A stretch of 64,000 nt of DNA, taken from the NCBI GenBank assembly GCA_041660165.1, contig JBAZWW010000005.1, positions 16,191 to 80,190 of the forward strand. The letters are read 5' to 3'. The position numbers and the translations under genes were made by a program. Positions 1 to 64,000 of this stretch are shown piece after piece. The notes beneath the pieces are model-generated. The model saw only the letters and a program-made list of their open reading frames with translations. It searched no databases and had not been told where the DNA came from. Numbering within the stretch: position 1 is the first letter of the stretch; the number at the start of each line of letters is the position of its first letter. The DNA is from Patescibacteria group bacterium. Lineage in GTDB: Bacteria > Patescibacteriota > Patescibacteriia > UBA9934.

Positions 1-176
1 GTGGAGCGGGAGCTCAATTAGGCCAAGAACGAAGAAGATGGCGCTGAACATGAGCCACAGGAAAAAAGCAAAGCGGTAGGGCGAGCGTTGAAGCCGGAAG
101 CGCATAGGCTTACGGTATTTTACTCCAAAAAAGACCGCCGGGCTATGCCGGACGGTCTTTTGAGCTTCTGTATGAG

Positions 177-542
177 TTAATTGTCGAATCTTTCTGGTCT
201 GCCCATGTCTCCCATGCGTGGATGGAGGTTGGGGCGCGTATCACGGTGAGCTTTTATCGCGTCTGCCTGCGCCTGGGTGATTTTCCCGCTGGCCACGCGT
301 TCAGCCAGCCGATCTTCCATGATTGTTTTGCGATCAGCCTCCATTTTAGCCCGCTCCTCATCAAAAACTGCCTGGACCTCAGCCGTGCTCAAATGAAACT
401 TATCAGCTATGGCCGTGATGAGGGAGTCAACGCCCGGTCCTGGCGCTTTTTCAGCGGCAAAGGTGGTGCCAATGCCTAGCGCGCCGATGCCAATGGTGGC
501 GGCCGCGGCCGCGGCAATGAATGATTTCTGCATTCTGTTCAT
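177..542 (-). CDS. hypothetical secreted protein (N-terminal signal peptide, Ala-rich)
   Basis: ORF with hydrophobic N-terminus (FIAAAAAATIGIGALGIG) followed by a charged helical region; no recognisable domain. Confidence 0.45.
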   Translation of the reverse strand: MNRMQKSFIAAAAAATIGIGALGIGTTFAAEKAPGPGVDSLITAIADKFHLSTAEVQAVFDEERAKMEADRKTIMEDRLAERVASGKITQAQADAIKAHRDTRPNLHPRMGDMGRPERFDN

Positions 543-670
543 AAGAAAGAGCTAACCTTAAATATTTAGTCTAACCTACGGCCGAATGTGCACTTTTCAG
601 CCGTTCACTTAGTACTACACAGATGATTCCGGAATATTACAGGTGTGGTAACATGCGGGCGTTTACACTA

Positions 671-730
671 GGTCAATGGTCAAGGTGGTCTAAATGGTCA
701 CTTCTGAATGACCTCTGACCACTTTGACCA
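671..730. promoter_or_regulatory. array of TGGTCA / TGACCA half-sites (inverted) immediately upstream of pyrH
   Basis: GGTCA(671) TGGTCA(677) TGGTCA(695) then TGACC(710) TGACCA(716) TGACCA(725); TGGTCA-N9-TGACC palindrome at 695-714. Confidence 0.35.
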
Positions 731-1488
731 CTTTTACCTTGCATATGACTGACCACCCAAAATATAAGCGAGTCCTTCTGAAGCTGTCCGGTGAGGCGCT
801 AGGCGGAGCAGACGGACGGATCATTGACCCTTTGTGGCTTGAGCGTTTTGCGCGGGAAGTGGGGGAGGCGAAGAAACTCGGCATTGAAATTGCGATTGTC
901 ATTGGGGGATGGAACATCTTTAGGGGCAAGATGGCGGAGGAACTGCACATTCCAAAGGAAACTGGGGATCACATGGGCATGCTCGCCACCGTCATGAATG
1001 CCCTTGCCCTGCAGAGCGCACTCGAAAACTTGGACGTGAAGACGCGGGTCCTTTCGGCTATTCAAATGGATCGGATTGCGGAGCCGTATATTCAGCGTCG
1101 GGCGATCCGGCATCTTGAAAAGGGGCGAGTAGTCATCTTTGCCGCTGGTTCAGGCAATCCGCACTTCACAACAGACACGGCCGCCATTTTGCGAGGCGCA
1201 GAAATCAAGGCAGATATTGTCATGAAAGCCACGAACGTAGACGGCGTGTTCCATAAAGACCCGCGCCAGCATGATGACGCCAGGCGTTATCACCGGTTAT
1301 CTTTCGATGAAGCGATTGTGCAAAAGCTCGGTGCCATGGATCCCACGGCTATGACGCTGAGTAGGGATCGAGATTTGCCGATTCTGGTCTTCAGCTTGAA
1401 GGAGCCGGGAAGCATAACTCGAGCTTTACGCGGGGACGATGTTGGTACGTATGTGAGTCAAGATCCTGAAATTGTGTATCATTCCTGA
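724..1488 (+). CDS. pyrH: UMP kinase (uridylate kinase)
   Basis: KRVLLKLSGEALGG and IVIGGGNIFRG motifs of the amino-acid kinase family; true start may be Met at 745 (MTDHPKYKR). Confidence 0.9.
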   Translation: MTTFTLHMTDHPKYKRVLLKLSGEALGGADGRIIDPLWLERFAREVGEAKKLGIEIAIVIGGWNIFRGKMAEELHIPKETGDHMGMLATVMNALALQSALENLDVKTRVLSAIQMDRIAEPYIQRRAIRHLEKGRVVIFAAGSGNPHFTTDTAAILRGAEIKADIVMKATNVDGVFHKDPRQHDDARRYHRLSFDEAIVQKLGAMDPTAMTLSRDRDLPILVFSLKEPGSITRALRGDDVGTYVSQDPEIVYHS

Positions 1489-1491
1489 TAT

Positions 1492-2145
1492 ATGAAATCT
1501 TCCTCTTCTCTTATTGCTGTGAGCGCTGTGGTGGGATTGGCTGCGATTATTGTTGTTGTGCTTCTTTCCCGCGCACCCACCCAAGTTCCTTCGCTAACAG
1601 GAGCGTCGATCGTTCCAGCGACGGGAACCTCGCTCAATCCCAATGCATTACCCTCTGTCGTTACCACCAAACTATATAAAAATGATAAGTTAGGTTTTTC
1701 CGTCGAGCTCCCAACTGCGGATTCGTTTGCTACGGATGGACGCGACTCCGTGGCGTTTTCGGGTGATGCCATGGCGCCGTGGCATTTTTCTATCGATGCA
1801 ATCGGGAAGGGGATTTACGAGTATCACGTGCCAGTTTATGCAGACACGGAGGTTTGGCTCAAAGACCAGGCGCAGACTCCGCCGTCTGCCGATGTACCGA
1901 GTATTCAGTTTTTGCAGTGGGAAGCTGGCGCGGACGGCACGCAGTTTGCGCTCTATGCCCAATATGTTGTCACTGACATGAACGCTGGCAAACCAATTTT
2001 CGGCAGGCAATTGGCAGCTACGCACGCGGGTGACGGCCGGATTTACACCATCACGGCCGGGGCAACCTATCCGGTGACGGGCGATATCACCGTTGAGCCG
2101 GAATTCCTGTCCCTCATCCAGAGCTTCAAACTTTTGGCGCAGTAA
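1492..2145 (+). CDS. hypothetical membrane-anchored protein
   Basis: single N-terminal TM (LIAVSAVVGLAAIIVVVLL) then soluble domain; no known motif. Confidence 0.5.
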   Translation: MKSSSSLIAVSAVVGLAAIIVVVLLSRAPTQVPSLTGASIVPATGTSLNPNALPSVVTTKLYKNDKLGFSVELPTADSFATDGRDSVAFSGDAMAPWHFSIDAIGKGIYEYHVPVYADTEVWLKDQAQTPPSADVPSIQFLQWEAGADGTQFALYAQYVVTDMNAGKPIFGRQLAATHAGDGRIYTITAGATYPVTGDITVEPEFLSLIQSFKLLAQ

Positions 2146-2147
2146 TT

Positions 2148-2675
2148 ATGGATACCGGACCTCGAGTGCCTGGACGAGCCATTGAGCACGAGCTTTCGCC
2201 TGAACCCATTTCTTGGGAGAAATTTTCTCGTCCGCTCACGCTCAAGTTTGCGGATGAAGGGGGAGCCATGTTTATGGACGAGGGGAACGGCGAAGCCTGG
2301 TATCTTCAGCTGAATGACATGACCTTTCGCCCGCTAGCTGAAGCTGATCTGCACGAAGCCAGGCCAGAGCGTTATCTGCCGTACCAAATTCCGGAGGGTA
2401 CCAAATACGAGAATGGCGCCAAAGCGGCCATGGAGGTCCGGCGAACGCATCTTATGGATCAGATCAAGGCGCTTGATGCCATGAAAGAGAAGTTCCGCCG
2501 GCCAAAAGCTGCCGAGGTGGCGATTGAGCACATCATGGAGGAGCTTGGTTATGTACTGGCGTATCTAATTGAAACCAGTCCCAAAGAACTAGCTCTCCTC
2601 ACAAACGATCTGAACGAAATTTACGAAGATCTGCGCGAAGCCAACCAAGAATCCGAAGCCGTAGCGGCTAAGTAG
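2148..2675 (+). CDS. hypothetical protein
   Basis: ORF tightly packed after previous gene; acidic C-terminus; no known motif. Confidence 0.45.
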   Translation: MDTGPRVPGRAIEHELSPEPISWEKFSRPLTLKFADEGGAMFMDEGNGEAWYLQLNDMTFRPLAEADLHEARPERYLPYQIPEGTKYENGAKAAMEVRRTHLMDQIKALDAMKEKFRRPKAAEVAIEHIMEELGYVLAYLIETSPKELALLTNDLNEIYEDLREANQESEAVAAK

Positions 2676-2718
2676 TTACTTTACTTTTGTTCCGCTTTCC
2701 TCTATTATCCTCAGGCCT

Positions 2719-2793
2719 AGGGGAATAGTGAAACGGCTATCACAGCTCTCTCCAAAAGAGCCATTCTGGGTTCGAATCCCAGTTCCCCTGCCA
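2719..2793 (+). tRNA. tRNA-Trp (anticodon CCA)
   Basis: cloverleaf read by eye: acceptor AGGGGAA/TTCCCCT, D-arm GTGA..TCAC, anticodon stem GCTCT/AGAGC with loop CTCCAAA, T-arm CTGGG-TTCGAAT-CCCAG, discriminator G, encoded CCA. Confidence 0.8.
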
Positions 2794-2800
2794 CAAACCC

Positions 2801-2832
2801 ATCAGCTTTAAAGCTGGTGTTTTTGTTTGTGT
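2801..2832 (+). terminator. rho-independent terminator (CAGCTTtaaAAGCTG + TTTTTGTTTG)
   Basis: GC hairpin followed by T-run directly after tRNA; near-identical copy at 12058-12090. Confidence 0.6.
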
Positions 2833-2995
2833 AATGTTTTTCCTTGGCGAACGTCATATATTGGTACAGGCTATGCGCAAGCAATACAAACGTAAAAAGG
2901 GCAGCGGATGCGCTTTATGCAAACCGCATAAGCATGGTTGGGAAAAAAGATGGAAAGCGAAGGACCGGCCATACCCCGGAAACTTTGAATATGAT

Positions 2996-3024
2996 TTGAC
3001 ATGTTAAAAGTTAATGCATAAACT
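2996..3024 (+). promoter_or_regulatory. sigma70-like promoter of fic (TTGACA-N17-TAAACT)
   Basis: consensus -35 TTGACA at 2996-3001, 17-nt spacer, -10 TAAACT at 3019-3024; flanked by direct repeat AACTTTGAATATG at 2981 and 3021. Confidence 0.45.
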
Positions 3025-3060
3025 TTGAATATGGGTTTTTATACTAAAAGTTAGCTCAAT

Positions 3061-4203
3061 ATGTCTAAATCGACTTTTAAGGCCGGGGTGAGCCGACAGC
3101 AAAAGGAATACAAGAGTTTTGTCCCGAACATGGTGAATGGCCCATTCGCCTGGTCAGATCCAAGAATCGACGTTCTGCTTGAAGAGGCTACTCGTCATCT
3201 TGCGGAGCTGAACGCTTTTTCGCGTTTCATCCCTGATGTTGATTTGTTTATTCGCATGCACGTTCTGAAGGAAGCGACGACATCAAGTAGAATCGAGGGA
3301 ACGCGCACCGGCATGGACGAAGCGGTGCTGCCCGAAGATGAAGTTGATCCAGAGCGCAGAGATGATTGGGATGAGGTGCAAAATTACACCAAAGCGATGA
3401 ATCATGCGGTGAAAGAGCTCGCCAAAATCCCTCTTTCCATCAGATTACTGAAAGATACGCACAGGATATTGCTTTCTGGTGTTCGTGGAAAGCATAAAAT
3501 GCCAGGAGAGATTCGCACGAGTCAAAATTGGCTTGGAGGATCAACTTTGAAGGATGCAGTTTTTATTCCGCCACATCCCGAAGAGCTACGCGATCTTCTG
3601 AGTGACCTTGAAAAGTTTTGGCATAACAAACAAATCGAGGTTCCGCATCTCATTCGTATTGCCCTTAGCCATTATCAATTCGAAACGATCCACCCCTTCC
3701 TTGATGGCAACGGGCGTATTGGCCGTCTACTTGTCACCCTTTACCTCATGGACAAGGGGATGCTCAGTAAGCCGACACTGTATCTATCCGACTTCTTTGA
3801 GCGCAACAAGGGCAAATATTATGACTCGCTCACGGGAGTCCGGTCAGCAAACGATATTGAGCATTGGTTGAGGTTCTTCCTGGTGGGTGTTTCGGAGACG
3901 GCAAGAAAAGGTACGGAAACGTTCAAAAAGATTGTAGATCTTCGCGAGGATGTTGAGCGACGCGTCTTGACGCTTGGCCGCAGAGCGCCCTTGAGCCGCG
4001 AGTTCTTGCAGAAGTTGTATTCGCAACCGATTGTAAATACTACTCAGGTTGCTGAATGGCTCAACATCACGCCTCAGTCGGCGATTACACTCGTAAGCGC
4101 TTTTGAACAGAAGAAGATCCTTCGGGAGACAACTGGTTTCAAGAGAAATCGATTGTTTGAGTTCTCCGAATACCTGAACCTCTTTAAGGGCAAAGGTGAA
4201 TAG
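3061..4203 (+). CDS. Fic/DOC family protein (AMPylator-type) with C-terminal wHTH
   Basis: canonical Fic motif [12 protein letters not shown]; N-terminal Fic_N-like region. Confidence 0.85.
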
Positions 4204-4233
4204 CGAGAGTTCTAACGTCATTGACTAGCCCCT

Positions 4234-4300
4234 GCCACGTCGTTCGCGAACGACGTGGCCTACCACAAAAATATCCGCTAATCAATGCGGGTATTTTTGT
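4234..4300. terminator. two consecutive hairpins between convergent fic and hisS (bidirectional terminators)
   Basis: perfect 11-bp stem GCCACGTCGTT-cgcg-AACGACGTGGC (4234-4259) and ATCCGC-taatcaat-GCGGGTAT followed by TTTTTGTT, with an A-run on the other side. Confidence 0.55.
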
Positions 4301-4323
4301 TAGGCCATATGAGCGTTAAAACT

Positions 4324-5595
4324 CTAGCTCGGAATCTCGACCAGTTTTTGTTGGCCAGTGAGCATATCCTTTTCGATCATTTTTCCTTGCTTTAGCTCCT
4401 CTGGGGCGATGATAATCACCGTATTTGCTTCGATACGATTCGCCATGCTGAGTTGCTTCTTGAGTTCGTATGGAGGCACGGGCATTACAACGACTTGGTC
4501 TTTACTGCGCAGCTTCTTCGCGACCGAGGTCGCGGTATCGAATTCATTTTTTGAGAACGGAATGATGAGTGTTTTATCTTGCGCAACATTAGGGATAGCT
4601 CGACCTTGCGTTTCGAGAGCCGCAAAGAGCGACACGTCGCTTACCCCAAATCCAACTGCACTCATCGGCTTCCCACCAACCGCCTGTAATAGATTGTCAT
4701 ACCTGCCACCTCCAAAGAGTGCGCGTCGATACTCGCCCGACGTTTCGAATACTTCAAAAACCATACCTGTGTAATAGGCGAATCCACGCATCAGTTGTGG
4801 GTCGTAGACAAGCTGAGTCCATCCGAGTTTTTCGACCTCCTCCATGATGGAAAGGAGTCTTGCTGATGGTTTTATATCCTCAACGATTTTGAGGTCTTCG
4901 GGAGTAATTTGGCTATTGATTACACGGATCTGATTCGTGAACTCTTCCGACGCTAACTTATCTCTCTCATCGAGAAGAGTTAGGAAACGTCCCCTCTCAG
5001 CTTCCTGTATGTTCAAACGATCGCACACCTGATTGAAAGAGGCGCGATCGTTTATGCGAAGCTGAATTTTCAACATATCTAAGCCCGTTGCTTCAAGCAC
5101 CGATAGCGCGAGATCAATGGCTTCAACATCGGACTCAATGCTGTCCGAGCCGAGGAAATCGACATTCAACTGAAAGAAATTACGCGATCGACCTTTTTGA
5201 GGCCGTTCATAACGCCAGCAATCGGCAAAGCTATACCAACGAATGAGCGGTGGCAACTCGCCTTGTTTATTGGCAATCATTCGGGCCAGCGAAGGGGTGA
5301 GTTCAGGCCGAACGACAATCTTCTCGCCACCACGGTCGGTGAAAACATAAGACTGGCGCTCAATGATCTCGGCGCTTGATTTCGCTTCATAGAGTGAAAG
5401 CGGCTCAAGAATGGGAGCCTCGTACTCTTCATAACCGGCCCGTTCAAGAACCCTTCGACAAGCATCTACAAACGCGTTTCGTTTTCGCATATCTTTTGGA
5501 TAAAGACTGCGGGTACCTCTGAGTGATTGGATCTGCATATACATCTTCGCTAAAAATAAAGAAACCCGCAGATAAGCGGGCTTCTTTGCTGTCAT
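4324..5595 (-). CDS. hisS: histidyl-tRNA synthetase
   Basis: class II aaRS motifs (YYTGMVFE, GGGRYDNL) and C-terminal anticodon-binding domain; start probably internal Met (MQIQSLRG, about 5538). Confidence 0.85.
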   Translation of the reverse strand: MTAKKPAYLRVSLFLAKMYMQIQSLRGTRSLYPKDMRKRNAFVDACRRVLERAGYEEYEAPILEPLSLYEAKSSAEIIERQSYVFTDRGGEKIVVRPELTPSLARMIANKQGELPPLIRWYSFADCWRYERPQKGRSRNFFQLNVDFLGSDSIESDVEAIDLALSVLEATGLDMLKIQLRINDRASFNQVCDRLNIQEAERGRFLTLLDERDKLASEEFTNQIRVINSQITPEDLKIVEDIKPSARLLSIMEEVEKLGWTQLVYDPQLMRGFAYYTGMVFEVFETSGEYRRALFGGGRYDNLLQAVGGKPMSAVGFGVSDVSLFAALETQGRAIPNVAQDKTLIIPFSKNEFDTATSVAKKLRSKDQVVVMPVPPYELKKQLSMANRIEANTVIIIAPEELKQGKMIEKDMLTGQQKLVEIPS

Positions 5596-5755
5596 TCAAT
5601 GGAATAACGTCAAACAATCCCGCTCATGCAAAGCGGGTATGCCGCAAAACGATTTTCGTCTGGCACATAGATTTCATATCGCTCATAGGATATAAAATTT
5701 TACTCGATTTGGCAAACGAGGGTCCTAATGTCGCTCGCTGGCCCCGCCACAAATG

Positions 5756-5784
5756 TCTCCGCTAATTTCAGCGGGGATTTTTGT
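5756..5784 (+). terminator. terminator-like hairpin element in a divergent intergenic region
   Basis: TCTCCGCTAATTTCAGCGGGGA + TTTTTGTT, preceded by CCCCGCCACAAAT; member of the CCACAAA-hairpin-TTTTTGTT family. Confidence 0.4.
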
Positions 5785-5861
5785 TGATTGCTCAAACTCA
5801 GATATGATGTATGGAACACTTCACCGTTTCTTCACCAGTTGAGGTGTATTATTCTGACATT

Positions 5862-6524
5862 ATGAAAATTCTTGTCGTAGAAGACGAACCGAAACTAAAC
5901 GAAAATGTAGTGGAAGAATTGCGCGACCGTGGCTATGCGGTTGATTTTGGATTCGATGGTGAAGAGGGTGAAAAGCTGGCGAGAGTCAATGGCTATGATC
6001 TGATCATTTTGGACATCATGCTTCCCAAACGTGACGGGTTGACAGTTTGCCAAAATCTTCGTGCCCACGGAGTGCAGACGCCAATCATCTTCCTCACCGC
6101 CCGAGATACTACGGAAGATAAAATCGCCGGACTGAATATTGGCGGTGATGACTATCTCGTGAAGCCTTTTTCTTTTGAAGAACTTTTTGCCCGTATGCGA
6201 ACGGTGCTTCGGCGCACTCCACAGCTCATGGGGGACGTTTTGGAATTGGATGATTTACGTCTCGATACTCGATCGCAACACGTTTGGATCAAGAAGAAAA
6301 AGCTCGATGTCACGCTTCGAGAGTTTGGCTTACTGGAATTTCTACTACGTAATCATGGAGCTGTCGTCACGCGGGAAGACATCCTTTCCCACGTGTGGGA
6401 CAGGTTTCATGACGAATTCAGCAATGTTGTGAACGTCCACATAAAAAATTTGCGTCAGAAGTTACCAAAAGAATATGCGAAACGTATTGAAACCGTTTGG
6501 GGGAAAGGCTACCGACTCGTCTAG
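5862..6524 (+). CDS. two-component response regulator, OmpR family
   Basis: receiver domain (DIMLPKRDGL, LVKPFSFEEL) plus winged-helix output; longer ORF from 5811 likely N-terminal over-extension. Confidence 0.85.
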   Translation: MKILVVEDEPKLNENVVEELRDRGYAVDFGFDGEEGEKLARVNGYDLIILDIMLPKRDGLTVCQNLRAHGVQTPIIFLTARDTTEDKIAGLNIGGDDYLVKPFSFEELFARMRTVLRRTPQLMGDVLELDDLRLDTRSQHVWIKKKKLDVTLREFGLLEFLLRNHGAVVTREDILSHVWDRFHDEFSNVVNVHIKNLRQKLPKEYAKRIETVWGKGYRLV

Positions 6525-6528
6525 CCTG

Positions 6529-7521
6529 ATGTTCGCAAAAACAAGAATCGTACTCACCATGGTGTACGTCGTGATTCTTGCGGGTATTTTGGTTTCCTCA
6601 AGCGGTATTAGCCGATACATTTTTTCCGAGCGTCTGCGCGCACGGTTCAATGCGTCGGCCTCTGGGCAGGAAGTGACCGAACGCCCGCCGCCACCGGGAC
6701 TCGACATGCGAAATATTCAGGAAGATTTTCAGAATACGATTCTCATGGTGAATGGCGCGCTACTGATTGTTGCCGGAATACTCAGTTACGGACTGGCGGG
6801 GTTAACGCTGCGTCCGATTCGTTCCGCCTATCAACGCCAACGCCAATTCTTAAGCGACGCATCGCATGAGCTCCGTACTCCGCTGGCCATTTTACAAACG
6901 GGACTGGAAAATCAATTACGGAGAAACACAAACGCAAAAGAGGAGAAGAAAATTAAAAGTCATCTTGAAGAGGTGGATCGCATGACCCGACTTGTGGAGG
7001 ACCTACTCCAGCTGTCCTATTTTGCAGAACGAAACGGCAACATTCCGAACAAAAAGAACTTCGCGCTCGCACCACTCCTTCGAGAGACCGCGGAACGGTT
7101 CACTGAACTTGCAGAAAAAAACGGCATCGCCATCGATAACTTTGTTAACGCCAATGCTGACATCACCGTCCTTGGCGATAAACAGATGCTCTCGCAAGCC
7201 ATTGCAAACGTTCTCAAGAACGCTGTTTGCTATAACAAGTCAGGTGGGAGCATTAAAGTTCGTCTTTCACAAGAAAAATCTCAAGCGATGATCGAAATTG
7301 AAGACACGGGCATCGGCATGAATTCAGAGGAGCTTGCGCACGTTTTCGATCGTTTTTACCGAGCCGAAAAGAGCCGCTCCCGAGGTACCGGAGGCAGCGG
7401 GCTTGGTCTATCCATCGCTCACGCTGCTCTCCGCGCTCATCGGGGCAAGATCGAGATTCAAAGCACCCCAAACAAAGGCACAAAAGTTATAATGACGCTT
7501 CCTATCTCCCGTACTTCGTAG
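6529..7521 (+). CDS. sensor histidine kinase
   Basis: two TM segments, H-box SHELRTPL, HATPase G-boxes (GTGLGLSIA); starts 4 nt after regulator stop. Confidence 0.85.
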   Translation: MFAKTRIVLTMVYVVILAGILVSSSGISRYIFSERLRARFNASASGQEVTERPPPPGLDMRNIQEDFQNTILMVNGALLIVAGILSYGLAGLTLRPIRSAYQRQRQFLSDASHELRTPLAILQTGLENQLRRNTNAKEEKKIKSHLEEVDRMTRLVEDLLQLSYFAERNGNIPNKKNFALAPLLRETAERFTELAEKNGIAIDNFVNANADITVLGDKQMLSQAIANVLKNAVCYNKSGGSIKVRLSQEKSQAMIEIEDTGIGMNSEELAHVFDRFYRAEKSRSRGTGGSGLGLSIAHAALRAHRGKIEIQSTPNKGTKVIMTLPISRTS

Positions 7522-7545
7522 TTACAAAATACGCTATCCACTCCA

Positions 7546-7571
7546 AAGACGCCCATGAAGGCGTTTTTTGG
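7546..7571 (+). terminator. rho-independent terminator
   Basis: GACGCC-catgaa-GGCGT + TTTTTTGG after kinase gene. Confidence 0.5.
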
Positions 7572-7637
7572 TTAAAGCTTCTTTACACTTTCTTCACGGG
7601 GGTTCATTTATCCTGTGAGCACTCTTAAAGAAATAGT

Positions 7638-9617
7638 ATGCAACGTATTTATCAATTTTTCCGCCAGCGAAAGAAAACCTCGATACTCATCGGTATTTTA
7701 CTGCTCGGGGGAGGGATCCTCTTCGTGCGAGCGCTGAACCCAGACACTGCACAGGCGCGGTATGTGCTTGAAGTTGCAGCGCAGGGAACGCTTACAACGA
7801 ACGTTTCCGGCACCGGACAAGTCCAGGGTGAGGCGGAAATCGAGGTGAAACCAGAAGTATCTGGAAAAGTTGTTCAGCTGGTCGCAAAAAATGGGCAGCG
7901 GCTTGAGGAGGGTGACGTCATTGCCGTTCTTGATGCGAAGACCGCGAAAAAAAGCGTGCGTGACGCAAGGATCAGCCTTGAGAGCGCGCAAATCGCCTAC
8001 GAAAAACTCACGGCGGATCCAGATACCCTGTCACTCCTTCAGACAGAAAATGCCCTCGCGCAAGCGCAACGGACGCTGAAGGATTTAGAAAACAGTCCTA
8101 CCAATGAGGAATTAGACGATGCACAAGGTGAAGTCGATAAGGCACAACGTTCTTTGGAGCAGGCCGAACGCAACCTCACCAAAATACAGACATCAGCGGG
8201 ACAGGACCTAGAATCGGCTTCTGAGAACGGCTATAACGCTGTAGCGGAAGCATTCACTGATCTCACTGACCTCATGACCGATTTGTCCGACTTCATTGGC
8301 ACAGAACAGAGCGGTGAGGAATATATCAGCTATTACCACCTCTTGGTCAGCGCTTCGTATTCTGACAACGTCCTCAGCGACTATGCAACGGCTCAGGATT
8401 CTTATGCTGACGCTTGGTCCTCGTTCCAAAACACAAATCGAGACAGTAACACAGAAAAAAAGGTCGAGGTCATTACGCTCACGCTTCAAGCGGCCGAGGA
8501 TATTTCTAATGCCCTTAACAGCTCCCAGATCCTTCTGAATCGCATTGAAGATCAAGGCTACGAAAGGGCTGTCATCGCTGATCACATTGATAAAATGCTG
8601 ACGACAATCCCTGCGGATATTGTGACGACGAATGGCATTATTAACTCGCTCCGATCCTCCACGAATACGATCAAGGAAACGGACCTGAGTGCGCCAAATT
8701 CCATCGCCGACGCTAAGGATACGGTGGAGGAAGCAAAAGTCGCTCTTGTTGCCGCACAGAAAAAATACGAGGACGTGGCCGACGGTGCAGAAGAAGACGA
8801 TATTGCAAAAGCCAAAGAAACGGTTGCAGAACGTCAACAACAGCTCGCAGATCTCACGGTCAAGGCCGATAGTCTTGATGTCCGCTCCCAAAAGCTCAGT
8901 CTTGAAAGCGCCCGCAACAAATATAACGATGCACTTGAAGACTTGGCGAAGTATACGGTCCGCGCGCCAATTACCGGAACCGTGTCAAGCATCAGCTTGC
9001 ACGTTGGCGAAACGGCATCGTCGGGCAACGCGCTTGCTGTCGTCGTTGCGGAACAGTTTACGGCACAGATGACTCTGAATGAGGTTGATGTGGCTAAGGT
9101 GGCGATCGACGACCGCGCAACACTCACGTTCGACGCGATCGAAGATTTGACTACCACGGGAAAAGTCGTACAGATCGACACCATCGGCACGGTATCCCAA
9201 GGTGTTGTGAGCTACAACGTCCTTATTGCCCTTGATACCGAAGATGAACGGGTCCTTTCCGGTATGAGTGCCAACATCTCAATTATCACAGCCATTCGAC
9301 AGAATGTTATCGTGGTTTCGAGTAGTGCAGTGAAGTCATTCGGTGATACTTCCTCCGTTGAGGTACTCAATGGCGTTACGGAAACGGGAGGCACGCAGGG
9401 CGTCACGTCAAGCACGTCGCCACGCCAAGTGACCGTAGAAGTGGGTCTCTCCAATGACACACAGACCGAAATCGTTTCCGGCTTGGACGCTGGCGAGTAT
9501 GTGGTCACGAGAACAATAACGGATACCGCAACCGCGACCTCGGCCTCGTCTGCCCCAAGCTTGTTAAATAGCGGAGGCGGTCCTTCGGGTGGATTCGGCG
9601 GATCGTTCCCGCGCTAA
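7638..9617 (+). CDS. HlyD/MacA-family periplasmic adaptor with very long coiled-coil
   Basis: N-terminal TM, long heptad-rich region, C-terminal beta-barrel/lipoyl-like segments typical of membrane fusion proteins; first gene of an adaptor-ATPase-permease operon. Confidence 0.7.
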   Translation: MQRIYQFFRQRKKTSILIGILLLGGGILFVRALNPDTAQARYVLEVAAQGTLTTNVSGTGQVQGEAEIEVKPEVSGKVVQLVAKNGQRLEEGDVIAVLDAKTAKKSVRDARISLESAQIAYEKLTADPDTLSLLQTENALAQAQRTLKDLENSPTNEELDDAQGEVDKAQRSLEQAERNLTKIQTSAGQDLESASENGYNAVAEAFTDLTDLMTDLSDFIGTEQSGEEYISYYHLLVSASYSDNVLSDYATAQDSYADAWSSFQNTNRDSNTEKKVEVITLTLQAAEDISNALNSSQILLNRIEDQGYERAVIADHIDKMLTTIPADIVTTNGIINSLRSSTNTIKETDLSAPNSIADAKDTVEEAKVALVAAQKKYEDVADGAEEDDIAKAKETVAERQQQLADLTVKADSLDVRSQKLSLESARNKYNDALEDLAKYTVRAPITGTVSSISLHVGETASSGNALAVVVAEQFTAQMTLNEVDVAKVAIDDRATLTFDAIEDLTTTGKVVQIDTIGTVSQGVVSYNVLIALDTEDERVLSGMSANISIITAIRQNVIVVSSSAVKSFGDTSSVEVLNGVTETGGTQGVTSSTSPRQVTVEVGLSNDTQTEIVSGLDAGEYVVTRTITDTATATSASSAPSLLNSGGGPSGGFGGSFPR

Positions 9618-9621
9618 ACCT

Positions 9622-10302
9622 ATGATCGAAGTAAAGAACGTTAGTAAAACATACATCACCGGAGCTGGATCGTTTGATGCTCTCAAAGGGGTGAGCTTCA
9701 CAATTAAGGACGGCGAGTTTGTGGCCATCATGGGACCTTCGGGTTCTGGTAAAAGTACGCTCATGCATATACTAGGTGCGCTTGATACCCCGACGAGCGG
9801 AACGTACGTTCTCGATGGTAAAGATGTGTCAACGCTTTCGGAGGATGAGCTAGCAGACATTCGCCGCGAACACATCGGGTTCGTCTTTCAAGCATTCAAT
9901 CTCCTACCGCGTGCAAGCGCCATGCGCAACGTTACCCTTCCCCTTGTCTACAAACAGATTCCCAAAGAAAAGCGCGAAAAAATTGCTAAAGCAGCGTTGA
10001 AATCCGCGGGGCTCGACGAGCAATACTTCCACCATCTCTCCAACCAGCTTTCTGGCGGTCAGATTCAGCGCGTCGCCATCGCACGTGCGCTAGTAAATCA
10101 GCCATCGCTTATTCTCGCTGACGAACCGACAGGAAACCTGGACACCCGCACGGGACAAATTGTTCTCGAGACGTTCCAGAAACTCAACCGAGAGGAGAAG
10201 CGTACGATCATTCTCATTACGCACGAGCCCGATGTCGCGGAACACGCCGACCGCATTATCTTCATTCGTGACGGAAAGATCGAAAGCGACAAACCCGTAT
10301 GA
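9622..10302 (+). CDS. ABC transporter ATP-binding protein (MacB/LolD-type)
   Basis: Walker A GPSGSGKST, signature LSGGQIQRVAIARAL, Walker B ILADEPTGNLD. Confidence 0.85.
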   Translation: MIEVKNVSKTYITGAGSFDALKGVSFTIKDGEFVAIMGPSGSGKSTLMHILGALDTPTSGTYVLDGKDVSTLSEDELADIRREHIGFVFQAFNLLPRASAMRNVTLPLVYKQIPKEKREKIAKAALKSAGLDEQYFHHLSNQLSGGQIQRVAIARALVNQPSLILADEPTGNLDTRTGQIVLETFQKLNREEKRTIILITHEPDVAEHADRIIFIRDGKIESDKPV

Positions 10303-11516
10303 TTATCTCTGACTTACTCGAAGAAACTTTTCTTGCGCTTTCCAGTAATAAAGTACGATCAGGGTTAACAACCCTCGGGATCATTATTGGCATTAGTTCG
10401 GTAATCGCCATGGTGTCCATCGGACAAGGATCACAAGCATCCATCCAGTCAAGCATTCAATCCATCGGCGCGAACCTCATCCAAGTTCAACCGGGAGCTC
10501 AACGTTCATTCGGCGGTGTTGCTACCCAGCGGGGTTCGGCCAAGTCTTTGACTGCGGAAGATGCTCAAGCGATCGCGGATGAGATCTCCGTAGCTCAAGC
10601 TGTTGCTCCCGAGGTAAGCTCGCGATATCAGGCGGCGGCAAAAGGAACAAATACGAATACGTCCATTGTTGGTACGACGCCCAGCTACACGGAGGTGCGA
10701 AACGTACAGGTAGCTGAAGGAAATTTCATTACCGATCAGCAACAGGCAAGTGTAGCGAAGGTAGCGGTGCTGGGGCCCACAGTCAGTACGGATCTCTTTG
10801 GAGAAGGCGTGAGTCCCATTGGCCAAACGATTCGTATCAATGGGAGCCAATTCACCGTTGTCGGGCTTACTGTCGCGAAAGGTGGCAGCTCGTTCTCAAG
10901 CCAAGATGACATGATCTTTATCCCGCTCTCCACGGCACAGCGATACTTCTCCGGCGATAAGTACGTGACAAGTATCTCCGTACAAGCAACGAGTGAAAAA
11001 ACGGTTGACACATTGGAAACGGAAATCACGAATCTCTTGCTGAGCAGACACCACCTTGACGCAGCGTCAGCAGACTTCAACATCCTTAACCAGGCCGACA
11101 TCATCGCTACCGCCTCAAGTGTCACGGATACGTTTACGACTCTCCTTGCGGCCGTGGCGGGTATTTCACTTGTCGTGGGAGGTATCGGCATCATGAATAT
11201 GATGCTCACTAGTGTGACGGAACGGACCAAGGAGATCGGGTTACGCAAGGCGATCGGAGCCAAACGCAAAGAAATTGAGCAACAGTTTCTTGCGGAGTCG
11301 GTCATGTTGACACTTGCGGGCGGAATTATCGGGATCGCACTCGGTCTCGGTATTTCCTTTGCCGTCTCCGCGCTCGGCATTGTCAGCACAAGCGTTTCAT
11401 GGTCCTCCGTTCTGCTTGCGTTCGGCGTCTCGGCTGTCATCGGTATCATCTTCGGATACTACCCCGCACGCCGTGCCGCAGGACTAAACCCGATCGTTGC
11501 ATTACGTTACGAATAA
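10299..11516 (+). CDS. ABC transporter permease, FtsX/MacB family
   Basis: N-terminal TM, large periplasmic domain, C-terminal 3-TM FtsX domain; ATGA overlap with ATPase gene. Confidence 0.8.
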   Translation: MIISDLLEETFLALSSNKVRSGLTTLGIIIGISSVIAMVSIGQGSQASIQSSIQSIGANLIQVQPGAQRSFGGVATQRGSAKSLTAEDAQAIADEISVAQAVAPEVSSRYQAAAKGTNTNTSIVGTTPSYTEVRNVQVAEGNFITDQQQASVAKVAVLGPTVSTDLFGEGVSPIGQTIRINGSQFTVVGLTVAKGGSSFSSQDDMIFIPLSTAQRYFSGDKYVTSISVQATSEKTVDTLETEITNLLLSRHHLDAASADFNILNQADIIATASSVTDTFTTLLAAVAGISLVVGGIGIMNMMLTSVTERTKEIGLRKAIGAKRKEIEQQFLAESVMLTLAGGIIGIALGLGISFAVSALGIVSTSVSWSSVLLAFGVSAVIGIIFGYYPARRAAGLNPIVALRYE

Positions 11517-11535
11517 TTCCTTATCCTTTGTTCCT

Positions 11536-12003
11536 ATGAAAAATATTCTGATCAGTGTTATCGCTACGGCTGTGATTGTGGGCGGAGGTGCGTTCTTTGG
11601 CGGTATGCAGTACGCCAAATCACAAACCCCAGCTATGGGTGACTTTGCCTCGCGTTTCGGTGACTTTGACCCAACTCAGCGCTCCGGGATGACCGGAGGG
11701 CCAGGGGGCTTCACACGCGGTCAAGCCGGTAGCGGTGGACTCGTCAGTGGCGAGATCCTTTCTATGGATACTGAAAGCATGACTATAAAACTTCCCGACG
11801 GCGGCTCTAAGCTGGTCTTCTTCTCGGATGCTTCACAGATCAATAAAATGACGGAAGGCTCCTCGGCAGACCTAGCGACGGGAACGACAATCACGGTTAC
11901 TGGAACGAGCAACGATGACGGAAGTGTTACCGCGGGCACGATCCAGATTCTTCCAGAAGGATCTTCGTTCAACATCCCTCCCGCAACTCCGTCAGCGGAA
12001 TAG
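11536..12003 (+). CDS. hypothetical small exported protein (Gly/Thr-rich)
   Basis: N-terminal TM/signal then low-complexity G/T-rich domain; last gene of pump operon. Confidence 0.45.
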   Translation: MKNILISVIATAVIVGGGAFFGGMQYAKSQTPAMGDFASRFGDFDPTQRSGMTGGPGGFTRGQAGSGGLVSGEILSMDTESMTIKLPDGGSKLVFFSDASQINKMTEGSSADLATGTTITVTGTSNDDGSVTAGTIQILPEGSSFNIPPATPSAE

Positions 12004-12057
12004 CTCTATATAAACCATAAATGAGTTCTGACCTTGCGTACCAGCCCCGCCACAAAT

Positions 12058-12090
12058 CCATCAGCTGTTAAGCTGGTGTTTTTGTTTGGA
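12058..12090 (+). terminator. rho-independent terminator (near-copy of the tRNA-Trp terminator)
   Basis: CAGCTGTTAAGCTG + TTTTTGTTTGG; 40/46 identity to 2794-2832 including CCACAAA flank. Confidence 0.5.
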
Positions 12091-12141
12091 AATTAGTGCC
12101 TTGCCATCTATTACTATGCTAAAATGTTCTGAAAGATATAT

Positions 12142-12774
12142 ATGCCATTTATAGATAGGGAGAATGCTGGGCAACTATTGGCAGTAAGTTTGGAAGAATA
12201 CAAAGATAAATCAGTGGTGGTGTACGCGCTTCCCCGGGGAGGTGTAGCCCTTGGGCAGATTGTGGCCGAGCATCTGCACGCGCCGCTTGATCTCCTCATC
12301 CCGCGAAAGATTGGTCATCCAGATAATCCAGAATATGCGATTGCATCTGTTTCAGAAAAGGGTAATGTCATTAAAAATGAATTTGAAGTTTCACAGATAG
12401 ATCCGGTCTGGTTTGAAAGTGAAGTCACGCGTCAACGCGGAGAAGCGGCCAGACGACGAAAGCGATATCTAGCGGATCGAAAATCCTCCGATGTTAAAGG
12501 CAAGATCGCGATCATCATTGATGACGGCATCGCGACGGGTTTAACTATGAAAGCGGCTATTGATGAAGCACGAGCAAAAGAGCCGGCGACAATTGTTCTC
12601 GCGGTGCCAGTGGCCCCTAGGGACACTATCCGCGAGCTCGAACAGTTAGTAGACCGGGTGATTGTCTTAAAGCGCCCTCTGCAGTTTCAGGGGTCGATTG
12701 GTTTTTACTACAATACTTTCAATCAAGTAACTGACGAAGAGGTGGCAAACATGATGAATAATCTCCCCCTATGA
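12142..12774 (+). CDS. predicted phosphoribosyltransferase (type I PRTase fold, COG1926-like)
   Basis: PRPP-binding loop IAIIIDDGIATGLT. Confidence 0.7.
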   Translation: MPFIDRENAGQLLAVSLEEYKDKSVVVYALPRGGVALGQIVAEHLHAPLDLLIPRKIGHPDNPEYAIASVSEKGNVIKNEFEVSQIDPVWFESEVTRQRGEAARRRKRYLADRKSSDVKGKIAIIIDDGIATGLTMKAAIDEARAKEPATIVLAVPVAPRDTIRELEQLVDRVIVLKRPLQFQGSIGFYYNTFNQVTDEEVANMMNNLPL

Positions 12775-13664
12775 AATTCTTTACAACTGATCAAAGCCAC
12801 CCGCTCTCCCAAGCTCTAGAGAGCCTAATATTTCTCGAGCGTGGAACTCAAGAGTTTGCCCGCTACAAAAATCAGGAAATGTACGCTTCATCATGCTCGC
12901 CCGTTGCAGGTGAAGACGCTGTGCTCTTTGGTTCATTCTCCCCGCCGGATGTAAGCCTTTTCCAGACTCTCCTAGCGGCCCACACTCTCAAAAAAGAAGG
13001 GGCAAAGCGCGTCATCGCTGTACTTCCGTTCGCCGCCTACATGAGACATGATAAAATAAAACCTGGTCTGAGTTTGACCACGGCTTGGGTTGGGGCTATG
13101 GCCAAAGCCTCTGGCATCGATGTGCTCCTGACCATTGATATCCATAGCCAACATGACCAAGCGCTTGTTCCGGTCGAAATAATCTCCCTCTCTACCGCCG
13201 CTCTTTTTGCCGATGAAATTACGAAACGTGGCTGGACAGATGCCACGCTCGTCGCGCCGGATAACGGTGCAGTCCACAGATGCGAGGCAGTTGCCCAAGC
13301 CCTTAAACCTACTCGTCCCGTGGCGTACTTTAAAAAAGAGCGGACCCCAGATGGCGTCATTCTGCACGATCTAGTTGGCGAAGTCACCAAGCGCTGTATT
13401 CTCATTGATGACCAGCTTGATACTGGCGCAACTCTACTTCAGGCTGCTCAGCGACTCCACGAACATGGCACAGAGGAAATCCTAGTTATAGTGACGCACG
13501 GCATTTTTACCGGCGACGCCTGGAAGAAGCTTAAAAACGTTGGCGTAAAAGAAATGATCGTTTCCGACTCGCTCGCGCCAAGAACAAACGAGCCATGGGT
13601 TTCCTACGTCTCAGTCGCGCCACTCCTTGAGCGGGCACTCAAGCAATATGCCAAAGTCAACTGA
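12771..13664 (+). CDS. ribose-phosphate pyrophosphokinase-like protein
   Basis: two PRTase-type halves, PRPP-synthetase-like loop ILIDDQLDTGATL; overlaps previous gene by 4 nt. Confidence 0.65.
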   Translation: MKFFTTDQSHPLSQALESLIFLERGTQEFARYKNQEMYASSCSPVAGEDAVLFGSFSPPDVSLFQTLLAAHTLKKEGAKRVIAVLPFAAYMRHDKIKPGLSLTTAWVGAMAKASGIDVLLTIDIHSQHDQALVPVEIISLSTAALFADEITKRGWTDATLVAPDNGAVHRCEAVAQALKPTRPVAYFKKERTPDGVILHDLVGEVTKRCILIDDQLDTGATLLQAAQRLHEHGTEEILVIVTHGIFTGDAWKKLKNVGVKEMIVSDSLAPRTNEPWVSYVSVAPLLERALKQYAKVN

Positions 13665-14295
13665 ACAAAATATCATCATTCCAGTTGACGGAAAAAAACT
13701 GGAAGGCATTCTTCGTCTGCCGTCAAATACCTCGCTTTTCGTAGTATTCGTGCACGGGAGCGGTAGTAGTAGGCTAAGTCCGCGTAACGCATTCGTGGCT
13801 GAGAGCCTATATCAAGCCGGGATCGGCACCCTCCTTTTTGATCTCCTGACTGAAACCGAGGACGAAACCTACGCCGCCAGATTCGACATCGATCTTCTTG
13901 TTAACCGACTGTTGAGCGCTCTCGCCTGGCTGCGCACACAGGAAAATACCAAACAATTAAGCTTTGGATTATTTGGTGCGAGCACCGGAGCGGCGGCCGC
14001 CCTTATCGTAGCCGCCGGCAGGCCAAATGAAATTGCGGCCGTAGTTTCTCGCGGTGGGCGCACGGACCTATCCGGTGATAGCCTCTCGCGTGTCGTCGTG
14101 CCAACCCTCTTCATTGTCGGCGGGGCGGATGACGAGGTACTGGCCCTCAACCGCGATTCATACAGTCAACTGGCTGGACCAAAAGATTTGGCAGTTATTC
14201 CCGGTGCCACTCATCTCTTCGAGGAAGCAGGTGCCCTTGAAAAAGTAGCTGAGCTTACCGTGAAGTGGTTCGTTAAACACACACCCACTCACTAA
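13627..14295 (+). CDS. dienelactone hydrolase-like alpha/beta hydrolase
   Basis: VVFVHGSGSS, nucleophile elbow GASTG, C-terminal His region. Confidence 0.65.
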   Translation: MSGHSSNMPKSTEQNIIIPVDGKKLEGILRLPSNTSLFVVFVHGSGSSRLSPRNAFVAESLYQAGIGTLLFDLLTETEDETYAARFDIDLLVNRLLSALAWLRTQENTKQLSFGLFGASTGAAAALIVAAGRPNEIAAVVSRGGRTDLSGDSLSRVVVPTLFIVGGADDEVLALNRDSYSQLAGPKDLAVIPGATHLFEEAGALEKVAELTVKWFVKHTPTH

Positions 14296-14345
14296 AAATA
14301 GTCTACCAGGCATATACTCTACAAAAGAATTTTAATACCCGTTCT

Positions 14346-14717
14346 ATGAATCTAATTTCCTGGGAATCGTTACTACCGATCAAGGACATCTTCGGCGAAG
14401 ATCTTCCCGAGCTCAATATGACTGGTATTGACCTGGCTACGGACGTCTACCAAACCGCGGAAGGCGTAACTGTAGAAATGCAGCTCCCCGGCATCAAGCT
14501 AGACGCTTATGACGTGAAGGTGAGGGACGGTATGCTCGTCGTTTCCGGTAAACGTGACAAAACAACCGAAGTCGAAGACAAAAATTACTATCATAAAGAA
14601 ATTCAACGCGGCTCATTTGAACGCCGAGTTAAATTGCCAGATGTAGCCTTAAAAACTGACGCCCTAAGACCAGATATTGCAGACGGAACCTTGAAACTAT
14701 TCATTCCAAAAGCTTAA
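14346..14717 (+). CDS. Hsp20/alpha-crystallin family small heat-shock protein
   Basis: alpha-crystallin domain pattern (VEMQLPGIKLDAYDVKV, GTLKLFIPKA). Confidence 0.85.
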   Translation: MNLISWESLLPIKDIFGEDLPELNMTGIDLATDVYQTAEGVTVEMQLPGIKLDAYDVKVRDGMLVVSGKRDKTTEVEDKNYYHKEIQRGSFERRVKLPDVALKTDALRPDIADGTLKLFIPKA

Positions 14718-14721
14718 ATAT

Positions 14722-15075
14722 ATGGATTTGTCTGCTCAGGATCTGGTGGCCGAAGCTAAGCGCGAAGTGCCTGCAATCTCCTGTACTGACTATCTCGCGT
14801 TACGAGCCAAAGGAGAGCCGCACACGCTCATTGATGTCCGCGAACAAGATGAGTGGGGGGCCGGCCATATAGAAGGCGCGATCCACATTCCAAGAGGTCT
14901 CCTGGAATTCAAAATTCCCGAATCGATCCCGGATAAACAAACCCCGATCATTGTTCAGTGCGCAACCGGTGGCCGGTCGGCTCTCTGTGGCCAAACCCTT
15001 CTTAAGATGGGTTACACAAACATCAGAAATCTTGAAGGCGGCTACACAGAATATCGCACAGTCAGCCAACGATGA
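14722..15075 (+). CDS. rhodanese-domain sulfurtransferase
   Basis: IDVREQDEW..GHIEGAIHIP and active-site CATGGRS. Confidence 0.85.
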   Translation: MDLSAQDLVAEAKREVPAISCTDYLALRAKGEPHTLIDVREQDEWGAGHIEGAIHIPRGLLEFKIPESIPDKQTPIIVQCATGGRSALCGQTLLKMGYTNIRNLEGGYTEYRTVSQR

Positions 15076-15437
15076 TCATTAACAAACTCATCAGCGGAAA
15101 TGACGTTCAGAAGCCAGCCCTGAATAACACCGGGACGCATTATGCCTTTCGTGTAAATAGTCATGACCCGAATCATTGGACAGGACCAGATTCATTCGCG
15201 ATTATCTCAGACCTCGGCAACGGAGCTTACTATGACTACATCGACTCACTCATTTGGGTAGATGACGACACATTCGTCTATCGCGCGCAAACCAATGGCG
15301 AGTGGCGGGTTGTCATCAATCATGTGGGGCAAGAAGCCTTTAAGTATGTAGACTTCCTGACAGTTAGCAAGGGAGTGATTACATACTCCGCTGAACACGA
15401 AGACGGGACGTGGACAGACGAGGCGTTAAGGTTCTAA
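15072..15437 (+). CDS. hypothetical protein
   Basis: ORF only. Confidence 0.4.
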   Translation: MIINKLISGNDVQKPALNNTGTHYAFRVNSHDPNHWTGPDSFAIISDLGNGAYYDYIDSLIWVDDDTFVYRAQTNGEWRVVINHVGQEAFKYVDFLTVSKGVITYSAEHEDGTWTDEALRF

Positions 15438-15562
15438 TGAAAGCAATATGAACACGGCATCGCCAAAACCGAAGAATTTGAAGCAAAAAATCCTGGCGGG
15501 CTGATCTGTACCCTAAAGAGTGGACCACGTCTGCAGAAGACGGGCCGGGAGCTTTTACGGCG

Positions 15563-15946
15563 GTGGACTCGACCATTGATGTGCATTACCTCGCTACAGA
15601 ATCATTACCGCCCAAGGATTGGGCCGATCTCTATTCCGGCGGTCCAGATAAGCTGATCAAAAACAGCCACCAGAGGCTCTGCGAACAAACAGGACAGTGT
15701 GCCAAACTTGTCGCCACATCAACGGGGACGATAGGCGGGACAAAAGTTTCCTTGTTTCACTACCAGCTGGATGCCGGGCAATTTGACCATCCAGGCGTGG
15801 TTTTGAATGAATATGTTATGGGGACAATTGGCGGGACAACGTATTATCAGTTGAGCCTGATAATTTCCTCAGAAACTTCAAATAAAATCACAGCCGAACG
15901 GGTCACGAAGTTCATGCAGATGGCCAGGACGTTCAACGTTGAGTAG
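15563..15946 (+). CDS. hypothetical protein
   Basis: ORF only. Confidence 0.4.
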   Translation: MDSTIDVHYLATESLPPKDWADLYSGGPDKLIKNSHQRLCEQTGQCAKLVATSTGTIGGTKVSLFHYQLDAGQFDHPGVVLNEYVMGTIGGTTYYQLSLIISSETSNKITAERVTKFMQMARTFNVE

Positions 15947-15970
15947 AAGTTCGGCCGGAGCTTTGACCGG

Positions 15971-16231
15971 GTGTTACACGGGTGTTACACTCCCAAGCTT
16001 GGTTCTGTCACGAAGAAGCGGATTAGGGGTGCGATTGAGAGTAGGCTCATGACCAGACCGGAGATTTTTGGGCTACCGCTCCGTCATTCCAAGAAAGGCG
16101 ATAGAAAACTACGTGTTGGGGATTATCGTGTCATCTTTCGTATCGGGCGGAGCCAAGTGAAGGTGTATCTTATTGAACATCGCTCCGTTGTGTACAAGAT
16201 GCTCATGCAACGAGTACGGAAAGAATTTTAG
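15971..16231 (+). CDS. RelE/ParE-family toxin-like protein (possibly N-terminally degraded, no antitoxin seen)
   Basis: C-terminal region GDYRVIFRIGRSQVKVYLIEHRSVVYK aligns with RelE core; N-terminal 20 aa look non-native. Confidence 0.5.
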   Translation: MLHGCYTPKLGSVTKKRIRGAIESRLMTRPEIFGLPLRHSKKGDRKLRVGDYRVIFRIGRSQVKVYLIEHRSVVYKMLMQRVRKEF

Positions 16232-16358
16232 CTTCACTAATTTATGTTCCTTGCCCACATTCCGGCTGGCGCGGTTTGTTGGCGGTGTTTGCGGTGATGG
16301 CGTTTCTGTTGGGCGGAGACAGGCAGAAAAAACCGTGCGCGTGCTACACTATGGGCAT

Positions 16359-16625
16359 ATGAAAAATGTGATCAGTGCGCATCGCGTTGGTCTGGCCTTT
16401 GGCGGAGTGCTTGGGTTGTGGCATTTGGCGTGGTCCGTCATGGTGGCGCTTGGCATTGCCCAGCCATTCATGGATTGGATCCTTCAGCTTCACATGATTG
16501 AATTGTCATACAGGGTTTTGCCGTTTGCTCCGCTCATGGCGCTTGGGCTCATTATTGTCACATCAGCCTTTGGCTACATCATTGGCTACGTCCTTGGTAC
16601 TCTTTGGAACGCCGTGCAAAAGTAA
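16359..16625 (+). CDS. small membrane protein (3 TM)
   Basis: hydrophobic 88-aa ORF; longer ORF from 16173 overlaps RelE-like gene. Confidence 0.4.
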   Translation: MKNVISAHRVGLAFGGVLGLWHLAWSVMVALGIAQPFMDWILQLHMIELSYRVLPFAPLMALGLIIVTSAFGYIIGYVLGTLWNAVQK

Positions 16626-16645
16626 TTTTGGTTCAGCGTTATTTT

Positions 16646-17266
16646 ATGATGACTGCCTGGACTCCGGCCGAGCGCAAAATATTGAAGACGCTGTCTACGC
16701 CAGCCAAGATCCAGGATTTTGTGAACTCGCTTGAATATCGAGTATCGGGTGATAACGAGACGTGTCTGTCTCCCCGCCGAGTGCTTGAGGAAAGAAACGC
16801 GCAGTGCATAGAGGGCGCCATGTTCGCTGCGTCGGCTTTACGAGTGAATGGTTTCCCACCGCTCATTGTCGATCTGGAATCCTCGGTGAATGATTACGAC
16901 CACGTGATTACGGTCTATCAAATTCACGGGCACTGGGGGGCGATTTCAAAAACGAATCATGGGGTGTTGCGATACCGCGAGCCGGTCTATCGAACGATTC
17001 GAGAACTCGTGATGAGTTACTTTCACGAGTATTTCTTGCAGTCCACGCGCGCCAAAACATTACGAGCCTTTTCAAAGCCGGTGGATCTTTCCCGGTTTGA
17101 CAAACAAGAGTGGGAAACGAGCGCAGAGCCTCTTTGGTACATCCCGGAATATCTGCTGACTATTCCGCACTCGCCTATCTTAACGAAAAGCCAAATCGCC
17201 CGCCTTAGAAAAGCCGATCCCGTAGAAGTTGCCATGGGCGAAATTGTCGAGTGGCCGGAAAGATGA
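16646..17266 (+). CDS. hypothetical protein (possible Cys/His hydrolase fold)
   Basis: conserved-looking C..C..H pattern (AQCIEGAMFAASAL, DHVITVYQIHGHWG); assignment tentative. Confidence 0.4.
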   Translation: MMTAWTPAERKILKTLSTPAKIQDFVNSLEYRVSGDNETCLSPRRVLEERNAQCIEGAMFAASALRVNGFPPLIVDLESSVNDYDHVITVYQIHGHWGAISKTNHGVLRYREPVYRTIRELVMSYFHEYFLQSTRAKTLRAFSKPVDLSRFDKQEWETSAEPLWYIPEYLLTIPHSPILTKSQIARLRKADPVEVAMGEIVEWPER

Positions 17267-17282
17267 TACACATCTTGAATCT

Positions 17283-17996
17283 ATGCACATCTTCCTCATC
17301 TGCGGGTATGGGATTCCACGGGACATTTTTACTGATGAAAATTATCGGACGTATTTGAGCGTGGTGTTTAATAAGATGTATGCGATCTCGGCGGGGAAAG
17401 AGATGGAGATTATTCCTTGTGGAGGGCCAACGGCTATGGAACCGCCGTATGAAGGAACTGAGGCGGGGATAATAGCCAAGTATTTGCGCAAGCAGATTGA
17501 GAATCAGAAACTCGAACAGGCTACGAGTGCTTGGAAGACGATCCTTGAAGACCAGTCGCTTTCCACGCTCGAAAATTTGGTGTTTGCAAAGCGGATACTT
17601 GACGAACAAAAACTTGCCGGGACGATAACGATTTTTTGTGAGGAGACCAGGCGCGAGCGAATCGTGAAAACTGCGCAGATGATTTTCGGATCCGAGTGCA
17701 CGGTTGAGGCGATTGATTTTGATGCCTCGAAAAACCGATATCTTGATCCAAACGTCATCCAGCAAAAGGAGCACGCCGCGCTTCGGGAATCACTTTGGAC
17801 GCTCGAAGATAAAACAAGATTGGAAAAGCATCACGAGTTTCAAAAACAGAAGATTGAGTACTTTAGAGAACGCCAAGCACAAGGGATCCCGCACGTTGAT
17901 GTTGTGGGAGAGTGGTATAAGAAAATGCCGGAGATCGTGAAACAGCTGATGCCGGATCACCCGTTACTCGCAGAGCTGAACAAAAAGAATGTATAG
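17283..17996 (+). CDS. hypothetical protein (DUF218/YdcF-like features)
   Basis: IFLICGYG ... IIPCGGPT pattern; tentative. Confidence 0.4.
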   Translation: MHIFLICGYGIPRDIFTDENYRTYLSVVFNKMYAISAGKEMEIIPCGGPTAMEPPYEGTEAGIIAKYLRKQIENQKLEQATSAWKTILEDQSLSTLENLVFAKRILDEQKLAGTITIFCEETRRERIVKTAQMIFGSECTVEAIDFDASKNRYLDPNVIQQKEHAALRESLWTLEDKTRLEKHHEFQKQKIEYFRERQAQGIPHVDVVGEWYKKMPEIVKQLMPDHPLLAELNKKNV

Positions 17997-18385
17997 TGAA
18001 GCCGAACCCGACAAAAAATATGAAAAAAATCGCGCTTATCATTCTTGCCATCATTGGCGGAGTTTTCGTCCTCCTCTTCGTTGCTGTGGCTGTTTACATT
18101 GCTGTTGCCAAGCCGTTTGGCGTGAAATTGACGAGTATTCCTGGTGCGGTTATTCAGGCGGGAACGGGGAAAGTGAAAAGCACGTATGACCATCCACTGT
18201 TGACTACGGAGCAGGAAAGCGCGCTTGAATCGCTTGGCGTGGATACTCGAACACTTCCCACGAGTGTGACGCCAGCGTTGATTGATTGCTTTACTACAAA
18301 GCTTGGCCAAGCCCGCGCTAAGGAGATTCAGGGAGGGTCAACCATCACTCCGGCGGACTACTTTAAGGCGCAGAGCTGTTTATAG
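17996..18385 (+). CDS. hypothetical membrane-anchored protein
   Basis: N-terminal TM (IALIILAIIGGVFVLLFVAVAVYIAV). Confidence 0.4.
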   Translation: MKPNPTKNMKKIALIILAIIGGVFVLLFVAVAVYIAVAKPFGVKLTSIPGAVIQAGTGKVKSTYDHPLLTTEQESALESLGVDTRTLPTSVTPALIDCFTTKLGQARAKEIQGGSTITPADYFKAQSCL

Positions 18386-18659
18386 ACATGTTGCCCCTGG
18401 CTATTCTGAAGGAATGCTGTTATGGTGCGATCCTATCAAATGGACGCCACCTTAAAGGCTCCGGTACGCACAACACTATGACGGACGACACAACGGTGAC
18501 GACTGATGACACGGCAGTAACGGCTCCGGCTACGGAAGAGACAACTGAGGAAACAGTTGCTCCGGTAGCTACAGAAGAGGTGGCAGCGTAAGCTCCCGGT
18601 TCTACAAGAAATCCTGCTCGGCAGAGCGGGATTTTTTGTTTGGGAGTAAACTAGGGTCT

Positions 18660-20480
18660 ATGCGAGCATTTTTTGCTGAGCCTCAGCGCGAATATCTGTT
18701 GATCGGTCTGTTGGCCGGGGCGTTTGGCGTTGATCTTTTTGTGCATGAGCCAATGGTGCTGTTTGTGATTGCCGGTCTGGCGGTGATCCCTACGTTTCTG
18801 AATGCGGGAAAAGCGATCGTACGATTCCGCATTAACATTGATACGTTCAATGCGTTTGCCGTGATTGTTTCATTTGCTACGGGCGAGGCCTATTCTGCGG
18901 GGTTTATTGCACTCATGCTGACGTTTGCGCGTTTGCTTGATTGGCGCACGGAACAGCGCACGGAAAACGCGGTTGAGGAACTGATGCGCTTGAAACCGCT
19001 CACGGCTTTGGTCGAGCGGAAGGGAAAAATGGTCGAGGTAAAGGCTGACACGATCAAGACAGGCGACATTGTTCTTGTGAAAAGTGGAGCGCGCGTGCCG
19101 GTTGACGGAGTGATCGTGAAGGGCGCCGGTCACGTCAACGAGGCCACGGTGACGGGAGAGTCTGAACCGATTGAGAAAATGGCCGGGGACCGCGTGATTA
19201 GCTCTACGCTTGTTGAGGCGGGAGCACTGACGGTTAGGGCAACGCAGGTTGGCAAGGACTCGACCATTGAGCGGATGGCGGAACTCATGCGCCAAGCGGG
19301 ACTTAAGAAATCGCACTCTGAGAAACTTGCAGACCGGTTTGCGATGATTTTTCTTCCGCTCGTGGGCGTGCTTGGCGTTGTAACGTATATCGCGACGCAA
19401 AATCTGTTGATGGTGGCCGCGCTTTTTTTGATCGCTTGCGCAGATGACATGGCGGTGGCAATTCCGCTGGCCATGACTGCCTCACTTGGCCAGGCTGCCA
19501 AGCGCGGGGTGATTGTGAAGGGTGGGCAAGCGCTTGAGGTGCTGGGCAAAATGCAGATTCTAGTGCTCGACAAAACGGGTACGCTGACACTTGGCAATCT
19601 TTCGGTGAGGAACGTCCGAGTGAACGAGGGAACCTCAAAAGATACTTTTTGGAAAGCACTAGCTTCTGCAGAGAAGTATTCAGAGCATCCCGTTGGACGT
19701 TCGGCGTATAAGGAGGCTGTCCGCAGGGTTGGCGAGGCGAGTGATCCAGACGAGTTCAAACTCTATAAAGGAAGCGGGGTGGTTGTTCGAGTCGGGAATG
19801 ATAAGATTGTGGCTGGCACTGAGCGTCTGTTTGCCGAGCTTGGTTTGAGCGCGCCAAAATCTTTCGAGGGGGCACTTGGTTCCGTGTTTTGGGTGGCGGT
19901 GAATGGCAAGGAAATCGGGGCGGTTGAGGTGGCAGACGTTCCACGCCCTGAGGCAGGGAAGAGTTTGCGAAGGCTGAAGAAACTCGGCGTCAAGAGGGTC
20001 ATCATGTTTACGGGGGACAATGAACGGGTAGCGACTGAGGTAGCTAAGGCGCTTGGCATCAAGGAGTATCGCTCGGCCATGACTCCTGAAGCAAAACTGC
20101 GGGCGCTTGAAGAGCTTTTGCCTGAGGGGCCAGTGGGTATGCTTGGCGATGGTGTGAATGATGCGCCAGCACTGGCGCGCGCTGATGTGGGCATTGCTAT
20201 GGGTAGCGGGGGAGCCGCGGTGTCCGTTGAGGCGGCGGATATTGTTATCATGACGGATGATCTCTCGCGTTTACCGGAGATGGTTGAACTTGGCAGAAGG
20301 ACATTTGCAGTGGTGAAGGGTGATGCGGTTATTTGGGTGTTGTCGAACGTTATTGGCTTTGGCCTTGTTTTTACTGGCATTGCCGGCCCGGCCCTGGCCG
20401 CCTTTTATAACTTTGCCACGGATTTCCTGCCACTCATGAACTCCAGCCGGCTGTTCCGGCGAGCCCGTCAACAGAAATAG
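18660..20480 (+). CDS. P-type ATPase (P1B-like topology, cation-transporting)
   Basis: TGES actuator, DKTGTLT phosphorylation site, GDGVNDAPAL hinge; 4+2+2 TM; TM6 has CAD in place of the canonical CPC. Confidence 0.85.
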   Translation: MRAFFAEPQREYLLIGLLAGAFGVDLFVHEPMVLFVIAGLAVIPTFLNAGKAIVRFRINIDTFNAFAVIVSFATGEAYSAGFIALMLTFARLLDWRTEQRTENAVEELMRLKPLTALVERKGKMVEVKADTIKTGDIVLVKSGARVPVDGVIVKGAGHVNEATVTGESEPIEKMAGDRVISSTLVEAGALTVRATQVGKDSTIERMAELMRQAGLKKSHSEKLADRFAMIFLPLVGVLGVVTYIATQNLLMVAALFLIACADDMAVAIPLAMTASLGQAAKRGVIVKGGQALEVLGKMQILVLDKTGTLTLGNLSVRNVRVNEGTSKDTFWKALASAEKYSEHPVGRSAYKEAVRRVGEASDPDEFKLYKGSGVVVRVGNDKIVAGTERLFAELGLSAPKSFEGALGSVFWVAVNGKEIGAVEVADVPRPEAGKSLRRLKKLGVKRVIMFTGDNERVATEVAKALGIKEYRSAMTPEAKLRALEELLPEGPVGMLGDGVNDAPALARADVGIAMGSGGAAVSVEAADIVIMTDDLSRLPEMVELGRRTFAVVKGDAVIWVLSNVIGFGLVFTGIAGPALAAFYNFATDFLPLMNSSRLFRRARQQK

Positions 20481-20530
20481 CCAGAAGTTCGTGCTATGCT
20501 GTATAAAAATATATTATTTATTAGAGGCAT

Positions 20531-22306
20531 ATGACGATGGTGAAGCGGTTTATTGGGGGAGTTGCAGTGTGTTCTGTGCTCCTTGGTCTGATCGGGCCAG
20601 TATCAGTCTCGGCAGCCACCACGGCGCCAACTCTTGGCGCGGCATCCGGGTATTCAGTTTTTGGCAGTGCCGGAGTAACGGACGCGGGCGGGTCATCTAT
20701 GTGGGGAGATGTAGGTGAGAACGGCGCCGGAGACGGCAGTACCGCAGGCGAGATGGCAGGTTCACTGCATACCGTGGCAGAACCTACGGTTGTCAGCGCA
20801 ATTTCTTCAGCCTATGGTGATTTGAACACCCAAGCGCAAACGGGCGTTGGTATCCTTGACCTGCACGGGTCTCCTTCAGTTGGACCTGGCGTATATGACG
20901 TAGCCGCTACCGCCTTTGACTCAACCCTGACACTGACTGGAGCGGGCGTGTATATTTTTAGGAGTACATCAAGTATTGCGCAGAGCGCAGGCGGGACCAT
21001 GCTTTTGACGGGCGGAGCTACCGCTTGCAATGTTTACTGGCAGATTCCTAACTCCATGACCTTTGCCGCCGCGGGGAGCATTGCCGGCACCATTATTACG
21101 AACACCGGCCTCATCTCAATGGTTTCGGGCGTGTCTTTGCAGGGCCGGGCGTGGGCGCACACCGCCGTAACCCTGGATAATGACACAATCACTGAACCGG
21201 TTTGTGCGGCTGCTCCTCCGGTGGCTTCCAGCACGTACACTGGCACGATTAATGTGGTGAAGCTGGTGGTGAATGATAACGGAGGGACCAAGACGGTTTC
21301 GGATTTTCCGCTGTTTGTAAACACCGTTCCCGTTACTTCCGGATTCACCAATAGTTTTCCTGCAAATTCCACCTTGTACACGGTGAGCGAAACGAATAAT
21401 GCTGGCTACGCACATACTTTTTCTGGTGATTGTGATGAGAATGGCGTCATGTATTTACAAGGGGCTCAGCACCTGTTTTGTATCATAACCAATAATGACA
21501 TTGGTCCAGCTATTATTGTTCCGCCTGTGCCACCGGTGATTGATGTGGTGAAGGTGCCGAGTCCCCTGGCCTTGCCGGCAGGTCCCGGATCCGTTACCTA
21601 CACCTATACCGTTCGCAACATTGGGACCGTACCAATGACGAATGTCACGCTGGTGGGTGATACCTGTAGTCCGATCGTGCTGTCTTCTGGCGATGCGAAC
21701 TCGGATGCCACGCTTCAAGTGAGTGAAACATGGACTTTCCGTTGTACCACCGTGCTCCAGGCTACGCACACCAATACGGTGGTGGCCACGGGTTGGGCCA
21801 ACGGGATCAGTGCTACGGACATTGCCAGCGCCACGGTGATTGTGGGTACGCCTGTTGTTCCACCGCTTATTCACGTCACAAAAGTGCCGAGTCCCCTTGC
21901 GCTTCGGGCTGGCGGGGGAGCGGTAACGTATACGGAAAAGATTACCAATCCAGGCACTGTCGCGCTCAGTAACGTCCGGTTGGTTGACGACAAGTGTAGT
22001 CCTATGGCGTACGTCTCCGGAGACGCGAATAATGATTCGCTTCTTCAGACAACGGAGACCTGGACATACACTTGCCGAGCCAATCTTACGGCCACAATGA
22101 CGAATACGGCTATTGCCACGGGCGAGGGCAACGGCTACACGGTTCGGGACATTGCCATTGCTACGGTAGTGGTAGCCGCCGCGGTTCCAGCCTTGCCAAA
22201 CGCTGGTTTTGGCCCAACGGAGATGAACATGCTGTGGGCACTCCTGGCCTCCGGCGCATCGGTGGCTTCTCTCTTATTCATCTTGAGGAAGAAACAAAAC
22301 GCCTAG
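20531..22306 (+). CDS. sortase-anchored surface protein: ice-binding-like (DUF3494) domain + two DUF11 repeats + LPNAG sorting signal
   Basis: signal peptide; LGAASGYSVFGSAGVTDAGG.. beta-helix-like region; two ~100-aa repeats (VTKVPSPLAL...TETWTYTC); C-terminal LPNAG + TM + RKKQNA. Confidence 0.75.
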   Translation: MTMVKRFIGGVAVCSVLLGLIGPVSVSAATTAPTLGAASGYSVFGSAGVTDAGGSSMWGDVGENGAGDGSTAGEMAGSLHTVAEPTVVSAISSAYGDLNTQAQTGVGILDLHGSPSVGPGVYDVAATAFDSTLTLTGAGVYIFRSTSSIAQSAGGTMLLTGGATACNVYWQIPNSMTFAAAGSIAGTIITNTGLISMVSGVSLQGRAWAHTAVTLDNDTITEPVCAAAPPVASSTYTGTINVVKLVVNDNGGTKTVSDFPLFVNTVPVTSGFTNSFPANSTLYTVSETNNAGYAHTFSGDCDENGVMYLQGAQHLFCIITNNDIGPAIIVPPVPPVIDVVKVPSPLALPAGPGSVTYTYTVRNIGTVPMTNVTLVGDTCSPIVLSSGDANSDATLQVSETWTFRCTTVLQATHTNTVVATGWANGISATDIASATVIVGTPVVPPLIHVTKVPSPLALRAGGGAVTYTEKITNPGTVALSNVRLVDDKCSPMAYVSGDANNDSLLQTTETWTYTCRANLTATMTNTAIATGEGNGYTVRDIAIATVVVAAAVPALPNAGFGPTEMNMLWALLASGASVASLLFILRKKQNA

Positions 22307-22313
22307 TAAATTA

Positions 22314-23030
22314 GTGAAGGAAGGAAGCGTTGAGCCGTACGAATTTTCGTCCGGCTCTTCGTGTATCAGGCTTATGCGGAACTGGCTATTGAACATTTTG
22401 GCGGGCTGCGCCATGACGCTAGCGCTTTTTGGTCTGCTCCTGTACCACGGAGTACTTTCTTATGCGGCCGTTCCAGCAAGCGTGATCGTCCCGTCAGAAG
22501 CGCGGTTGACAGCAACGGCGTCGGCACCTGTGCTGGCGGGAAAGATTGAAGCCACAGCCGCAAAGAAGATTATTAAAAAAACGGCACCGACGTCTCGGCT
22601 CTCTATTCCGAGCCTTGGTGTGAATGCAATTATTGAACATGTTGGGTTGACCGCGCAGGGATCCATGGGCGTACCAAGAGATCCCATGAACGCCGGTTGG
22701 TATGAGTTTGGTCCGCGTCCCGGAGAACTAGGGAGCGCGGTTATTGATGGGCATGTTAACTGGTTTAGGGGGGCAACTGGGGTATTTGCCAATCTTCAAT
22801 TGGTGAAACCTGGTGCAAAAATTACGGTGCGCAGTGAGGATGGCAAGGCCGTTACTTTTGTGGTTCATGAGGTGAGAACGTTCGACCCATCTGCGAATGC
22901 GGAGGAGATTTTTAGCTCGGGCGATGGCCAATCGCATTTAAATCTTATCACCTGCGGGGGAGTGTGGGATAAGAAGACTCAGCAATATTCCGAGCGGATT
23001 GTGGTCTTTGCTGATAAAATAGGAGAATAA
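22314..23030 (+). CDS. sortase family transpeptidase
   Basis: N-terminal TM, catalytic His (VIDGHVNWF), TLxTC motif as NLITCGG, conserved Arg region. Confidence 0.8.
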   Translation: MKEGSVEPYEFSSGSSCIRLMRNWLLNILAGCAMTLALFGLLLYHGVLSYAAVPASVIVPSEARLTATASAPVLAGKIEATAAKKIIKKTAPTSRLSIPSLGVNAIIEHVGLTAQGSMGVPRDPMNAGWYEFGPRPGELGSAVIDGHVNWFRGATGVFANLQLVKPGAKITVRSEDGKAVTFVVHEVRTFDPSANAEEIFSSGDGQSHLNLITCGGVWDKKTQQYSERIVVFADKIGE

Positions 23031-23035
23031 GTCGA

Positions 23036-23185
23036 ATGGCAACGGTCACCGTTGCCTCCGCGGTGCCGATACTCCCGAATACCGGGTATACTCCAACAGT
23101 AATGAATCTCCTTTGGACTATGCTCGCCACTGCCTTCTCAGGACTGTCGCTCATTTTCGTCTTGCGTACTGCCAAACAGATATAA
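23036..23185 (+). CDS. 49-aa peptide consisting only of a sortase sorting signal (LPNTG + TM + basic tail)
   Basis: not in ORF track (<60 aa); MATVTVASAVPILPNTGYTPTVMNLLWTMLATAFSGLSLIFVLRTAKQI; paralogous to C-terminus of 20531..22306. Confidence 0.45.
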   Translation: MATVTVASAVPILPNTGYTPTVMNLLWTMLATAFSGLSLIFVLRTAKQI

Positions 23186-23186
23186 T

Positions 23187-23684
23187 ATGAAAAATATCGC
23201 GTTTATCACCATGGGTTTTGCGGGGGGAATCGTTGGAACAAGCTTGATCGTCTCAGTCTTCCTTCTTTCAAAGAAACCAATTACACATCATATGCCCTTT
23301 CAAACGAACATCATGAAAGTTACCGCGGATAACACGGATTTCAGGCACGTCATCTTTACTGGTGCAACGTCTCAATTGGTGGTTATGAGCATTCCGCCAG
23401 GAGGAGAGGTAGGCCAGGAGACACACAAGGACGTTGAACAAATGCTGTACTTCCAAACAGGCACGGGCGAGGCCATTTTGGACGGCAAGACGTCAGCCAT
23501 TGTTCCTGGCGATATTGTTGTGGTCACCCCAGGAACACAGCACAACTTCAAGAACACGGGAAAGGTGCCCATGAAGATCATGACCATGTACGCTCCGCCG
23601 AATCATATTGACGGGCGTATTCAAAAGACAAAGGCAGACGCAGATAAAGACAAGGCAGATGAGGCTTTTGGCGAGGCGCAGTAA
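23187..23684 (+). CDS. membrane-anchored cupin-domain protein
   Basis: N-terminal TM then cupin_2 motifs (GQETHKDVEQMLYFQTGTG..PGTQHNFKNTG). Confidence 0.65.
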   Translation: MKNIAFITMGFAGGIVGTSLIVSVFLLSKKPITHHMPFQTNIMKVTADNTDFRHVIFTGATSQLVVMSIPPGGEVGQETHKDVEQMLYFQTGTGEAILDGKTSAIVPGDIVVVTPGTQHNFKNTGKVPMKIMTMYAPPNHIDGRIQKTKADADKDKADEAFGEAQ

Positions 23685-23685
23685 T

Positions 23686-26600
23686 ATGCTTCACAAGCGC
23701 ATAAGTTTTTGGCTTAAGCACCGATTACATCGGATCATTTTGCCGATTCTTGTTGCGATCACGGTACCAACATTGACAGCTTCACTCCTTCTCCATCCCG
23801 CCTACGCAGCGACCATTACGTGGGACGGCGGTGGTGCGGATGGCACATGTGGTGGCGGAGCAGGAGACGGAAACAAATGGTCATGTGCGTTGAACTGGTC
23901 GGGTGACACTCTGCCGGGTGCCGGTGATGCGGTTGTGTTTGATGCAACCTCGACTAAGAACGCCACGGTTGATGCAGGATTTGCGGGAACGGTGACGAGT
24001 ATCAGCATGAACGCTGGTTATACGGGAACCATCACCATGGCCAGATCACTTACGACGAGTGCGATATTCACCCAGGCTGACGGAGTATTTACCGCAGACA
24101 GCCAGTCGTTAACGATCGGCACAGACTTCTCATTGACGGGCGGTGCGTTTACCGCTTCATCGGGTACCATGTTGATTGGTGGGAACTTCACGCACTCGGC
24201 AGGAACGTTTACGCACAATAGTGGAACGGTACGGCTCTCGGGTGCAACCCCGACACTTTCTGGTGCTACTACGTTTAACAATTTTTACGTTGCAACAACG
24301 ACAAATCTTGACGTCACGTTGACGTTGCCTGCGTCGCTTACCACGACAGTGCTTGGCACTACGCGACTTTTAGCCAGTACGCATAACACGCCTGCTGATA
24401 ATAAGCTGACAATTGTCAGTAGTTCTTCCGGTGTTCAGACGAGCGTGGATTTTCAGGGGACTCTCGCCATGTTCGCAGCTCATGTTACTGATGTGAATAA
24501 TGTTGGAGCTAGTCAAATACATTGTTATTCCCAATGCATTGACAACGGAAACAATACGAACGTTCGGTTCGGCGAACCGGGATTTGTGATTACGCAAGCA
24601 TCTAATAATGTGACAGAGGCTGGTGCAACTGCAACGTTTACCGTGGCACTTCGTGGCAAGCCCACCGCGAACGTGACCATTCCTGTATCGGCATCAGACT
24701 CTACAGAGGCAAGCGTTTCACCCGCCTCTCTTGTTTTCACCTCGTTAAATTACGTAACCCCGCAGACCGTTACCGTTACGGGCGTTGATGACACCACGGA
24801 TGACGGAGGGATCGCTTCCTCCATCGTCCTTGCTGTTCCCACGAGCGCTGACACGCTCTATGGTGTTTTGAATCCCGTAGACGTTTCCCTCTTTACTGAA
24901 GACGATGATCAGGATTTGATGACCGTTGATTTTGATAATAGCGCAACGTTGACCGAAGAAGATGTGAAAGGCACCGTCGCCTGGTTTGATCGGACAGATC
25001 AGGGCGAGGGCGTTTTCCGTACGGGAGATGGCGGATCTGCGGTGAGTCTGACCGGTACGAAGATCCTGCCGGGTTGTCGGGCCACAGTTGGCGGAGTTGA
25101 TTATCGAATTTTACGGGTAAGCCCGATCACTACCGGACAAGCGCTTCTCACGGACGGCATAACGTCTCCTGATCAAATATATCTCACACTTGTTGATTCC
25201 GCGGTTTCAAAGATTGTTTGCACCACAGAGCCGGTTGATACTGCTCAACTTGGCGGTAGCACCTCGCGTATTTCTGTTGGGAGTTTGAATCTCTTGTCGG
25301 CCGGTGCCGGACACGGTGGAATTTTGGCGGATGAAACGAATGGACGTATTTGGTTGGGTAACGCCGGTGTTCCGGCTTTGATCGAGGTTTCAATGGCTAC
25401 CGGTCTTGAAGTAGCAAGAAAATCAATGACCAGTTATTCATATAATTTCGTCCTTGATCCGACGCGAAATAGGCTTTGGTTTGCCGATTATAATAGTAAC
25501 AAATTGGTTGCGTTTGATGCGGGTACGGGTGATTATGCATTCGGGACGCTTGGGGCGAGTTCATTTACGGTTTCTGGCCATGCATGGGATGTAGTGTATA
25601 ACCCAGACCTTGATGAGATTTGGGTTGCTACCTTACCGTCGAGCAAACTCATAAGAGTGAATTCAGCAAATGGAGCAGTGATAGATACGGTCGTTTTGGG
25701 CATTGAGGCTAATGGAATTGTTTATGATTCCATTCAGCACGCTGTTTGGATTTCTGGTGGCAATACTTTCAGTACCGCTCTGTATAAATTCTCAGCAACA
25801 ACGGGGACGTTTGCGAATGGAACGTTATTAGCGAGTACGTACCCGATCCCCGGATATGCGGACAGCGGGGACGACTCGATTCGTTTTGACGCGACAAGAA
25901 ATACTATTTGGGTGCTGTCTGCATTTGAAGCTGACGGCGCTGATCCGTTGGTAAAAGTAGACGCCGCAACGGGAAATGTCCTGGCTTCATATGACACGGG
26001 TACTTATGCAGAGGGTCTTGATGTTGATACGGTTCTAGGCAGGGTATATGTTGGTTATTCTAACGTTGATCTTGGGCCTCCTGGAGGCGAATCAACAGGG
26101 GTCATTGTATTTGATGCGGATACCGGTGATCGATTGGCCACATATCCTATAAGTGGCGGTCTTCTGCAATTCGCCTTTCAAAGCAACAACACGCTTTGGA
26201 GCTACAGTTCCTATCCTGATAATGAGTTGGATCAGTTAATAATTGGCGCATCTCCCGCCGGTAAGTACTACACCACGCTCACGACTGCATCTTCAAACCT
26301 CGACTTTGCCGGGACAAACAAAATGGCCTCGGCGGTTGCCTCAGAATCTCTCGATGGCGGGAATGCTTACTACACAATTTCTTTCAATGCTCGGCAGAGT
26401 TTTAAGGTCTTTAGTGGTGGCTGGAGAACGGTCGCGTCGAGTTTGGCCACTGACCACGGTGGCGTTAACGGCAATTGGTATTACAGGAACGATGCAAGCG
26501 CGTGGTCGGTGGCGCCGACGAACACTTCTGCGGAAGCAATTTCTCTTGCGGTCGAGAATGGCGCCACGAACAATCGGATGACGGGTACGAATCTCTCTGG

Positions 26601-27711
26601 AATCTCTCCCGGCAATTGGGCAAATACGGGAGGTTTCTCCACCACAACTGCCAATCTTGATCTGGCCGTCACTCTTGAAGCTGACAGCGTGACCAGCAAC
26701 CCCGCGGTTGACTCTGTAGTGTTTACGCTGGCAGGCGAGGGTTCTTCCGTTGCGCAGAGTGTGACGAACGCATCTGTTTCGATTGCTGACGACGAAACGT
26801 GCACCCCGACCGCTGATACCTCGCTTCACCTTGTGGCAGCGAACGCTTCGAGCGTCCGCGTGTCAAACGAACCGTTCGCCGTGGGAGACTCGAGCGAATA
26901 CATTTCGTTTGTTGCGGATGAGAATATCCCCATTACGCCAAGCGCCTCAGGCTCATTTATTCGTACGATGACCCTACCGTGGACTCTTTCTTCGGGTGAT
27001 GGTGAGAAGACCGTCTACGCGCAGTTCCGTACCGCAACCGGAGGCGTGTCTTCCGAGGTCTCGGACACGATCACTCTTTCGGCCGCGTGTTCTGTCATTC
27101 CGCCGGTTGAACCCGTAGTGCCCGTTGAACCTCCCGCTGAGCCCGCGGTCCCTCCGGTTTTACCAGCTGAGCCAGTTCAGCCAACTGTTCCTCTTCTTGA
27201 GGCTGGTTCTTATGTGAGAACGGCGTCCTCTTCCGCGGTCTACTATATTAGTGCTGATGGTCTGCGTCGGCCGTTCTATTCTGCCACGGAGTTCTTTACG
27301 TATGAGAAGGACTTTTCTCAGGTGCGTGTATTGGCTGATGAAGAGCTGAGAAACTATCCCATTGGCAAGCCTATGCCGCCAAAGCCTGGCGTGGTACTTT
27401 TGAAAATGGTGAGTTCGCCCGATGTATATGCATTTGATCCAAATGCTACGATAGACAATCCGCTTATCCACTTGATTCCAACAGAAATTCTGGCCGTTCA
27501 GTTGTTTGACACGCACTGGGCTGATTACATTATTGATCTTGACCCTACGGCCTTTGTTCATCTCACTATTGGGGACCCGTTGAATGGCCACTCAACCGTT
27601 GATGCTACACATCTCATGAGACGAGTGGCGATTGTTGAGCGAATAGCCAGCTTCCTTAGATCTGTTGTGTCCCAAATTGAAGGTTTCGTAATGAATTTGT
27701 TCGGAAGGTAA
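23686..27711 (+). CDS. very large exported protein with Calx-beta/cadherin-like domain, YVTN-type beta-propeller repeats and Pro-rich linker
   Basis: N-terminal signal/TM; FVITQASNNVTEAGATATFTVALRG..VTVTGVDD; six or more ~40-aa repeats (..IWV.., ..KLV.FDA.TG..); PPVEPVVPVEPPAEPAVPPVLPAEPVQP linker; start chosen at Met right after cupin stop. Confidence 0.7.
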   Translation: MLHKRISFWLKHRLHRIILPILVAITVPTLTASLLLHPAYAATITWDGGGADGTCGGGAGDGNKWSCALNWSGDTLPGAGDAVVFDATSTKNATVDAGFAGTVTSISMNAGYTGTITMARSLTTSAIFTQADGVFTADSQSLTIGTDFSLTGGAFTASSGTMLIGGNFTHSAGTFTHNSGTVRLSGATPTLSGATTFNNFYVATTTNLDVTLTLPASLTTTVLGTTRLLASTHNTPADNKLTIVSSSSGVQTSVDFQGTLAMFAAHVTDVNNVGASQIHCYSQCIDNGNNTNVRFGEPGFVITQASNNVTEAGATATFTVALRGKPTANVTIPVSASDSTEASVSPASLVFTSLNYVTPQTVTVTGVDDTTDDGGIASSIVLAVPTSADTLYGVLNPVDVSLFTEDDDQDLMTVDFDNSATLTEEDVKGTVAWFDRTDQGEGVFRTGDGGSAVSLTGTKILPGCRATVGGVDYRILRVSPITTGQALLTDGITSPDQIYLTLVDSAVSKIVCTTEPVDTAQLGGSTSRISVGSLNLLSAGAGHGGILADETNGRIWLGNAGVPALIEVSMATGLEVARKSMTSYSYNFVLDPTRNRLWFADYNSNKLVAFDAGTGDYAFGTLGASSFTVSGHAWDVVYNPDLDEIWVATLPSSKLIRVNSANGAVIDTVVLGIEANGIVYDSIQHAVWISGGNTFSTALYKFSATTGTFANGTLLASTYPIPGYADSGDDSIRFDATRNTIWVLSAFEADGADPLVKVDAATGNVLASYDTGTYAEGLDVDTVLGRVYVGYSNVDLGPPGGESTGVIVFDADTGDRLATYPISGGLLQFAFQSNNTLWSYSSYPDNELDQLIIGASPAGKYYTTLTTASSNLDFAGTNKMASAVASESLDGGNAYYTISFNARQSFKVFSGGWRTVASSLATDHGGVNGNWYYRNDASAWSVAPTNTSAEAISLAVENGATNNRMTGTNLSGISPGNWANTGGFSTTTANLDLAVTLEADSVTSNPAVDSVVFTLAGEGSSVAQSVTNASVSIADDETCTPTADTSLHLVAANASSVRVSNEPFAVGDSSEYISFVADENIPITPSASGSFIRTMTLPWTLSSGDGEKTVYAQFRTATGGVSSEVSDTITLSAACSVIPPVEPVVPVEPPAEPAVPPVLPAEPVQPTVPLLEAGSYVRTASSSAVYYISADGLRRPFYSATEFFTYEKDFSQVRVLADEELRNYPIGKPMPPKPGVVLLKMVSSPDVYAFDPNATIDNPLIHLIPTEILAVQLFDTHWADYIIDLDPTAFVHLTIGDPLNGHSTVDATHLMRRVAIVERIASFLRSVVSQIEGFVMNLFGR

Positions 27712-27757
27712 GTTTACGTATTGCGATAAGGCGGTGTTTGCGTTAGGCTCTTTGAAT

Positions 27758-27913
27758 ATGAAATGTCCTATCTGCAATTACGACATGCACGTTGAATCTA
27801 CCAGAACAACTTATGATGCCTCGGGCCGGAAGGCTTATGACTGGTCAAAACAGATGTGTAAGCGCGATGATGTGTGGATTGAGCTTGAAACCCCGCAGAA
27901 AGAACAGGAGTAG
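27758..27913 (+). CDS. small Cys-containing (zinc-ribbon-like) peptide, translationally coupled to next gene
   Basis: MKCPICNYDMH...C; AGGAG RBS for next gene lies in its 3' end; below ORF-track size cutoff. Confidence 0.35.
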   Translation: MKCPICNYDMHVESTRTTYDASGRKAYDWSKQMCKRDDVWIELETPQKEQE

Positions 27914-27917
27914 GAGT

Positions 27918-28448
27918 ATGCAACTCATTTTTTTGTACGGCCCGCCGGCGGTGGGAAAGCTGACTATTGCCAAGGAGCTGTCTAGGTTGACGAGCATCCC
28001 GCTCGCGGACAACCACTCGCTCGTGAATCCGATTGCGCAGATTTTCGGGTGGGATCACCCGGAGCGGAGCCGTTTGGGACACGAGTTCAGAATCGAGCTT
28101 TTTCGCTCAGCGGCCAGAGCCGGTAAGAGCTTGATTACCACCTTTGGCGGAGGAGGAGAGACATACGATGATTTTATCCAGGAGGCAAAGAAGGTTGTTG
28201 AGGACAATGGAGGCCAGATAATTTTTGTGCATTTGATCGCCTCAAAGGACGTTTTGCTTCAGCGCGTGCATGGAGATTCGAGGTCCGCGCATCTCAAAAT
28301 GACCACGACCGAGGCCCTTTTAAAACAGTTGGAGGGCGTGCCCGATGTTTTCGCTGGGGCGCTGGTGGGCGAGCATCTTGAAATAGATACTTCGGAGCAA
28401 TCGCCGGAAGAGTCTGCAGGATTGATCCTGGCCGAGCTAAAAAGATGA
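27918..28448 (+). CDS. P-loop kinase, chloramphenicol-phosphotransferase-like/AAA-family small kinase
   Basis: Walker A GPPAVGKLT at N-terminus, ~176 aa. Confidence 0.55.
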   Translation: MQLIFLYGPPAVGKLTIAKELSRLTSIPLADNHSLVNPIAQIFGWDHPERSRLGHEFRIELFRSAARAGKSLITTFGGGGETYDDFIQEAKKVVEDNGGQIIFVHLIASKDVLLQRVHGDSRSAHLKMTTTEALLKQLEGVPDVFAGALVGEHLEIDTSEQSPEESAGLILAELKR

Positions 28449-28478
28449 CAAGGGCGTTCGTTCGGTCTATCTTAAGGT

Positions 28479-30086
28479 ATGGCCACCCCGCTTCATGATC
28501 GCGCCCAAAAGGCGCTTGGCGGACTTATAGCGCTTCTCACGGAGTCGCTCCTTGAAGACGGGTCTTTTCTCTTGCGCGTTTCTCCATCAGCCGATTTTAC
28601 AAATTCTGAAGGCAGAATGTCCGCCTTTGCGCTTGGCCTGGCTTTGCGGTCTATTGCCAAGATCCCGCAGGCGGAAAGCGCCGGCGCTTTGCTTGCAGAG
28701 CGGTTGAAGAGGGAGGTGTCTGCTGACGGTTCATGGAATTATTGGCTTCGTTCTTCCTCAGACGCTAAACGAATGCCATTTCCTGATGATTTGGATTCTA
28801 CGAGCATCTGTCTCCAGGCCGTTTCGCTTTTTGATCCGGACTTTTTGACGGGCGACGTTCTAGCAAACTACGCAAAGCTTCTCATGACAGCGGAGGTTGC
28901 GCAGGCTGGCCCGTACGCCACCTGGCTTGTGGCATCATCCGCTCGCCGAGGTTGGCAAGATGTTGACCCCGTGGTGAACGCAAATATTGCGTCCGTGCTT
29001 TCTAGTCAGGACCGCGCGCTTTCAGGACTCGACGAATATGTACTGGCTGTTTTGAAGGACACCACCGCTCTTTCTCCTTACTATCCGTCTCGCGTTGCTT
29101 TTATCTCCGCGCTGTCTTTAGCGGATCGAGAGACATTTTCTTGGTTTGTTCGTGCGGAGGCTCAGTTGTTATTTTTGCAAGCTGAAAATCCGTTTGATCG
29201 GGCCATGCTGGCCGTAGCGCTGGTGAACGCTCACGCGGATGGGGCAATACTCGAAGAAATTCTTGAGACATGCCTGCGCGATGCGGAGAGCGGAGCGTGC
29301 GTGGCTCCGTATCCCGTTTGTCTTGACCGCATGAAGGGGAATGAGCCGTATTATGCCGGCGCCAAAGAAATCACTCTCTCTGCCAGCGCGGGCGCAATTT
29401 TTGCTTTGACAGAGGCCATTCATATAGGCGAGCAATTAAAGCCGGATGAACGGATGATGACGCTTCAGGAGTCCGTGAAACGTTTGGCGGTCATTGGAGG
29501 AGTAAGCGCGGACAGCGAAAAATCCATGTTTCCGTATCTGGTGGCATCTTCGCTTGATCGAGAAGAAGAACTGACGGATGATTTCTTTTTGCGCGTGTGC
29601 TTGGCCTATACTTTTGGGACGTTGGATGAGCTCTCAGCCGCGAAAGAAGTTTTTATGGCTCTTGGATATAGGACTGACGGGGAAGAGGTTCGTGCTTTTG
29701 AGGAGTATCTTCGGCATTTTCTGATGGCCAAGCAATTGACGGAAGATGCTCGAACTTGGGAAGAAGACTTGAGGCAGGGAAAAATGACGGTGGTGAATGA
29801 GGACGTGGTTGCTCGTTTAAAAAGTAAAGGGTTCAATCTTTCTTCCGTTGATTGGATGGACGCGCTTCACGTGGAGATGCAGAAAATCTATTGGTCAGAG
29901 AGTTTAGAAAGAGCGTGCTCCAGGATTTTTTCGCATGTGGAAATGGCCGGGGAGGTGTGCGAGGATTTGCCGGACATTTCTCGGCCGTTTTGGCGGGCGC
30001 TCGTTTCAAAATACGGGCGCAGTGCTCGTTTAGCGCTTGAGGAAAGAAACCGCGCCTTGGCTTTCTTGAAGTCCATGAAGCTGTAG
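28479..30086 (+). CDS. hypothetical protein, possible alpha/alpha-toroid (prenyltransferase/terpene-cyclase-like) fold
   Basis: DGSW and DDLDSTS motifs reminiscent of QW/DxDD(T) motifs; tentative. Confidence 0.35.
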   Translation: MATPLHDRAQKALGGLIALLTESLLEDGSFLLRVSPSADFTNSEGRMSAFALGLALRSIAKIPQAESAGALLAERLKREVSADGSWNYWLRSSSDAKRMPFPDDLDSTSICLQAVSLFDPDFLTGDVLANYAKLLMTAEVAQAGPYATWLVASSARRGWQDVDPVVNANIASVLSSQDRALSGLDEYVLAVLKDTTALSPYYPSRVAFISALSLADRETFSWFVRAEAQLLFLQAENPFDRAMLAVALVNAHADGAILEEILETCLRDAESGACVAPYPVCLDRMKGNEPYYAGAKEITLSASAGAIFALTEAIHIGEQLKPDERMMTLQESVKRLAVIGGVSADSEKSMFPYLVASSLDREEELTDDFFLRVCLAYTFGTLDELSAAKEVFMALGYRTDGEEVRAFEEYLRHFLMAKQLTEDARTWEEDLRQGKMTVVNEDVVARLKSKGFNLSSVDWMDALHVEMQKIYWSESLERACSRIFSHVEMAGEVCEDLPDISRPFWRALVSKYGRSARLALEERNRALAFLKSMKL

Positions 30087-30106
30087 CGTGTTATCATACT
30101 GGTGCT

Positions 30107-30649
30107 ATGGCAAAAAGGAAGACGCAGATAAAAAAGAAAGCAAAAATTACTCTACGAAGCGCCTCGGCTTTACGCTCGGCTGCTATTTTTGCGGCCAAGA
30201 TGAATCACCAGCGGTCCCTGGCTCAGAAGATGGCAGATATCATGACGTCCTCGTTTGGAAGTATGTCTTTCTTGGGCGGGAACGCGCTCTTATTTCTATT
30301 TTGGATTTTAGTGAATACAAAAGCGCTTCCGCTTTTTCCGGCCATTGATCCGTACCCGTTTTTCCTTTTAACAACCTTTGTTTCCCTTGAAGCGATTTTT
30401 CTTTCGATCATTGTGTTGATCAGTGAGAACAGAGCGGCGCGCGTGGCGGAACTACGTGAGGAAATAGATTTTCAGGTGAATGTGCAGGCGGAGCGGGAGA
30501 TTACGCATATTTTGAGAATGCTGGATGAAATTAGGCATCATTTGAAGATCTCCCATGAGGATGACAAGGAGTTTGAGGGGATGAAAGATATGATTGATGT
30601 AGAGAAATTAGAGCAGGAAATTCAAGAGGAAATCAGAGAAATGGCCTAG
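30107..30649 (+). CDS. DUF1003-like membrane protein
   Basis: two TM segments followed by ENRAARVAELREEIDFQVNVQAEREI pattern. Confidence 0.5.
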   Translation: MAKRKTQIKKKAKITLRSASALRSAAIFAAKMNHQRSLAQKMADIMTSSFGSMSFLGGNALLFLFWILVNTKALPLFPAIDPYPFFLLTTFVSLEAIFLSIIVLISENRAARVAELREEIDFQVNVQAEREITHILRMLDEIRHHLKISHEDDKEFEGMKDMIDVEKLEQEIQEEIREMA

Positions 30650-30730
30650 CCATGAATGATTGACGAACAGGAGGAAATTATATAAGATACTTATCTAATA
30701 ATTTCTCTTGGTTTTTAGTTCCCTCTGTCT

Positions 30731-32542
30731 ATGGACATTCCTGCTGTTCTGCCGATTGTCGTTTCTCCGGTGCGCAAATGGGGCATGCTCGTGGTGTTAA
30801 GCTTGGCGTTGGCTGTTATTATTCTCGACACGACAATTTTGAACGTGGCGCTGGCCTCCATTATTAGAGACTTACAAACAGACATTCAAAGCATCCAGTG
30901 GGTCATCACCGCCTACTCGCTCACCCTCGCGTCCTTTACGATTACGGGCGGACGCATGGGCGACATTTTCGGCAAGAAGCGGATGTTCATGTTCGGAGCC
31001 GTGCTGTTCGCGGTTGGTTCGTTCATAGCTTCAGTTTCGATGAACGTGCCGATGCTCATTGCGGGGGAGTCGATCATTGAGGGAATCGGCGCGGCGCTGA
31101 TGATGCCGGCTACCGCCTCACTTCTCGTCGAGAATTTCTTTGGGCGCGAACGGGCGATTGCCTTTGGCGTGTGGGGCGGTATTGCCGGTGCTTCGGCTGC
31201 TCTTGGTCCCATCCTTGGCGGATATCTCGCCACGAATTACAGCTGGCGCTGGGGCTTCAGGGTCAACCTCATCGTCGTTGGTCTCCTCATCATTGGCTCG
31301 CTTCTTATTCCGAAAGTGAAAATACTCGAAAAGAAGCCAAGGCTGGATTTTGTCGGGGTTTTGCTTTCAGCTACCGGCATGTTCTCGCTTGTCTTCGGCT
31401 TGATCGAGTCCTCTACTTACGGCTGGTGGAAAGCCAAGGCTGTGTTCACGGCCTTTGATTACCTTGTTACGCCGTGGTGGGGATTGTCCGTCGTTCCGAT
31501 TTTCATCCTTGTTGGTTTTATCATTCTCGGGATCTTCCTCACCTGGGAGGCTTTGTATGAAAAGAGGGGCAAGATCCCGCTTGTTTCACTTGGCCTGTTC
31601 AAAAATCGAACGTTCACTTCCGGCATTGCCACCACCGCCATCATGTCGCTTGGCCAAACGGGCCTCATCTTTTCTTTGCCGGTGTTTTTACAATCCGTTC
31701 GGGGGCTCGATGCATACCATACTGGCCTTAGCTTGTTGCCGATGTCATTGTCGCTCCTCGTCGTGGCTCCGCTCTCAGCCATCTTGAGCAAGAAGATTTC
31801 GCCTAAGGTCTTGATTGCGCTTGGTCTCTTCATTAACTGTCTGGCGTACGTTGTCCTCTATCACACCTTGAATCTTGACACGACGAGCCATGACCTCATG
31901 CCCGGCCTGGCGCTCTTTGGCATTGGCATGGGCTTTGTGATGAGCCAGGTGAACAACATTACTCTCTCGGCTGTCAAACCTCAGCAAGCTGGTGAAGCTT
32001 CGGGTTTGAACGCCACGCTTCGGCAAGTTGGCTCCACGCTTGGCTCCGCTATCATGGGTGCCATTTTGATCGGCGCGCTTGGTTCGCAAATGGCCGGCGG
32101 AGTAGACTCGAGCACTGTTATTCCGAGTGAGTTGAAACCCATTTTGGCGAGTGCCATGCAAACGCAATCTTCTAATGTTGAATTCGGCGGAGGCGCGCAT
32201 ATTAACGGCCAGTTGTCTGATGACGTGAAGACCGAGGTCCTGCGCATTGGCCACCAAGCAACCGTTGATGCCAGCAAGCAGACGCTGGCCTTTGGTGGTC
32301 TCTTTGCCTTCCTTGGTTTCCTCTCGGCGTGTATTCTTTTGCCGGGGAAGAAGAGAATTGCGAAGGATGATTCTATCAGTGAGGTTGTGTCGAGCGTTCC
32401 TTCACGAGCATTTGATACGAGCATGATCGGCGAGCTCATTGCGCTCGATGCGTCGAGAATTGCCTCTGGCAAACCGGGGATTGGGGATGAAGTGCGGGTG
32501 TTGATTGACGGGATTCGCGCGGACTCTATGAATTCCTTGTAA
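30731..32542 (+). CDS. MFS transporter, DHA2 (14-TM drug:H+ antiporter) family
   Basis: DTTILNVALASI, GGRMGDIFGKKRMF motifs; 14 predicted TM. Confidence 0.85.
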   Translation: MDIPAVLPIVVSPVRKWGMLVVLSLALAVIILDTTILNVALASIIRDLQTDIQSIQWVITAYSLTLASFTITGGRMGDIFGKKRMFMFGAVLFAVGSFIASVSMNVPMLIAGESIIEGIGAALMMPATASLLVENFFGRERAIAFGVWGGIAGASAALGPILGGYLATNYSWRWGFRVNLIVVGLLIIGSLLIPKVKILEKKPRLDFVGVLLSATGMFSLVFGLIESSTYGWWKAKAVFTAFDYLVTPWWGLSVVPIFILVGFIILGIFLTWEALYEKRGKIPLVSLGLFKNRTFTSGIATTAIMSLGQTGLIFSLPVFLQSVRGLDAYHTGLSLLPMSLSLLVVAPLSAILSKKISPKVLIALGLFINCLAYVVLYHTLNLDTTSHDLMPGLALFGIGMGFVMSQVNNITLSAVKPQQAGEASGLNATLRQVGSTLGSAIMGAILIGALGSQMAGGVDSSTVIPSELKPILASAMQTQSSNVEFGGGAHINGQLSDDVKTEVLRIGHQATVDASKQTLAFGGLFAFLGFLSACILLPGKKRIAKDDSISEVVSSVPSRAFDTSMIGELIALDASRIASGKPGIGDEVRVLIDGIRADSMNSL

Positions 32543-32624
32543 GTAAAAAAGGTGGGTCTTTGTTATAGCTACAGTGTAGCTTTTGCTAATGCAACATTGT
32601 TGCACTATGGAGGTCTTCCATCTG

Positions 32625-32715
32625 AGAGGAGGCGACCACCTCTAGACCCCCGCCCGGACGATCCGGTCGGACGGGCTTCCTCACGTCAGGATCTAATCAC
32701 GTCAGAGCCTGATCC
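32625..32715. repeat. GC-rich palindromic intergenic element sharing CCACCTCTAGACCCC with 36893-36960
   Basis: CCACCTCTAGACCCCC + palindrome GCCCGGACGATCCGGTCGGACGGGC + CCTCACGTCAGGATC; related to other repeat families in window. Confidence 0.4.
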
Positions 32716-32769
32716 ACTCAATTCAGCTCTTCCCTTAAAAGGCTCTCTTCAGTATCATTGCGCATCATT

Positions 32770-34548
32770 ATGCGTCCTCTTCTAGAAGTTAAAAGTCTCC
32801 ACAAAACGTACGGCAAACAGGTAGTCCTCGACAACCTGTCTTTTGTGGTGTCTGAGGGGCAGAAGATTGCGCTTATTGGGAGAAATGGGGCGGGTAAATC
32901 GACGCTCCTTAATATCCTTATAGGCAAGGAGGAATCAGATAGTGGGGAAGTGGTTATTTTGCCATGGACAAGGATTGGCGTAGTCCATCAGCATGAAATA
33001 TTACCGAGTGACGTTTCTACCGAGCAGTACTTTGAGATCAAAAGCGGAAAGCCACAATGGGAAACCAGGAAACTCGCCGCTAAGTTTGGACTTGGTCTCG
33101 AAGAACTTGGCAAACCGCCAAGCGCGCTGTCGGGCGGATATCAGATGCGCGTGAAGATCGTCGCGATGCTTCTCGCTGAGCCGAATTTGCTGTTGCTCGA
33201 CGAGCCGGTGAACTACCTCGACCTTTCGACTCTTCTCTTGCTCGAGCGCTTCTTGTTCGAGTACGAGGGGAGCTTCATTGTCACGGCGCATGATCGAGAA
33301 TTCTTGCAGAATACTTGCACCGATACGTTCGAGATCGAACGCGCCGAGCTGACCACGTATCCTGGGGCGGTTGAGGAATACTTTGCGTGGAAAGAAGAAC
33401 AGAAGGAGTTTCAGTTAAGAACAAATAAAAGGTTGAAACGGGAGATAGCTCATCATCAGGACTTTGTTGATCGTTTCCGCTATAAGGCCAGTCAGGCATC
33501 GAGGGCTCAAAGCAAGATCAAACATATCGCGAAACTACGCCATCAAATCGCTACGGTTCATGGCGCGCTGACAACGTCAAGGATTGTGATTCCCACTCCG
33601 CACTTTATTCCTGGTACGGCAGTTCGAGCAGAGAAGATGACCATCGGTTACTCGGACAAAGTGATTGCGAGTGACATTACTTTCGAGTTCAAGCGGGGCG
33701 AGAAGATCGTGATTGCCGGTGAAAACGGGCGGGGCAAGTCAACGCTTTTGAAAACGCTGGCGAGCAGAATTTCGCCACTCGAAGGATCCTTTAAGTGGTG
33801 GCATAAGGCGGATATTGGATACTACGATCAGAAGACTGATGCCACGCTGATTCCGCAAGAAACCGTGCTTGCCTATCTCACCAAGATGGCGCCAGTTCAC
33901 ACTTCCGGCGAGCGGATTTTGATGATGGCGGGCAACTTTTTGTTTCGAAATGATGACCTCGAAAAGACGTGTAGCGTGCTGTCCGGTGGTGAGCGAGCTC
34001 GTCTCTGTCTTGCTGGCATTCTTTTGCACGAGCATAACGTGCTGATCCTTGACGAACCGACCAACCACCTTGATGTTGAGACCGCCGAAGCGCTGGCGCT
34101 GGCGCTCAAGGAATACGGCGGGACGGTTATTTTCGTATCCCACGCCCGCACGTTCGTAAACGCGCTCGCGGACCAGATTTATGAGATTCGCGGGGGTACA
34201 TTGCGCCACTATGTGGGGACGTATGAAGAATATGTCGCTGACCTGGCGGACGCGACCACCCTGACCACCGACTCCCCCGTAGCCCCCCTCGGGCGTAGCC
34301 CTCAACCCTACGGGCGAGCCTCTTGGAAGGAGGGGGAGCGCACCACCCTGAACAAGTCCGAGGCGCATGCGCTCCAAAAAGAAGAGCGCCGTAGGGCCGA
34401 GCGCGAAAAACAAAAACTCGCCCTCCTGGAAAAAGAGAAGAGCGAAATTCTCGCCTACTTCTTTGAGAATCCAACTGACTACGCCCCAGCCAAGGCGACG
34501 AGGCTGAAGGAGCTAGACGAGCTCATTGAGCGGAGTTCAAGATCCTGA
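32770..34548 (+). CDS. ABC-F family ATPase (tandem ABC domains, no TM)
   Basis: two Walker A (GRNGAGKST, GENGRGKST) and two signatures (LSGGYQMRV, LSGGERARL); C-terminal coiled coil. Confidence 0.85.
   Translation: MRPLLEVKSLHKTYGKQVVLDNLSFVVSEGQKIALIGRNGAGKSTLLNILIGKEESDSGEVVILPWTRIGVVHQHEILPSDVSTEQYFEIKSGKPQWETRKLAAKFGLGLEELGKPPSALSGGYQMRVKIVAMLLAEPNLLLLDEPVNYLDLSTLLLLERFLFEYEGSFIVTAHDREFLQNTCTDTFEIERAELTTYPGAVEEYFAWKEEQKEFQLRTNKRLKREIAHHQDFVDRFRYKASQASRAQSKIKHIAKLRHQIATVHGALTTSRIVIPTPHFIPGTAVRAEKMTIGYSDKVIASDITFEFKRGEKIVIAGENGRGKSTLLKTLASRISPLEGSFKWWHKADIGYYDQKTDATLIPQETVLAYLTKMAPVHTSGERILMMAGNFLFRNDDLEKTCSVLSGGERARLCLAGILLHEHNVLILDEPTNHLDVETAEALALALKEYGGTVIFVSHARTFVNALADQIYEIRGGTLRHYVGTYEEYVADLADATTLTTDSPVAPLGRSPQPYGRASWKEGERTTLNKSEAHALQKEERRRAEREKQKLALLEKEKSEILAYFFENPTDYAPAKATRLKELDELIERSSRS
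34265..34341. repeat. MITE-like element inserted in frame in the ABC-F gene, flanked by 10-bp direct repeats ACCACCCTGA
   Basis: direct repeats at 34255-34264 and 34342-34351 (87 nt apart); inside TIR-like CTCCCCC...GGGGGAG and core CCTCGGGCGTAGCCCT..CTACGGGCGAGCC shared with 36908 and 52498. Confidence 0.45.
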
Positions 34549-34550
34549 CG

Positions 34551-34892
34551 TTATTCAACTTCCTTATGCTGTTCCGGGTGCCACGCCGGTGTGCAGGGCA
34601 TGAACATTGTCATATTTCCTTCCCAATAGAATTTCTCTCCAGGTTCAATGAGCACCAAATCGCCCTCGGCAAGGGCATGTTCGGCGTCCTCGATGACAAT
34701 CTTGCCGGCGCCTTTGATAACGTAGCCCATCTCCTTGCATTCCAAGTTCGTGACCCTGCCCGTTGCCGGGTATCTACCGGTTAGCTCTACAACCGCGCCG
34801 TTAATATCCTTGTCGTCCATTGGATACTCGACAGCAATACAGACGTTGCTGTTTTTATTGGTATGCGTTTCAGATTTGTGAGAGATTTTCAT
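34551..34892 (-). CDS. cupin-domain protein
   Basis: small beta-barrel pattern (GYVIKGAGKIVIED..GDLVLIEPGEKFYWEG). Confidence 0.55.
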   Translation of the reverse strand: MKISHKSETHTNKNSNVCIAVEYPMDDKDINGAVVELTGRYPATGRVTNLECKEMGYVIKGAGKIVIEDAEHALAEGDLVLIEPGEKFYWEGNMTMFMPCTPAWHPEQHKEVE

Positions 34893-34959
34893 AGAAATTA
34901 TATAAGAGTCTTATGTAATATTTTTGAGGTCGCCGTGGGTGATACCAATTTTCATAGCG

Positions 34960-35277
34960 TTATTTGTAGGCAAACCAAAGTGCGCCGAGTGAAAGCAAAA
35001 GGGCGATCGCGCGATAGCTTGTAAACGTTTCCCCATAAAACCAACTTGCTACGCAAATCCCTACGATGATGGCGACTGCTTCCCAAACGAGAAAAAGCTG
35101 GCCAAAGTCAGAATATTTAAAGGCAATACTTACAGGTAGGGCGATCGATCCATAAATAAGAAATCCCCCAACCAAATATCTCCAATCGGTTAAACCGCCT
35201 TTTTTTAGGATCATATCGGCAATAACCGTAAGAATCACGCCGACAGAAATGGATGTTGAAATAAGAAGGAATTTCAT
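34960..35277 (-). CDS. small 4-TM membrane protein (SMR/DMT-like)
   Basis: 105 aa, four hydrophobic helices. Confidence 0.45.
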   Translation of the reverse strand: MKFLLISTSISVGVILTVIADMILKKGGLTDWRYLVGGFLIYGSIALPVSIAFKYSDFGQLFLVWEAVAIIVGICVASWFYGETFTSYRAIALLLSLGALWFAYK

Positions 35278-35684
35278 AACCGGCCGCCTTCCATAATTAT
35301 CTCTTTCATATTCGGCAGAAGGGGATACCCATCAATTTTGTTGATATCAATCCATACCGGAATGGTTTCGTCTGATGGGGCGAGTGTTCCCTGGAAAGTA
35401 TTGCAACGGAACACGAGGATGGTGAATTCCTTCGGTCCTTCCTTTCTCTTGATTACAGCTTTCCATTCGCGACCCAAAGAAACAAGGTCATTTGGCAATG
35501 CAGTCAGTCCTGTTTCTTCTTGGAGCTCACGTACGGCGGTGTCTTTCGGATCTTCGCCGGACTCGATCCTTCCGGCTGGCAATCCGTAGATGCCTTCAAT
35601 GTTGCCAGCTCCTTTTCTGTGTTTCACTAGCAACACCTTATTGTTTTGAATGATAAGTACGCCAACGCTCGGGATGGGGTTCAT
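35274..35684 (-). CDS. Nudix hydrolase
   Basis: Nudix box GLPAGRIESGEDPKDTAVRELQEETGL. Confidence 0.8.
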   Translation of the reverse strand: MNPIPSVGVLIIQNNKVLLVKHRKGAGNIEGIYGLPAGRIESGEDPKDTAVRELQEETGLTALPNDLVSLGREWKAVIKRKEGPKEFTILVFRCNTFQGTLAPSDETIPVWIDINKIDGYPLLPNMKEIIMEGGRL

Positions 35685-35687
35685 ATA

Positions 35688-36200
35688 TTATCGGAGATGT
35701 CTTCGCGCCTCTAGTAAGACGGCTAAATCTCTGGTTGTAATAAATTTGCCGTCATTATGTGTTGAGCCTAATTGCAAGAGTCTGATTGCTTCATCAAATG
35801 AGACCCACATGGGTATGAGGCCTTCTTCAATTTCTTCCTTCGTCAGTTCTGGTTGATTGATGTTGCCCGCCACTTTTGCAAGATAGCAATAGGATATTTG
35901 GAGCAGGTCGATGTAATTGCGATACTCGATCGTCACCCCAAGTTCGTTCGTGATCTCTATGTCACACCCAACTTCTTCTTTGATTTCTCGGTATAGAGCA
36001 TCTTTAATGTTCTCGTCTGGATCCAGACCTCCGCCGGGGAGTTTGTAATATCCCAGATTAGACATGTGTTGGAGCGCGATCATTCCGTCTTCTCGCAATA
36101 GAACGGCTCTTGCAGTTTTTCGCAGAAGATAGGGTTTGTCATACCGTTCTGATCCATCAATGCCTAAATCTTTTTCGGTGATTTCTAGGAGGATGTTCAT
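35688..36200 (-). CDS. Nudix hydrolase
   Basis: Nudix box KLPGGGLDPDENIKDALYREIKEEVGC. Confidence 0.8.
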   Translation of the reverse strand: MNILLEITEKDLGIDGSERYDKPYLLRKTARAVLLREDGMIALQHMSNLGYYKLPGGGLDPDENIKDALYREIKEEVGCDIEITNELGVTIEYRNYIDLLQISYCYLAKVAGNINQPELTKEEIEEGLIPMWVSFDEAIRLLQLGSTHNDGKFITTRDLAVLLEARRHLR

Positions 36201-36535
36201 AAGACGTGTGTTAACGCAAATTTCAGCATCTTCACCATCGCGTCTGCCGTCACTTTGTCGCCGTAGATGTTTCGGAATGTTTCCATGCGTTCTTGACTGG
36301 TTCCGAGGTGTTCGTGTTTTTCTACGGTCTCATCATTTTCGGTGATGTCGCCCAGTCGTTTTTCCCGAACCCCGGTAAGGATCGCCTTTGCAAATTCTTT
36401 AAGAGTTTCTCTGTTGACGAACGTGAGCTCATCGCCGATCTGTAGATCTTTATCATCGAATAACCTCCAGGTTGAGGTCTTTTCACCGGACAAGACGAGT
36501 GGAACGAGGTTCGGGGCGAATTTGAGGGTTTTCAT
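36197..36535 (-). CDS. ASCH/PUA-like domain protein
   Basis: LSGEKTSTWRL..GDEL pattern. Confidence 0.5.
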   Translation of the reverse strand: MKTLKFAPNLVPLVLSGEKTSTWRLFDDKDLQIGDELTFVNRETLKEFAKAILTGVREKRLGDITENDETVEKHEHLGTSQERMETFRNIYGDKVTADAMVKMLKFALTHVL

Positions 36536-36538
36536 AAT

Positions 36539-36898
36539 CTACGCCCCGTGGCATTCAATGAATTTCTTACCGCTATTGCAGTAACAGTCTGATAATTTTT
36601 CTTCAAGTTTGTTTAGTTTGCCTTTAGCTTGGCTTGGATTATTTCGGAGGAGATAGAGGAGCTGGTAGTCGCCGGTATTGCTTCGGATGTTTTCCAATGC
36701 CTCCTGCCATTCTTCAAGTGTGGTGGCTTCGTCTGCCTTTTTTTGTAGATCAAGAATATGCGCGAGGATTTCCGGTGGAATCACCACCGGATGTTCCTTG
36801 AGCCATTCCTCGAACTTTGCTCTATTCGCCCACCATTCGTCTCTTGAATATTTTTCGGGCATATTATTAGCGATCTTTGTATTTTCGATTCGCTCCAC
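36539..36898 (-). CDS. SEC-C motif protein
   Basis: C-terminal CYCNSGKKFIECHG metal-binding motif. Confidence 0.55.
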   Translation of the reverse strand: MERIENTKIANNMPEKYSRDEWWANRAKFEEWLKEHPVVIPPEILAHILDLQKKADEATTLEEWQEALENIRSNTGDYQLLYLLRNNPSQAKGKLNKLEEKLSDCYCNSGKKFIECHGA

Positions 36899-36960
36899 CT
36901 CTAGACCCCTCGGGCGTAGCCCTACGGGCGAGCCTTCAGCGCCAGAGTCTAATATGTTTG
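36893..36960. repeat. GC-rich palindromic element (CCACCTCTAGACCCC + CTCGGGCGTAGCCCTACGGGCGAGCC)
   Basis: shares left module with 32637 and hairpin core with 34289 and 52498. Confidence 0.4.
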
Positions 36961-36973
36961 CTGTATCAGTATT

Positions 36974-37168
36974 TTAGGAGGCATCGTCGGGACTATTTGT
37001 TACGTCTGGTTCCTTTTTGTCGATCGCTTCCGCATTAGTTTGAGAGTCTCCCTGACGTTGTCCACCGGCAAAGTGTTGCCGCACGAGTTCATTGGCTTTA
37101 TGAAGTGCTTCTTCTGGCGTGAGTTTGCGTTTTGGGTTATTTTTTTGATCCGGTTCGCCTTCTTTCAT
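36974..37168 (-). CDS. small hypothetical protein
   Basis: 64-aa ORF, charged. Confidence 0.3.
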   Translation of the reverse strand: MKEGEPDQKNNPKRKLTPEEALHKANELVRQHFAGGQRQGDSQTNAEAIDKKEPDVTNSPDDAS

Positions 37169-37177
37169 AGGAGATAT

Positions 37178-37915
37178 TTACTTCTTAAACCCGCTAATGG
37201 CCTGTAGAATTTCGAGCGGTACTGTGAACACGACCGTATTCGATTGATCCGAGCTGATGTCATTGATGGCGTTAAGTGTTCGAAGGTGAAGAGCTCCAGG
37301 AGTTTCACCAAGCAATTTGGCGGCGGCGGCCAGGTTTGTGGCAGCGGCTAATTCGCCCTCAGCGTTGATGATGACGGCTCGGCGTTCGCGTTCTGCTTCG
37401 GCCTGTTTGCCAATCGTGCGGACCATGTCGCCAAGGAGATTGATGTCCTTCAGCTCGACGGACGTTACTTCCACGCCCCAAGAAAGGGTTACTTCGTCAA
37501 CTTGTTTTTCGATTTTTTCGGAGATGGTGGCTCTCTGAGACAGGAGCTCGTCCAGCGTCACCTCGCCAATGATGTTGCGCATGGTGGTTTGCGCCAGCTG
37601 AAGCACGGCGTAGTTTACATTTTCGACATCAATAATGGCTTTAGCGGGATCAACAATTTTGTAGTAAATAACCGCGTTGATTTTGGCTGAGACGTTGTCT
37701 TTAGTGATCGTATCTTGGGCGGGAACGTCAATGGCCTTCAAGCGCAGGTCAACTTTTTTCATGAACTGGAACACGGGCACCACCACGCGCCAGCCCGGTT
37801 CAGCTACACTTGAGTATTTGCCCATGGTGAAACGGATGCCCCGTTCGTATTGATTCACCTGCCTGAGCGTAGCCAGGAATAGCACAATCACGATGAACGC
37901 AATGAAGCCGATCAT
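37178..37915 (-). CDS. SPFH/band-7 (stomatin/prohibitin-like) membrane protein
   Basis: N-terminal TM + SPFH domain pattern and coiled-coil. Confidence 0.85.
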   Translation of the reverse strand: MIGFIAFIVIVLFLATLRQVNQYERGIRFTMGKYSSVAEPGWRVVVPVFQFMKKVDLRLKAIDVPAQDTITKDNVSAKINAVIYYKIVDPAKAIIDVENVNYAVLQLAQTTMRNIIGEVTLDELLSQRATISEKIEKQVDEVTLSWGVEVTSVELKDINLLGDMVRTIGKQAEAERERRAVIINAEGELAAATNLAAAAKLLGETPGALHLRTLNAINDISSDQSNTVVFTVPLEILQAISGFKK

Positions 37916-37924
37916 AGGAGATAA

Positions 37925-38806
37925 TTAAAGGAAATGAATTATTTCATCGGAAGGGACGTTGCCTGCTGTTACTTCAATAAGGTAGTTAAGAAAGGGCAGG
38001 CGTGCAAGCTGGCCGTTCAGGATTTTATTGAAGCAGGAGATTCCCCGGGTTCCTTCACTGGTAAGATCAGCGCCGATAGTGTTTTTACCTATAGCTACGC
38101 CCACCGTATGGTTGCGCGAATGCGGACTATCGCCAGTGCTGAAGAGATCGCCTAATCCGGCTTCGGATAAAACGGTGCTGGTTTTTCCACCAAGTTGTTT
38201 GACGATGAAATTGATTTCTTTCACGGCGCGGGAAACAAGCACGCCTTTGGCATTTGAGCCAAGTTCCAGCCCATCCGCAATGCCAAGACCGACGACGTAA
38301 GTATTTTTAAGAATACCGCAGAGCGCCACGCCGTGAACGTCAGAACTCCCGCGAATGTGCAGGGGGGTGCCGTCAAAAAGTTTCTGTACCATTTTGCGGA
38401 CAACGGCGCTGTCACTGCCAATGATGCCGGTGGTGTGTTTTCCGGCTATAAGTTCCTCAGCGATCATGGGACCGGCCAAGAGGCCTACCGGATGGCCTGG
38501 CACTAACTCTGACATGAGGATGTCTGACGTTTTACAGGTTTCGAATTCAATACCCTTTGCTAGGGCAATAAGCGGTACTCCTTCTTTAAGGTAAAGATGA
38601 ACGGAGTGAAGGACTCCGCGGAGCGTCCATGAAGGAGTGCAAAGAAAAATAATGTCGCTTTCTTTAACGGCGGATTCAAGCGTGCCTTGGTTTGGGTACT
38701 TTGCTGTATTCACGTCCCACGGCCTGACGGTTACATTGGGTTGTGTTTTGAGGAGAGAGTGAATAGCCGTCCCAATATTTCCGTAGCCAATTATGCTGAC
38801 AATCAT
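37925..38806 (-). CDS. gpsA: NAD(P)H-dependent glycerol-3-phosphate dehydrogenase-like protein
   Basis: N-terminal Rossmann IIGYGNIGTAI; LAGPMIAEEL and GLGIADGL resemble GpsA motifs. Confidence 0.6.
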   Translation of the reverse strand: MIVSIIGYGNIGTAIHSLLKTQPNVTVRPWDVNTAKYPNQGTLESAVKESDIIFLCTPSWTLRGVLHSVHLYLKEGVPLIALAKGIEFETCKTSDILMSELVPGHPVGLLAGPMIAEELIAGKHTTGIIGSDSAVVRKMVQKLFDGTPLHIRGSSDVHGVALCGILKNTYVVGLGIADGLELGSNAKGVLVSRAVKEINFIVKQLGGKTSTVLSEAGLGDLFSTGDSPHSRNHTVGVAIGKNTIGADLTSEGTRGISCFNKILNGQLARLPFLNYLIEVTAGNVPSDEIIHFL

Positions 38807-38874
38807 ATGAAAGAAGTATAACAGTTGACAGGTAGTATAAGAAGAGAATAATTACTTTCGCACTTAACCATTGT

Positions 38875-40122
38875 ATGGAAAATAATCAACTTCGCCAAGT
38901 ATTTTTCTTTGGGTTTTTGGGCGCCTGTACGGCTAATGCGGTGCTGATCCTGGGGGCCGTGTCCTACGCGGGCGCGAACGGTCTTTTTCAGGACGGGCGA
39001 TTCCTCTCCCCGCTAGGGGAGAGGCCAGGTGAGGGGACATCGGGACAGGGCGATACGAACTCAGTTATCGGCGATGGGATCTCTCGGCAGAATTCCGTGG
39101 TGACCACAGTCGCATCGGCAAATCCCGCTGTTGTTTCTATTGTCATCAGCAAAGACGTGCCGGTCATGGAGCAGTATTTTGAGAATTACAATCCGTTTGG
39201 CGGAAACTCGCCGGGTTTTCAGATTCCGCAGTACCGGCAGAACGGCACTAAGAAGCAGGAAGTGGGGGGAGGCTCGGGATTTTTCGTTAGTGCCGATGGG
39301 TATGTAGTGACGAACGCCCACGTAGTGCATGACGATACGGCCGAGTACACTGTCTTCTCGAACGACGGGACCAAATACGACGCGAAGGTCATCGCGAAAG
39401 ATACAGTGCTCGATATTGCTCTCTTAAAGGTAGACGCCAAGGATGCAAAGTTTCTCGCCTTCGCTAATTCTGATGAGGTGCAGGTGGGCGAGTCTGTGAT
39501 CGCGATCGGTAACGCGCTTGGCGAATACCGAAATACCGTTTCAGCGGGTATTGTCTCGGGCCTGGCGCGCTCGGTTTTGGCGAGCACGGGTTACGGCGGT
39601 GCGGAAACACTACCGAACGTGATTCAGACGGACGCGGCGATCAATCCGGGAAATTCAGGCGGGCCATTACTCGACCTTTACGGAAACGTCATTGGCGTGA
39701 ACGTGGCGGCCAGTGCGGGGAGTGCGGAGAACATTGGTTTCGCGCTTCCGGCCAACGCGGTCAAGAAGGCCATTGACTCCATCAGAGAAAATGGGCGAGT
39801 GATCCGTCCGTACATTGGCGTGCGGTATGTGCCGGTTACGCAAGAGATTAAGGACTCGAACAATCTTGACGTTGATTACGGCGCGCTGGTTTTACGCGGG
39901 GCTAAGGCGGGAGACCTGGCCGTCATTCCTGGATCACCCGCTGATAAAGCGGGCATAGAGGAGAACGATATTATTTTGGAAATCAATGGTGAGAAAGTGA
40001 CGGCAGACGTGCCGATGGCAAACATTATTAACGCGCACGCCGTGGGAGAAAAATTAAAGTTGAAGATTTTGCATGACGGGAAAGAAAAAACGGTTGAGCT
40101 AACGCTCGAAGAGCAAAAATGA
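38875..40122 (+). CDS. HtrA/DegP-family serine protease with PDZ domain
   Basis: catalytic triad context TNAHVV, D, GNSGGPLLD; C-terminal PDZ. Confidence 0.85.
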   Translation: MENNQLRQVFFFGFLGACTANAVLILGAVSYAGANGLFQDGRFLSPLGERPGEGTSGQGDTNSVIGDGISRQNSVVTTVASANPAVVSIVISKDVPVMEQYFENYNPFGGNSPGFQIPQYRQNGTKKQEVGGGSGFFVSADGYVVTNAHVVHDDTAEYTVFSNDGTKYDAKVIAKDTVLDIALLKVDAKDAKFLAFANSDEVQVGESVIAIGNALGEYRNTVSAGIVSGLARSVLASTGYGGAETLPNVIQTDAAINPGNSGGPLLDLYGNVIGVNVAASAGSAENIGFALPANAVKKAIDSIRENGRVIRPYIGVRYVPVTQEIKDSNNLDVDYGALVLRGAKAGDLAVIPGSPADKAGIEENDIILEINGEKVTADVPMANIINAHAVGEKLKLKILHDGKEKTVELTLEEQK

Positions 40123-40205
40123 CCCCTGTGGACAGCTTTCTTCAATGTTTTTGCCTCTATGTTACGCTTTGACCCGTAAAACACTAATGAATTAACCCGA
40201 CCACT

Positions 40206-40490
40206 ATGTCGAACCGATTGACCAAGGCACAGATCATGTCCGCACTCTCAGAGACCTGGGGCGTTTCCAAGAAGGATGCCGGTGAGATGTATGACAAGTT
40301 CATGGCCGTGGTTTTCTCTGAGATCAAGCGCGCTGGCGAATTTGTTATGCCAGGCCTGGGAAAGCTGGTTAAGAAGCACCGCCCGGCCCGCATGGGTAGG
40401 AACCCAGCCACGGGCGAGGCTATCAAGATTGGAGCTAAGACCGTGCTGAAGTTCTCCGTGGCTAAGAGCGCCAAGGAGGCCCTTTTGTAG
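40206..40490 (+). CDS. hup: DNA-binding protein HU
   Basis: HU/IHF fold signature incl. arm RNPATGE. Confidence 0.9.
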   Translation: MSNRLTKAQIMSALSETWGVSKKDAGEMYDKFMAVVFSEIKRAGEFVMPGLGKLVKKHRPARMGRNPATGEAIKIGAKTVLKFSVAKSAKEALL

Positions 40491-40493
40491 ATT

Positions 40494-40610
40494 TACACAG
40501 ATCGCTAGACAGGACAGATGTACACAGATAAGAGGATACCGGGTTACCCCGGTATTTTCTTTTTCCTGATATGTGTTAAATTTGTCGTAGATTCCTGATC
40601 TGTGTAAATC
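40494..40610. repeat. ACAGAT-repeat element with terminator hairpin, bounded by 13-bp inverted repeat ATTTACACAGATC / GATCTGTGTAAAT
   Basis: repeats TACACAGATC, GACAGATGTACACAGATAAGAG, hairpin ATACCGGGTTACCCCGGTAT+T-run; similar module after rplU (58826-58900). Confidence 0.45.
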
Positions 40611-40616
40611 CAGCGT

Positions 40617-41804
40617 ATGAGGAGACTTGTTACTCTTTTTACCGTAAGCCTGCTTGTGGCGGTGGTTTTTGTCTTTGGCATTATTGTGGCCCACCCCCTG
40701 TCTGCACCCGCGGATTTGGCAGCAGCGGCGCCTATTGCCAGGGATGCGGTGAAGGAGATTATTGAGGCTAGAGAGCAGGAAATTGAGAAAAATCCAGAGG
40801 TTCCCTTTGGCGATAAGGACACCATTAACATCCTGGCGCTCGGGATAGACTCCAGGAAAGAAGGAGATTATGCCCATTGTGACGCTATTCACATGATCAG
40901 TTTGAACCTGAAGAACTGGACGATCACGATCACTTCTGTGCCGAGAGGGACCACTTCGCCCCTCCCACCGGGACGAGAGTACTTGGTGACCGACTACTAC
41001 TTGTCGAATGCTTGTTACTTTGGCGGTCTGCCATATGGCATCAAACAGATTGAGAAAGTGGCTGGTGTGAAGGCTGACTATGTGGCTACGGTTGGTTTCT
41101 CTGAAGCGCTTGGCATGTTTAGAGCGCTCGACCTGCCAACCACGGATACACTCGAGTTTCTACGCCACCGCCGGAGCTATCAGATCGGGGATCCTCAGCG
41201 CAGTCATAACCAGGGGCTGTTCATTAAGGACACGGCGCTGAAACTTTTATCGAGTAATCACATTCCTGCACCATTCCTTTATATTCTCTACTCGTTTGTT
41301 CACACGGACATGGATTTCAATACAGTGAAGGCGCTTTACGATGCGTATTACACGGCGCATTTGGGCGAGCATCCGGACACCATCACGCTCGTCATGAAGC
41401 CGTTCTATCCGGTGGCGGATATTCACTATGATCCGGAAAATGCCCCGGCCCAGGTTGGCAAGCTGATCGATTTCTTGAAGGGTAAGGTTTCTCCGGTTGA
41501 TCTTTCCCTCACGCCTTTGGGCGAGGTCCAAGCCCAGCTGGTCACGTATCTTCGCGACGCTCTGGCAGACGACGAAGCCATGAAGCGCGTCTTTGCTGAA
41601 CAAATGTGGCGCCAGGTTGAGGATCAAGACGTACGCGAGGAGTTGCAATATCGTTACCTCGACAAATACGTGCTGACGATTAGCAAGGCGGACCCAGAAA
41701 CTGCACAAAAACTCGTGACCGACTACATTTTGGAGAAAGAGTATTTTGGATTAACAGTTTGGGAAGTCAAGGGTAAAAAGTTGTTGGGAGAGATAGCGAA
41801 GTAG
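40617..41804 (+). CDS. LytR-CpsA-Psr (LCP) family protein
   Basis: INILALGIDSR..DAIHMISLN..ITSVPRGT. Confidence 0.8.
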   Translation: MRRLVTLFTVSLLVAVVFVFGIIVAHPLSAPADLAAAAPIARDAVKEIIEAREQEIEKNPEVPFGDKDTINILALGIDSRKEGDYAHCDAIHMISLNLKNWTITITSVPRGTTSPLPPGREYLVTDYYLSNACYFGGLPYGIKQIEKVAGVKADYVATVGFSEALGMFRALDLPTTDTLEFLRHRRSYQIGDPQRSHNQGLFIKDTALKLLSSNHIPAPFLYILYSFVHTDMDFNTVKALYDAYYTAHLGEHPDTITLVMKPFYPVADIHYDPENAPAQVGKLIDFLKGKVSPVDLSLTPLGEVQAQLVTYLRDALADDEAMKRVFAEQMWRQVEDQDVREELQYRYLDKYVLTISKADPETAQKLVTDYILEKEYFGLTVWEVKGKKLLGEIAK

Positions 41805-41866
41805 TTAAAAAAGTTAAAAAAGCGAAAAGTTAAAAAAGAAATGCTCCCTGATGAGGGAGCTTTTTC

Positions 41867-42094
41867 TTATGCGATCACTCGGAGGTCAAACATTTTGCCT
41901 TCTTTCATCCACTTGCGGATGGTACGGAGGCCCCGGCCGGAGACTAGGATTCTCATGGCTCTGCCTGTGGCAGGATTCATGATGGTCTTTGGCTGGAGGT
42001 TTGGCATCTGACGGCGCTTGGTCTTCACGTTGGAGTGGCTGACGTTGTTGCCAACGAGAGGCCGTTTCCCCGTGATCTTGCAGATCTTTGCCAT
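41867..42094 (-). CDS. rpmB: 50S ribosomal protein L28
   Basis: MAKICKITGKRPLVGNNVSHSNVKTKRR..PNL signature. Confidence 0.85.
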   Translation of the reverse strand: MAKICKITGKRPLVGNNVSHSNVKTKRRQMPNLQPKTIMNPATGRAMRILVSGRGLRTIRKWMKEGKMFDLRVIA

Positions 42095-42168
42095 AAAATA
42101 TGAGTAAATTTGATTGCGAGAGTGTACGTTAAACCTTCTATTCAGTCAACTGCTATACTTTACGCAAT

Positions 42169-43527
42169 ATGAAAGAGCTTAGCGGGGGAGAAGGCGCGGC
42201 GTATGTTATTGCCGTGAGCATGGGCTATGGGCATGAGCGGGCAGCCAGCGCCCTGCGGGGTTTTGCTGAAGGGAGAAAAGTGATTGTAGCGAATGAGTAT
42301 GAGGGGATCCCGAAGGGCGATAAAAAACTGTGGGATTTGAGCCGGCGGTGGTATGAGCGGATTTCGCGTTTTAAGAAAGTGCCGATAGTAGGCCCCATGG
42401 CTTTTGGCGTCATGGATTGGATCCAGCAGATTGAACCATTTTATCCCAGGCGAGACCTTTCGGCGCCCACCATGCAACTTCGCCAAACGTATGCGCTTAT
42501 TCGCCGAAGCGGGTGGTGCCGGCATTTGATTGAGGAACTCGCCAAGAAACCCAAACCGCTCGTTTGTACGTTTATGACGGCGGCTTTTGCGGCGGAGGAG
42601 AATAACTACCCCGGTGATATTTTTCTGGTATGTTGTGACGCTGATGTGGCCCGCCCATGGGCTCCGCTTAATCCGTATAAGAGCCGGATTCAGTACCTGG
42701 CGCCGACTGGTCGAGTGGCTGAACGGCTGAAGCTCTACGGCGTGCGGAGTGAGAATATTCATCTCACCGGTTTCCCGCTTCCGCCGGAAGCAGTTGGCGG
42801 GCCTGAGTCAAAACAAGCACTTGAAGATTTGTCTCGACGAATGTGCCACCTTGATCCGCAGGGAATTTTTATGGAGCAGGCCGCGCCCATGCTTGAAGCA
42901 AAAATGGGCAGTCAGTTTTGTTCGGCCGTCAAAAAGGGAAACGGTAAGGCGGTTTCACTCACGTTTGCGATTGGGGGAGCGGGTGCACAGCGAGAGATGG
43001 GGGTGACCGCAGCCTGTTCGCTCGCCCAAAGTATTTTGGCGGGAAAACTACAGATGAACCTGGTGGCTGGCATTCGGCCGGAAGTGGGCGAGTATTTCCG
43101 TACTCAACTGGCCAAGTGCGGTTTGGGCGATGCTGTCCAAGATGGGCGAGTGAACATTATTGAGAACAAAGACCGCCAGGAATATTTTTCGTCCTTTAAC
43201 AAGCTCATGATGAAGACGGATATTCTTTGGACCAAGCCGTCAGAACTTTCTTTCTACGCCGGGCTAGGCATCCCTATTCTCATGGCGCCAACGGTTGGCA
43301 GTCAGGAAGATTTCAATCGCCAGTGGCTTTTCCAAGTCGGTGCTGGCGTAAAGGCGCTTGATCCCCGCTACGCAGATGAGTGGTTATGGGATTGGATCAA
43401 CGGCGGTGCGTTTGCGAGAATGGCGTGGAATGGCTACATCAACGCGCCAACGCATGGGGCGTATCGCATCGAGGATGTAGTGCGAGGCCGGCCGTTCACT
43501 ATGCATCAGTTGCCGATTGTTGTTTGA
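42169..43527 (+). CDS. GT-B glycosyltransferase-like protein (MGDG-synthase/MurG-like N-terminus)
   Basis: N-terminal MGYGHERAASAL typical of GT28-type enzymes; rest weakly conserved. Confidence 0.45.
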   Translation: MKELSGGEGAAYVIAVSMGYGHERAASALRGFAEGRKVIVANEYEGIPKGDKKLWDLSRRWYERISRFKKVPIVGPMAFGVMDWIQQIEPFYPRRDLSAPTMQLRQTYALIRRSGWCRHLIEELAKKPKPLVCTFMTAAFAAEENNYPGDIFLVCCDADVARPWAPLNPYKSRIQYLAPTGRVAERLKLYGVRSENIHLTGFPLPPEAVGGPESKQALEDLSRRMCHLDPQGIFMEQAAPMLEAKMGSQFCSAVKKGNGKAVSLTFAIGGAGAQREMGVTAACSLAQSILAGKLQMNLVAGIRPEVGEYFRTQLAKCGLGDAVQDGRVNIIENKDRQEYFSSFNKLMMKTDILWTKPSELSFYAGLGIPILMAPTVGSQEDFNRQWLFQVGAGVKALDPRYADEWLWDWINGGAFARMAWNGYINAPTHGAYRIEDVVRGRPFTMHQLPIVV

Positions 43528-43564
43528 TCGGGTAAGACGTTTATATTACCGCATTTCTTCTTTC

Positions 43565-43647
43565 TCCATCCTGAGCTATGCGAAGGATCCGACTTTCTCC
43601 TTTAATAGTGGAGAGGGGCGGACCCTTCGCTCTCGCTCAGGGTGGAA
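43565..43647. repeat. long imperfect palindrome (~83 bp) with termini CCATCCTGAGC / GCTCAGGGTGG (MITE-like)
   Basis: nested inverted repeats; termini match CCACCCCGAGG/CCTCGGGGTGG element at 52484-52574. Confidence 0.45.
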
Positions 43648-43656
43648 TAGCCTCGT

Positions 43657-44592
43657 ATGTTCACCAAACCATTCGAACAACTCGACAAACACTCCGTCCA
43701 CGAAGCCGGAGGTAAAGGCGCCTCACTTGGCGAAATGACGCAGGCGGGGATTCCGGTTCCGCCGGGGTTTGTTGTACTCGCAAATTGCTTCGACAAATTT
43801 CTCGACGAGACGAATTTGAAGGCGGAGGTTGAGGCAGAACTCGACAAAGTGAATTACGATGACGTTGCTTCCGTTGAGCGCGCCTCTCGAGTTTTGCACG
43901 ACCTCATTCATGACGCGCGGTTTCCAAAAGATATAGAAGCCGAGATTCTGACGGACTTTGCAGTGCTCGGCGCTGAATTTGTGGCCGTGAGATCGAGCGC
44001 TACTGCTGAGGACTCGTCAACGGCAAGCTGGGCGGGGGAGCTCGAAAGCTATTTGAACACGACAGAGAAGACCCTGCTTGGCAACGTGAAGAAATGCTGG
44101 GCTTCGCTGTTTACGCCAAGGGCGATTGTATATCGCAATGAAAGGGGGATGCGTAAGAGTCATGTCTCGGTCGCCGTTGTTATCCAAAAAATGGTACAGA
44201 GCGAAGTGTCGGGCATCGCGTTTACGGTGCATCCAGTAACTCGAGATACGAACCAGATGATTATTGAAGCCTGTTGGGGTTTGGGCGAGTACATTGTGGG
44301 TGGAGTCGTCACGCCTGACTCGTACGTCATTGACAAACGGGACGGCTCGTTCGTTGACGTCAACGTGTCCGAGCAGGAATTCATGTTGACGAGGGGGGAA
44401 AAAGGCAACGAGCGCACCAAAGTTTCCGCCGAAAAATTTGCTAAACAAAAAGTTGCGGGAAACATGCTGAAGGAAATCGGCGAGCTTTGCGTTCGTATCG
44501 AACAGCATTACGGCTTTCCTTGTGACATTGAATGGGCTATGGAAGCCGGTACCTTTTACGTGGTGCAAAGCCGGCCGATTACGACGTTGTGA
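43657..44592 (+). CDS. stand-alone PEP-synthase/PPDK N-terminal ATP-grasp (nucleotide-binding) domain protein
   Basis: EAGGKGASLGEM..AGIPVPPGFVV hallmark of PPDK_N; 311 aa, no swivel or PEP-binding domain. Confidence 0.8.
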   Translation: MFTKPFEQLDKHSVHEAGGKGASLGEMTQAGIPVPPGFVVLANCFDKFLDETNLKAEVEAELDKVNYDDVASVERASRVLHDLIHDARFPKDIEAEILTDFAVLGAEFVAVRSSATAEDSSTASWAGELESYLNTTEKTLLGNVKKCWASLFTPRAIVYRNERGMRKSHVSVAVVIQKMVQSEVSGIAFTVHPVTRDTNQMIIEACWGLGEYIVGGVVTPDSYVIDKRDGSFVDVNVSEQEFMLTRGEKGNERTKVSAEKFAKQKVAGNMLKEIGELCVRIEQHYGFPCDIEWAMEAGTFYVVQSRPITTL

Positions 44593-44813
44593 ATAGTTAC
44601 GAAAAATGATAGACTTGAGAAAATATGTCCAAGAAAGGTCTGCTTTCATCATTGCTCCGCTATCGCAGTTCTGCACGCGGAAGCGCTACGCGGAAGAACT
44701 ATCTTCGCAATTTTTTGCCGAAGATGCTTTATCGCACCACAAAAACAGAGAATCCTGAGACAACTCGGAAGATGGTTTCGCTGGCGATGCGAAAACGCGC
44801 GTAGGCATCACTT

Positions 44814-45431
44814 ATGGCTCGAAGAATAGGAGAGACAAGTTATAAAGAAACAGCATTCGGTATTATTCCACGCTCCAAACTTATCCCGCTTGAGATTGAG
44901 GGGATACGCCGAGCGTGGGATTTTGTTTTACAGGAACGACAAGCTGGTTTGATCGCTATAACCCCAATACTATTGAAGCGCGTTCATGAAATTGGTTTTG
45001 GTTGGATCTTTCCTGAGTTCGGCGGAAAGTTTCGACGGATCGACGTCCAGGTTTCCAAACACCAGCCTCCAAAGTTTCTACGTGTTCCATAGTTGATGGC
45101 AGATTTTTGTGCTGACTTAGCTGAACGGATGCGTCACTTTCCTTCAATCGACAACGTGTTGTTTTTGGATAGACTCATCGAGCTCCTTGCTTGGGCGCAC
45201 CACCGATTTCTTTGGATTCATCCGTTTCAGGATTACAACGGACGAATGGGGCGATTGCTCGTGAACATGGTTTTGCTGAATTTCGATCTTCCTCCCGTTG
45301 AACTTCGCGTAGAGACTCCGGCGCGAAGACGTAAATATGTTTCAGTTTTGCAATCTGCCGATGCTGGAGATTTTAGGGCTTTGGAGAAGCTATTTAGCGA
45401 GGCAATACAGGAAGCGGCGAAAGAAATATAA
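44814..45431 (+). pseudogene. Fic-family gene interrupted by in-frame TAG at 45090-45092
   Basis: ORF 44814-45092 (Fic N-part incl. GGKFR) and 45093-45431 (HPFQDYNGRMGR motif) are in the same frame separated only by an amber codon; second ORF would need TTG start. Confidence 0.6.
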
Positions 45432-45508
45432 AAATCAAAACCGCCCGGAGAACCCCGTCTGCGGACGGATTCTGACGGGCGGAGGCGGGCCGGTGGCGGG
45501 GCGCGGGG

Positions 45509-46159
45509 CTATTCGAGCTCGGTATCATCGAGCTCGAGAATCTTCGCTTGCCCCGTGTTGGCGTAGATGATGATGGTCCCGCCGAGGCCGAGGGCGTGGT
45601 TCGTGACGTGGCCGATGGCGTCCCAGTTCCGACCGCCAATGATGGCCACGGCCAGCGCGTTGGACAGAACGGCGTGACAGCCGATGTGGACGGTGTTCAT
45701 GCCCGGACGCCAGTTCTGGAACACCGCGTCCTGCACGGCTTTGAGCGCCTTCTTCGCCCAGCGGTTCAACACGTCTGTGTGATCGTCCTCCTGGTATTGG
45801 GCCAGCGGGGCGTAGCCGTGGCGTTGGAACAGGTGGTCGAATTCATCGCCGTCCGTGGTCTGGTCTGCCGGCATGTACAGCTCGGGGAGCACGGTGTGCT
45901 TGCCGACCGCATCGTCTTGCACTGTCTGAATCGCCCGGAGCGCGGGCGAAGACAGGATCATGGCCGCGGGCAGAATTTCCCGCGCTGTGAGGCTCTGATG
46001 CAGATGCTGTCTCTGCGCCAGACCGTCTTTGTCCAACGGTCGCTCGATATCCACTTTCCCTTTGGCCGCCTTGGCGTGCCGTGAAATGGCAATGATCACT
46101 GTCCCTCCACTTGTTCCGGGATTTGCATTTGCGCGCCGGACGGGATAGGCTAACAGCAA
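45509..46159 (-). CDS. histidine-phosphatase superfamily protein, SixA-like (phosphohistidine phosphatase)
   Basis: IAISRHAKA catalytic core and ..RPL..G....L...ILSSPALRAIQT...VLPEL.. pattern alignable to SixA; gene is ~65% GC versus ~50% background. Confidence 0.5.
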   Translation of the reverse strand: MLLAYPVRRANANPGTSGGTVIIAISRHAKAAKGKVDIERPLDKDGLAQRQHLHQSLTAREILPAAMILSSPALRAIQTVQDDAVGKHTVLPELYMPADQTTDGDEFDHLFQRHGYAPLAQYQEDDHTDVLNRWAKKALKAVQDAVFQNWRPGMNTVHIGCHAVLSNALAVAIIGGRNWDAIGHVTNHALGLGGTIIIYANTGQAKILELDDTELE

Positions 46160-46162
46160 ATA

Positions 46163-47212
46163 ATGGCCAGGTCAAGCGGAAAGTCTATGATTACTTTGAC
46201 GAAAACATTTTCCCGGGAGCGTGCGCTGTTTTACGTAAATCTCTTCATGGAGAGCGATCGGCGGGCTATGTGGGAGTGGCTTGGGTACAGTCTGAAGAAT
46301 GCTTTGTATCTTCGTGAGGGCGCCACCAATAAGGTTTCTTGTTGGTATGAGGCAAGTGAGTTTAACGGTTGGCATGAGCTTTTAGCTCAGAAAGTAGCTG
46401 AAGACCCATCATTGATCGATCGGCTGAAACAATCTTTGGCCGAGCATTGGGCTGTTGCGTTACCTTATCTGACGCGCGAGAAAATGATCACGAACGTGGA
46501 TGAATTTACCGAATACTACACGGCAATTGTTTCCTGGTGGTCTGCCATGGCCAATTTCTTCTTCATTCCTAATCTTGATGTACCGGAAAATATTAAGCAT
46601 GAAGCATTGAAGCAGCGCGAGGCGGTTGAAAGTTATTCCGATACCATGGATCGGCTCTGTATCGAGTATTGGCAGAAGTATTACCCCGAGTTTGCGGATG
46701 TTGCTTTTGTCATTTCGCCGTATGAAGTAATGACGGCGGGTAGGGAAGGGGTTGAGGCCATTGATATTGAAGGGATTAAAAAACGCCTTCAAGGATATGG
46801 GTTGTTAAACGGAAAGCTGTATTTGCTTCCTGAGCTTAAAATCGAAATGGAGAAGGATGGCCTCGTATTTGCTTCTGTTGACGTTGCAGAGATCACTCAA
46901 TTCAAGGGGGCCATTGCAAGCATGGGCAAGGCCATCGGTAAAGTTCGGTTAGTACTTTTGAAGAGTCAGATTGGTGAATTACTCGAAGGCGAAGTTCTTG
47001 TTACGGAAATGACTAATCCGGATTTTGTATCCGCCATGAAGAAGGCTGCCGCGATTATCACGGACGAAGGCGGTGTCACCTGTCATGCCGCGATTGTATC
47101 CCGTGAACTTCACGTCCCATGCATTATCGGCACAAAGATAGCGACGCAGGTTTTGAAGGACGGAGATCTAGTGGAGGTTGACGCAAATACAGGGATCGTG
47201 CGGAAGATATAG
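46163..47212 (+). CDS. PEP-utilizing-enzyme swivel (phosphohistidine) domain protein, paralog A
   Basis: C-terminal ~100 aa AIITDEGGVTCHAAIVSRELHVPCIIGT..GDLVEVDANTGIV; novel N-terminal ~240-aa domain. Confidence 0.7.
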   Translation: MARSSGKSMITLTKTFSRERALFYVNLFMESDRRAMWEWLGYSLKNALYLREGATNKVSCWYEASEFNGWHELLAQKVAEDPSLIDRLKQSLAEHWAVALPYLTREKMITNVDEFTEYYTAIVSWWSAMANFFFIPNLDVPENIKHEALKQREAVESYSDTMDRLCIEYWQKYYPEFADVAFVISPYEVMTAGREGVEAIDIEGIKKRLQGYGLLNGKLYLLPELKIEMEKDGLVFASVDVAEITQFKGAIASMGKAIGKVRLVLLKSQIGELLEGEVLVTEMTNPDFVSAMKKAAAIITDEGGVTCHAAIVSRELHVPCIIGTKIATQVLKDGDLVEVDANTGIVRKI

Positions 47213-47216
47213 AGCT

Positions 47217-48224
47217 ATGCCCACCATCTATCGTAAACACATGACGCGCGATTTGGCGTTGTTTGGGTGCGAATATTGGTGGGAGGGGGAGCGCAGAGAA
47301 ATTTCGAAGATGTTTTCGGGATCTGGGTATGGAATGAATCCCTTCTTTGTCTCTACGCCGGGTTTTGGCGTGGGCGTGCATTACGATTGGTATAGCGAGG
47401 AGGATGATCCTATTCGTTTGGCCGAGCATTTCAATGCGCATGAAAGCGAAGTTTTCGGCTGGATTGCCAGCCATGAGGCGCGATGCGCGAAAGTGACCGA
47501 GCTCATAAGGTGGGCATCACCAGAGGATTTTGCATTGCTTCATGATGAAGTTATAGCCATGTGGCCCATGATTGTAGCGAGTAATTTGCCCGGTGATTTT
47601 GCAAAAGTAGCCAAGCCGGAGATTCGGGATAGTTTGTTTGCGCTCCGCTTAAAGACTGATCATGTTGCGTATGACGCCGGAGATGCGATGATTGAGATGG
47701 CCAAGGCGCTCGTGGGATCGGAATATGCGGATGACGTAAAGTTTTTGCGCCGTGCTGAGATTTTGACCGGCAAGTTTCCAGCTAGAGAAGAGCTTGATAA
47801 AAGAAAGCGCGGTTATATTTTTTCAGATGGTGAATTGCTTTTTATGTCACTCGACGAGTTCTTGGTGGCGAGAGATTTTGCGGTGGAAGTGCCTGACGCT
47901 GATCCTCGAGCGGTATCTGGTATCTGTGCCTGTCCCGGCATTATTCAAGGCGAGGTTCGGGTGCTCTATACGGTTGCCGATATTCCGCGTATGCACTCAG
48001 GCGACATCCTTGTCATGCCAATGACGACGCCAAATTTTCTCTCCGCCATAAAACTGGCCGGCGCGATTGTGACGGACGAGGGTGGTATCACTTGCCACGC
48101 GGCGATTGTGGCCAGGGAACTTGGCAAGCCATGTATCATTGGGACAAAGAATGCGACCGAAGCGTTGCACGATGGGGATCTGGTAGAGGTTGATGCTGAG
48201 AGGGGCATTGTCACAAAACTATGA
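47217..48224 (+). CDS. PEP-utilizing-enzyme swivel domain protein, paralog B
   Basis: GAIVTDEGGITCHAAIVARELGKPCIIGT..GDLVEVDAERGIV; N-terminal domain unrelated in sequence to A. Confidence 0.7.
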   Translation: MPTIYRKHMTRDLALFGCEYWWEGERREISKMFSGSGYGMNPFFVSTPGFGVGVHYDWYSEEDDPIRLAEHFNAHESEVFGWIASHEARCAKVTELIRWASPEDFALLHDEVIAMWPMIVASNLPGDFAKVAKPEIRDSLFALRLKTDHVAYDAGDAMIEMAKALVGSEYADDVKFLRRAEILTGKFPAREELDKRKRGYIFSDGELLFMSLDEFLVARDFAVEVPDADPRAVSGICACPGIIQGEVRVLYTVADIPRMHSGDILVMPMTTPNFLSAIKLAGAIVTDEGGITCHAAIVARELGKPCIIGTKNATEALHDGDLVEVDAERGIVTKL

Positions 48225-49309
48225 ATAAACCCGTCTTCACTTCAAACCAACCTTCTATAACCGAATGGTTTTCGGCTATTGGGAATGAGGCTGAGGCTTC
48301 AGCGTTTCGGGAGGAGGATAATAAGAAAGTTGATCGCTTAGAGTCGTTGTTTCAGGAAATTGGCCTGCCATATGAACGGCCGGAGGCGTTTGAGGCCGTG
48401 GAACTTACCGAGTGCTCGCCGAGGTTTGCGGATGTACTCGCACAAAAGGGAGATGAGTTGTGCGCGATTAGACTTGTGCCGAAGGATTCAAGTTTGCCGA
48501 AGCTGAGACAACGCGGGCTTCCTTTGAAAGAAACATATGAGAATTGGTACAAGAAACAGGACATTGAACCGGCAAAATATACGGCGTTTGTTTGCCCGCA
48601 CGCAGACGCGCTCCTGTGGGCGTCTACTTTTGTTATTGGCTATGAGGGGATCATCGGCGAGATTGTGCACGGCGGGCATTCGCAGTTAACACACGGGGAA
48701 AGCAAAGAGACGGTTTATAGATTTTCATACGATTGGAATAACTGGCAGTGGTCGGAATCAAGTGTTGAGGCTGAGGCCGAGGTGAATCGAACGCTCGAGT
48801 TGCTTCTCGTCAAGAATCCGGATGTGCAACACTCGCTTAAAGAAAAGCTTGGCGTCGAGTTTGTGAAGGGGTATCTTGTTGGCTATTTTGAAACTACGGT
48901 GTGGCCGGATAACAAGGTTTACTTCATTGATTTTAATCGCGTACTCCAGAAGTTAGTCTCGTTGCCATTGCACTCGGACACAAATGACACAGAACGGTGG
49001 GGAGCAACGGCATTTGGCGGGATTGCAAGAGGGACGGTACGGATTGTGACCGAGGCATCCCTCGAATCCGCACTCTTCGAGTCTGGCGACATTCTAGTAT
49101 GCGACAACACGGACGTTCGGTATCTCCCGCTCATGCAAAAAGCCGGGGCAATTATAACTGATCGAGGAGGCATCCTGAGCCACGCCGCGATTGTGGCGCG
49201 AGAACTCAAGAAACCCTGCATCATTGGCACAAAGAATGGAACAGGTAAGCTGAAAGAGGGGATTCTAGTAGAAGTAGATGCTGAAAAGGGCCAGGTGCGA
49301 GTTTTGTAG
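48221..49309 (+). CDS. PEP-utilizing-enzyme swivel domain protein, paralog C
   Basis: GAIITDRGGILSHAAIVARELKKPCIIGT..GILVEVDAEKGQV (His retained, TCH->LSH); 4-nt overlap with B. Confidence 0.7.
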   Translation: MNKPVFTSNQPSITEWFSAIGNEAEASAFREEDNKKVDRLESLFQEIGLPYERPEAFEAVELTECSPRFADVLAQKGDELCAIRLVPKDSSLPKLRQRGLPLKETYENWYKKQDIEPAKYTAFVCPHADALLWASTFVIGYEGIIGEIVHGGHSQLTHGESKETVYRFSYDWNNWQWSESSVEAEAEVNRTLELLLVKNPDVQHSLKEKLGVEFVKGYLVGYFETTVWPDNKVYFIDFNRVLQKLVSLPLHSDTNDTERWGATAFGGIARGTVRIVTEASLESALFESGDILVCDNTDVRYLPLMQKAGAIITDRGGILSHAAIVARELKKPCIIGTKNGTGKLKEGILVEVDAEKGQVRVL

Positions 49310-49347
49310 AAGTGTGGTGTAATAGTCTTGCTTATCAGCAGCACCCT

Positions 49348-49626
49348 ATGATCAAAGACTTTGACGAGCTTTATTCTAAGCTCACACAGCATATTGATGA
49401 CAAAAACCGGGATACGGTTGATTTGCTGAAACAAGATATAAAAGCCGCGAAGACTGAGTTGCGTGAGGAGTTTCGCACTACTACTAAGGAGATCCGGCAG
49501 GAGATGCACGTTATGAAGGACGAGATCTTGACGGGAGTGGGCGAGATGCTTGACGGCGGTATTACTCCTCAGATCGAAGAACACGAAAATCGTCTTTTGA
49601 AACTTGAGGATAAAATCGCAGCCTAA
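49348..49626 (+). CDS. small coiled-coil protein
   Basis: heptad-rich 92-aa ORF. Confidence 0.35.
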   Translation: MIKDFDELYSKLTQHIDDKNRDTVDLLKQDIKAAKTELREEFRTTTKEIRQEMHVMKDEILTGVGEMLDGGITPQIEEHENRLLKLEDKIAA

Positions 49627-49629
49627 ATT

Positions 49630-50298
49630 GTGATCACCAAAGCCCAAGAGAAATTGATTCAGGAACTTGTTTCGAACAAAAAGACCCGCCGGGAGCGTGG
49701 AATGTTTTTGATCGAGGGGGCAAAGTTTGTGAAGGATGCGAAGAAGTATTTGGAGTTTTCATTTACCAGTAAAGATTCTTACAATTTTCGAGATCTGATT
49801 TCGACTGAGACTCCGCAGTCAGTGGCAGGAGTCGCAAGGATCCCGCAATTCACTATCGAGAACGTAGCTAAGTGCAAAGTGATTGTGGTGCTCGACAATG
49901 TGCAAGACCCCGGCAATGTGGGGACGATCATGCGGGCTTGCCTTGCTTTTGACGCCGGCCTCATCCTTGTTGATTCCGCTGACCCGACAAACCCGAAATC
50001 TGTTAGAGCGAGCGCGGCTGCTATTTTGAAAACGCCGTGGATTGAGACGGGCAAGTTTGAAGCGGTTGAGATGATCGCAGGTTTGGACAGACCGGTTTAC
50101 AAGCTTGAACTCCGTGCCGGTGCAAAACCCATTAACGAGATCCCAAAGAAACCGCTCGTTCTCATTGCCGGTAATGAAGGTCGTGGTGTTACACTTGAGA
50201 TCCCCGATGCGCTCTCAACGTATATTCCGCAAAATGTAGAGCTCGAATCCTTGAACGTAGCCATGGCGACAACGATTGCCTTGTACGAATTATCCTAA
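49630..50298 (+). CDS. SpoU/TrmH-family RNA 2'-O-methyltransferase
   Basis: SPOUT motifs GNVGTIMRAC, LIAGNEGRGV, SLNVAMATTIALYEL. Confidence 0.8.
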   Translation: MITKAQEKLIQELVSNKKTRRERGMFLIEGAKFVKDAKKYLEFSFTSKDSYNFRDLISTETPQSVAGVARIPQFTIENVAKCKVIVVLDNVQDPGNVGTIMRACLAFDAGLILVDSADPTNPKSVRASAAAILKTPWIETGKFEAVEMIAGLDRPVYKLELRAGAKPINEIPKKPLVLIAGNEGRGVTLEIPDALSTYIPQNVELESLNVAMATTIALYELS

Positions 50299-50372
50299 AT
50301 TGAACAGCCACCCCCTTAGAGTCGTCGCGCGAGGGCGGCGTTCAAGGTGGTGGCTTTGTTGTTGGCCGAGGC

Positions 50373-51074
50373 CTAGTGCTCGATGCCGTCGGTTCCCATG
50401 GTCCGCAGAACCATGGCCCGTTCTTTGATGTAGTCCGCGACGTCCGGGGGAAGCTGGCTGACCACAGCTGTGAAGTCATCTTCCCGGTATCGCATGGCGT
50501 CCCACAGCAACTCATGGAGGTTGTCGTGGCTGATGTGGCCGCATTGAAAGACCCGGTCGAGCATTTGTTCGTCCCACGAACTTTTGTCGAGCCTGCGGTC
50601 CACGGCGATCGCGCTCGCCAGGTTTTGCAGAACGATGAGCACCGCTTCATCCCGCGCCTGGGCCACTTGGCGCGGGCCATCGTGCTTCCCTTTACTCTGG
50701 AGAAGCAGTGCGCCTACGTGCATCACCTGATGAAGCGCGTGCAGGTGCATGAGCGTTCGGTCTTCAGCCACCTGCCTCATGAGCTCTGCGCGCGCCTTTG
50801 CCCGAGCGAGCGCGAATTCGTAGCCGTTCGGCATGTCCACGGCCATGTGGACAATGATGACGAGGACGAGCGCGAAGACTCCGATCACGCCGATCACCAG
50901 GCACTGAACTACGATAACGCCGGCCATGACGGTGAAGGCCCAACCGAAGTTGGTGATCATGTACACCGCCGTCCACGCTCCGAGCAGGCAAGCACCGGCG
51001 CTCCCCGCGAGTACGGAGATGACGATGAGGGCCTTGCGGAGCCAGACGGCCGCCTTGTTTATGAACTGTTTCAT
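50373..51074 (-). CDS. hypothetical membrane protein in GC-rich islet
   Basis: 3 TM + His-rich cytoplasmic domain; ~62% GC; long antisense ORF is a GC artefact. Confidence 0.45.
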   Translation of the reverse strand: MKQFINKAAVWLRKALIVISVLAGSAGACLLGAWTAVYMITNFGWAFTVMAGVIVVQCLVIGVIGVFALVLVIIVHMAVDMPNGYEFALARAKARAELMRQVAEDRTLMHLHALHQVMHVGALLLQSKGKHDGPRQVAQARDEAVLIVLQNLASAIAVDRRLDKSSWDEQMLDRVFQCGHISHDNLHELLWDAMRYREDDFTAVVSQLPPDVADYIKERAMVLRTMGTDGIEH

Positions 51075-51078
51075 CTGA

Positions 51079-52574
<1,496 letters not shown>

Positions 52575-52616
52575 GATGAGAGCGGGGTCTTGCAAAGACT
52601 GCTATAATCTCTCCGT

Positions 52617-53000
52617 ATGCCCTCAGCTGAGGCCACGTTCCGCATTGTGCGTGATCTGACGCTCGACGTAGCGTATTTTCCGTTGTGGTGGTATTCGGCG
52701 GGGTTGCTTGAAAGGTTTAAGGGGACGGGGGAGCTGATCCAGGGGAGTGCGAGGAGCTTGCAGTTGACGCTCTGGATCCGAAACATTTTCACGCCCATGT
52801 ACGGGCAATATGACTGGCAGAGCAGACTCATTAGTATTTTCATGCGGTGCGTGCAGATTATTGGCAGGTTTCTCGCGCTGGTGTTTTTTTCTGTGCTGGC
52901 GCTTGTGCTTCTTGGCTTGTACATTTTTGGGCCCATCGCGCTCGTGCTTCTTCTTGTCTATCACGGTTTTTTAAGCGGATCCGCATCATATGGAGGATAA
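52617..53000 (+). CDS. hypothetical membrane protein
   Basis: 3-4 TM; overlaps start of next gene. Confidence 0.4.
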   Translation: MPSAEATFRIVRDLTLDVAYFPLWWYSAGLLERFKGTGELIQGSARSLQLTLWIRNIFTPMYGQYDWQSRLISIFMRCVQIIGRFLALVFFSVLALVLLGLYIFGPIALVLLLVYHGFLSGSASYGG

Positions 53001-55590
53001 CCGCCCCGGCGTTCGCGCTGGCGACAGAATGTACGTTTGGAAAGCGGAGGTAAATTCCGTGGCCACGGCCCATGCCCGCGGATTATTGAAGGCGCGAAAA
53101 GTTGCCATGATGGCGGGCTTTGTGCTTAGTGTTATTTCGATTTTGGGTTTTGCAGGATTGCTAACGCTGGCAGAGCAACAATCAGGAGCGGGCGTTGCAT
53201 TTTTCACCACTCCGCACTCGCTTGTAGCTTTACTTCCGCTTGGGCTATTGCTGTTCTGCTTTGCTTTTTTTGAGCGCCAGATGATTTTGCGAGTCATTGC
53301 CAAGATGCCGGCAGGAGAGATTGAGTATGAGGAAGGCGTGAACGCGCAAATGAGCGGAGACTTTTCTGAAATGTTTGACGCTGAGGCCGTGAAGGCCGTT
53401 GAAGACGCGTTTGCGGTGGCAGAGAAAAACGGAGATGCAAGCGTAGGCTCGATTCATTTATTTGTTGGGGCCATTGGCACGCCTGCCGGGCAGATTCTTT
53501 TTGCTAGACTCGGTCTGAGCATTGAGAGCATGAAGGCCCAGCTCAGGCGTCATCTTGGGATAGAAACAAAAGGTGAGACGACCTTTGATGACAGAGCGAT
53601 GGGCATCCTGGCGCGGGCGTTCATGCTGGCGCAAAGAGGCGGGCGCCCGCATGTTTCAAGTTTAGATATTTTGGCGGCCTGTTATTCTGCGGATGAATTT
53701 TTCCCGCAGTTGTTTGAGGAATTTAGCATTCCAAGCGCAGAACTCAACAATGCGCTTCACTGGATGTTTATTACCGAAGAATTGCAGGAACGCTATCACT
53801 CGCTCCGCAGGGCCGCGGCCTTCAAACCCACGGGCAACATGGATCGCGCTATGACGGCTATTGCTACGCCGTTTCTTGACTCAGTCAGCGAGGATCTGAC
53901 GCGTGATGCGGTGTATGGCCGAACCGGTTTGCTAGTTGGGCGCGATGAGGAACTCGCATCAGTGTTTCGAGCTATTGAGGGAGGCAATACGAGCGTGGTG
54001 CTTGTTGGCCCGTCCGGTGTTGGCAAGTCGGCAATCATCGACGGCATTGCAGACCTCATGGTTGAAGAGAAGGTGCCGAAGATCCTTGAAGACAAACGTT
54101 TACTCAAAATCTCGATCCCGCACATTGTGAGCGCGCAAGGTGGAAAAGGTGCCGAGGAACGGCTTTTGTACGCGCTCCGAGAAGTGGGACATTCAGGCAA
54201 TATCGTCCTTGTGATCGAGGATATCCATGAGCTGGTTGGCACGGGGTCAGGAACGGGCATTGATCTCTCTTCTATTTTGTCGAGCGAGCTTGAGAAGGGC
54301 TACACCTTTGTCATCGCGACTACCACTGCGCAAGGTTATACCGAAGCGGTCGAGCGATCAGTCCTCGGCAAGCGACTTGAGCGGATTGTGATCGCCGAGC
54401 CTGATCGGGATCTCGCTATCAGAATTATCGAGGCGAAAATTGGAGGCATTGAGGGGAAGCATCATGTCGTCTTCACGTACGGAGCGCTTGCTTCCGCGGT
54501 TGATCTCTCTATCCGTTATCTTCATGACGGCGTGCTTCCTGAAAAAGCGATTGCCCTTCTGCGCGAGGTAGCGCTGACGGTTTCCAAAAAAGGCGCAGGC
54601 TTGCAGTGGGTGATGAAGGAAGACGTGGCGGAAATGATTCACGCTAAGACGAACATTGCTGTCACGGAGGTCACGCAGGATGAGGGGGCAAAGCTTTTGA
54701 ACCTTGAGGCAAAATTGCATGAGCGATTGATTGGCCAGGAGACGGCGGTCTCTGCTGTTTCTTCAGCACTTAGGCGAGCACGAACTGAGATGCGGAGCGA
54801 AGGGAAACCTATCGCGAACTTTTTGTTCCTTGGTCCCACGGGTGTTGGAAAAACCGAGCTGGCAAAAGCCACGGCCGAAGTATTTTTTGGCAACGAGCAA
54901 TCCATGACGCGTTTTGACATGAGCGAGTATCAGAACAAGGAATCGGTTTCGAGGTTGATTGGTGGTAACGGCCAGGGCGGACAGCTGACCGAGGCGATTC
55001 GGCGCAATCCATTCTGTTTGCTCTTGCTCGACGAGCTTGAAAAAGCGCATCCCGACATTTTGAACTTGTTCCTTCAGGTAATGGATGATGGGCGGTTGAC
55101 CGATGGACTCGGCCAGACGGTTGATTTCACAAACGTCATTTTGATTGCAACCTCGAATGCCGGCACTCAATACATTCAAGACGAGGTAGCCAAGGGAACC
55201 GGACTGCCGATTATCCGTGAGGCGCTGATGGCGGGCGAGCTCAAGAGCCTATTCCGGCCAGAATTCCTTAACCGGTTTAACGACGTGATCGTGTTCTCGC
55301 CGTTGACTGAGGCGGATGTCACCGCGATTGCGTATTTGATGATCGACAAGGTGAAAAAGCGCATGGAGGCTAAGGGAATCTCACTCGAGGTGGGCGATGC
55401 AGCCATTCACGAGCTTGGCCGGCTTGGTTATGATCCTAAATTTGGCGCCAGGCCATTGCGACGAACGATCGAGGAAAAACTTGAGAACAAGCTGGCTGAT
55501 GAATTGTTGCGGGGATCATTTGAGCGGAGAGATACAATTATTTTTGACGTAGGGGGGAAAATTGAGGTAAGAAAGGCGGAGAAACTTTGA
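52990..55590 (+). CDS. Clp/Hsp100-family AAA+ ATPase (ClpC/ClpB-like, two NBDs) with N-terminal membrane anchor
   Basis: two TM helices before a Clp_N-like domain; NBD1 Walker A GPSGVGKS, NBD2 GPTGVGKT; short middle region, no obvious ClpP-binding IGF loop; true start may be internal Met. Confidence 0.8.
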   Translation: MEDNRPGVRAGDRMYVWKAEVNSVATAHARGLLKARKVAMMAGFVLSVISILGFAGLLTLAEQQSGAGVAFFTTPHSLVALLPLGLLLFCFAFFERQMILRVIAKMPAGEIEYEEGVNAQMSGDFSEMFDAEAVKAVEDAFAVAEKNGDASVGSIHLFVGAIGTPAGQILFARLGLSIESMKAQLRRHLGIETKGETTFDDRAMGILARAFMLAQRGGRPHVSSLDILAACYSADEFFPQLFEEFSIPSAELNNALHWMFITEELQERYHSLRRAAAFKPTGNMDRAMTAIATPFLDSVSEDLTRDAVYGRTGLLVGRDEELASVFRAIEGGNTSVVLVGPSGVGKSAIIDGIADLMVEEKVPKILEDKRLLKISIPHIVSAQGGKGAEERLLYALREVGHSGNIVLVIEDIHELVGTGSGTGIDLSSILSSELEKGYTFVIATTTAQGYTEAVERSVLGKRLERIVIAEPDRDLAIRIIEAKIGGIEGKHHVVFTYGALASAVDLSIRYLHDGVLPEKAIALLREVALTVSKKGAGLQWVMKEDVAEMIHAKTNIAVTEVTQDEGAKLLNLEAKLHERLIGQETAVSAVSSALRRARTEMRSEGKPIANFLFLGPTGVGKTELAKATAEVFFGNEQSMTRFDMSEYQNKESVSRLIGGNGQGGQLTEAIRRNPFCLLLLDELEKAHPDILNLFLQVMDDGRLTDGLGQTVDFTNVILIATSNAGTQYIQDEVAKGTGLPIIREALMAGELKSLFRPEFLNRFNDVIVFSPLTEADVTAIAYLMIDKVKKRMEAKGISLEVGDAAIHELGRLGYDPKFGARPLRRTIEEKLENKLADELLRGSFERRDTIIFDVGGKIEVRKAEKL

Positions 55591-55670
55591 TCCCATCCCG
55601 ACGACAGGAGGGATAGTATTTCATCCGAAGATCCTCGGCTAGAATGCTACCCCTCCTCACGTCGGGGTGG
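55589..55670. repeat. inverted pair of CATCCCGACG..GGAGGGA-family repeats upstream of wecA-like gene
   Basis: GATCCCATCCCGACGACAGGAGGGAT (55589-55614) and CCCCTCCTCACGTCGGGGTGG (55650-55670) form an imperfect hairpin with ~35-nt loop. Confidence 0.45.
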
Positions 55671-56722
55671 AGACAGTGGTTATGCCGATCTGGTTCCCGT
55701 TTCCCATCATCGCAAGCTTTGTCCTGACCGCACTATTCGTCCCTGCGGTGATTGCGGTTGCGAAGCGTTTTGGGATACTCGACAAGCCAACTGGCGGACG
55801 GAAGATTCACACCTTACCAACTCCGCTCATGGGCGGGCTGGCGTTGTTCCTTGGTTTTCTCATTCCAGTAATTGTAGTTCTTTTGGCAAGCAATCATCTG
55901 ACGAGCGGGCAGATTGGACTTCGGCACTACTTCGGTTTTGCGTTGGCTGGAACGGTTCTCATGGTCGGTGGAATACTCGACGACAAATTTAATCTCTCGC
56001 CAAAGAAAAGCATTTGGTTCCCGGTGCTCGCCGCCTTGATTGCGAGTCTTGCAGGAATCGGCGTCTCGAAAATCACGAATCCGTTCGGCGGTGCCATTTT
56101 CGTCATGCCAATCGTGTCTGGCGTAATGACGTTCGTCTGGCTCCTCGTCATGTCGTATGCGACGAAGTTGCTCGATGGTGTGGACGGTTTAGCGGCGAGC
56201 GTTGGGACGACTGCCTCACTCGCAATCACGGCCCTCGCGCTTAGCAAAATGTACTTCCAGCCTGATGTAGCACTTCTTTCAATGATGTTCGCGGCTTCGT
56301 TGCTCGGCTTCTTGCTGTGGAACTTTCCACGAGCGCGAATTTTCCTTGGCGAAGGCGGGAGTACGTTTCTGGGTTTCACCCTTGGCACGCTCGCCATTAT
56401 TTCCGGGAGCAAGATGATCACGCTTCTCCTGGTCCTTGGCATCCCGTGCCTAGACATTATTCACGTAGCGTATAGGCGATACTCCGAGGGACGTTCAATT
56501 ACGTCCGGCGATAGATACCACTTTCATCATTTGCTGTTCGATGCAGGCTTGAGCGAAAGACAAGTGGTGGCGGTGTACGCGCTGTTTACCATTCCCTTTG
56601 GCAGTGCCACGCTGTTCTTTTCACATGCGTACAAGTTGTTCATTTTGCTTGGTCTCTCGATCCTCTTTCTAGTCGTTGCCAGCTTCCTGTATCATAAGCA
56701 TAATGTTGTCATCCCGACGTGA
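55667..56722 (+). CDS. glycosyltransferase family 4 (MraY/WecA-type polyprenyl-phosphate hexosamine-1-phosphate transferase)
   Basis: 10-11 TM; GILDKPTGGRKIHTLPTPLMGGLA and DGVDGLA motifs. Confidence 0.8.
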   Translation: METVVMPIWFPFPIIASFVLTALFVPAVIAVAKRFGILDKPTGGRKIHTLPTPLMGGLALFLGFLIPVIVVLLASNHLTSGQIGLRHYFGFALAGTVLMVGGILDDKFNLSPKKSIWFPVLAALIASLAGIGVSKITNPFGGAIFVMPIVSGVMTFVWLLVMSYATKLLDGVDGLAASVGTTASLAITALALSKMYFQPDVALLSMMFAASLLGFLLWNFPRARIFLGEGGSTFLGFTLGTLAIISGSKMITLLLVLGIPCLDIIHVAYRRYSEGRSITSGDRYHFHHLLFDAGLSERQVVAVYALFTIPFGSATLFFSHAYKLFILLGLSILFLVVASFLYHKHNVVIPT

Positions 56723-56787
56723 GGAGGGATCTGCATTGAACGATAGTTTCTGATGGTAATTCAGATCCCTCGCTTTGCTCGGGATGA
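56706..56787. repeat. inverted pair of the same 28-bp repeat family at wecA 3' end
   Basis: TTGTCATCCCGACGTGAGGAGGGATCTG (56706-56733, perfect reverse complement of 51827-51854) and CAGATCCCTCGCTTTGCTCGGGATGAC (56761-56787) with 27-nt spacer. Confidence 0.5.
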
Positions 56788-57289
56788 CACAAATAACACT
56801 ATGTCCGAACATCAATCAGGCATGCCGGGAATTGTGAAGACCAGCCTTCAGCTGTTGGGCGTCTTTGTGGTACTGATGATTGCGCTGACGGTTTTCTCGA
56901 AGGTCTCGTTTAGATCAACCACGAAAACTGTAACGATCGCTGGCCGAGGCTATGACGTCCTTGTGGCGAACACGCCCGAAGGACGCTACCAGGGATTATC
57001 GGGCAAGACCATTCAGGGTATGCACGCCGAAGGCATGATCTTTACGTTTCCAACCGTTGAGGAAAGAACATTTGAAATGCGCCGGATGCTTTTCCCCTTG
57101 GATTTTCTCTGGGTGCACGATGGGCTGATTGTAAAAATTGATCAGGATATTCCTGCGCCGAAGGGAAAAGAAAAACCGGCCAAGATTTCCTCAGCGCCGT
57201 ATGCGGTAGAAACGGTCTTTGAGTTTCCGGCGGGCTTTGTGAAAACGAACCATCTCAATCTTGGCGATTCGGTCCTCGGCGTTAAATAA
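56753..57289 (+). CDS. DUF192 family protein
   Basis: GLSGKT..GMIFTFP..FPLDFLWV..DGLIVKI pattern; start probably Met at 56801, since upstream part is repeat-encoded. Confidence 0.5.
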   Translation: MVIQIPRFARDDTNNTMSEHQSGMPGIVKTSLQLLGVFVVLMIALTVFSKVSFRSTTKTVTIAGRGYDVLVANTPEGRYQGLSGKTIQGMHAEGMIFTFPTVEERTFEMRRMLFPLDFLWVHDGLIVKIDQDIPAPKGKEKPAKISSAPYAVETVFEFPAGFVKTNHLNLGDSVLGVK

Positions 57290-58403
57290 CCATGAGTGCC
57301 GTGGCAATGCCGATAACGGCTATGACGTGGACAGCAAGTGGCAATCGGCGCCAGTGCATCTTGGCCATGAGCGTGATGATGAGCATGAAGCTTAAAAAGA
57401 CAATGGCGGCGAGGTAGAATTTTGTTACGGTATCTTGGAGATTATTGACGCTGAAAACGCCCAGGACTTTTACTTTAGGCGAGTTGCTTTCAAAGGCGTA
57501 CACATCTTGTGGAGTTGAGCCGGGAGCAACGAGCGCCACTTGGTTGACTGACTCGGCGCCAGTTCCATTTGTGACAATGGTCAGCGGTTCGCCGTTTTTT
57601 GAAACGGTATTTTTATCGTAAGGAACGGATCCCTGCCAGGTATTGGCTGAGGTCTGTTTGAGCTCAACGGAAGCGTTGCCAAGGTGAGCGGACGCGCTGA
57701 CGGCTGTGGGCGCAGTGAGCGCCACGCTGTAAGAATTTTTAGCGGGGGTTACCGAGACGTTTGCTTCCAGAATAGGCTCAGCGGGGGCTTGGATGCTCGA
57801 CGATTTTCCGAAATGCTCGACTACAAAAACCGCGGGGTAGCCGTTGTACGTTCCTTGGGCCACGCCTACGCCAATGTCTGAGTAGCGGGTATCGACAATA
57901 TTCGCTCTATGAGTTGGCGAGGCCATCCAGCCCGCGTTCACGTCTTCTGCCTGGGTGAAATACACCGCGAGATTCTCGCCGGCGTATTTGTATTGGTACC
58001 CCGTGCCTTTGATCCATGACCATGGCGTGACACCGCTTGGCGAGTTGTGGGCAAAGTATTGATTGACCATCATGTCTTCTGCCTTGTTTTGGGCCGAGGC
58101 GTCGAGTTTCTGGTCTTCATGAAGTGTCCCAAGATCGAGGTTTTTCCTAGTTTCATTCGTGAGCGAGATGATGTTGGTGGGCGTGATAGCTGAGGAGAAG
58201 AGACTGGCGGCGGGCAGGGCAATAGCGGCTGAGAGCGCGAAGAATTTTAGGAAGACTAAGGCCACGCTATAGCCAAAAAGCGCCGTATGCCCAATGGCAT
58301 GGGGCGTATGCTTATTTCCGCGGTGGGGCAGGAAGTGGTCCCGAAGAAAGTGTTTTTTGGCCTTTTTCACGGGGGAATTATAGCACGGCCGGCATTTGAC
58401 CAA
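57282..58403 (-). CDS. CAP/SCP (PR-1-like) domain protein, membrane-anchored
   Basis: CAP motifs (HNSPSG.., YKYAGENLAVYF, GWMASPTHRANIV..YSDIGVGVA); TM helices at both ends. Confidence 0.7.
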   Translation of the reverse strand: MVKCRPCYNSPVKKAKKHFLRDHFLPHRGNKHTPHAIGHTALFGYSVALVFLKFFALSAAIALPAASLFSSAITPTNIISLTNETRKNLDLGTLHEDQKLDASAQNKAEDMMVNQYFAHNSPSGVTPWSWIKGTGYQYKYAGENLAVYFTQAEDVNAGWMASPTHRANIVDTRYSDIGVGVAQGTYNGYPAVFVVEHFGKSSSIQAPAEPILEANVSVTPAKNSYSVALTAPTAVSASAHLGNASVELKQTSANTWQGSVPYDKNTVSKNGEPLTIVTNGTGAESVNQVALVAPGSTPQDVYAFESNSPKVKVLGVFSVNNLQDTVTKFYLAAIVFLSFMLIITLMAKMHWRRLPLAVHVIAVIGIATALMVI

Positions 58404-58513
58404 ATTGGCTGTCTTTGTTAAACTCTCCGGGATTCAATTCTTGAATTCGGCTTGCGTAAGGCTTTAAAGTTCTATCGAGTTTCCTCGATGACGCCCGAGC
58501 AGCACAAAAACCT

Positions 58514-58825
58514 ATGTACGCAGTAATTACCACTGGCGGTAAACAGTACCTTGTCAAAGAGGGCATGACCGTCCAGGTAGAGTTGATTGATTTGAAAGAG
58601 GGCGAAACCATCACTTTCCCAACCATGCTCGTTGCTAACGAGGATGGCTCTGAAGTAAAGGTAGGCAACCCGGAAGTAAAGGGCGTGTCTGTCACGGCTA
58701 AAATTGCTGAGCACGGCCGAGCCAAAAAGATTTCCGTTATCAAATATAAACCCAAGGTCCGCTACCGCCGTAACGTTGGTCACCGCCAGCCTTTCACGGT
58801 GCTGTTGATTGAAAAGATTGGGTAA
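58514..58825 (+). CDS. rplU: 50S ribosomal protein L21
   Basis: MYAVITTGGKQY..VKEG signature; 103 aa. Confidence 0.9.
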   Translation: MYAVITTGGKQYLVKEGMTVQVELIDLKEGETITFPTMLVANEDGSEVKVGNPEVKGVSVTAKIAEHGRAKKISVIKYKPKVRYRRNVGHRQPFTVLLIEKIG

Positions 58826-58917
58826 AGAACAGATTGACACAGATCAAGGCGCGGGACAGATTGAACACAGATATAAGAGCGAGTCCTCACGGGCTCGTTT
58901 TTGTTTTTTGCACCAGC

Positions 58918-59346
58918 ATGTTACTATCGGCGGGTATGGATTTACAGATTCCTGAACAAACACAGAAGCAATTAGAGAAACTGGGCGTTTCGGCCCTGTA
59001 CCTTTTTGGTTCCCGTGCGATGGGAGCGGAGGGCCCGTTGTCGGACTTCGATTTTGCGGTGTTGATGAATCATGCCGGCCATAGTCGAGGAGACAAGACA
59101 TACGATGCGCTGTACGATTTGCTGAGTCCGTTGTGTTCAAGGACACTCGAAAATGATGTGATAGACATTGTATTCCTGAGGGACGCTCCGCTTGAGCTCA
59201 AGGCGCATATTATTCGTTACGGAAAGATATTATTCGAATCGAACCCGCTCGAGCGCGGTCAATTTGAAGAAGAGACAACCCTTGAAGCTGCTGATTTCAG
59301 GCCACATCAAAACATCATTGATCAAACTATTCTTGCTTCGCTATGA
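58918..59346 (+). CDS. minimal nucleotidyltransferase (MntA-like antitoxin)
   Basis: GS-x9-DxD pattern: LFGSRAMGAEGPLSDFDFAVL. Confidence 0.65.
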   Translation: MLLSAGMDLQIPEQTQKQLEKLGVSALYLFGSRAMGAEGPLSDFDFAVLMNHAGHSRGDKTYDALYDLLSPLCSRTLENDVIDIVFLRDAPLELKAHIIRYGKILFESNPLERGQFEEETTLEAADFRPHQNIIDQTILASL

Positions 59347-59798
59347 ATTTACCTCTTGAAAAAGAAGCCATTTTACCTCGGCTAGACGGTATTCGGAAAA
59401 ATATCGCCAAATTACGATCGCTCGGAGAACTTCCGATAGAAAAGTTTGAGACCGGCGATGCGTTTGATCTGGCTCAACATCATCTCCGTCTTGCGCTTGA
59501 AGGCGTTTTCCATCTTGGTTCTCACATTTTGTCTCGTATCCCTGGCGGTCGCGCTGTTGAGTATTCGGGCATCGCTTTGAAGCTTGGCGAGTTGGGAATA
59601 GTCGATAAGAAATTCGCCAATGAGAAACTGGTACCGATGGCTAAGTTACGAAATCTTCTTGTTCATCAATACGCTGATATTAATCCCGTTCGTATTTACG
59701 GGATTACTCATGATTATTTGGGTGATATCGAGCTATTTTTGAAAGCAGTAGGTGAAGTTGTCGAGCATCCAGAAAAGTGGAATTTAACCATCGAATAA
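59343..59798 (+). CDS. HEPN-domain protein (HepT-like toxin, DUF86)
   Basis: Rx4-6H motif RNLLVHQY; 4-nt overlap with MNT gene. Confidence 0.6.
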   Translation: MNLPLEKEAILPRLDGIRKNIAKLRSLGELPIEKFETGDAFDLAQHHLRLALEGVFHLGSHILSRIPGGRAVEYSGIALKLGELGIVDKKFANEKLVPMAKLRNLLVHQYADINPVRIYGITHDYLGDIELFLKAVGEVVEHPEKWNLTIE

Positions 59799-59894
59799 GT
59801 TCCTCACTAAGGACGGGGCTGAAGGGCCTCGTTTTTTGAAAAAGATCACCCCTCCACACGCCAATTGGCGGGGAGGGGGTGCGCGTCTGAGCGG

Positions 59895-60611
59895 TTATTT
59901 GAGACGGCTGATTTCCGCGGCGGCTTCGACTCGCCGAGCGTATTCACGGAGCTCCGCGCGGTGATCGTTGATCCGCTGTATCCGCTCGTCAAACTGTTCG
60001 ATGAGTTTGTCCGAATCCTCGACTAGATCCACAGACGACCCGAGCGGGCCTTCATCCGACAGGCGGTTGAAGCGTTCTGCGGTGCCGTGCATGAACTCCT
60101 CATCCGTCCTGAGGCCGTCATGCATTTTCCGGATCTCGTCTTCTTGGAGTCGGCCGAGATCCACTTCATCAATCAGGCGATTCATCCGCTTTACGTCCCT
60201 GTCCCAGGCGACAATGGCCCCTAGCATACGGCGTAGTCCCGGCAGACGATCGTCCTTGACCTGCTCGCCAGGGAAGAGAGTGCGGACTGACCACAGGTAG
60301 CCATTGCTGAACAGGAGGGTGAAGAAGCACGCTCCTAACCAGGGAAATGCGCCTAGGCTAAAGATTATTGTTGACGTGATGAAGTATCCAGCGAGAAGGA
60401 GGAGGATCCCAAAGATGAGGGAACTAACCCCAAGGGCCGCAAGGGAAAGGAGCGCACCTATATAGAGCAGGAACCACACTTGGGCCAGTCTATAGTCTTT
60501 TTTTATGCGTGCCTCTTCTTTGTCTCCCCGCTCGATCTTTTTGGCCATCTTCTTCGCTTTCTTGTTGAAGGCGTTTGAGAGCGGTTCGAATTTCTTGAGG
60601 TTGGTAGCCAC
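59895..60611 (-). CDS. hypothetical membrane protein with C-terminal coiled-coil
   Basis: 2-3 TM then charged helical domain. Confidence 0.45.
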   Translation of the reverse strand: MATNLKKFEPLSNAFNKKAKKMAKKIERGDKEEARIKKDYRLAQVWFLLYIGALLSLAALGVSSLIFGILLLLAGYFITSTIIFSLGAFPWLGACFFTLLFSNGYLWSVRTLFPGEQVKDDRLPGLRRMLGAIVAWDRDVKRMNRLIDEVDLGRLQEDEIRKMHDGLRTDEEFMHGTAERFNRLSDEGPLGSSVDLVEDSDKLIEQFDERIQRINDHRAELREYARRVEAAAEISRLK

Positions 60612-60682
60612 GTGGCCTCCATGGTTAAGGAACGACTGGCTGATGACGGTACCGCTTGACTAGGAACAAGTCAATCACCCCT

Positions 60683-60716
60683 TCACGGTGCTGTTGATTG
60701 AGAAGATCGGGTAAAT
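60683..60716 (+). repeat. duplicate of the last 34 nt of rplU (incl. stop), preserving the encoded peptide PFTVLLIEKIG*
   Basis: 31/34 identity to 58792-58825; differences synonymous; followed by terminator GAGGCTAAAAAGCCTC + T-run. Confidence 0.6.
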
Positions 60717-60783
60717 CAGTCTGTGAACAAGAATGAGGCTAAAAAGCCTCGTTTTTGTTTGGGTTATGTTAAACTATGGCAAT

Positions 60784-61878
60784 ATGCCAAACACCTTGAA
60801 GGCCGCTGGTCTGATTGCATTTATTTGGAACCAGGGCAACCCGCCACCAAACACAGAGCCATTGCAGGAGTGGCAACAAGAACAAGTTAATGACGTACTT
60901 AAGACCGTGGATGCAGAGACGCCGTTTGTACAACGGCTTCTTGAGAGGGCTGACCCGCTTTTTGATCTTGAGCGCAAAGAACATGAGGATAACACGGTGC
61001 TTATAGGCCAGATCGGACAGCTTCAGACTGATGTGCACTATTATGCGGATCATGATCGTATCCGAGTTTTGGCTAGTTTGGAACGAGCAGAAAAAAATTC
61101 ATGGGGAGCCTATTTTGCAGAAGGTGGAATGCTGGGCCCGCATCGGGAGCGTGATTTTGAGGATTCTTGGATTGTGGTGGAGAAAAAACAGGATGATCCT
61201 GACTATATTTATATTGATGTGGGAGTGCTGATGCATGAAGCTGCGCATAATTATGCGCTTCACCATTATGGGTTGAAGAAAATGCATAATATGGGGATGC
61301 CGGAGACGTTGAAGAAGCGAGACGGCAGTTATCTGACGGAGAACCTCTATTCAATTGCAGAGAAGCTAACGCGCGTTGATAGTCCGCAAATGAGTGAAGC
61401 GTTTGGCCCTGAAGGTGCCAGGGGCACCATGAGGGCCCTATTTGATATAACGAGTTCAGGATATATCCAAGCAAGCTATATAGGCGGCGAGGAGGATATT
61501 ATTGATGAAAAAGCGCTTCAGAAGAAAGTGTCTTTTATTGCTGACAAGATGCTGACGGGGTATCAATTAACCCAAGAGCAGTGGGCAAGTGAGCGAGTAC
61601 AAACACTCAATGATGACACAACTAATTTTGGTGGAAAGCGAGCGAGTGAATTTGAGAATTCGGGCATGAATGATGTAGGGATTACTGCAGAAGAATTGCA
61701 GGAAGTACTTGAAGAATCTCCAGAACTTTTTAAACTTCGTAATCAGCATTTTTATGAAGAGTTTGAGAGATTAGAAAATCTTTTTCCTTACCAGTACGCT
61801 GAATGGAAAGAAGCTGTTCAGAAAAAAGAAAAAGACGCTGAACGAACAGGGGAGGTGAAGCCCGCGGGGAGGCGCTAG
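60784..61878 (+). CDS. hypothetical protein with HEXXH motif (putative Zn-metallopeptidase-like)
   Basis: VLMHEAAHNYALHH; longer ORF from 60733 would read through the upstream terminator hairpin. Confidence 0.4.
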   Translation: MPNTLKAAGLIAFIWNQGNPPPNTEPLQEWQQEQVNDVLKTVDAETPFVQRLLERADPLFDLERKEHEDNTVLIGQIGQLQTDVHYYADHDRIRVLASLERAEKNSWGAYFAEGGMLGPHRERDFEDSWIVVEKKQDDPDYIYIDVGVLMHEAAHNYALHHYGLKKMHNMGMPETLKKRDGSYLTENLYSIAEKLTRVDSPQMSEAFGPEGARGTMRALFDITSSGYIQASYIGGEEDIIDEKALQKKVSFIADKMLTGYQLTQEQWASERVQTLNDDTTNFGGKRASEFENSGMNDVGITAEELQEVLEESPELFKLRNQHFYEEFERLENLFPYQYAEWKEAVQKKEKDAERTGEVKPAGRR

Positions 61879-61955
61879 AAAAATACTGATTTTATATTGA
61901 CGTGCGATGAGAAATCTGCTTTACTGCTGTTCGCATTTTCAAAAGGGGGTGTGCC

Positions 61956-62360
61956 GTGGCGTCTTCACCATTTGAGGGTCCGCGGGAGCCCTGCGTCATG
62001 GGCTGTCCGCGGAAAGCGTTTCAAGACGGTTTGTGTACCGTGTGTTATTCGCGCCGAGTAACGGATCCCGGGGCTTTTGCGCATCTTCGGTTGGGCGTAG
62101 TGTCCGCGAAGGATCCCCTGGTACATATCTGTCGTGTTCCGTGGTGTCCACAGCTTTATCGGGCAAACGGTTATTGCCGAAGGCATAATCGAATGTGGAT
62201 CCAGGCGGGCAGGCCGGAAAAATGGGATCTCCCAATGCCTGAGAGACCGCTTTGCAGGTACCCTTCATGTCCAGAGCAGAGATCCATGAGGAGCAACCTA
62301 TGCTCACATCATCACGTCCAGTGGCGGAGGGCGGGCCGGCCGGAGAACTGGCCTCTGTGA
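61956..62360 (+). CDS. GC-rich Cys/His-rich protein with repeated C..C/H-R-R..W...GRPE.W motif
   Basis: two copies of ..C(R/S)(R/H)HN/H..W..AGRPE(K/N)W.LP; ~62% GC. Confidence 0.35.
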   Translation: MASSPFEGPREPCVMGCPRKAFQDGLCTVCYSRRVTDPGAFAHLRLGVVSAKDPLVHICRVPWCPQLYRANGYCRRHNRMWIQAGRPEKWDLPMPERPLCRYPSCPEQRSMRSNLCSHHHVQWRRAGRPENWPL

Positions 62361-62467
62361 AGAAGTTCGTCCGGGTGCGGACGCGTGCTGGCAGGCCGTT
62401 GCCGGCACTTTTTGTTTGCGTAAAACGGCAACACCCCTCCGCACCACGCTGGCGGGAGGGGGTACGA

Positions 62468-63082
62468 TTACGGCGGGAGAACGGCGGCGGCGTGCAAGAT
62501 GCTGTCTTTTTGCAGGCGCTTTTTGAGGGATTCCAGCCGGCCTGGTTTGAACCATGTCCGGCCGTCCACGTCGGGCTCCTTCGGATTTCCTCGGTTCGCG
62601 ATGAGAAATTCCGACATGGTTTCGCTCTTTGTTGAAATGGGCTTTTTGTACTCCCTGCCGTAGAGCTTTGGCGTCATGTTGAGCGCGTTCATGAACACGG
62701 GATCATCCCAGTATGGCGGACTCCAGCCTTCCTTGACGGGCCGAGTGTTTTGCGGGATGCCGAGTTTTTCTTCAAGCTCGGCAAGCACATCCGGGCGGTG
62801 GTGTTTGTGCCCGTTTCCGTAGTACAGAAAGTAGGCCTCGCCCACCAGAAGCACTCCGCGGATTTCCAGGTAGTTCGTTGTCCGTTTTGACAGCCCCGCG
62901 TCCGTGATGCGGAGCGAGAATTTTGCCAAGTGGTCCGCGCCGTTCGTGTTGACGGCGTTTGCCGGGCCGATTACGAATCGCCGAAGGGCGGTTTCCAGGA
63001 GCGTTATTTCGTCGCTCGACCGTATTCCGGACTTGATAATTCGGCGCGCATCAATCAGTAGACCGTTTAAGGCTATGGTCAT
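62468..63082 (-). CDS. hypothetical protein
   Basis: ORF only; start taken at internal Met to avoid overlap with recR. Confidence 0.4.
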   Translation of the reverse strand: MTIALNGLLIDARRIIKSGIRSSDEITLLETALRRFVIGPANAVNTNGADHLAKFSLRITDAGLSKRTTNYLEIRGVLLVGEAYFLYYGNGHKHHRPDVLAELEEKLGIPQNTRPVKEGWSPPYWDDPVFMNALNMTPKLYGREYKKPISTKSETMSEFLIANRGNPKEPDVDGRTWFKPGRLESLKKRLQKDSILHAAAVLPP

Positions 63083-63104
63083 GGTTTCCTCCGCGGGGAA
63101 ATTA

Positions 63105-63704
63105 TCAAGTTTCTGACCTTCCCGCAAGCGCGCTCGCCAGCGTTACTTCGTCTGCGTATTCGATATCCGCGCCCATGGGTAATCCCCTGGCTAAACGAGT
63201 AACTTTTTTGCCGAGACCTTTTAGCACTCGGCTAAGATATAAAATAGTGGTTTCGCCGTGAACGTCGGGAGAGAAGGCTAGGATCACCTCGGTGACGGGC
63301 GCATTATCCGTCAACCGAGCAACGAGCGGTTTGACGTGCAGGGTTTCGGGCGTGAAGCCGTCAATCGGATTGAGGACTCCGCCAAGGACGAAATACTTGC
63401 CTTTGTACATTCCCGTCGCCTCGATAGTTGCAATGTCGCGAGCCTCGGCCACCACGCACAGGACGTCTGCCGAGCGCTTGGGATCAGCGCAAATGTCGCA
63501 CACACTGCTTTCCGCGTAGGTGAAGCAGGTGGTGCAGGTGGCCACGCGTTTGAGGCTGTCTATACTGCGCGCCACAATGTCCAGTTCATCCTTGGACAAC
63601 CGCAACAATGAAAACGTATACCGAAGAGCGGTCTTCGGCCCCACGCCAGGAAGTCTGCCAAGCGCGGACATGGCATTATGGATGGGAGCGGGAAATTTGC
63701 GCAT
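63105..63704 (-). CDS. recR: recombination protein RecR
   Basis: HhH LPGVGPKTALR, C4 zinc finger CxxC..CxxC, Toprim domain. Confidence 0.9.
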   Translation of the reverse strand: MRKFPAPIHNAMSALGRLPGVGPKTALRYTFSLLRLSKDELDIVARSIDSLKRVATCTTCFTYAESSVCDICADPKRSADVLCVVAEARDIATIEATGMYKGKYFVLGGVLNPIDGFTPETLHVKPLVARLTDNAPVTEVILAFSPDVHGETTILYLSRVLKGLGKKVTRLARGLPMGADIEYADEVTLASALAGRSET

Positions 63705-63710
63705 GACAAA

Positions 63711-64000
63711 TTACGATCCCCCCATCCCTTTCATCATGTCTCCAATGGCGCCAAGTCCGCCCATGGCTTGCATCTTCTTCATGAGTTCGCCTTGAAGTTT
63801 TTTGTTCACGTCCGCCATGGCTTCTTTGACGCCTTGCTCAATCCGGGCTTTTTCTAGCCCATCTTCAATTGTGACGCCCATGACTTCATGACTGCCGTTC
63901 ATGGTGATCATCACCTTTCCGCCTGCGCCAGAACCAACGATCACGATCTCATCGAGCATGGCTTTCATCTTCTTGCTTTCATCACGCATGTCTTTGAACT
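63711..64000 (-). CDS. ybaB: nucleoid-associated protein YbaB/EbfC (5' part beyond window end)
   Basis: GGKVMITMNGSHEVMGVTIED pattern; classic ybaB-recR pair. Confidence 0.8.
   Translation of the reverse strand, partial: FKDMRDESKKMKAMLDEIVIVGSGAGGKVMITMNGSHEVMGVTIEDGLEKARIEQGVKEAMADVNKKLQGELMKKMQAMGGLGAIGDMMKGMGGS

Follow-up and report, generated by a model that had tools for sequence, protein, structure and literature searches.

Protein A and its dedicated class F-like sortase probably form a functional unit, a two-gene dyad, and a small cupin, the large protein E and a 49-aa ORF are its looser neighbours. The locus lies in a 64,000-nucleotide stretch of Patescibacteria DNA (the window, here always the whole stretch), and we consider it likely that these two genes form its core and that the other three are not obligate parts. 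A sequence-only reading had described a cluster of five ORFs, and every one was found on the plus strand, co-directional and with intergenic gaps of 1-7 nt; the locus holds up, though it is for the most part ordinary. That it joins a sortase to a surface protein is borne out by A and the sortase. Of the "two giant surface proteins" announced, A has only 591 aa and is not giant. Most domain calls stood, but the sortase class and the DUF11 label had to be corrected. The features, all on the plus strand, are as follows.

20531-22306, plus: protein A, 591 aa, sortase substrate with fibrillar-adhesin-like architecture (ORF; Pfam; 69% identical ortholog in L008)
20531-20614, plus: predicted Sec-type signal peptide of A, aa 1-28, ending VSVSA before ATT (from sequence)
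20624-21211, plus: ice-binding-like (DUF3494) beta-solenoid of A, aa 32-227 (Pfam PF11999; PDB 5uyt)
21233-21505, plus: SpaA_2-like prealbumin-fold (CnaB-like) stalk domain of A, aa ~235-325 (Pfam match below cut-off)
21530-22174, plus: two CLIPPER_2 (DUF7507) CnaA-like stalk domains of A, aa 334-441 and 442-548 (PF24346)
22193-22306, plus: cell-wall sorting signal of A, comprising LPNAG (22193-22207), a hydrophobic stretch and RKKQNA (sequence; regex scan)
22374-23030, plus: class F-like sortase with N-terminal membrane anchor (Pfam Sortase; NCBIfam class F)
23036-23185, plus: 49-aa ORF, sorting signal only, comprising LPNTG (23072-23086), a hydrophobic stretch and RTAKQI
23187-23684, plus: membrane-anchored small cupin, TM aa ~4-27, Cupin_2 aa 66-134 (Pfam)
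23686-27711, plus: protein E, 1341 aa from ATG, secreted multidomain surface protein, not a sortase substrate
23686-23808, plus: predicted Sec signal peptide of E, aa 1-41, ending HPAYA before AT (from sequence)
24598-24915, plus: Calx-beta-like beta-sandwich of E, aa 305-410 (alignment to homolog repeats; model pLDDT ~80-94)
25318-26250, plus: YVTN-type seven-bladed beta-propeller of E, aa ~545-855 (AlphaFold model; Foldseek)
26758-27090, plus: Ig-like domain of E, aa ~1025-1135 (model; generic Ig/E-set fold matches; common to the L008 paralog)
27094-27195, plus: Pro-rich linker of E, aa 1137-1170 (sequence; pLDDT <50)
27196-27708, plus: C-terminal alpha/beta domain E_C, aa ~1171-1305 (pLDDT 85-92), and a 28-aa terminal helix

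The sortase and protein A

The enzyme matches the Pfam Sortase domain (PF04203) with 76.1 bits against a gathering score of 26.6, and the residues His127, Cys194 and Arg208, encoded at 22752-22754, 22953-22955 and 22995-22997, are invariant across an alignment of 31 homologs. Alternative starts are GTG 22314, ATG 22374 and ATG 22413, the last being that of the public 205-aa gene call. To which class does it belong? The sequence-only reading had favoured class A/E; among the NCBIfam matches, class E reached only 19.7 bits (E=6e-4) and class A was not listed, and class F (NF033748) instead gave E=7e-39, the best sortase class by 33 orders of magnitude. Homologs at 55% identity carry the NCBI name 'class F sortase'. 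Because its score of 132.9 bits lies under the curated cut-off of 166, the enzyme is, judged by its sequence, class F-like and not a certified class F member.

With the prototype of the class, SrtF of Propionibacterium/Cutibacterium acnes, it shares the fold, the His-Cys-Arg triad, the N-terminal anchor and a predicted LPXTG-type substrate. Unlike SrtF, it comes from CPR rather than Actinomycetota, pairs with one dedicated adjoining substrate and scores below the class cut-off. The P. acnes enzyme has been described as housekeeping, no phenotype was seen for the four class F enzymes of Actinoplanes, and what class F sortases do physiologically is still termed unknown (PMC13251363).

Protein A carries a complete tripartite sorting signal, with LPNAG followed by 19 hydrophobic residues and RKKQNA just as the earlier reading had it, in addition to its N-terminal signal peptide. 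Motif position 4 is Ala, not Thr, as it also is in L047, L076, L042 and L025; LPNAG is in the minority, and most orthologs have LPNTG. The call of an IBP-like head proved correct: Ice_binding (PF11999/DUF3494) scores 78.3 bits in Pfam, above the gathering score (cut-off 28.7), and ice-binding proteins in the PDB match A down to E=6e-26 (5uyt, aa 32-227). Behind the head lies a SpaA_2-like domain, which falls under the Pfam cut-off of 25 in A (21.5 bits, E=3.7e-4) and is present in 48 related loci. The two repeats that follow, read earlier as "2xDUF11", are there as a pair, but they belong to CLIPPER_2/DUF7507 (PF24346; two stretches, 43.2 bits against a gathering score of 27), the sister family of DUF11; DUF11 proper stays at 19.6 bits against a cut-off of 24.6. 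Across 143 domain instances the candidate Lys is conserved in 93%, the Asp in 82%, the Asn in 94% and the Cys pair in 99%, and the CLIPPER_2 domains of A carry a putative Lys/Asp/Asn isopeptide triad and Cys pair. The family has been described and is known to form isopeptide bonds (PMC12617251).

This layout matches that of fibrillar adhesins in which an Ice_binding/choice-of-anchor A (pAdhesive_15) head sits on an isopeptide CLIPPER/CnaA/CnaB stalk (PMC8286594, PMC12617251, bioRxiv 10.1101/2023.03.06.531300). Held in common are the signal peptide, the beta-solenoid head, the Ig-like stalk with Lys/Asp/Asn triads (in A, candidate ones) and the LPXTG anchor; A differs in its short stalk (three domains, 591 aa in total for the protein) and its CPR host. 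Ice_binding is counted among the adhesive domains that fibrillar adhesins use (PMC8286594), and choice-of-anchor A adhesins with LPXTG are another place where an ice-binding-like fold is found (bioRxiv 10.1101/2023.03.06.531300). In A, this domain is likely the distal binding module.

Could A instead have a genuine ice-binding or antifreeze role, exposed on the surface of cells that live in frozen habitats? A strongly matches Pfam Ice_binding as well as ice-binding proteins of known crystal structure, which would agree with such a role, as would the palsa and fen (permafrost-region) metagenomes from which some related loci come, for example L019, L029 and L070. However, against the NCBIfam equivalog of a characterised ice-binding protein (NF045625) A scores 44.6 bits, far under the cut-off of 400, and CPR that carry the dyad come from groundwater, lakes and soil, among many other habitats. 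Moreover, the DUF3494 fold is widespread among organisms without ice-related biology. We regard an antifreeze function as highly improbable, and retain the adhesin reading of A.

The pair across CPR genomes and its proposed mechanism

We compared 80 sortase loci of CPR genomes. In 68 of the 80, spanning many lineages, the gene directly upstream of the sortase encodes an IBP/CLIPPER protein with an LPxTG signal, and in six loci substrate and sortase are fused into a single ORF, a Rosetta-stone link. In L008 the ortholog of A likewise stands upstream of the sortase. The sequence-only reading was to be abandoned if related genomes lacked conserved gene order and sorting signals were absent; with a substrate of the same type directly upstream in 68 of 80 loci, this does not apply to A and the sortase. 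Order and signal both hold for this core pair, not for all five genes. Taken with these 80 loci, the locus in the window suggests that the class F-like sortase of CPR has one cognate substrate, namely an ice-binding-like, isopeptide-stalked adhesin.

Dedicated sortase-substrate gene pairs have a precedent in SrtB and IsdC of Staphylococcus aureus. As there, a sortase gene lies beside its presumed single substrate and the motif is non-canonical (LPNAG here); unlike there, the enzyme is of another class, the context is not one of iron uptake, and the pair has been conserved throughout a superphylum, not just in a few genera.

CPR bacteria are enriched in sortases (PMC6744442), and in the literature searched we found no description of the substrates of CPR sortases. 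What does the pair offer? A and the sortase are a concrete combination testable in vitro, and in cultivated episymbionts A is a surface-protein candidate that can be followed. The window by itself yields, for the most part, a clean and corrected annotation; what deserves a closer look is the broader pattern, chiefly the substrate-sortase fusions that occur naturally in related genomes.

From general knowledge of sortases we propose the following mechanism, in which cleavage at LPNAG, the acceptor nucleophile and attachment to the wall are all drawn by analogy. The Sec signal peptide would export A, and the C-terminal hydrophobic segment and basic tail would hold it in the membrane. The membrane-anchored sortase would then cut LPNAG between Ala and Gly using its His-Cys-Arg triad and pass A to an amino group of a peptidoglycan precursor, leaving A covalently on the cell wall. 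Mature A would be a short fibrillar adhesin. Its stalk would consist of one SpaA_2-like domain and two CLIPPER_2 domains, in which isopeptide and disulfide bonds probably act as internal locks, and would keep the ice-binding-like beta-solenoid, as binding module, away from the cell. Given this adhesin-like architecture, binding to host cells or particles in an episymbiotic lifestyle is plausible.

Class C sortases polymerise pilins made of CnaA/CnaB domains, and the stalk of A, with its SpaA_2-like and CnaA-like CLIPPER_2 domains, is of pilin type. Might the sortase therefore build A into a pilus-like fibre rather than simply anchor it to the wall? A dedicated enzyme adjoins its substrate in most CPR genomes, and the role of class F, called unknown as cited above, leaves room for polymerisation. 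However, the enzyme at this locus is class F-like and no class C sortase accompanies it, the window holds only one substrate gene, and a 200-aa beta-solenoid in every subunit is unlike major pilins. The conserved lysines are those expected for internal isopeptide bonds, and reading the sequence of A by eye we recognised no pilin-motif lysine. Polymerisation is therefore unlikely, and anchoring to the wall is the reading we carry forward.

The cupin and protein E

The cupin was correctly described as membrane-anchored: Cupin_2 (PF07883) scores 54.2 bits against a gathering score of 27.2 in Pfam, and a hydrophobic segment precedes it at the N-terminus. The closest solved structure is BH2720 (PDB 2OA2), which matches aa 36-152 at E=3e-17; compared with small cupins of that type, only the cupin of the window has the N-terminal membrane anchor. 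The gene lies within 3 kb of a sortase or next to one in about 10 loci, and nine of its ten closest relatives (62-72% identity) are not beside a sortase. It is an independently conserved, facultative neighbour, often near the dyad but not usually.

Protein E is identical to a 1341-aa product in a public collection (P0001), and its full-length homologs occur only in Patescibacteria. A regex scan found no sorting signal of any kind at its C-terminus, where the earlier reading had suspected a non-canonical one. Four orthologs of E (46-76% identity) adjoin rarA and/or rsmB, far from any sortase; in one of these four genomes the dyad is present at a different site.

Do the five genes nevertheless make up one adhesion apparatus, in which the cupin modifies or matures surface proteins and E is displayed with the help of the sortase? 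Their tight packing and shared direction would suit such a unit, as would the proximity of cupin and sortase in some ten loci and the order in L008, the nearest informative relative, where A, sortase, cupin and an E-like protein follow one another as in the window. However, long co-directional gene runs are common in CPR genomes, so tight packing is weak evidence, and E lacks a sorting signal and has orthologs far from any sortase, while nine of the ten closest cupins are unlinked to one. We judge a five-gene apparatus improbable. Of the cell-surface adhesion apparatus first proposed, the A-sortase pair stands; the integration of all five genes does not, with the orthologs of E and close relatives of the cupin unlinked and the 49-aa ORF unique. 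With the dyad as core, the cupin and E may still have some functional link to it in the L008-related lineage.

The domains of E were largely as anticipated. The best PDB fold match of its AlphaFold model (mean pLDDT 75, propeller region mostly 80-95) is the YVTN beta-propeller 1L0Q (Foldseek E=7e-14), followed by Lp49 and YncE, the latter at TM 0.74-0.79; the YVTN propeller is thereby upheld, and sequence models detect it only weakly (NCBIfam YncE, E=0.0014). These best matches are an archaeal S-layer protein with tandem YVTN beta-propeller and PKD (1L0Q), E. coli YncE and Leptospira Lp49. Like E, 1L0Q and Lp49 are cell-surface proteins; identity to the three is only ~13%, and E adds a beta-solenoid-like N-terminus, Calx-beta-like and Ig-like domains and a CPR-specific C-terminal domain. 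The Calx-beta-like repeats gave a mixed result: there is no direct Pfam hit to Calx-beta (PF03160) at E<5, but aa 305-410 align (1e-15 to 1e-25) with Pfam-called Calx-beta repeats of the homologs P0017, P0026 and P0028. The Pro-rich stalk was found, at aa 1137-1170. To the L008 paralog, the first 86 aa of E are 63% conserved and the last 318 aa 48% identical. E_C, which has no Pfam hit, is found again at the ends of further secreted proteins of CPR; in L022 and L018, IBP-like and CLIPPER paralogs have it where the sorting signal would otherwise be. Because of this replacement, E is probably held at the surface differently from A, with E_C as a putative non-covalent anchor.

The 49-aa ORF

The 49-aa ORF is, as the sequence-only reading put it, a sorting signal and little else: LPNTG, preceded by just 12 residues, then a hydrophobic stretch and RTAKQI. 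It is an orphan: a comparison with 1.84 billion representative proteins gave no relative, and no similar ORF occurs in the 80 diverse sortase loci. In L008 it is absent between sortase and cupin, and it is known from one genome only, L001 being 100% identical to the window. Compared with the tails of A proteins, the ORF has pN 0.33 against a saturated pS of ~0.75. An intact ORF with all sorting-signal features and pN far below pS is not what is expected, in the long term, of a plain pseudogene.

Could it encode a working tail-anchored micro-protein, either a sortase substrate that delivers a 16-residue N-terminal peptide to the wall or to A, or a decoy or regulator? The frame is intact and was also called by a public gene caller, a Shine-Dalgarno-like AGGAG lies ~10 nt upstream, and the stop falls 1 nt before the cupin start. 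Its motif is the canonical LPNTG, that of A being LPNAG, and the low pN relative to pS speaks of long-term selection on the sorting-signal features. However, that signal would fit equally well if the sequence had only lately ceased to be the tail of a full-length second substrate, and the ORF is confined to a single genome, with no short relative among either the 80 loci or the representative proteins. To our knowledge, no natural sortase substrate consists of a sorting signal alone. A working micro-protein is unlikely. Still slimmer is the chance, taken jointly, of the two particular routes by which it might act: insertion tail-first, with the class F-like sortase cutting LPNTG and moving the 16-residue peptide to the wall or another protein, or competition by the peptide that tunes sortase activity towards the LPNAG substrate.

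Most likely, a second substrate gene once stood between sortase and cupin, and the ORF is the tail end that survives of it. Second substrates occupy exactly this position in L011 and L029, and lie downstream of the sortase in L016, L018 and L051.

The five-gene run and its surroundings

The five ORFs noted in the sequence-only reading lie between window positions 20531 and 27711, all on the + strand and separated by gaps of just 1-7 nt.

Genes of the five-ORF run
20531-22306, + strand: A, a protein of 591 aa with a sorting signal
22314 (GTG), 22374 (ATG) or 22413 (ATG) to 23030, + strand: sortase of 238, 218 or 205 aa
23036-23185, + strand: ORF of 49 aa
23187-23684, + strand: cupin of 165 aa
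23686-27711, + strand: E, a large protein of 1341 aa

The public gene call for the sortase begins at ATG 22413, and the versions from GTG 22314 and ATG 22374 had no match in exact-sequence look-ups; E occurs in the public collection as an identical 1341-aa product (P0001). Logan contig L001 (8.5 kb) is 100% identical to window 15573-24057; it stems from one and the same population and does not count as an independent copy. By its named homologs, the source organism belongs to the Patescibacteria (CPR).

Do these five genes form one sortase-linked adhesion apparatus, as had been proposed? What was observed is real and for the most part correctly described, and the proposal holds for A and its sortase, while for the cupin, E and the 49-aa ORF it is overstated. 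The flanking genes encode a P-type ATPase, a DUF218 protein, an AAA-type kinase-like protein, a DUF1003 protein and an MFS transporter, housekeeping and transport functions unrelated to the locus, and all share the strand of the five ORFs. Same-strand gene runs are usual in CPR, so tight packing is by itself a weak guide to function. The window locus pairs a sortase with a cognate LPXTG adhesin, a known kind of system; the more interesting output is the comparison with related loci, which brings out a CPR-wide dyad of A-like substrate and sortase, natural substrate-sortase fusions and a domain, specific to CPR, that occurs at protein termini in alternation with the sorting signal.

Upstream of the dyad, the window has two small genes of unknown function (16604-17266 and 17996-18385). 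Their homologs are found directly downstream of the dyad in the related locus L006 (10602-11216 and 11799-12182), so the neighbourhood is in part kept, though rearranged.

A and its sortase across CPR

A opens with a Sec-type signal peptide, followed by an ice-binding-like (IBP-like, DUF3494) beta-solenoid at aa 32-227 (78 bits in Pfam; PDB ice-binding proteins to E=6e-26), a SpaA_2-like prealbumin-fold domain with a weak score (21.5 bits) and two CLIPPER_2/DUF7507 domains (43 bits), and closes with a sorting signal made up of LPNAG, 19 hydrophobic residues and RKKQNA. CLIPPER_2, a CnaA-like fold with an internal Lys-Asn isopeptide bond (PMC12617251), is sister to the DUF11 family. In 143 CLIPPER_2 instances from related loci, conservation is 93% for the candidate Lys, 82% for the Asp, 94% for the Asn and 99% for a Cys pair. 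With an Ice_binding head and a stalk of predicted isopeptide domains, A is a fibrillar adhesin-like protein by the published definition (PMC8286594, PMC12617251), and choice-of-anchor A adhesins with LPXTG anchors also have an ice-binding-like fold (bioRxiv 10.1101/2023.03.06.531300). A literature search found no paper linking DUF3494 proteins to sortases. LPNAG in A (window 22193-22207) is a minority motif; the 49-aa ORF has the canonical LPNTG (23072-23086), as do most A orthologs.

The sortase carries a membrane anchor at its N-terminus, and its His127-Cys194-Arg208 triad is invariant. It matches NCBIfam class F best (E=7e-39), with a score of 132.9 bits that falls short of the curated 166-bit cut-off, while the class E model reaches only E=6e-4 and the class A model is absent from the matches. 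Since class F is so far ahead, we classify the enzyme by its profile matches as class F-like and not, as first read, A/E-like. The physiology of class F is still called unknown (PMC13251363), and CPR are enriched in sortases (PMC6744442). Some sortase homologs (among P0141, P0171, P0175, P0181, P0195 and P0208) have extra wall-binding domains, either an N-terminal SLH (PF00395) or a C-terminal PG_binding_1 (PF01471).

Using an alignment of 31 sortase homologs as the query, one genome per species (GTDB) was scanned, the best 80 loci were kept and their ORFs were searched with the window's own domains. Every one of the 80 comes from CPR-type MAGs. In 68, the sortase is directly preceded, on its own strand, by an IBP-like and/or CLIPPER_2 protein; a further three are cut off by the contig edge and two have the fused substrate-sortase form only; a cupin stands between substrate and sortase in L010 and L043. 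Conserved order and sorting signal are thus both present for the A-sortase pair, and the view of sortase plus surface protein as a functional locus is right for these two genes. The sorting motif is LPNTG in 30 loci, and LPxAG variants like that of the window recur in L047, L076, L042 and L025.

In six loci, substrate and sortase form a single continuous ORF.

Substrate-sortase fusion ORFs
L027, 5844-8420: no membrane segment between the two parts
L056, 6261-8588: no membrane segment between
L057, 5949-8429: no membrane segment between
L066, 6091-8079: no membrane segment between
L063, 8609-10780: sorting signal and two membrane segments between
L086, 8947-10623: sorting signal and two membrane segments between

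In the first four, whose substrate part is an IBP/CLIPPER_2 protein, LP[KN]TG is followed by the sortase domain within ~15-40 residues. Fusion of this sort is strong evidence that both proteins act together. Literature searches for sortase with cupin and for sortase fusions in Patescibacteria returned nothing relevant. To our knowledge, self-contained sortase-substrate proteins have not been described.

This dedicated pair probably works through the standard sortase pathway. A would be exported and kept in the membrane by its C-terminal tail until the sortase cuts inside LPNAG and passes it to a wall precursor. The Pam pilus of CPR (bioRxiv 10.64898/2026.03.03.709456), which is built by donor-strand exchange and has no sortase, was ruled out. 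In many loci (L050, L056, L063, L064, L066, L070, L077, L080 and L086) the LPxTG substrate is directly preceded by a second IBP-like paralog of ~400-450 aa that lacks a sorting signal; a gene of this kind is absent from the window.

The cupin and the 49-aa ORF

The cupin belongs to Cupin_2 and carries a membrane segment at its N-terminus; among solved structures, its closest relative is BH2720 (2OA2, E=3e-17), of unknown function. It adjoins the dyad in about 10 loci (L008, L010, L011, L019, L023, L029, L043, L047, L070 and L098). Its ten closest relatives in a metagenome scan (62-78% identity) lie beside a sortase only in L098, and the relative in L091 has a wholly different gene neighbourhood. 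To count the cupin as an integral part of the apparatus goes too far; on gene order it is a recurrent yet facultative neighbour of the dyad.

In the 49-aa ORF, 12 residues precede LPNTG, which is followed by a hydrophobic stretch and RTAKQI. Its product is 54-56% identical to A's sorting signal and to those of the A orthologs in L008 and L006. Its DNA is just 56% identical to A's own 3' end, with saturated synonymous sites (pS 0.69-0.83) and pN of 0.33, which rules out a recent duplication of that end and indicates an old paralogous sorting signal, selected during most of its history. L008 has no such ORF between sortase and cupin, nor has any of the 80 diverse loci, and when 1.84 billion representative proteins were searched exhaustively with phmmer, the only hits were the ORF itself and the C-terminal ends of two long proteins. 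Some loci do have a second substrate gene: in L011 and L029 it separates sortase from cupin, and in L016, L018 and L051 it lies downstream of the sortase. The most economical reading is that the ORF is the tail left by a recent internal deletion in a second substrate. That it encodes a functional micro-protein we consider improbable, even with an intact frame, AGGAG upstream and a canonical motif that A itself lacks.

The large protein and its terminal domain

E starts with a signal peptide (…HPAYA|AT), and a search for a sorting signal at its C-terminus found none. Neither Pfam, run on E and on its six pieces, nor a PDB sequence search gave anything significant, so its domains were assigned transitively and by fold. 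Residues 305-410 align at 1e-15 to 1e-25 with Pfam-called Calx-beta repeat units of the homologs P0017, P0026 and P0028 and are probably Calx-beta-like. The AlphaFold model of aa 296-1010 (mean pLDDT 75) contains a seven-bladed propeller at aa ~545-855, predicted to be of the YVTN type. In a fold search of the PDB, its top matches were an archaeal S-layer protein's YVTN propeller (1L0Q, E=7e-14), Lp49 and YncE.

The proposed domains of E thus stand, and its proposed link to the sortase falls. Orthologs P0002 (76% identity), P0005 (57%), P0006 (55%) and P0009 (46%) adjoin rarA, rsmB or both, two of them lying between these genes, and no sortase is found nearby; the genome with P0005 has its A-sortase dyad elsewhere (L006). 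The window's gene order is repeated in L008 only. The large protein there (6942-10517) resembles E in its first 86 aa (63%) and last 318 aa (48%) and differs in the middle, with SBBP-like repeats and a Big/Invasin domain versus Calx-beta and YVTN propeller in E, which looks like cassette exchange of a passenger between fixed export and anchor ends.

In the model of aa 1005-1341 (pLDDT 78), a disordered Pro-rich linker joins an Ig-like domain to a well-predicted alpha/beta domain, and a helix of 28 residues forms the terminus; a fold search matched PDB entries for the Ig-like part only and none for the alpha/beta domain. The latter (window 27196-27708, ~135 aa, without a Pfam match) has in E and its orthologs the motif …VYYI..G.RRPF…FFTY…PMPPKPG…WADYVIDLD…, looser in remoter copies. 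It is clearly contained in P0002 to P0116 and recurs N- or C-terminally in many other secreted CPR proteins.

Where the alpha/beta domain of E recurs in related loci
L022, 11693-13150
L018, 8615-10990 and 2233-5844
L006, 788-1942
L020, 1163-6169

In L022 the domain belongs to an IBP-like protein, and L018 encodes, just downstream of its sortase, a SpaA_2 protein with two CLIPPER_2 domains in which the alpha/beta domain replaces the sorting signal. By choice-of-anchor logic, its presence in IBP-like and CLIPPER paralogs in place of the LPXTG signal suggests that the C-terminal domain of E may be an alternative, sortase-independent surface anchor.

Follow-up and report, generated by a model that had tools for sequence, protein, structure and literature searches.

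The ABC-F gene and its linker

Within the 64,000-nt stretch of patescibacterial DNA that was analysed (the window), one open reading frame (ORF) encodes an ABC-F ATPase of the YbiT/YheS-like type (Table 1), the homologs of which are named ABC-F or subfamily F member 3. Translation probably starts at the ATG at 32770 rather than at the TTG at 32758. The alignment with E. coli YbiT stops at residue 494, the end of the second ABC domain (ABC2), and the linker that follows ABC2 is hypervariable among orthologs in both length and sequence. In the structure prediction, residues 505-530 have a pLDDT below 50 and are devoid of secondary structure; the insert described below is predicted by this model to lie in a disordered linker between ABC2 and a C-terminal helix.

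The linker is encoded by a GC-rich segment in which the 10-mer ACCACCCTGA occurs twice, exactly 87 nt apart, and these are its only two occurrences in the window (none of 100 shuffles had two matches for the 10-mer). The inverted termini CTCCCCC (34272-34278) and GGGGGAG (34332-34338) lie between these direct repeats, and the frame remains open throughout. The two repeats, their spacing, the inverted termini and the unbroken frame, as well as the existence of further copies of a palindromic core at two other sites of the window, had been correctly recorded in an initial annotation, in which the whole segment was taken for a MITE-like, in-frame insertion that added 29 residues and duplicated a 10-bp target site. 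What stands of that proposal is the in-frame insertion of a member of a dispersed palindromic family between ABC2 and the C-terminal helix; the unit, its size and the target duplication have to be revised.

Table 1. Features of the window discussed in the text, in order of position
Feature	Position	Strand	Description	Basis
ABC-F (YbiT/YheS-like) ATPase gene	32758..34548	+	596 aa counted from TTG	ORF
Left 10-nt direct repeat	34255..34264	+	ACCACCCTGA; ancestral, not derived from duplication by the core	Present in L001
Older outer hairpin segment	34270..34341	+	GACTCCCCCGTAGCCC[core]CCTCTTGGAAGGAGGGGGAGCGC	Common to L001, there without core
Core copy A	34286..34320	+	CC-CTCGGGCGTAG(34288-34298)-CCCTCAACC-CTACGGGCGAG(34308-34318)-CC	DNA alignments with L001, family membership
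Right 10-nt direct repeat	34342..34351	+	Reads ACCACCCGGA in L001	
Core copy B	36907..36934	+	Canonical 28-mer, intergenic (Band_7 gene / 119-aa ORF)	
Composite hairpin	52481..52577	.	22-nt arms 52484-52505 / 52553-52574, second repeat family	RNA fold
Core copy C	52503..52530	-	Canonical 28-mer, nested in the loop of the larger hairpin	

Filled and empty alleles

The closest ABC-F ortholog (L001; 88% amino acid identity) stems from a Candidatus Uhrbacteria MAG. In the DNA alignment, it carries the whole outer part of the segment (ACCACCCTGA...ACCACCCGGA, GACTCCCCCGTAGCCC and CCTCTTGGAAAGAGGGGGAA) and lacks exactly 33 nt. These bases belong to core copy A, encode L511-A521 and would be translated as LGRSPQPYGRA; the only ambiguity at the real insert junction is a 2-nt CC, so that they may be placed at 34286-34318, 34287-34319 or 34288-34320. 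The core is also absent from five other close ABC-F orthologs, and more distant orthologs (L048-L050) lack the entire GC-rich segment. Since L001 has the outer repeats and the hairpin but not the 33 nt, the structure is nested and arose in at least two steps. Judged from these alleles, the outer hairpin and its flanking ACCACCC(T/G)GA repeats (9/10 identical in L001) predate the split from the closest known relative, and the 33 nt were gained later, in the lineage of the window, within the loop region of the outer hairpin.

The ortholog alignment thus bears out an insertion, but one of 11 residues rather than 29, because L001 lacks only 33 nt. The empty allele of L001 already has the direct repeats; they are older than the core insert and do not flank it, which removes them as a target-site duplication. 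Moreover, 15 pairs of 10-nt direct repeats lie 20-100 nt apart in the window versus 3.8 in shuffles, so that such a repeat, taken by itself, says little in favour of a target duplication. The initial annotation was to fall if the same 29 residues occurred in orthologs without any related repeat family; L001 has 18 of the 29 residues, but its genome carries the family, and the outcome of this test is therefore divided. A search for additional filled and empty pairs between the window and the other copies in the L001 genome showed no synteny with the window at any of these loci; BLAST alignments of the window with its relatives reported no long internal indels.

The outer hairpin is related to GACCCCCTCTATCC...GGGGGAAG elements, which are found in the L001 genome and in the ABC-F linker of L002 and L003. 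In its L001 version, it forms a 9-bp hairpin (DNA z = -2.55 versus shuffles). Folding of the 97-nt segment of the window, which had been suggested as a check of the 87-nt element, did not lend support, the single-strand fold being no more stable than shuffles (z = -0.15). The ABC-F insert occupies a tolerant position, is probably functionally neutral and extends the disordered linker; the consequence for the ABC-F gene itself is probably nil.

The repeat unit and its copies in the window

The conserved unit can be written as CC-CTCGGGCGTAG-(2-9 nt)-CTACGGGCGAG-CC, with a total length of 27-35 nt. It is an 11-nt inverted repeat with two G/G breaks (9 of the 11 arm positions are complementary), which amounts to a 24-nt palindrome with CC flanks, and it is open in four of six reading frames. 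The canonical insertion length is 27 nt, or nine codons; lengths of 27 and 33 nt have been seen. As the unit measures 27-35 nt and has no internal sequence, it appears REP-like rather than MITE-like. All three copies in the window have perfect arms: the core CCTCGGGCGTAGCCCT is exact at 34287 and 36908 and inverted at 52514-52529, the full shared 28-mer, CCCTCGGGCGTAGCCCTACGGGCGAGCC, is exact in copies B and C, and copy A is the same unit with 7 extra central bases. Copy B belongs to a mosaic module, which occurs a second time at 32636-32697 with another inner hairpin. The composite hairpin that encloses copy C overlaps the TGT stop codon, and the second repeat family of the window forms REPIN-like inverted doublets.

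Only the composite (RNA fold z = -5.9, both strands) and the outer hairpin fold significantly. The core, as single-stranded DNA or RNA, folds no better than shuffles, which for the canonical unit is explained by its centre of only 2 nt. This poor folding weakens a hairpin-guided single-strand mechanism and is equally or more compatible with recognition of double-stranded DNA. In 694 kb of loci, which had been chosen with the asymmetric pattern, the arms had no perfect-palindrome variants. A structured RNA was considered and rejected: when the whole window was compared with Rfam, only a tRNA reached the gathering score, and copies A and C yielded nothing credible at E up to 10.

Distribution across Patescibacteria

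The element is dispersed in many Patescibacteria, within and between genes and in both orientations. In a reference-genome collection, 44 loci from many lineages were retrieved versus approximately 0.7-3.6 expected by chance. The flanking CC, which was not part of the search pattern, accompanies 44-45 of 46 copies; farther out, the sequence is random. The census covers exact-arm copies only; by this count, genomes carry from 1 to 11 copies, most of them only 1-3, and the L001 genome at least 10, several of which lie within outer hairpins of the type described above. With so few copies per genome, the family is unlike proliferating REPs or MITEs.

Approximately half of the copies are intragenic, in frame within long ORFs and in both orientations; the host genes include those for DHFR, GatB, an IleRS-like protein, IF-2, PBP2, SAHH and RluD. 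All intragenic copies that were examined are in frame and free of stop codons, and none of four candidates turned out to be a gene split or frame-shifted by the element, as would be expected with bypassing or splicing. The intragenic copies are therefore probably translated, and the peptides LGRSPTGE(P), GSPVGLRPR, PSGVALRAS and LARRATPE may serve as markers of the inserts in protein alignments. At three loci, the unit directly adjoins position +1 of a tRNA gene. The pattern had no match in 2.9 million viral contigs, on which ground a phage origin was rejected.

Insertions at fixed sites in DHFR and GatB

Of 119 close DHFR homologs, 12 have a 27-nt insert, always at the same codon position, and these 12 belong to non-sister lineages. 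The tree requires approximately 11 changes for the 12 occurrences (bootstrap range 9-12; 11.6 with shuffled labels), and in one 93%-identical pair the insert is the sole difference. Among 120 GatB homologs, the 27-nt form likewise occupies a single site in 6, which come from non-sister lineages; here 5 changes are required in 100/100 bootstraps. The DHFR insert is better conserved than its host gene, with a pairwise identity of 92-93% versus 72-76%, and its third codon positions are less variable (4/9 versus 151/162; p = 4e-4). The DHFR, GatB and ABC-F sites have no visible target motif in common beyond C/CC. A metagenome scan with DHFR returned only five close relatives.

A candidate mobile element and alternative explanations

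The best explanation, which can be held with moderate confidence, is a REP/RPE-like miniature palindromic element, a candidate for mobilisation in trans, that is nested in an older hairpin of the ABC-F linker. Such a selfish, non-autonomous DNA element would be acted on as DNA, by an enzyme whose gene lies elsewhere and which would insert it and possibly also remove it precisely. This putative enzyme would strongly favour certain sites and would most likely be a sequence-specific nuclease or transposase, of the REP/RAYT-like kind or of another. Survival within genes would be limited to in-frame, stop-free insertions at tolerant positions, and the 7 extra loop bases of copy A may be what preserves the frame of the ABC-F gene. 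A mobilising enzyme was sought in the neighbourhood, and Pfam scans of 70 ORFs of the 64-kb window found no transposase, recombinase or HUH/Y1 family. Further points against this reading are the low copy number in most genomes, the poor fold of the canonical unit, the lack of a shared target motif, the two insertion lengths with an ambiguous junction, the lack of copies in viral contigs that might have pointed to a vector, and the conservation at the nucleotide level, which might equally reflect a function of the motif.

A more far-reaching version is put forward only tentatively: a site-selective, homing-like machinery may insert a Patescibacteria-wide micro-element of 27 nt into the essential genes DHFR and GatB, at particular positions, and at the boundaries of tRNA genes, and perhaps also excise it precisely; the enzyme that recognises the sequence would keep it near-constant across distant lineages. 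If true, this would be the smallest mobile DNA described. The literature was searched for the sequence and the encoded peptides, and among the papers that could be searched there was none describing the element, nor a Patescibacteria paper that also mentions REP, MITE or interspersed repeats. Patescibacteria genomes are small, and a 27-nt element inside essential genes would be a novel cause of variation in protein length and of noise in the annotations of a large radiation. An element that is nearly identical across distant lineages and occurs at the same codon in non-sister lineages would also provide a handle for finding a sequence-specific DNA enzyme.

It is rather unlikely, albeit a reading of some substance, that the 24-28 nt palindrome is a selected functional cis-element, such as the site of a conserved dimeric DNA-binding protein, a signal of the uptake or segregation type or an RNA signal, instead of a selfish sequence. 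Its near-invariance in distant Patescibacteria lineages, far above the conservation of host synonymous sites, would be accounted for, as would the low copy number per genome, the 2-nt centre, which suits recognition of double-stranded DNA better than a hairpin, and the direct contact with tRNA genes. However, the unit arrives by insertion, is missing from most close relatives of each carrier and resides in unrelated genes. Its occurrence in both orientations relative to transcription argues against an RNA signal, and 1 to 11 copies per genome are too few for an uptake signal; no Rfam family matches.

Improbable is the reverse polarity, in which the L001 lineage once had the 33 nt and lost them by a precise deletion, and the fixed-site inserts of DHFR and GatB are likewise ancient, with many losses. 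Palindromes are prone to deletion, and the scattered presence and absence on the DHFR and GatB trees would agree with repeated loss. But the core is missing in all five other close ABC-F orthologs, and an ancient DHFR insert would require approximately 100 independent losses of exactly 27 nt, whereas the sole flanking microhomology (CC) would yield out-of-frame deletions of 26 nt; furthermore, an ancient insert should have diverged like the neighbouring synonymous sites, which it did not.

A single 87-nt MITE-like insertion with a 10-bp target-site duplication of ACCACCCTGA and a gain of 29 residues, as originally annotated, has become very improbable. The two 10-mers that bracket an inverted-repeat segment and the lack of the whole GC-rich segment in the more distant orthologs would suit it; yet L001 has both repeats and the outer inverted termini without the core, local direct repeats of this length are common in the window, and other copies of the outer element have no comparable flanking repeat. 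That there is no element at all, and that a fast-evolving, low-complexity linker displays chance similarities, is hardly credible: the linker is hypervariable and the folds are not significant, but the 28 nt match exactly at two other sites of the window and 44 loci elsewhere stand against about one expected.

Comparison with known systems

Rickettsia palindromic elements (RPEs) were reportedly introduced by Ogata et al. in 2000. The REP/RPE-like unit resembles them as a palindromic repeat of a bacterium with a reduced genome that lies in frame in functional genes, including housekeeping genes, and also in intergenic regions (PMC3733652); in-frame copies are found here in the ORFs of ABC-F and of the other host genes named above. 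RPEs, however, form families of ~100-150 bp with a CGTC tag that are specific to Rickettsia (PMC3733652), whereas the unit described here measures 27-35 nt and occurs in many Patescibacteria lineages. Unlike RPEs, it is near-unchanged across lineages and recurs at identical codons in non-sister lineages.

With the REP/REPIN system (RAYT tyrosine HUH/Y1), it shares the form of a 20-40 nt, GC-rich imperfect palindrome with GTAG (PMC2817692, PMC3116915, PMC3733652). Some REPs are intragenic; mosaic clusters occur, as do families that sit within small target palindromes (PMC3733652). The GTAG (or CGTC) tag of REPs is unpaired at one end of the stem-loop (PMC3733652); here, in contrast, GTAG is inside the arm and paired with CTAC, and the ends are CC. 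As a rule, REPs are species-specific, occur extragenically in high copy number and flank a RAYT gene, whereas the present family is low-copy (by exact-arm count, 3 copies in 64 kb and at least 10 in the relative, most other genomes having 1-3), approximately half intragenic and conserved across lineages. The Pfam scans of 70 ORFs of the window found no RAYT gene.

Bacterial MITEs are likewise dispersed, non-autonomous sequences with inverted repeats at their ends and are sometimes found in frame in genes. They comprise ~50-500 bp, with terminal repeats of 15-30 bp, an internal region and a target duplication of fixed length, whereas the unit consists of two 11-nt arms around a centre of 2-9 nt, its junction overlap is at most 1-2 nt (C/CC), and the 87-nt segment is a composite. 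For a related autonomous IS, the Pfam scans of 70 ORFs covered 64 kb of the genome and showed no transposase family. Mobile GC-rich palindromic clusters and 'byp' elements have reportedly been described in yeast mitochondrial genes by Lang et al. (2014). Byps resemble the unit as very short (27-55 nt), GC-rich palindromic insertions within essential coding sequences, but byps disrupt the reading frame and the ribosome jumps over them, whereas the copies examined here are in frame and stop-free. Finally, DNA uptake sequences (USS/DUS) and palindromic sites of the parS type are short conserved motifs that are also found in coding regions, parS being low-copy and conserved across phyla. USS/DUS number hundreds to thousands per genome, and motifs of both kinds arise by substitution in place, whereas the unit described here is an inserted block of 27 nt.

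The repeat segment in the ABC-F gene

The nearest relatives of the ABC-F protein are ABC-F ATPases of Patescibacteria/CPR, the named ones belonging to Candidatus Uhrbacteria. In a comparison with solved structures, the alignment with E. coli YbiT runs to residue 494, where the second ABC domain ends; across 24 aligned orthologs, the linker that follows ...YEEYV.DL and precedes the conserved ...ALQKEER... helix is variable in length as well as in sequence. In an AlphaFold model (mean pLDDT 82), helix 489-504 and a long C-terminal helix (525-570) bracket residues 505-530, which have pLDDT <50 and lack secondary structure. Two orthologs show peculiarities elsewhere: P0008 has a separate 29-aa insertion, PVQIENPSTSSGSARPSIVKDHERGRTSH, within the second ABC domain (alignment A1 columns 359-387), and the N-terminus of P0011, MTGVQTCALPICPA, resembles a translated Illumina adapter and is presumably an assembly artefact in the public protein.

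The initial annotation described a single 87-nt MITE-like insertion that adds 29 aa between 10-bp target-site-like repeats; these 29 aa correspond to residues 502-530. The observation is confirmed: the 10-mer ACCACCCTGA has just two occurrences in the window (34255-34264 and 34342-34351), CTCCCCC (34272-34278) and GGGGGAG (34332-34338) form an inverted pair, the core recurs at 36908 and, inverted, near 52514, and the reading frame is preserved. The interpretation is partly supported. In the closest ortholog (P0001, 88% identical; Candidatus Uhrbacteria MAG MFD02832.bin.1.179, contig_65833, locus L001), the DNA at the site reads GCGACCACCCTGACCACCGACTCCCCCGTAGCCC directly followed by CCTCTTGGAAAGAGGGGGAAGTCACCACCCGGAGC. 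Both 10-mers are present there, the second with one change, as are the CTCCCCC/GGGGGA inverted termini, and in the DNA alignment exactly 33 nt are absent. Since the 10-mers occur in L001, which has no core, they are not a target-site duplication made by the core; direct repeats of 10 nt spaced 20-100 nt number 15 in the window vs 3.8 in shuffles. As for folding, the 97-nt segment is no better than shuffled sequence.

The 33-nt block, CTCGGGCGTAG-CCCTCAACC-CTACGGGCGAG plus two C's, can be placed from 34286-34318 to 34288-34320 (an ambiguity of 2 nt) and codes for L511-A521, LGRSPQPYGRA. The linker does contain a repeat-family member, but only these residues of the proposed 29 are lineage-specific, the rest being shared with L001. 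The core is likewise missing from five other close orthologs (84-86% identical), and in three of them (L048-L050) the whole GC-rich segment is absent; at this site L002 and L003 carry GACCCCCTCTATCCCACTGGAAGGGGGAA, a related hairpin of 29 nt. Because L001 has the outer segment without the 33-nt core, and other orthologs lack the core too, the proposed 87-nt element is best seen as nested, with a 33-nt insertion gained later in the window lineage lying within an older hairpin segment that, together with its Thr-codon direct repeats, is shared with L001. The 33 nt might instead have been lost in L001; gain in the window lineage is more parsimonious and is favoured. Immediately upstream of the ABC-F gene in L001 lies a diversity-generating retroelement (bAvd and RVT_1 reverse transcriptase; 8357-9987), a place taken in the window by an MFS transporter gene.

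Coordinates of features in the window and, where a locus is named, at tRNA genes elsewhere
Feature	Position	Strand	Remark
ABC-F ATPase ORF	32758..34548	+	596 aa, open through repeat segment
Core copy A, ABC-F gene	34286-34320	+	28-mer unit with seven extra central bases
Core copy B	36907-36934	+	exact 28-mer
Core copy C	52503-52530	-	exact 28-mer
Mosaic loci	32636-32697; 36895-36955		common outer flanks CCACCTCTAGACCCC...TCTAAT, differing inner hairpins
In-frame insert, tRNA-guanine transglycosylase (TGT) gene (51097..52497)	51827-51886		20 aa, absent from relative's TGT
Second repeat family (CCCTCCTCACGTCGGGRTG)	55590-55673; 56706-56789; 52484-52574; 32678-32692
Strong composite hairpin	52481-52577		RNA fold z about -6, both strands
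1367-aa ORF	23608-27711		no Pfam match
Three tandem paralogs	46163-49309		PEP-utilizers mobile domain
Nucleotidyltransferase/HepT pair	58834-59798		toxin-antitoxin type
Core at tRNA-Trp	L004 7460-7555		24-nt palindrome adjoins position +1, no gap
Core at tRNA-Ser(GGA)	L017 7319-7428		24-nt palindrome adjoins position +1, no gap
Core at tRNA-Ser(GGA)	L022 50-161		24-nt palindrome adjoins position +1, no gap

A dispersed family of palindromic units

Extension with a repeat finder yielded the 28-mer CCCTCGGGCGTAGCCCTACGGGCGAGCC as the shared unit. When one genome per species (596 Gb) was scanned with CTCGGGCGTAG-N(2-12)-CTACGGGCGAG, 44 loci were retrieved, vs about 0.7-3.6 chance matches expected. 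The loci are labelled Uhrbacteria, Nomurabacteria, Staskawiczbacteria, Paceibacterota/Parcubacteria and Saccharibacteria, with a few MAGs labelled otherwise; the Bacteroidales locus (L047), without the typical flanks, may be a chance match. Although outside the search pattern, CC stands on both sides of 44-45 of the 46 copies, the flanks being otherwise unrelated, so that the conserved unit comprises two 11-nt arms around a centre, bordered at each end by CC. As centre, 29 copies have CC, 4 have TC and 4 have ACCGCC; a centre of 9 nt is found in the ABC-F copy alone. The arms are complementary at 9/11 positions, and the unit owes its asymmetry to two central G/G positions; only this asymmetric form occurs in 694 kb of collected DNA, the loci having been chosen with the asymmetric pattern. 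TAG interrupts two of the six frames; the other four are open (LGRSPTGE, PSGVALRAS, GSPVGLRPR, LARRATPE).

About half of the copies lie within long ORFs, stop-free and in either orientation. Pfam-confirmed hosts are a class I tRNA synthetase (IleRS-like), GatB (inside the catalytic domain), IF-2, S-adenosylhomocysteine hydrolase, PBP2 and an RluD-type pseudouridine synthase; DnaE, ClpB, ValRS, PriA and PilB-like proteins were judged by eye. No split or frame-shifted host gene was found among four candidate cases checked. On this evidence, translation is the simplest reading for the intragenic copies. The IleRS-like ORF (L042, a Paceibacterota MAG) has its palindromic element at residue 43 and a His_Phos_1 histidine-phosphatase domain inserted mid-protein (residues 535-719).

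At least 10 core copies occur elsewhere in the genome of the relative whose ABC-F gene has none; one of them, L029, shares a contig with that gene. Four of the relative's copies are nested in an outer hairpin of the same kind, GACCCCCTCT..CC-core-CC..GGGGGAA; in the window, two of three copies sit in loops of other palindromes. At L006 and L012 (same MAG), the flanks are identical for ~40 nt on each side, so the core there belongs to a longer duplicated segment, located N-terminally in pilin-like proteins. L018, L020, L040, L021 and L038 are longer composites of ~60 nt, AGCCTCGCCCGTrG...CTACC-core-CCrGCCGAGGG, whose upstream CTCGCCCGTAG-like arm is a perfect complement of the core right arm, which makes alternative pairing possible.

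Recurrence at fixed sites

The family recurs at fixed sites, which is unusual. Of 119 close homologs of the DHFR in Nomurabacteria-like CPR, 12 are longer by 27 nt through a canonical unit that separates ...KTFES from IGKPLPNRRN. On neighbour-joining trees built with the insert left out, the 12 carriers require ~11 gains or losses (bootstrap range 9-12; shuffled labels 11.6); carrier P0125 and non-carrier P0188 are 93% identical and otherwise differ only by the 9 residues. Among 10 DNA copies, six of which were retrieved via protein and are hence free of DNA-pattern selection, pairwise identity is 92-93% in the insert vs 72-76% in the remaining gene, and 4/9 vs 151/162 third codon positions vary (p = 4e-4). 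Synonymous differences start right outside the insert, which makes its transfer by long-tract recombination unlikely. GatB shows the pattern again: 6 of 120 homologs carry GSPVGLRPR (27 nt, opposite orientation), placed after GG/GEK and before VVQETR; each of the 100 bootstraps requires 5 changes, and the nearest relatives of every carrier are empty. In several genomes, the DHFR or GatB copy is the sole exact copy found.

The main rival explanation is that selection at the nucleotide level maintains the motif as a functional site; this would account for its conservation and low copy number, but neither the sporadic presence among close relatives nor arrival via insertion would be easily explained. 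A mobile element seems the better reading: the unit comes as a discrete, dispersed block that nests in other palindromes, is tolerated in frame within essential genes in both orientations, is nearly invariant among distant lineages and occupies identical positions in non-sister lineages. It would be non-autonomous selfish DNA, moved by an enzyme encoded elsewhere that has a strong site preference and possibly excises precisely, a combination known from the HUH/Y1 (IS200/IS605, RAYT) world. A hairpin-guided single-strand mechanism is disfavoured, because the canonical unit has a centre of only 2 nt and folds no better than shuffles; it is no less plausible that a dimeric protein reads the unit in double-stranded form, as an imperfect palindrome. 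The partner enzyme was not found within the window, nor were core copies in the viral contigs searched. With nine codons and four open frames, selection could keep copies in permissive protein regions. The ABC-F insertion is probably an ordinary event, translated and neutral for the protein; 31 nt of arms plus centre and 2 flanking bases would make up its 33 nt. Since 24 + 2 nt, as in the canonical form, would put the gene out of frame, the enlarged centre is perhaps compensatory.

Other repeats in the window

The TGT insert consists of a 28-nt second-family unit, CAGATCCCTCCTCACGTCGGGATGACAA, found again inverted at 56706-56733, and a 21-nt tandem duplication. The second family forms REPIN-like inverted doublets between genes, e.g. 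between the ClpB-like and glycosyltransferase genes. The left arm of the composite hairpin provides TGT with its final four codons and TAA stop, and core copy C occupies the loop. The two mosaic loci, of which that at 32636-32697 is just upstream of the ABC-F start, have a BIME-like arrangement, the inner hairpin being the core in one and GCCCGGACGATCCGGTCGGACGGGC in the other.

Comparison with known systems

The literature searched contained nothing on the unit sequence, its peptides, or REP, MITE or interspersed repeats in Patescibacteria, and the family appears undescribed. By analogy, its members may be classed as REP/RPE-like miniature palindromic elements. Functionally, the nearest analogues are the Rickettsia palindromic elements (RPE), likewise in-frame palindromic insertions in a reduced genome, and REPs, for which Di Nocera et al. 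(PMC3733652) describe members inside genes, members nested within small palindromic targets, and clusters of mosaic structure. In contrast to REPs, the core has no GTAG or CGTC tag that is unpaired, is largely intragenic with a low copy number and is conserved in sequence between lineages, and no RAYT was seen in the window; the core is far smaller than RPEs and MITEs and, unlike the latter, has no fixed target duplication.

What the first reader, a model, noticed from the sequence alone, without database searches (positions are those of the whole stretch)
43657..49309. Split rifampin-phosphotransferase / PEP-synthase-like module: one ATP-grasp gene plus three tandem swivel-His paralogs with unrelated N-terminal domains
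Gene 43657-44592 encodes only the PPDK_N nucleotide-binding domain. The three genes 46163-49309 each end in a ~100-aa phosphohistidine swivel domain with the conserved His (TCHAAIV x2, LSHAAIV x1). Their ~240-aa N-terminal domains show no mutual similarity and I do not recognise them. In rifampin phosphotransferase, PEP synthase and PPDK these parts are fused in one polypeptide. Here the architecture suggests one ATP-binding module charging three alternative His-carrier/substrate-binding proteins, possibly a small-molecule (antibiotic-like) phosphotransferase with three specificities. Genes B and C overlap by 4 nt, consistent with an operon.
Basis: partly seen in the sequence, partly recalled or inferred. 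Interest (0 to 1): 0.8.

Follow-up and report, generated by a model that had tools for sequence, protein, structure and literature searches.

The report
Split multi-module ATP dikinase system in CPR bacteria
One stand-alone ATP-binding gene sits beside three genes that each join a different substrate-binding domain to a phosphate-carrying histidine domain, an arrangement repeated across many ultra-small (CPR) bacteria and probably a single ATP "charger" serving several kinase modules whose targets are unknown.

Summary
Gene G (43657-44592) is a stand-alone PPDK_N ATP-grasp protein with its catalytic residues intact. Genes A, B and C each end in a PEP-utilizers swivel domain with the catalytic His. 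There is no PEP/pyruvate TIM barrel anywhere in the window, so this is not a broken pps gene.

Two corrections are needed. The N-domains of A and B are homologous to each other (hhalign 99.6%). A also folds like the rifampin-binding domain of rifampin phosphotransferase (RPH). The N-domain of C is a highly diverged ATP-grasp fold with no Pfam family.

The hub idea has strong comparative support:
- In 49 of 79 related loci, nearly all Patescibacteria, a stand-alone G sits beside 1-6 separate "x-swivel" genes.
- 125 of those 128 genes are on the same strand as G.
- Elsewhere the same parts are fused: G-a-S, G-b-S, G-c-S, and giant G-(x-S)n proteins of up to at least 2979 aa.

Split RPH-like dikinases are already known (PpsAB, CreHI, HpeHI). 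What appears new is the one-to-many layout, the short substrate domains, the ATP-grasp-derived acceptor domain and the multi-swivel giants.

Substrates are unknown and nothing has been tested biochemically. Verdict: a new variant of a known kind, of moderately high interest.

The parts
43657..44592 (+). G: stand-alone ATP-grasp (PPDK_N) nucleotide-binding subunit, 311 aa. Proposed ATP-dependent charger of the swivel histidines.
   Evidence: Pfam PF01326, E 1.8e-96, covering residues 16-310. Best PDB matches are the ATP-grasp domains of PEP synthase and RPH, and HpeI. RPH-Lm Lys22, Arg117 and Thr136 align to K20, R112 and S131, and the DIEW...QSRPITT motif is kept. Orthologues of 311-345 aa are present in 66 related loci.
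46187..47212 (+). A: a-type module, 341 aa (an alternative start at 46163 gives 349 aa). Helical RPH-like substrate domain at about aa 1-232 (46187-46882). Swivel domain at aa 237-341 (46895-47209). Catalytic His300 at 47084-47086.
47217..48224 (+). B: b-type module, 335 aa (an alternative TTG start at 47178 gives 348 aa). The N-domain (47217-47906) is homologous to that of A. Swivel domain at 47907-48221. Catalytic His294 at 48096-48098.
   Evidence: PF00391, E 3e-26. hhalign of the A-family and B-family N-domains: 99.6% probability, E 5e-24, 220 columns. The gene call on the same DNA starts at 47217.
48221..49309 (+). C: c-type module, 362 aa. Diverged ATP-grasp-like N-domain at aa 1-256 (48221-48988). 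Swivel domain at aa 257-362 (48989-49306). Catalytic His321 at 49181-49183. Overlaps B by 4 nt.
45509..46159 (-). Possible accessory gene: a histidine-phosphatase-superfamily (SixA-like) protein, transcribed divergently from A.
   Evidence: The direct hits are weak: His_Phos_1 E 0.0011 and SixA E 2.3e-5. Its homologue in L064 (36% identity) passes the Pfam threshold. His_Phos_1-like genes lie inside or within about 2 kb of the system in 11 of 79 related loci, plus the window. Whether it functions with the system is an inference.
44814..45431 (+). Intervening Fic-domain gene interrupted by an in-frame TAG at 45090-45092. Probably not part of the system.
   Evidence: PF02661 on the second half. 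An intact 205-aa orthologue in L005 is 72% identical and has Glu at the stop position. The same split is called in three independent assemblies.

Best explanation
This is a split, hub-and-spoke version of an RPH/PpsAB/HpeHI-type ATP-dependent dikinase.

Proposed mechanism, by analogy with RPH, PpsAB and HpeHI:
1. G binds Mg-ATP in its ATP-grasp cleft.
2. The C-terminal swivel domain of A, B or C docks transiently on G. Its histidine (A His300, B His294, C His321) attacks the beta-phosphate, releasing AMP.
3. The gamma-phosphate is lost as Pi.
4. The His~P swivel domain swings back onto the N-terminal domain of its own polypeptide and phosphorylates whatever is bound there.
5. The net reaction per module is ATP + X + H2O -> AMP + Pi + X-P.

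A and B carry diverged, half-size versions of the RPH-type helical substrate domain, so they probably take different small-molecule acceptors. C carries an ATP-grasp-derived domain that keeps an Arg / Glu / Asp-x-Asn-Arg pattern. Its acceptor is therefore more likely a Mg-bound phosphorylated or nucleotide-like ligand.

Shown here: domain identities, folds, retained catalytic residues, conserved gene linkage and gene fusions.
Inferred: G charging the modules in trans, dikinase chemistry, and separate specificities.
Unknown: the substrates.
For: 1. Domain content and catalytic residues.
3. The order 'substrate domain then C-terminal swivel' is that of RPH and HpeH, not of PEP synthase.
4. Linkage: 49 of 79 related loci have a stand-alone G plus 1-6 separate x-S genes, and 125 of those 128 genes are on the strand of G. 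The closer relative L001 has G directly followed by two x-S genes.
5. Rosetta-stone fusions: G-a-S, G-b-S and G-c-S (at least 10 representatives), G-a-S-c-S, G-X-S-a-S-c-S, G-b-S-X-S-c-S, a 2648-aa protein, and an ORF of at least 2979 aa, each with a single G and up to six or more swivels.
6. Each module type also occurs with G alone, for example G + c-S only in L013, L015 and L032. The repertoire varies between genomes, which argues for parallel, separable modules.
7. Swivel domains are more alike within a type across genomes (58-62% identity) than between types in one locus (53%). The modules are therefore old, co-evolving units.
8. The trans-acting mechanism has been shown biochemically for HpeHI and PpsAB (PMC12167813).
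Against: - There is no biochemical or expression data for any member of these families.
- In the window, G is separated from A-C by about 1.6 kb carrying two other genes, so co-transcription is not assured. Promoter and terminator scans were uninformative.
- 17 of 79 loci show G with no partner in the DNA held.
- The N-domain of C is itself ATP-grasp-like, so C might charge itself.
- Tandem small domains before a single swivel (a-a-S, b-a-S, a-b-f5-S) hint that a and b domains may sometimes work together rather than separately.
- The model coordinates could not be inspected, so active-site geometry is unverified. This includes the position of the conserved [ST]-R-[ED] motif relative to the catalytic His.
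Confidence: 0.65

Rival explanations
1. C (c-S) is a self-sufficient unit. Its own ATP-grasp-like domain binds a nucleotide and charges its own histidine, as the first two domains of PEP synthase do. C therefore works independently of G, or acts as a second charger or nucleotide-interconverting enzyme.
For: The N-domain of C has an ATP-grasp fold closest to HpeI and the RPH ATP domain. Family-conserved R84, R96, E224 and D237, plus an N-R that follows D237, sit where ATP-grasp phosphate and Mg ligands usually sit on the predicted strands (placement is an inference). 54 of 152 representatives are stand-alone c-S proteins.
Against: At least 10 representatives are G-c-S fusions in which the c domain occupies the slot of the substrate domain next to a canonical G. 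c-S is found beside G in 12 loci. The GGKG lysine loop of PPDK_N has no counterpart, and there is no profile similarity to G.
Confidence: 0.17
2. A, B and perhaps C are subunits of one hetero-oligomeric enzyme, or successive stations of an assembly line, acting on a single substrate or polymer. The half-size a and b domains together would build one RPH-sized binding site.
For: The a and b N-domains are about 230 aa, against about 430 aa for the RPH rifampin-binding domain (residues 327-754; my recollection of the 2016 RPH structure papers, not retrieved here). Fusions a-a-S, b-a-S and a-b-f5-S place two or three small domains before one swivel. a-S and b-S are adjacent in L014, L031 and the window. 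HpeH dimerises through its helical region. Giant multi-swivel polypeptides exist.
Against: a-S occurs without b-S in L001, L009, L010, L023, L051 and L054, and b-S without a-S in L007, L012 and L081. G-a-S and G-b-S single-module fusions exist. The module repertoire is highly variable between genomes.
Confidence: 0.13
3. The proteins are regulatory or phosphorelay components, with phospho-His signalling to protein targets, rather than metabolite kinases.
For: Swivel domains also work in protein phosphotransfer, as in PTS enzyme I. A PPS-like protein acting as a regulator is reported in Haloferax (PMC10948481, listed). SixA-like phosphatase genes recur nearby.
Against: No HPr-like, DNA-binding or receiver domains are present in the modules or conserved nearby. 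The best fold match of A is an enzyme's substrate-binding domain.
Confidence: 0.04
4. The genes are fragments of a decayed PEP synthase or PPDK gene (a pseudogene).
For: Public annotation names gene A 'phosphoenolpyruvate synthase/pyruvate phosphate dikinase'. The best NCBIfam hits for G and for all three swivel domains are PEP synthase models.
Against: All scores are far below the family cut-offs, for example 324 against 598 bits. No TIM-barrel domain is found in any frame of the window. Each gene has intact orthologues of the same length in many genomes. The models are confident. Three swivel copies cannot derive from one pps gene.
Confidence: 0.01

Closest known systems
Two-component small-molecule dikinases: phenylphosphate synthase PpsAB (Thauera), CreHI (Corynebacterium), HpeHI (Rhodococcus), AcvAB (Sphingobium)
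   Same: They have a separate ATP-grasp subunit (HpeI/PpsB, equivalent to G) and a partner with an RPH-type substrate domain followed by a C-terminal swivel His (HpeH/PpsA, equivalent to A and B). Their complex is transient and trans-acting, and the chemistry runs through a His~P intermediate (PMC12167813). HpeI is among the top PDB hits for G.
   Different: The known systems pair one H subunit with one I subunit. Their H subunits are about 600-650 aa, they sit in aromatic-catabolism clusters, and their swivel has Met at the His-2 position. Here one G sits beside three partners, and beside up to six in relatives. The partners are 335-362 aa with substrate domains of about 230-260 aa. A and B carry the PEP-synthase-like T-C-H motif. 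One partner (C) has an ATP-grasp-like acceptor domain. The hosts are CPR bacteria, and no aromatic-catabolism genes are nearby.
Rifampin phosphotransferase (RPH; PDB 5FBS/5FBT/5HV1)
   Same: It has the same domain order (ATP-grasp, substrate domain, C-terminal swivel). It is the best structural match for A as a whole. The ATP-site residues Lys22, Arg117 and Thr136 are conserved in G.
   Different: RPH is a single polypeptide of about 865 aa. G scores 264 bits against the 999-bit cut-off of NF041857. The N-domain of A is about half the size of the rifampin-binding domain and has no detectable sequence similarity to it.
PEP synthase / pyruvate phosphate dikinase
   Same: The ATP-grasp and swivel domains are closest in sequence to PEP synthase. 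The GGxT[CS]H motif is present in A and B.
   Different: The PEP/pyruvate-binding TIM barrel is absent. In PEP synthase the swivel is central, whereas here it is C-terminal.
Prodigiosin ligases PigC / RedH / HapC, and alpha-glucan water dikinase
   Same: These are other enzymes that reuse ATP-grasp and swivel-His domains with a different third domain (NCBIfam hits; papers listed).
   Different: They are single polypeptides, and all scores are far below their cut-offs. Their third domains were not compared with these N-domains. No Pfam family covers the N-domains.

Membership tests
Two-component RPH-like small-molecule dikinase (PpsAB/CreHI/HpeHI type) | Separate ATP-grasp (PPDK_N) subunit with intact nucleotide-site residues | tested here: met
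   PF01326, E 1.8e-96. K20, R112, S131 and DIEW...QSRP align to RPH Lys22, Arg117, Thr136 and the Mg site.
Two-component RPH-like small-molecule dikinase (PpsAB/CreHI/HpeHI type) | Partner subunit ending in a swivel domain with the catalytic His within about 50 residues of the C-terminus | tested here: met
   PF00391 in A, B and C. His300 of 341, His294 of 335 and His321 of 362.
Two-component RPH-like small-molecule dikinase (PpsAB/CreHI/HpeHI type) | The partner's N-terminal domain is homologous to the RPH rifampin-binding domain | tested here: inconclusive
   Met at fold level for A and, through homology to A, for B, although the domain is only about half-size. Not met for C, whose N-domain is ATP-grasp-like.
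Two-component RPH-like small-molecule dikinase (PpsAB/CreHI/HpeHI type) | Genes for the two components are linked and co-conserved | tested here: met
   49 of 79 loci show the pairing, 125 of 128 partner genes are on the same strand as G, and fusions exist.
Two-component RPH-like small-molecule dikinase (PpsAB/CreHI/HpeHI type) | Dikinase activity: ATP + X -> AMP + Pi + X-P through His~P | not testable with these tools
   Requires enzyme assays.
Two-component RPH-like small-molecule dikinase (PpsAB/CreHI/HpeHI type) | Phenolic substrate and an aromatic-catabolism gene context | tested here: not met
   Neighbouring genes are housekeeping or unrelated: HtrA, HU, LytR-like, DUF6938, Fic, SpoU methylase, TGT, ClpB. 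No conserved catabolic neighbours were found across loci.
PEP synthase / PPDK | C-terminal PEP/pyruvate-binding TIM barrel (PF02896), and a whole-protein score above the equivalog cut-off | tested here: not met
   No PF02896 hit. tblastn with a PEP synthase C-terminal domain finds nothing in the window. NF005057 scores of 324, 128, 119 and 96 bits against a cut-off of 598.
Rifampin phosphotransferase | Single three-domain polypeptide scoring above NF041857 or NF000283 | tested here: not met
   The genes are separate. G scores 264 bits against 999, and the modules score 48-62 bits.
PTS enzyme I | Swivel domain with an HPr-binding helical subdomain and a PEP-binding TIM barrel | tested here: not met
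   Only the swivel domain aligns (about 100 residues). There is no TIM barrel.
ATP-grasp superfamily (for the N-domain of C) | Two-lobe alpha/beta ATP-grasp fold | tested here: met
ATP-grasp superfamily (for the N-domain of C) | Nucleotide binding and conserved Lys / Mg-ligand residues | tested here: inconclusive
   Conserved R84, R96, E224 and D237 fit the expected strands, but there is no GGK loop and no profile match to PPDK_N. A superposition was not possible.

The most novel reading that the evidence does not exclude
CPR bacteria carry a previously undescribed 'phosphoryl distribution' system. A single ATP-grasp charger feeds a genome-specific, expandable repertoire of swivel-His modules, which are sometimes welded into giant polypeptides with six or more swivels. 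The repertoire includes a new acceptor domain evolved from the ATP-grasp itself, which phosphorylates nucleotides or another phosphorylated metabolite. The system's role would be to trap or salvage many different host-derived metabolites by phosphorylation in organisms that lack most biosynthesis. SixA-like phosphatases would reset the histidines or recycle the products.
Probability: 0.2. Interest if true: 0.85.

Novelty: new variant of a known kind. Interest (0 to 1): 0.62.

Why it matters
- Annotation: these genes are currently named 'PEP synthase / pyruvate phosphate dikinase'. That name can wrongly add a gluconeogenic step to metabolic reconstructions of CPR bacteria. They lack the pyruvate/PEP domain.
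- Enzymology: the system would extend the recently recognised two-component small-molecule dikinases from a one-to-one pair in aromatic degraders to a one-to-many modular system. It adds substrate domains with no Pfam family, including one derived from the ATP-grasp fold.
- CPR biology: these genomes are tiny, yet some devote up to six genes, or one ORF of about 9 kb, to this system. That implies an important function, possibly metabolite scavenging or detoxification in a symbiotic lifestyle.
- Testability: the prediction can be tested directly with recombinant proteins.

Tried and rejected
- Fragmented pps pseudogene: rejected.
- Sequence-level link of the a-type or X-type domains to RPH or any other PDB entry: none found beyond the swivel and ATP-grasp domains. 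The link for A rests on fold comparison only.
- Profile comparison of the N-domain of C with G: no significant match. The only alignment is a 22-column stretch pairing 'cAxRLxP' with 'VAVRSS'.
- Pfam scan of all family members at E <= 1: no family covers the N-domains. Weak Epimerase_2 and GWD1_pHisD hits fall within or next to the swivel domain.
- Anti-phage defence: no PADLOC hits.
- Mobile-element origin: no tblastn matches of the c-type N-domain in phages or of the a-type N-domain in plasmids.
- Promoter and terminator scan of 43300-49800: counts no higher than in shuffled sequence.
- Tandem repeats and Rfam: nothing in the region.
- Word-indexed homology search with the N-domain of A: only 2 hits. 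The full HMMER scan was needed to find the families.
- The afdb50 fold library was unavailable.
- Model coordinates are not exposed, so residue-level superpositions and distances from the SRE motif to the catalytic His could not be checked.
- Literature searches for this system in CPR or Patescibacteria returned nothing relevant.


Full report
**1. What is in the sequence**

The ORF list and Pfam scan confirm four plus-strand genes.
- G (43657-44592, 311 aa) is covered end to end by PF01326 PPDK_N (E 1.8e-96) and contains nothing else.
- A, B and C each end in PF00391 PEP-utilizers (E 4e-26, 3e-26, 2e-23).
- The catalytic-His motifs are GGVTCHAAIV (A, His300), GGITCHAAIV (B, His294) and GGILSHAAIV (C, His321).
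- B and C overlap by ATGA.

Gene calls on the identical public contig (ENA ERZ27249449 k141_176793, 229 kb, and two Logan assemblies) start A at 46187 and B at 47217. Homologue N-termini agree, so A and B are separated by 4 nt.

Two genes lie between G and A:
- a Fic gene broken by an in-frame TAG;
- a minus-strand gene with weak histidine-phosphatase/SixA similarity.

No PEP/pyruvate TIM barrel exists in any frame of the 64-kb window. All PEP synthase, PPDK and RPH equivalog scores are far below their cut-offs.

**2. G looks catalytically competent**

Alignment to RPH-Lm places K20, R112 and S131 at the positions of Lys22, Arg117 and Thr136. The 2016 RPH study showed these three residues position the ATP alpha-beta bond (PMC4844700). 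The DIEW...VVQSRPITT Mg/phosphate motif is identical to that of PEP synthase.

**3. The N-terminal domains**

BLASTP finds only the A/B similarity from about residue 176 onward. A full HMMER scan of 1.84 billion representatives with the three N-domains gave 453 relatives, enough to build family alignments A1 and A2.

- **A versus B.** Profile-profile comparison shows their N-domains are homologous over 220 columns (99.6%, E 5e-24). Both are related to a larger 'X' domain of about 384 aa and to the smaller families f5 and f6.
- **C.** Its N-domain matches none of these, and it does not match G.
- **Pfam.** No family covers either the a-type or the c-type domain, even at E <= 1 across all members.

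AlphaFold2 models are confident (C: pLDDT 93.3; A: 94.5).

- **Conserved residues in the c family.** R84, R96, E224 and D237 (followed by N-R) fall on the predicted strands where ATP-grasp enzymes carry phosphate and Mg ligands. This placement is my inference and is not a superposition.

**4. Comparative genomics**

A scan of 185,579 species genomes with G returned 79 loci. Nearly all are Patescibacteria: Uhrbacteria (up to 79% identity), Magasanikbacteria, Falkowbacteria, Kuenenbacteria, Parcubacteria, Berkelbacteria and others. I built HMMs for G, the swivel (S) and the N-domain families and annotated every ORF.

| Arrangement in related loci | Loci (of 79) |
|---|---|
| Stand-alone G plus 1-6 separate x-S genes | 49 |
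| Only fused G-...-S proteins | 13 |
| G alone in the DNA held | 17 |

- 125 of the 128 separate x-S genes are on the strand of G.
- The 57%-identical relative L001 has G immediately followed by X-S and a-S.
- Module sets vary. Examples are G + c-S only (L013, L015, L032), G a-S f4-S c-S (L009), G X-S b-S a-S X-S c-S (L014), and five X-S genes before G (L024).

Among the HMMER representatives, the architectures include:
- c-S (54), a-S (32) and b-S (5);
- G-c-S (at least 10), G-a-S and G-b-S;
- G-a-S-c-S, G-X-S-a-S-c-S and G-b-S-X-S-c-S;
- a 2648-aa G-a-S-f5-S-X-S-X-S-c-S-S protein;
- an ORF in L041 of at least 2979 aa with six swivels.

These are classic Rosetta-stone fusions. They always have one G at the N-terminus, and each substrate domain is followed by its own swivel. 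Swivel domains are more similar within a type across genomes (58-62%) than between types within a locus (53%). The modules are therefore old paralogues, not recent duplicates.

**5. Mechanism**

The characterised relatives work as follows (PMC12167813; PMC4844700):
1. ATP binds the ATP-grasp.
2. The swivel His attacks the beta-phosphate.
3. AMP and Pi are released.
4. His~P moves to the second domain and phosphorylates the bound substrate.

For HpeHI this happens in trans between two proteins that form only a transient complex. HpeH alone can pass phosphate between substrates.

The anatomy here fits the same scheme, with G as a shared charger for three modules. That G acts in trans on each module, that the chemistry is dikinase chemistry, and that A, B and C have different acceptors are inferences from linkage, fusions and divergence. 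I put about 0.65 on this.

For C the acceptor site is an ATP-grasp-like cleft, so a nucleotide or other Mg-bound phosphorylated ligand is the more natural guess. The alternative is that C charges itself. The G-c-S fusions weaken that alternative but do not exclude it.

The [ST]-R-[ED] motif at the very start of the a, b and X domains is conserved (FSRE in A, MTRD in B, FTRD/YTRD in X). An Arg-acid pair recalls the essential Arg666-Glu667 pair of RPH. I could not check its position relative to the catalytic His.

**6. Rivals**

- Self-charging C: 0.17.
- A hetero-oligomer or assembly line in which half-size a and b domains cooperate: 0.13. The a-a-S, b-a-S and a-b-f5-S fusions support this. Frequent occurrence of a without b and b without a, and single-module fusions with G, argue against it.
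- Regulatory phosphorelay: 0.04.
- Decayed pps gene: 0.01, effectively refuted.

**7. Comparison with what is known**

Split RPH-like dikinases are established: PpsAB, CreHI, HpeHI and AcvAB. The 2025 HpeHI paper explicitly names a two-component subfamily and predicts homologues in other processes. The split itself is therefore not new.

What I could not find in the searchable literature:
- the one-to-many arrangement;
- its breadth in CPR bacteria;
- the short a, b, f-type and c-type domains;
- the ATP-grasp-derived acceptor domain;
- the multi-swivel giant proteins.

The swivel and G sequences are closer to PEP synthase than to RPH. A and B keep the PEP-synthase-type Thr at His-2, which HpeH and RPH replace with Met.

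**8. Verdict**

This is a real, conserved and probably functional system. Novelty: a new variant of a known kind. Interest: 0.62.

Noticed in passing
window 44814-45431 (+), stop codon at 45090-45092: A Fic-domain gene (motif HPFQDYNGRMGR) is interrupted by an in-frame TAG. The intact 205-aa orthologue in the Uhrbacteria MAG locus L005 (72% identity) has Glu at that position. The same split is called in three independent assemblies, so it is a real nonsense mutation or a read-through site, not an assembly error. In L005 the Fic gene also sits between G and a swivel gene.
   Followed up: partly
window 45509-46159 (-); also L014:7169-8098, L018:6364-6960, L064:15798-16412, L007:6999-7970, L016:11498-12124 and others: Histidine-phosphatase-superfamily (His_Phos_1 / SixA-like) genes from three different subfamilies lie inside or within about 2 kb of the dikinase arrays in 11 of 79 related loci, plus the window. 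They could reset the phospho-histidines or dephosphorylate the products. The association is suggestive and was not tested statistically.
   Followed up: partly
L001:6684-7478, L013:7152-7973, L006:3028-3846, L018:7115-7933, L017:4761-5546 (not in the window): TrmB-family ('sugar-specific') transcriptional regulators lie directly next to G in several related loci. This hints at ligand-controlled expression and possibly sugar-like substrates.
   Followed up: partly
L041:7995-16933 (ORF runs off the locus); proteins P0040 (2648 aa), P0008 (1832 aa), P0009, P0016: Giant single polypeptides carry one ATP-grasp domain followed by five to six or more [substrate domain - swivel] modules. They resemble an assembly line of phospho-histidine carriers.
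   Followed up: partly
proteins P0006, P0040, P0059, P0060, P0106: These homologues have Trp at positions that are invariant Gly elsewhere (GGKGA -> WGKWA, TDEGG -> TDEWG/TDEGW, CIIGT -> CIIWT). Their composition is 5-6% W and about 2% G. They probably come from code-25 organisms (UGA = Gly, Gracilibacteria/Absconditabacteria) and were translated with the wrong table.
   Followed up: partly
loci L030, L037, L038, L040, L043, L047, L048, L067, L018, L066 (record titles): Several MAGs carrying close relatives of this CPR-typical locus are labelled 'uncultured Gammaproteobacteria', 'Methanosarcinales archaeon', 'Woesearchaeota', 'Kapaibacterium' or 'Acidoferrum'. Some of these taxonomic labels are probably binning or annotation errors.
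   Followed up: no
L038, L042, L044, L052, L060, L063, L074, L075 and others, just downstream of G: A small protein of about 110 aa with two treble-clef zinc-finger repeats (PF23477, E 2e-28) follows G in about 14 loci, mainly of the Magasanikbacteria type. It is absent from the window.
   Followed up: no
window 42169-43527 (+): A 452-aa protein with a DUF6938 match (E 2.5e-11) lies immediately upstream of G. No homologue was found next to G in the related loci, so it is probably unrelated to the system.
   Followed up: partly
window 50373-51236 (-) and 50376-51137 (+): Two long ORFs (287 and 253 aa) overlap almost completely on opposite strands in a locally GC-richer stretch (0.555). The public gene call takes the minus strand (233 aa, no Pfam hit).
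   Followed up: no
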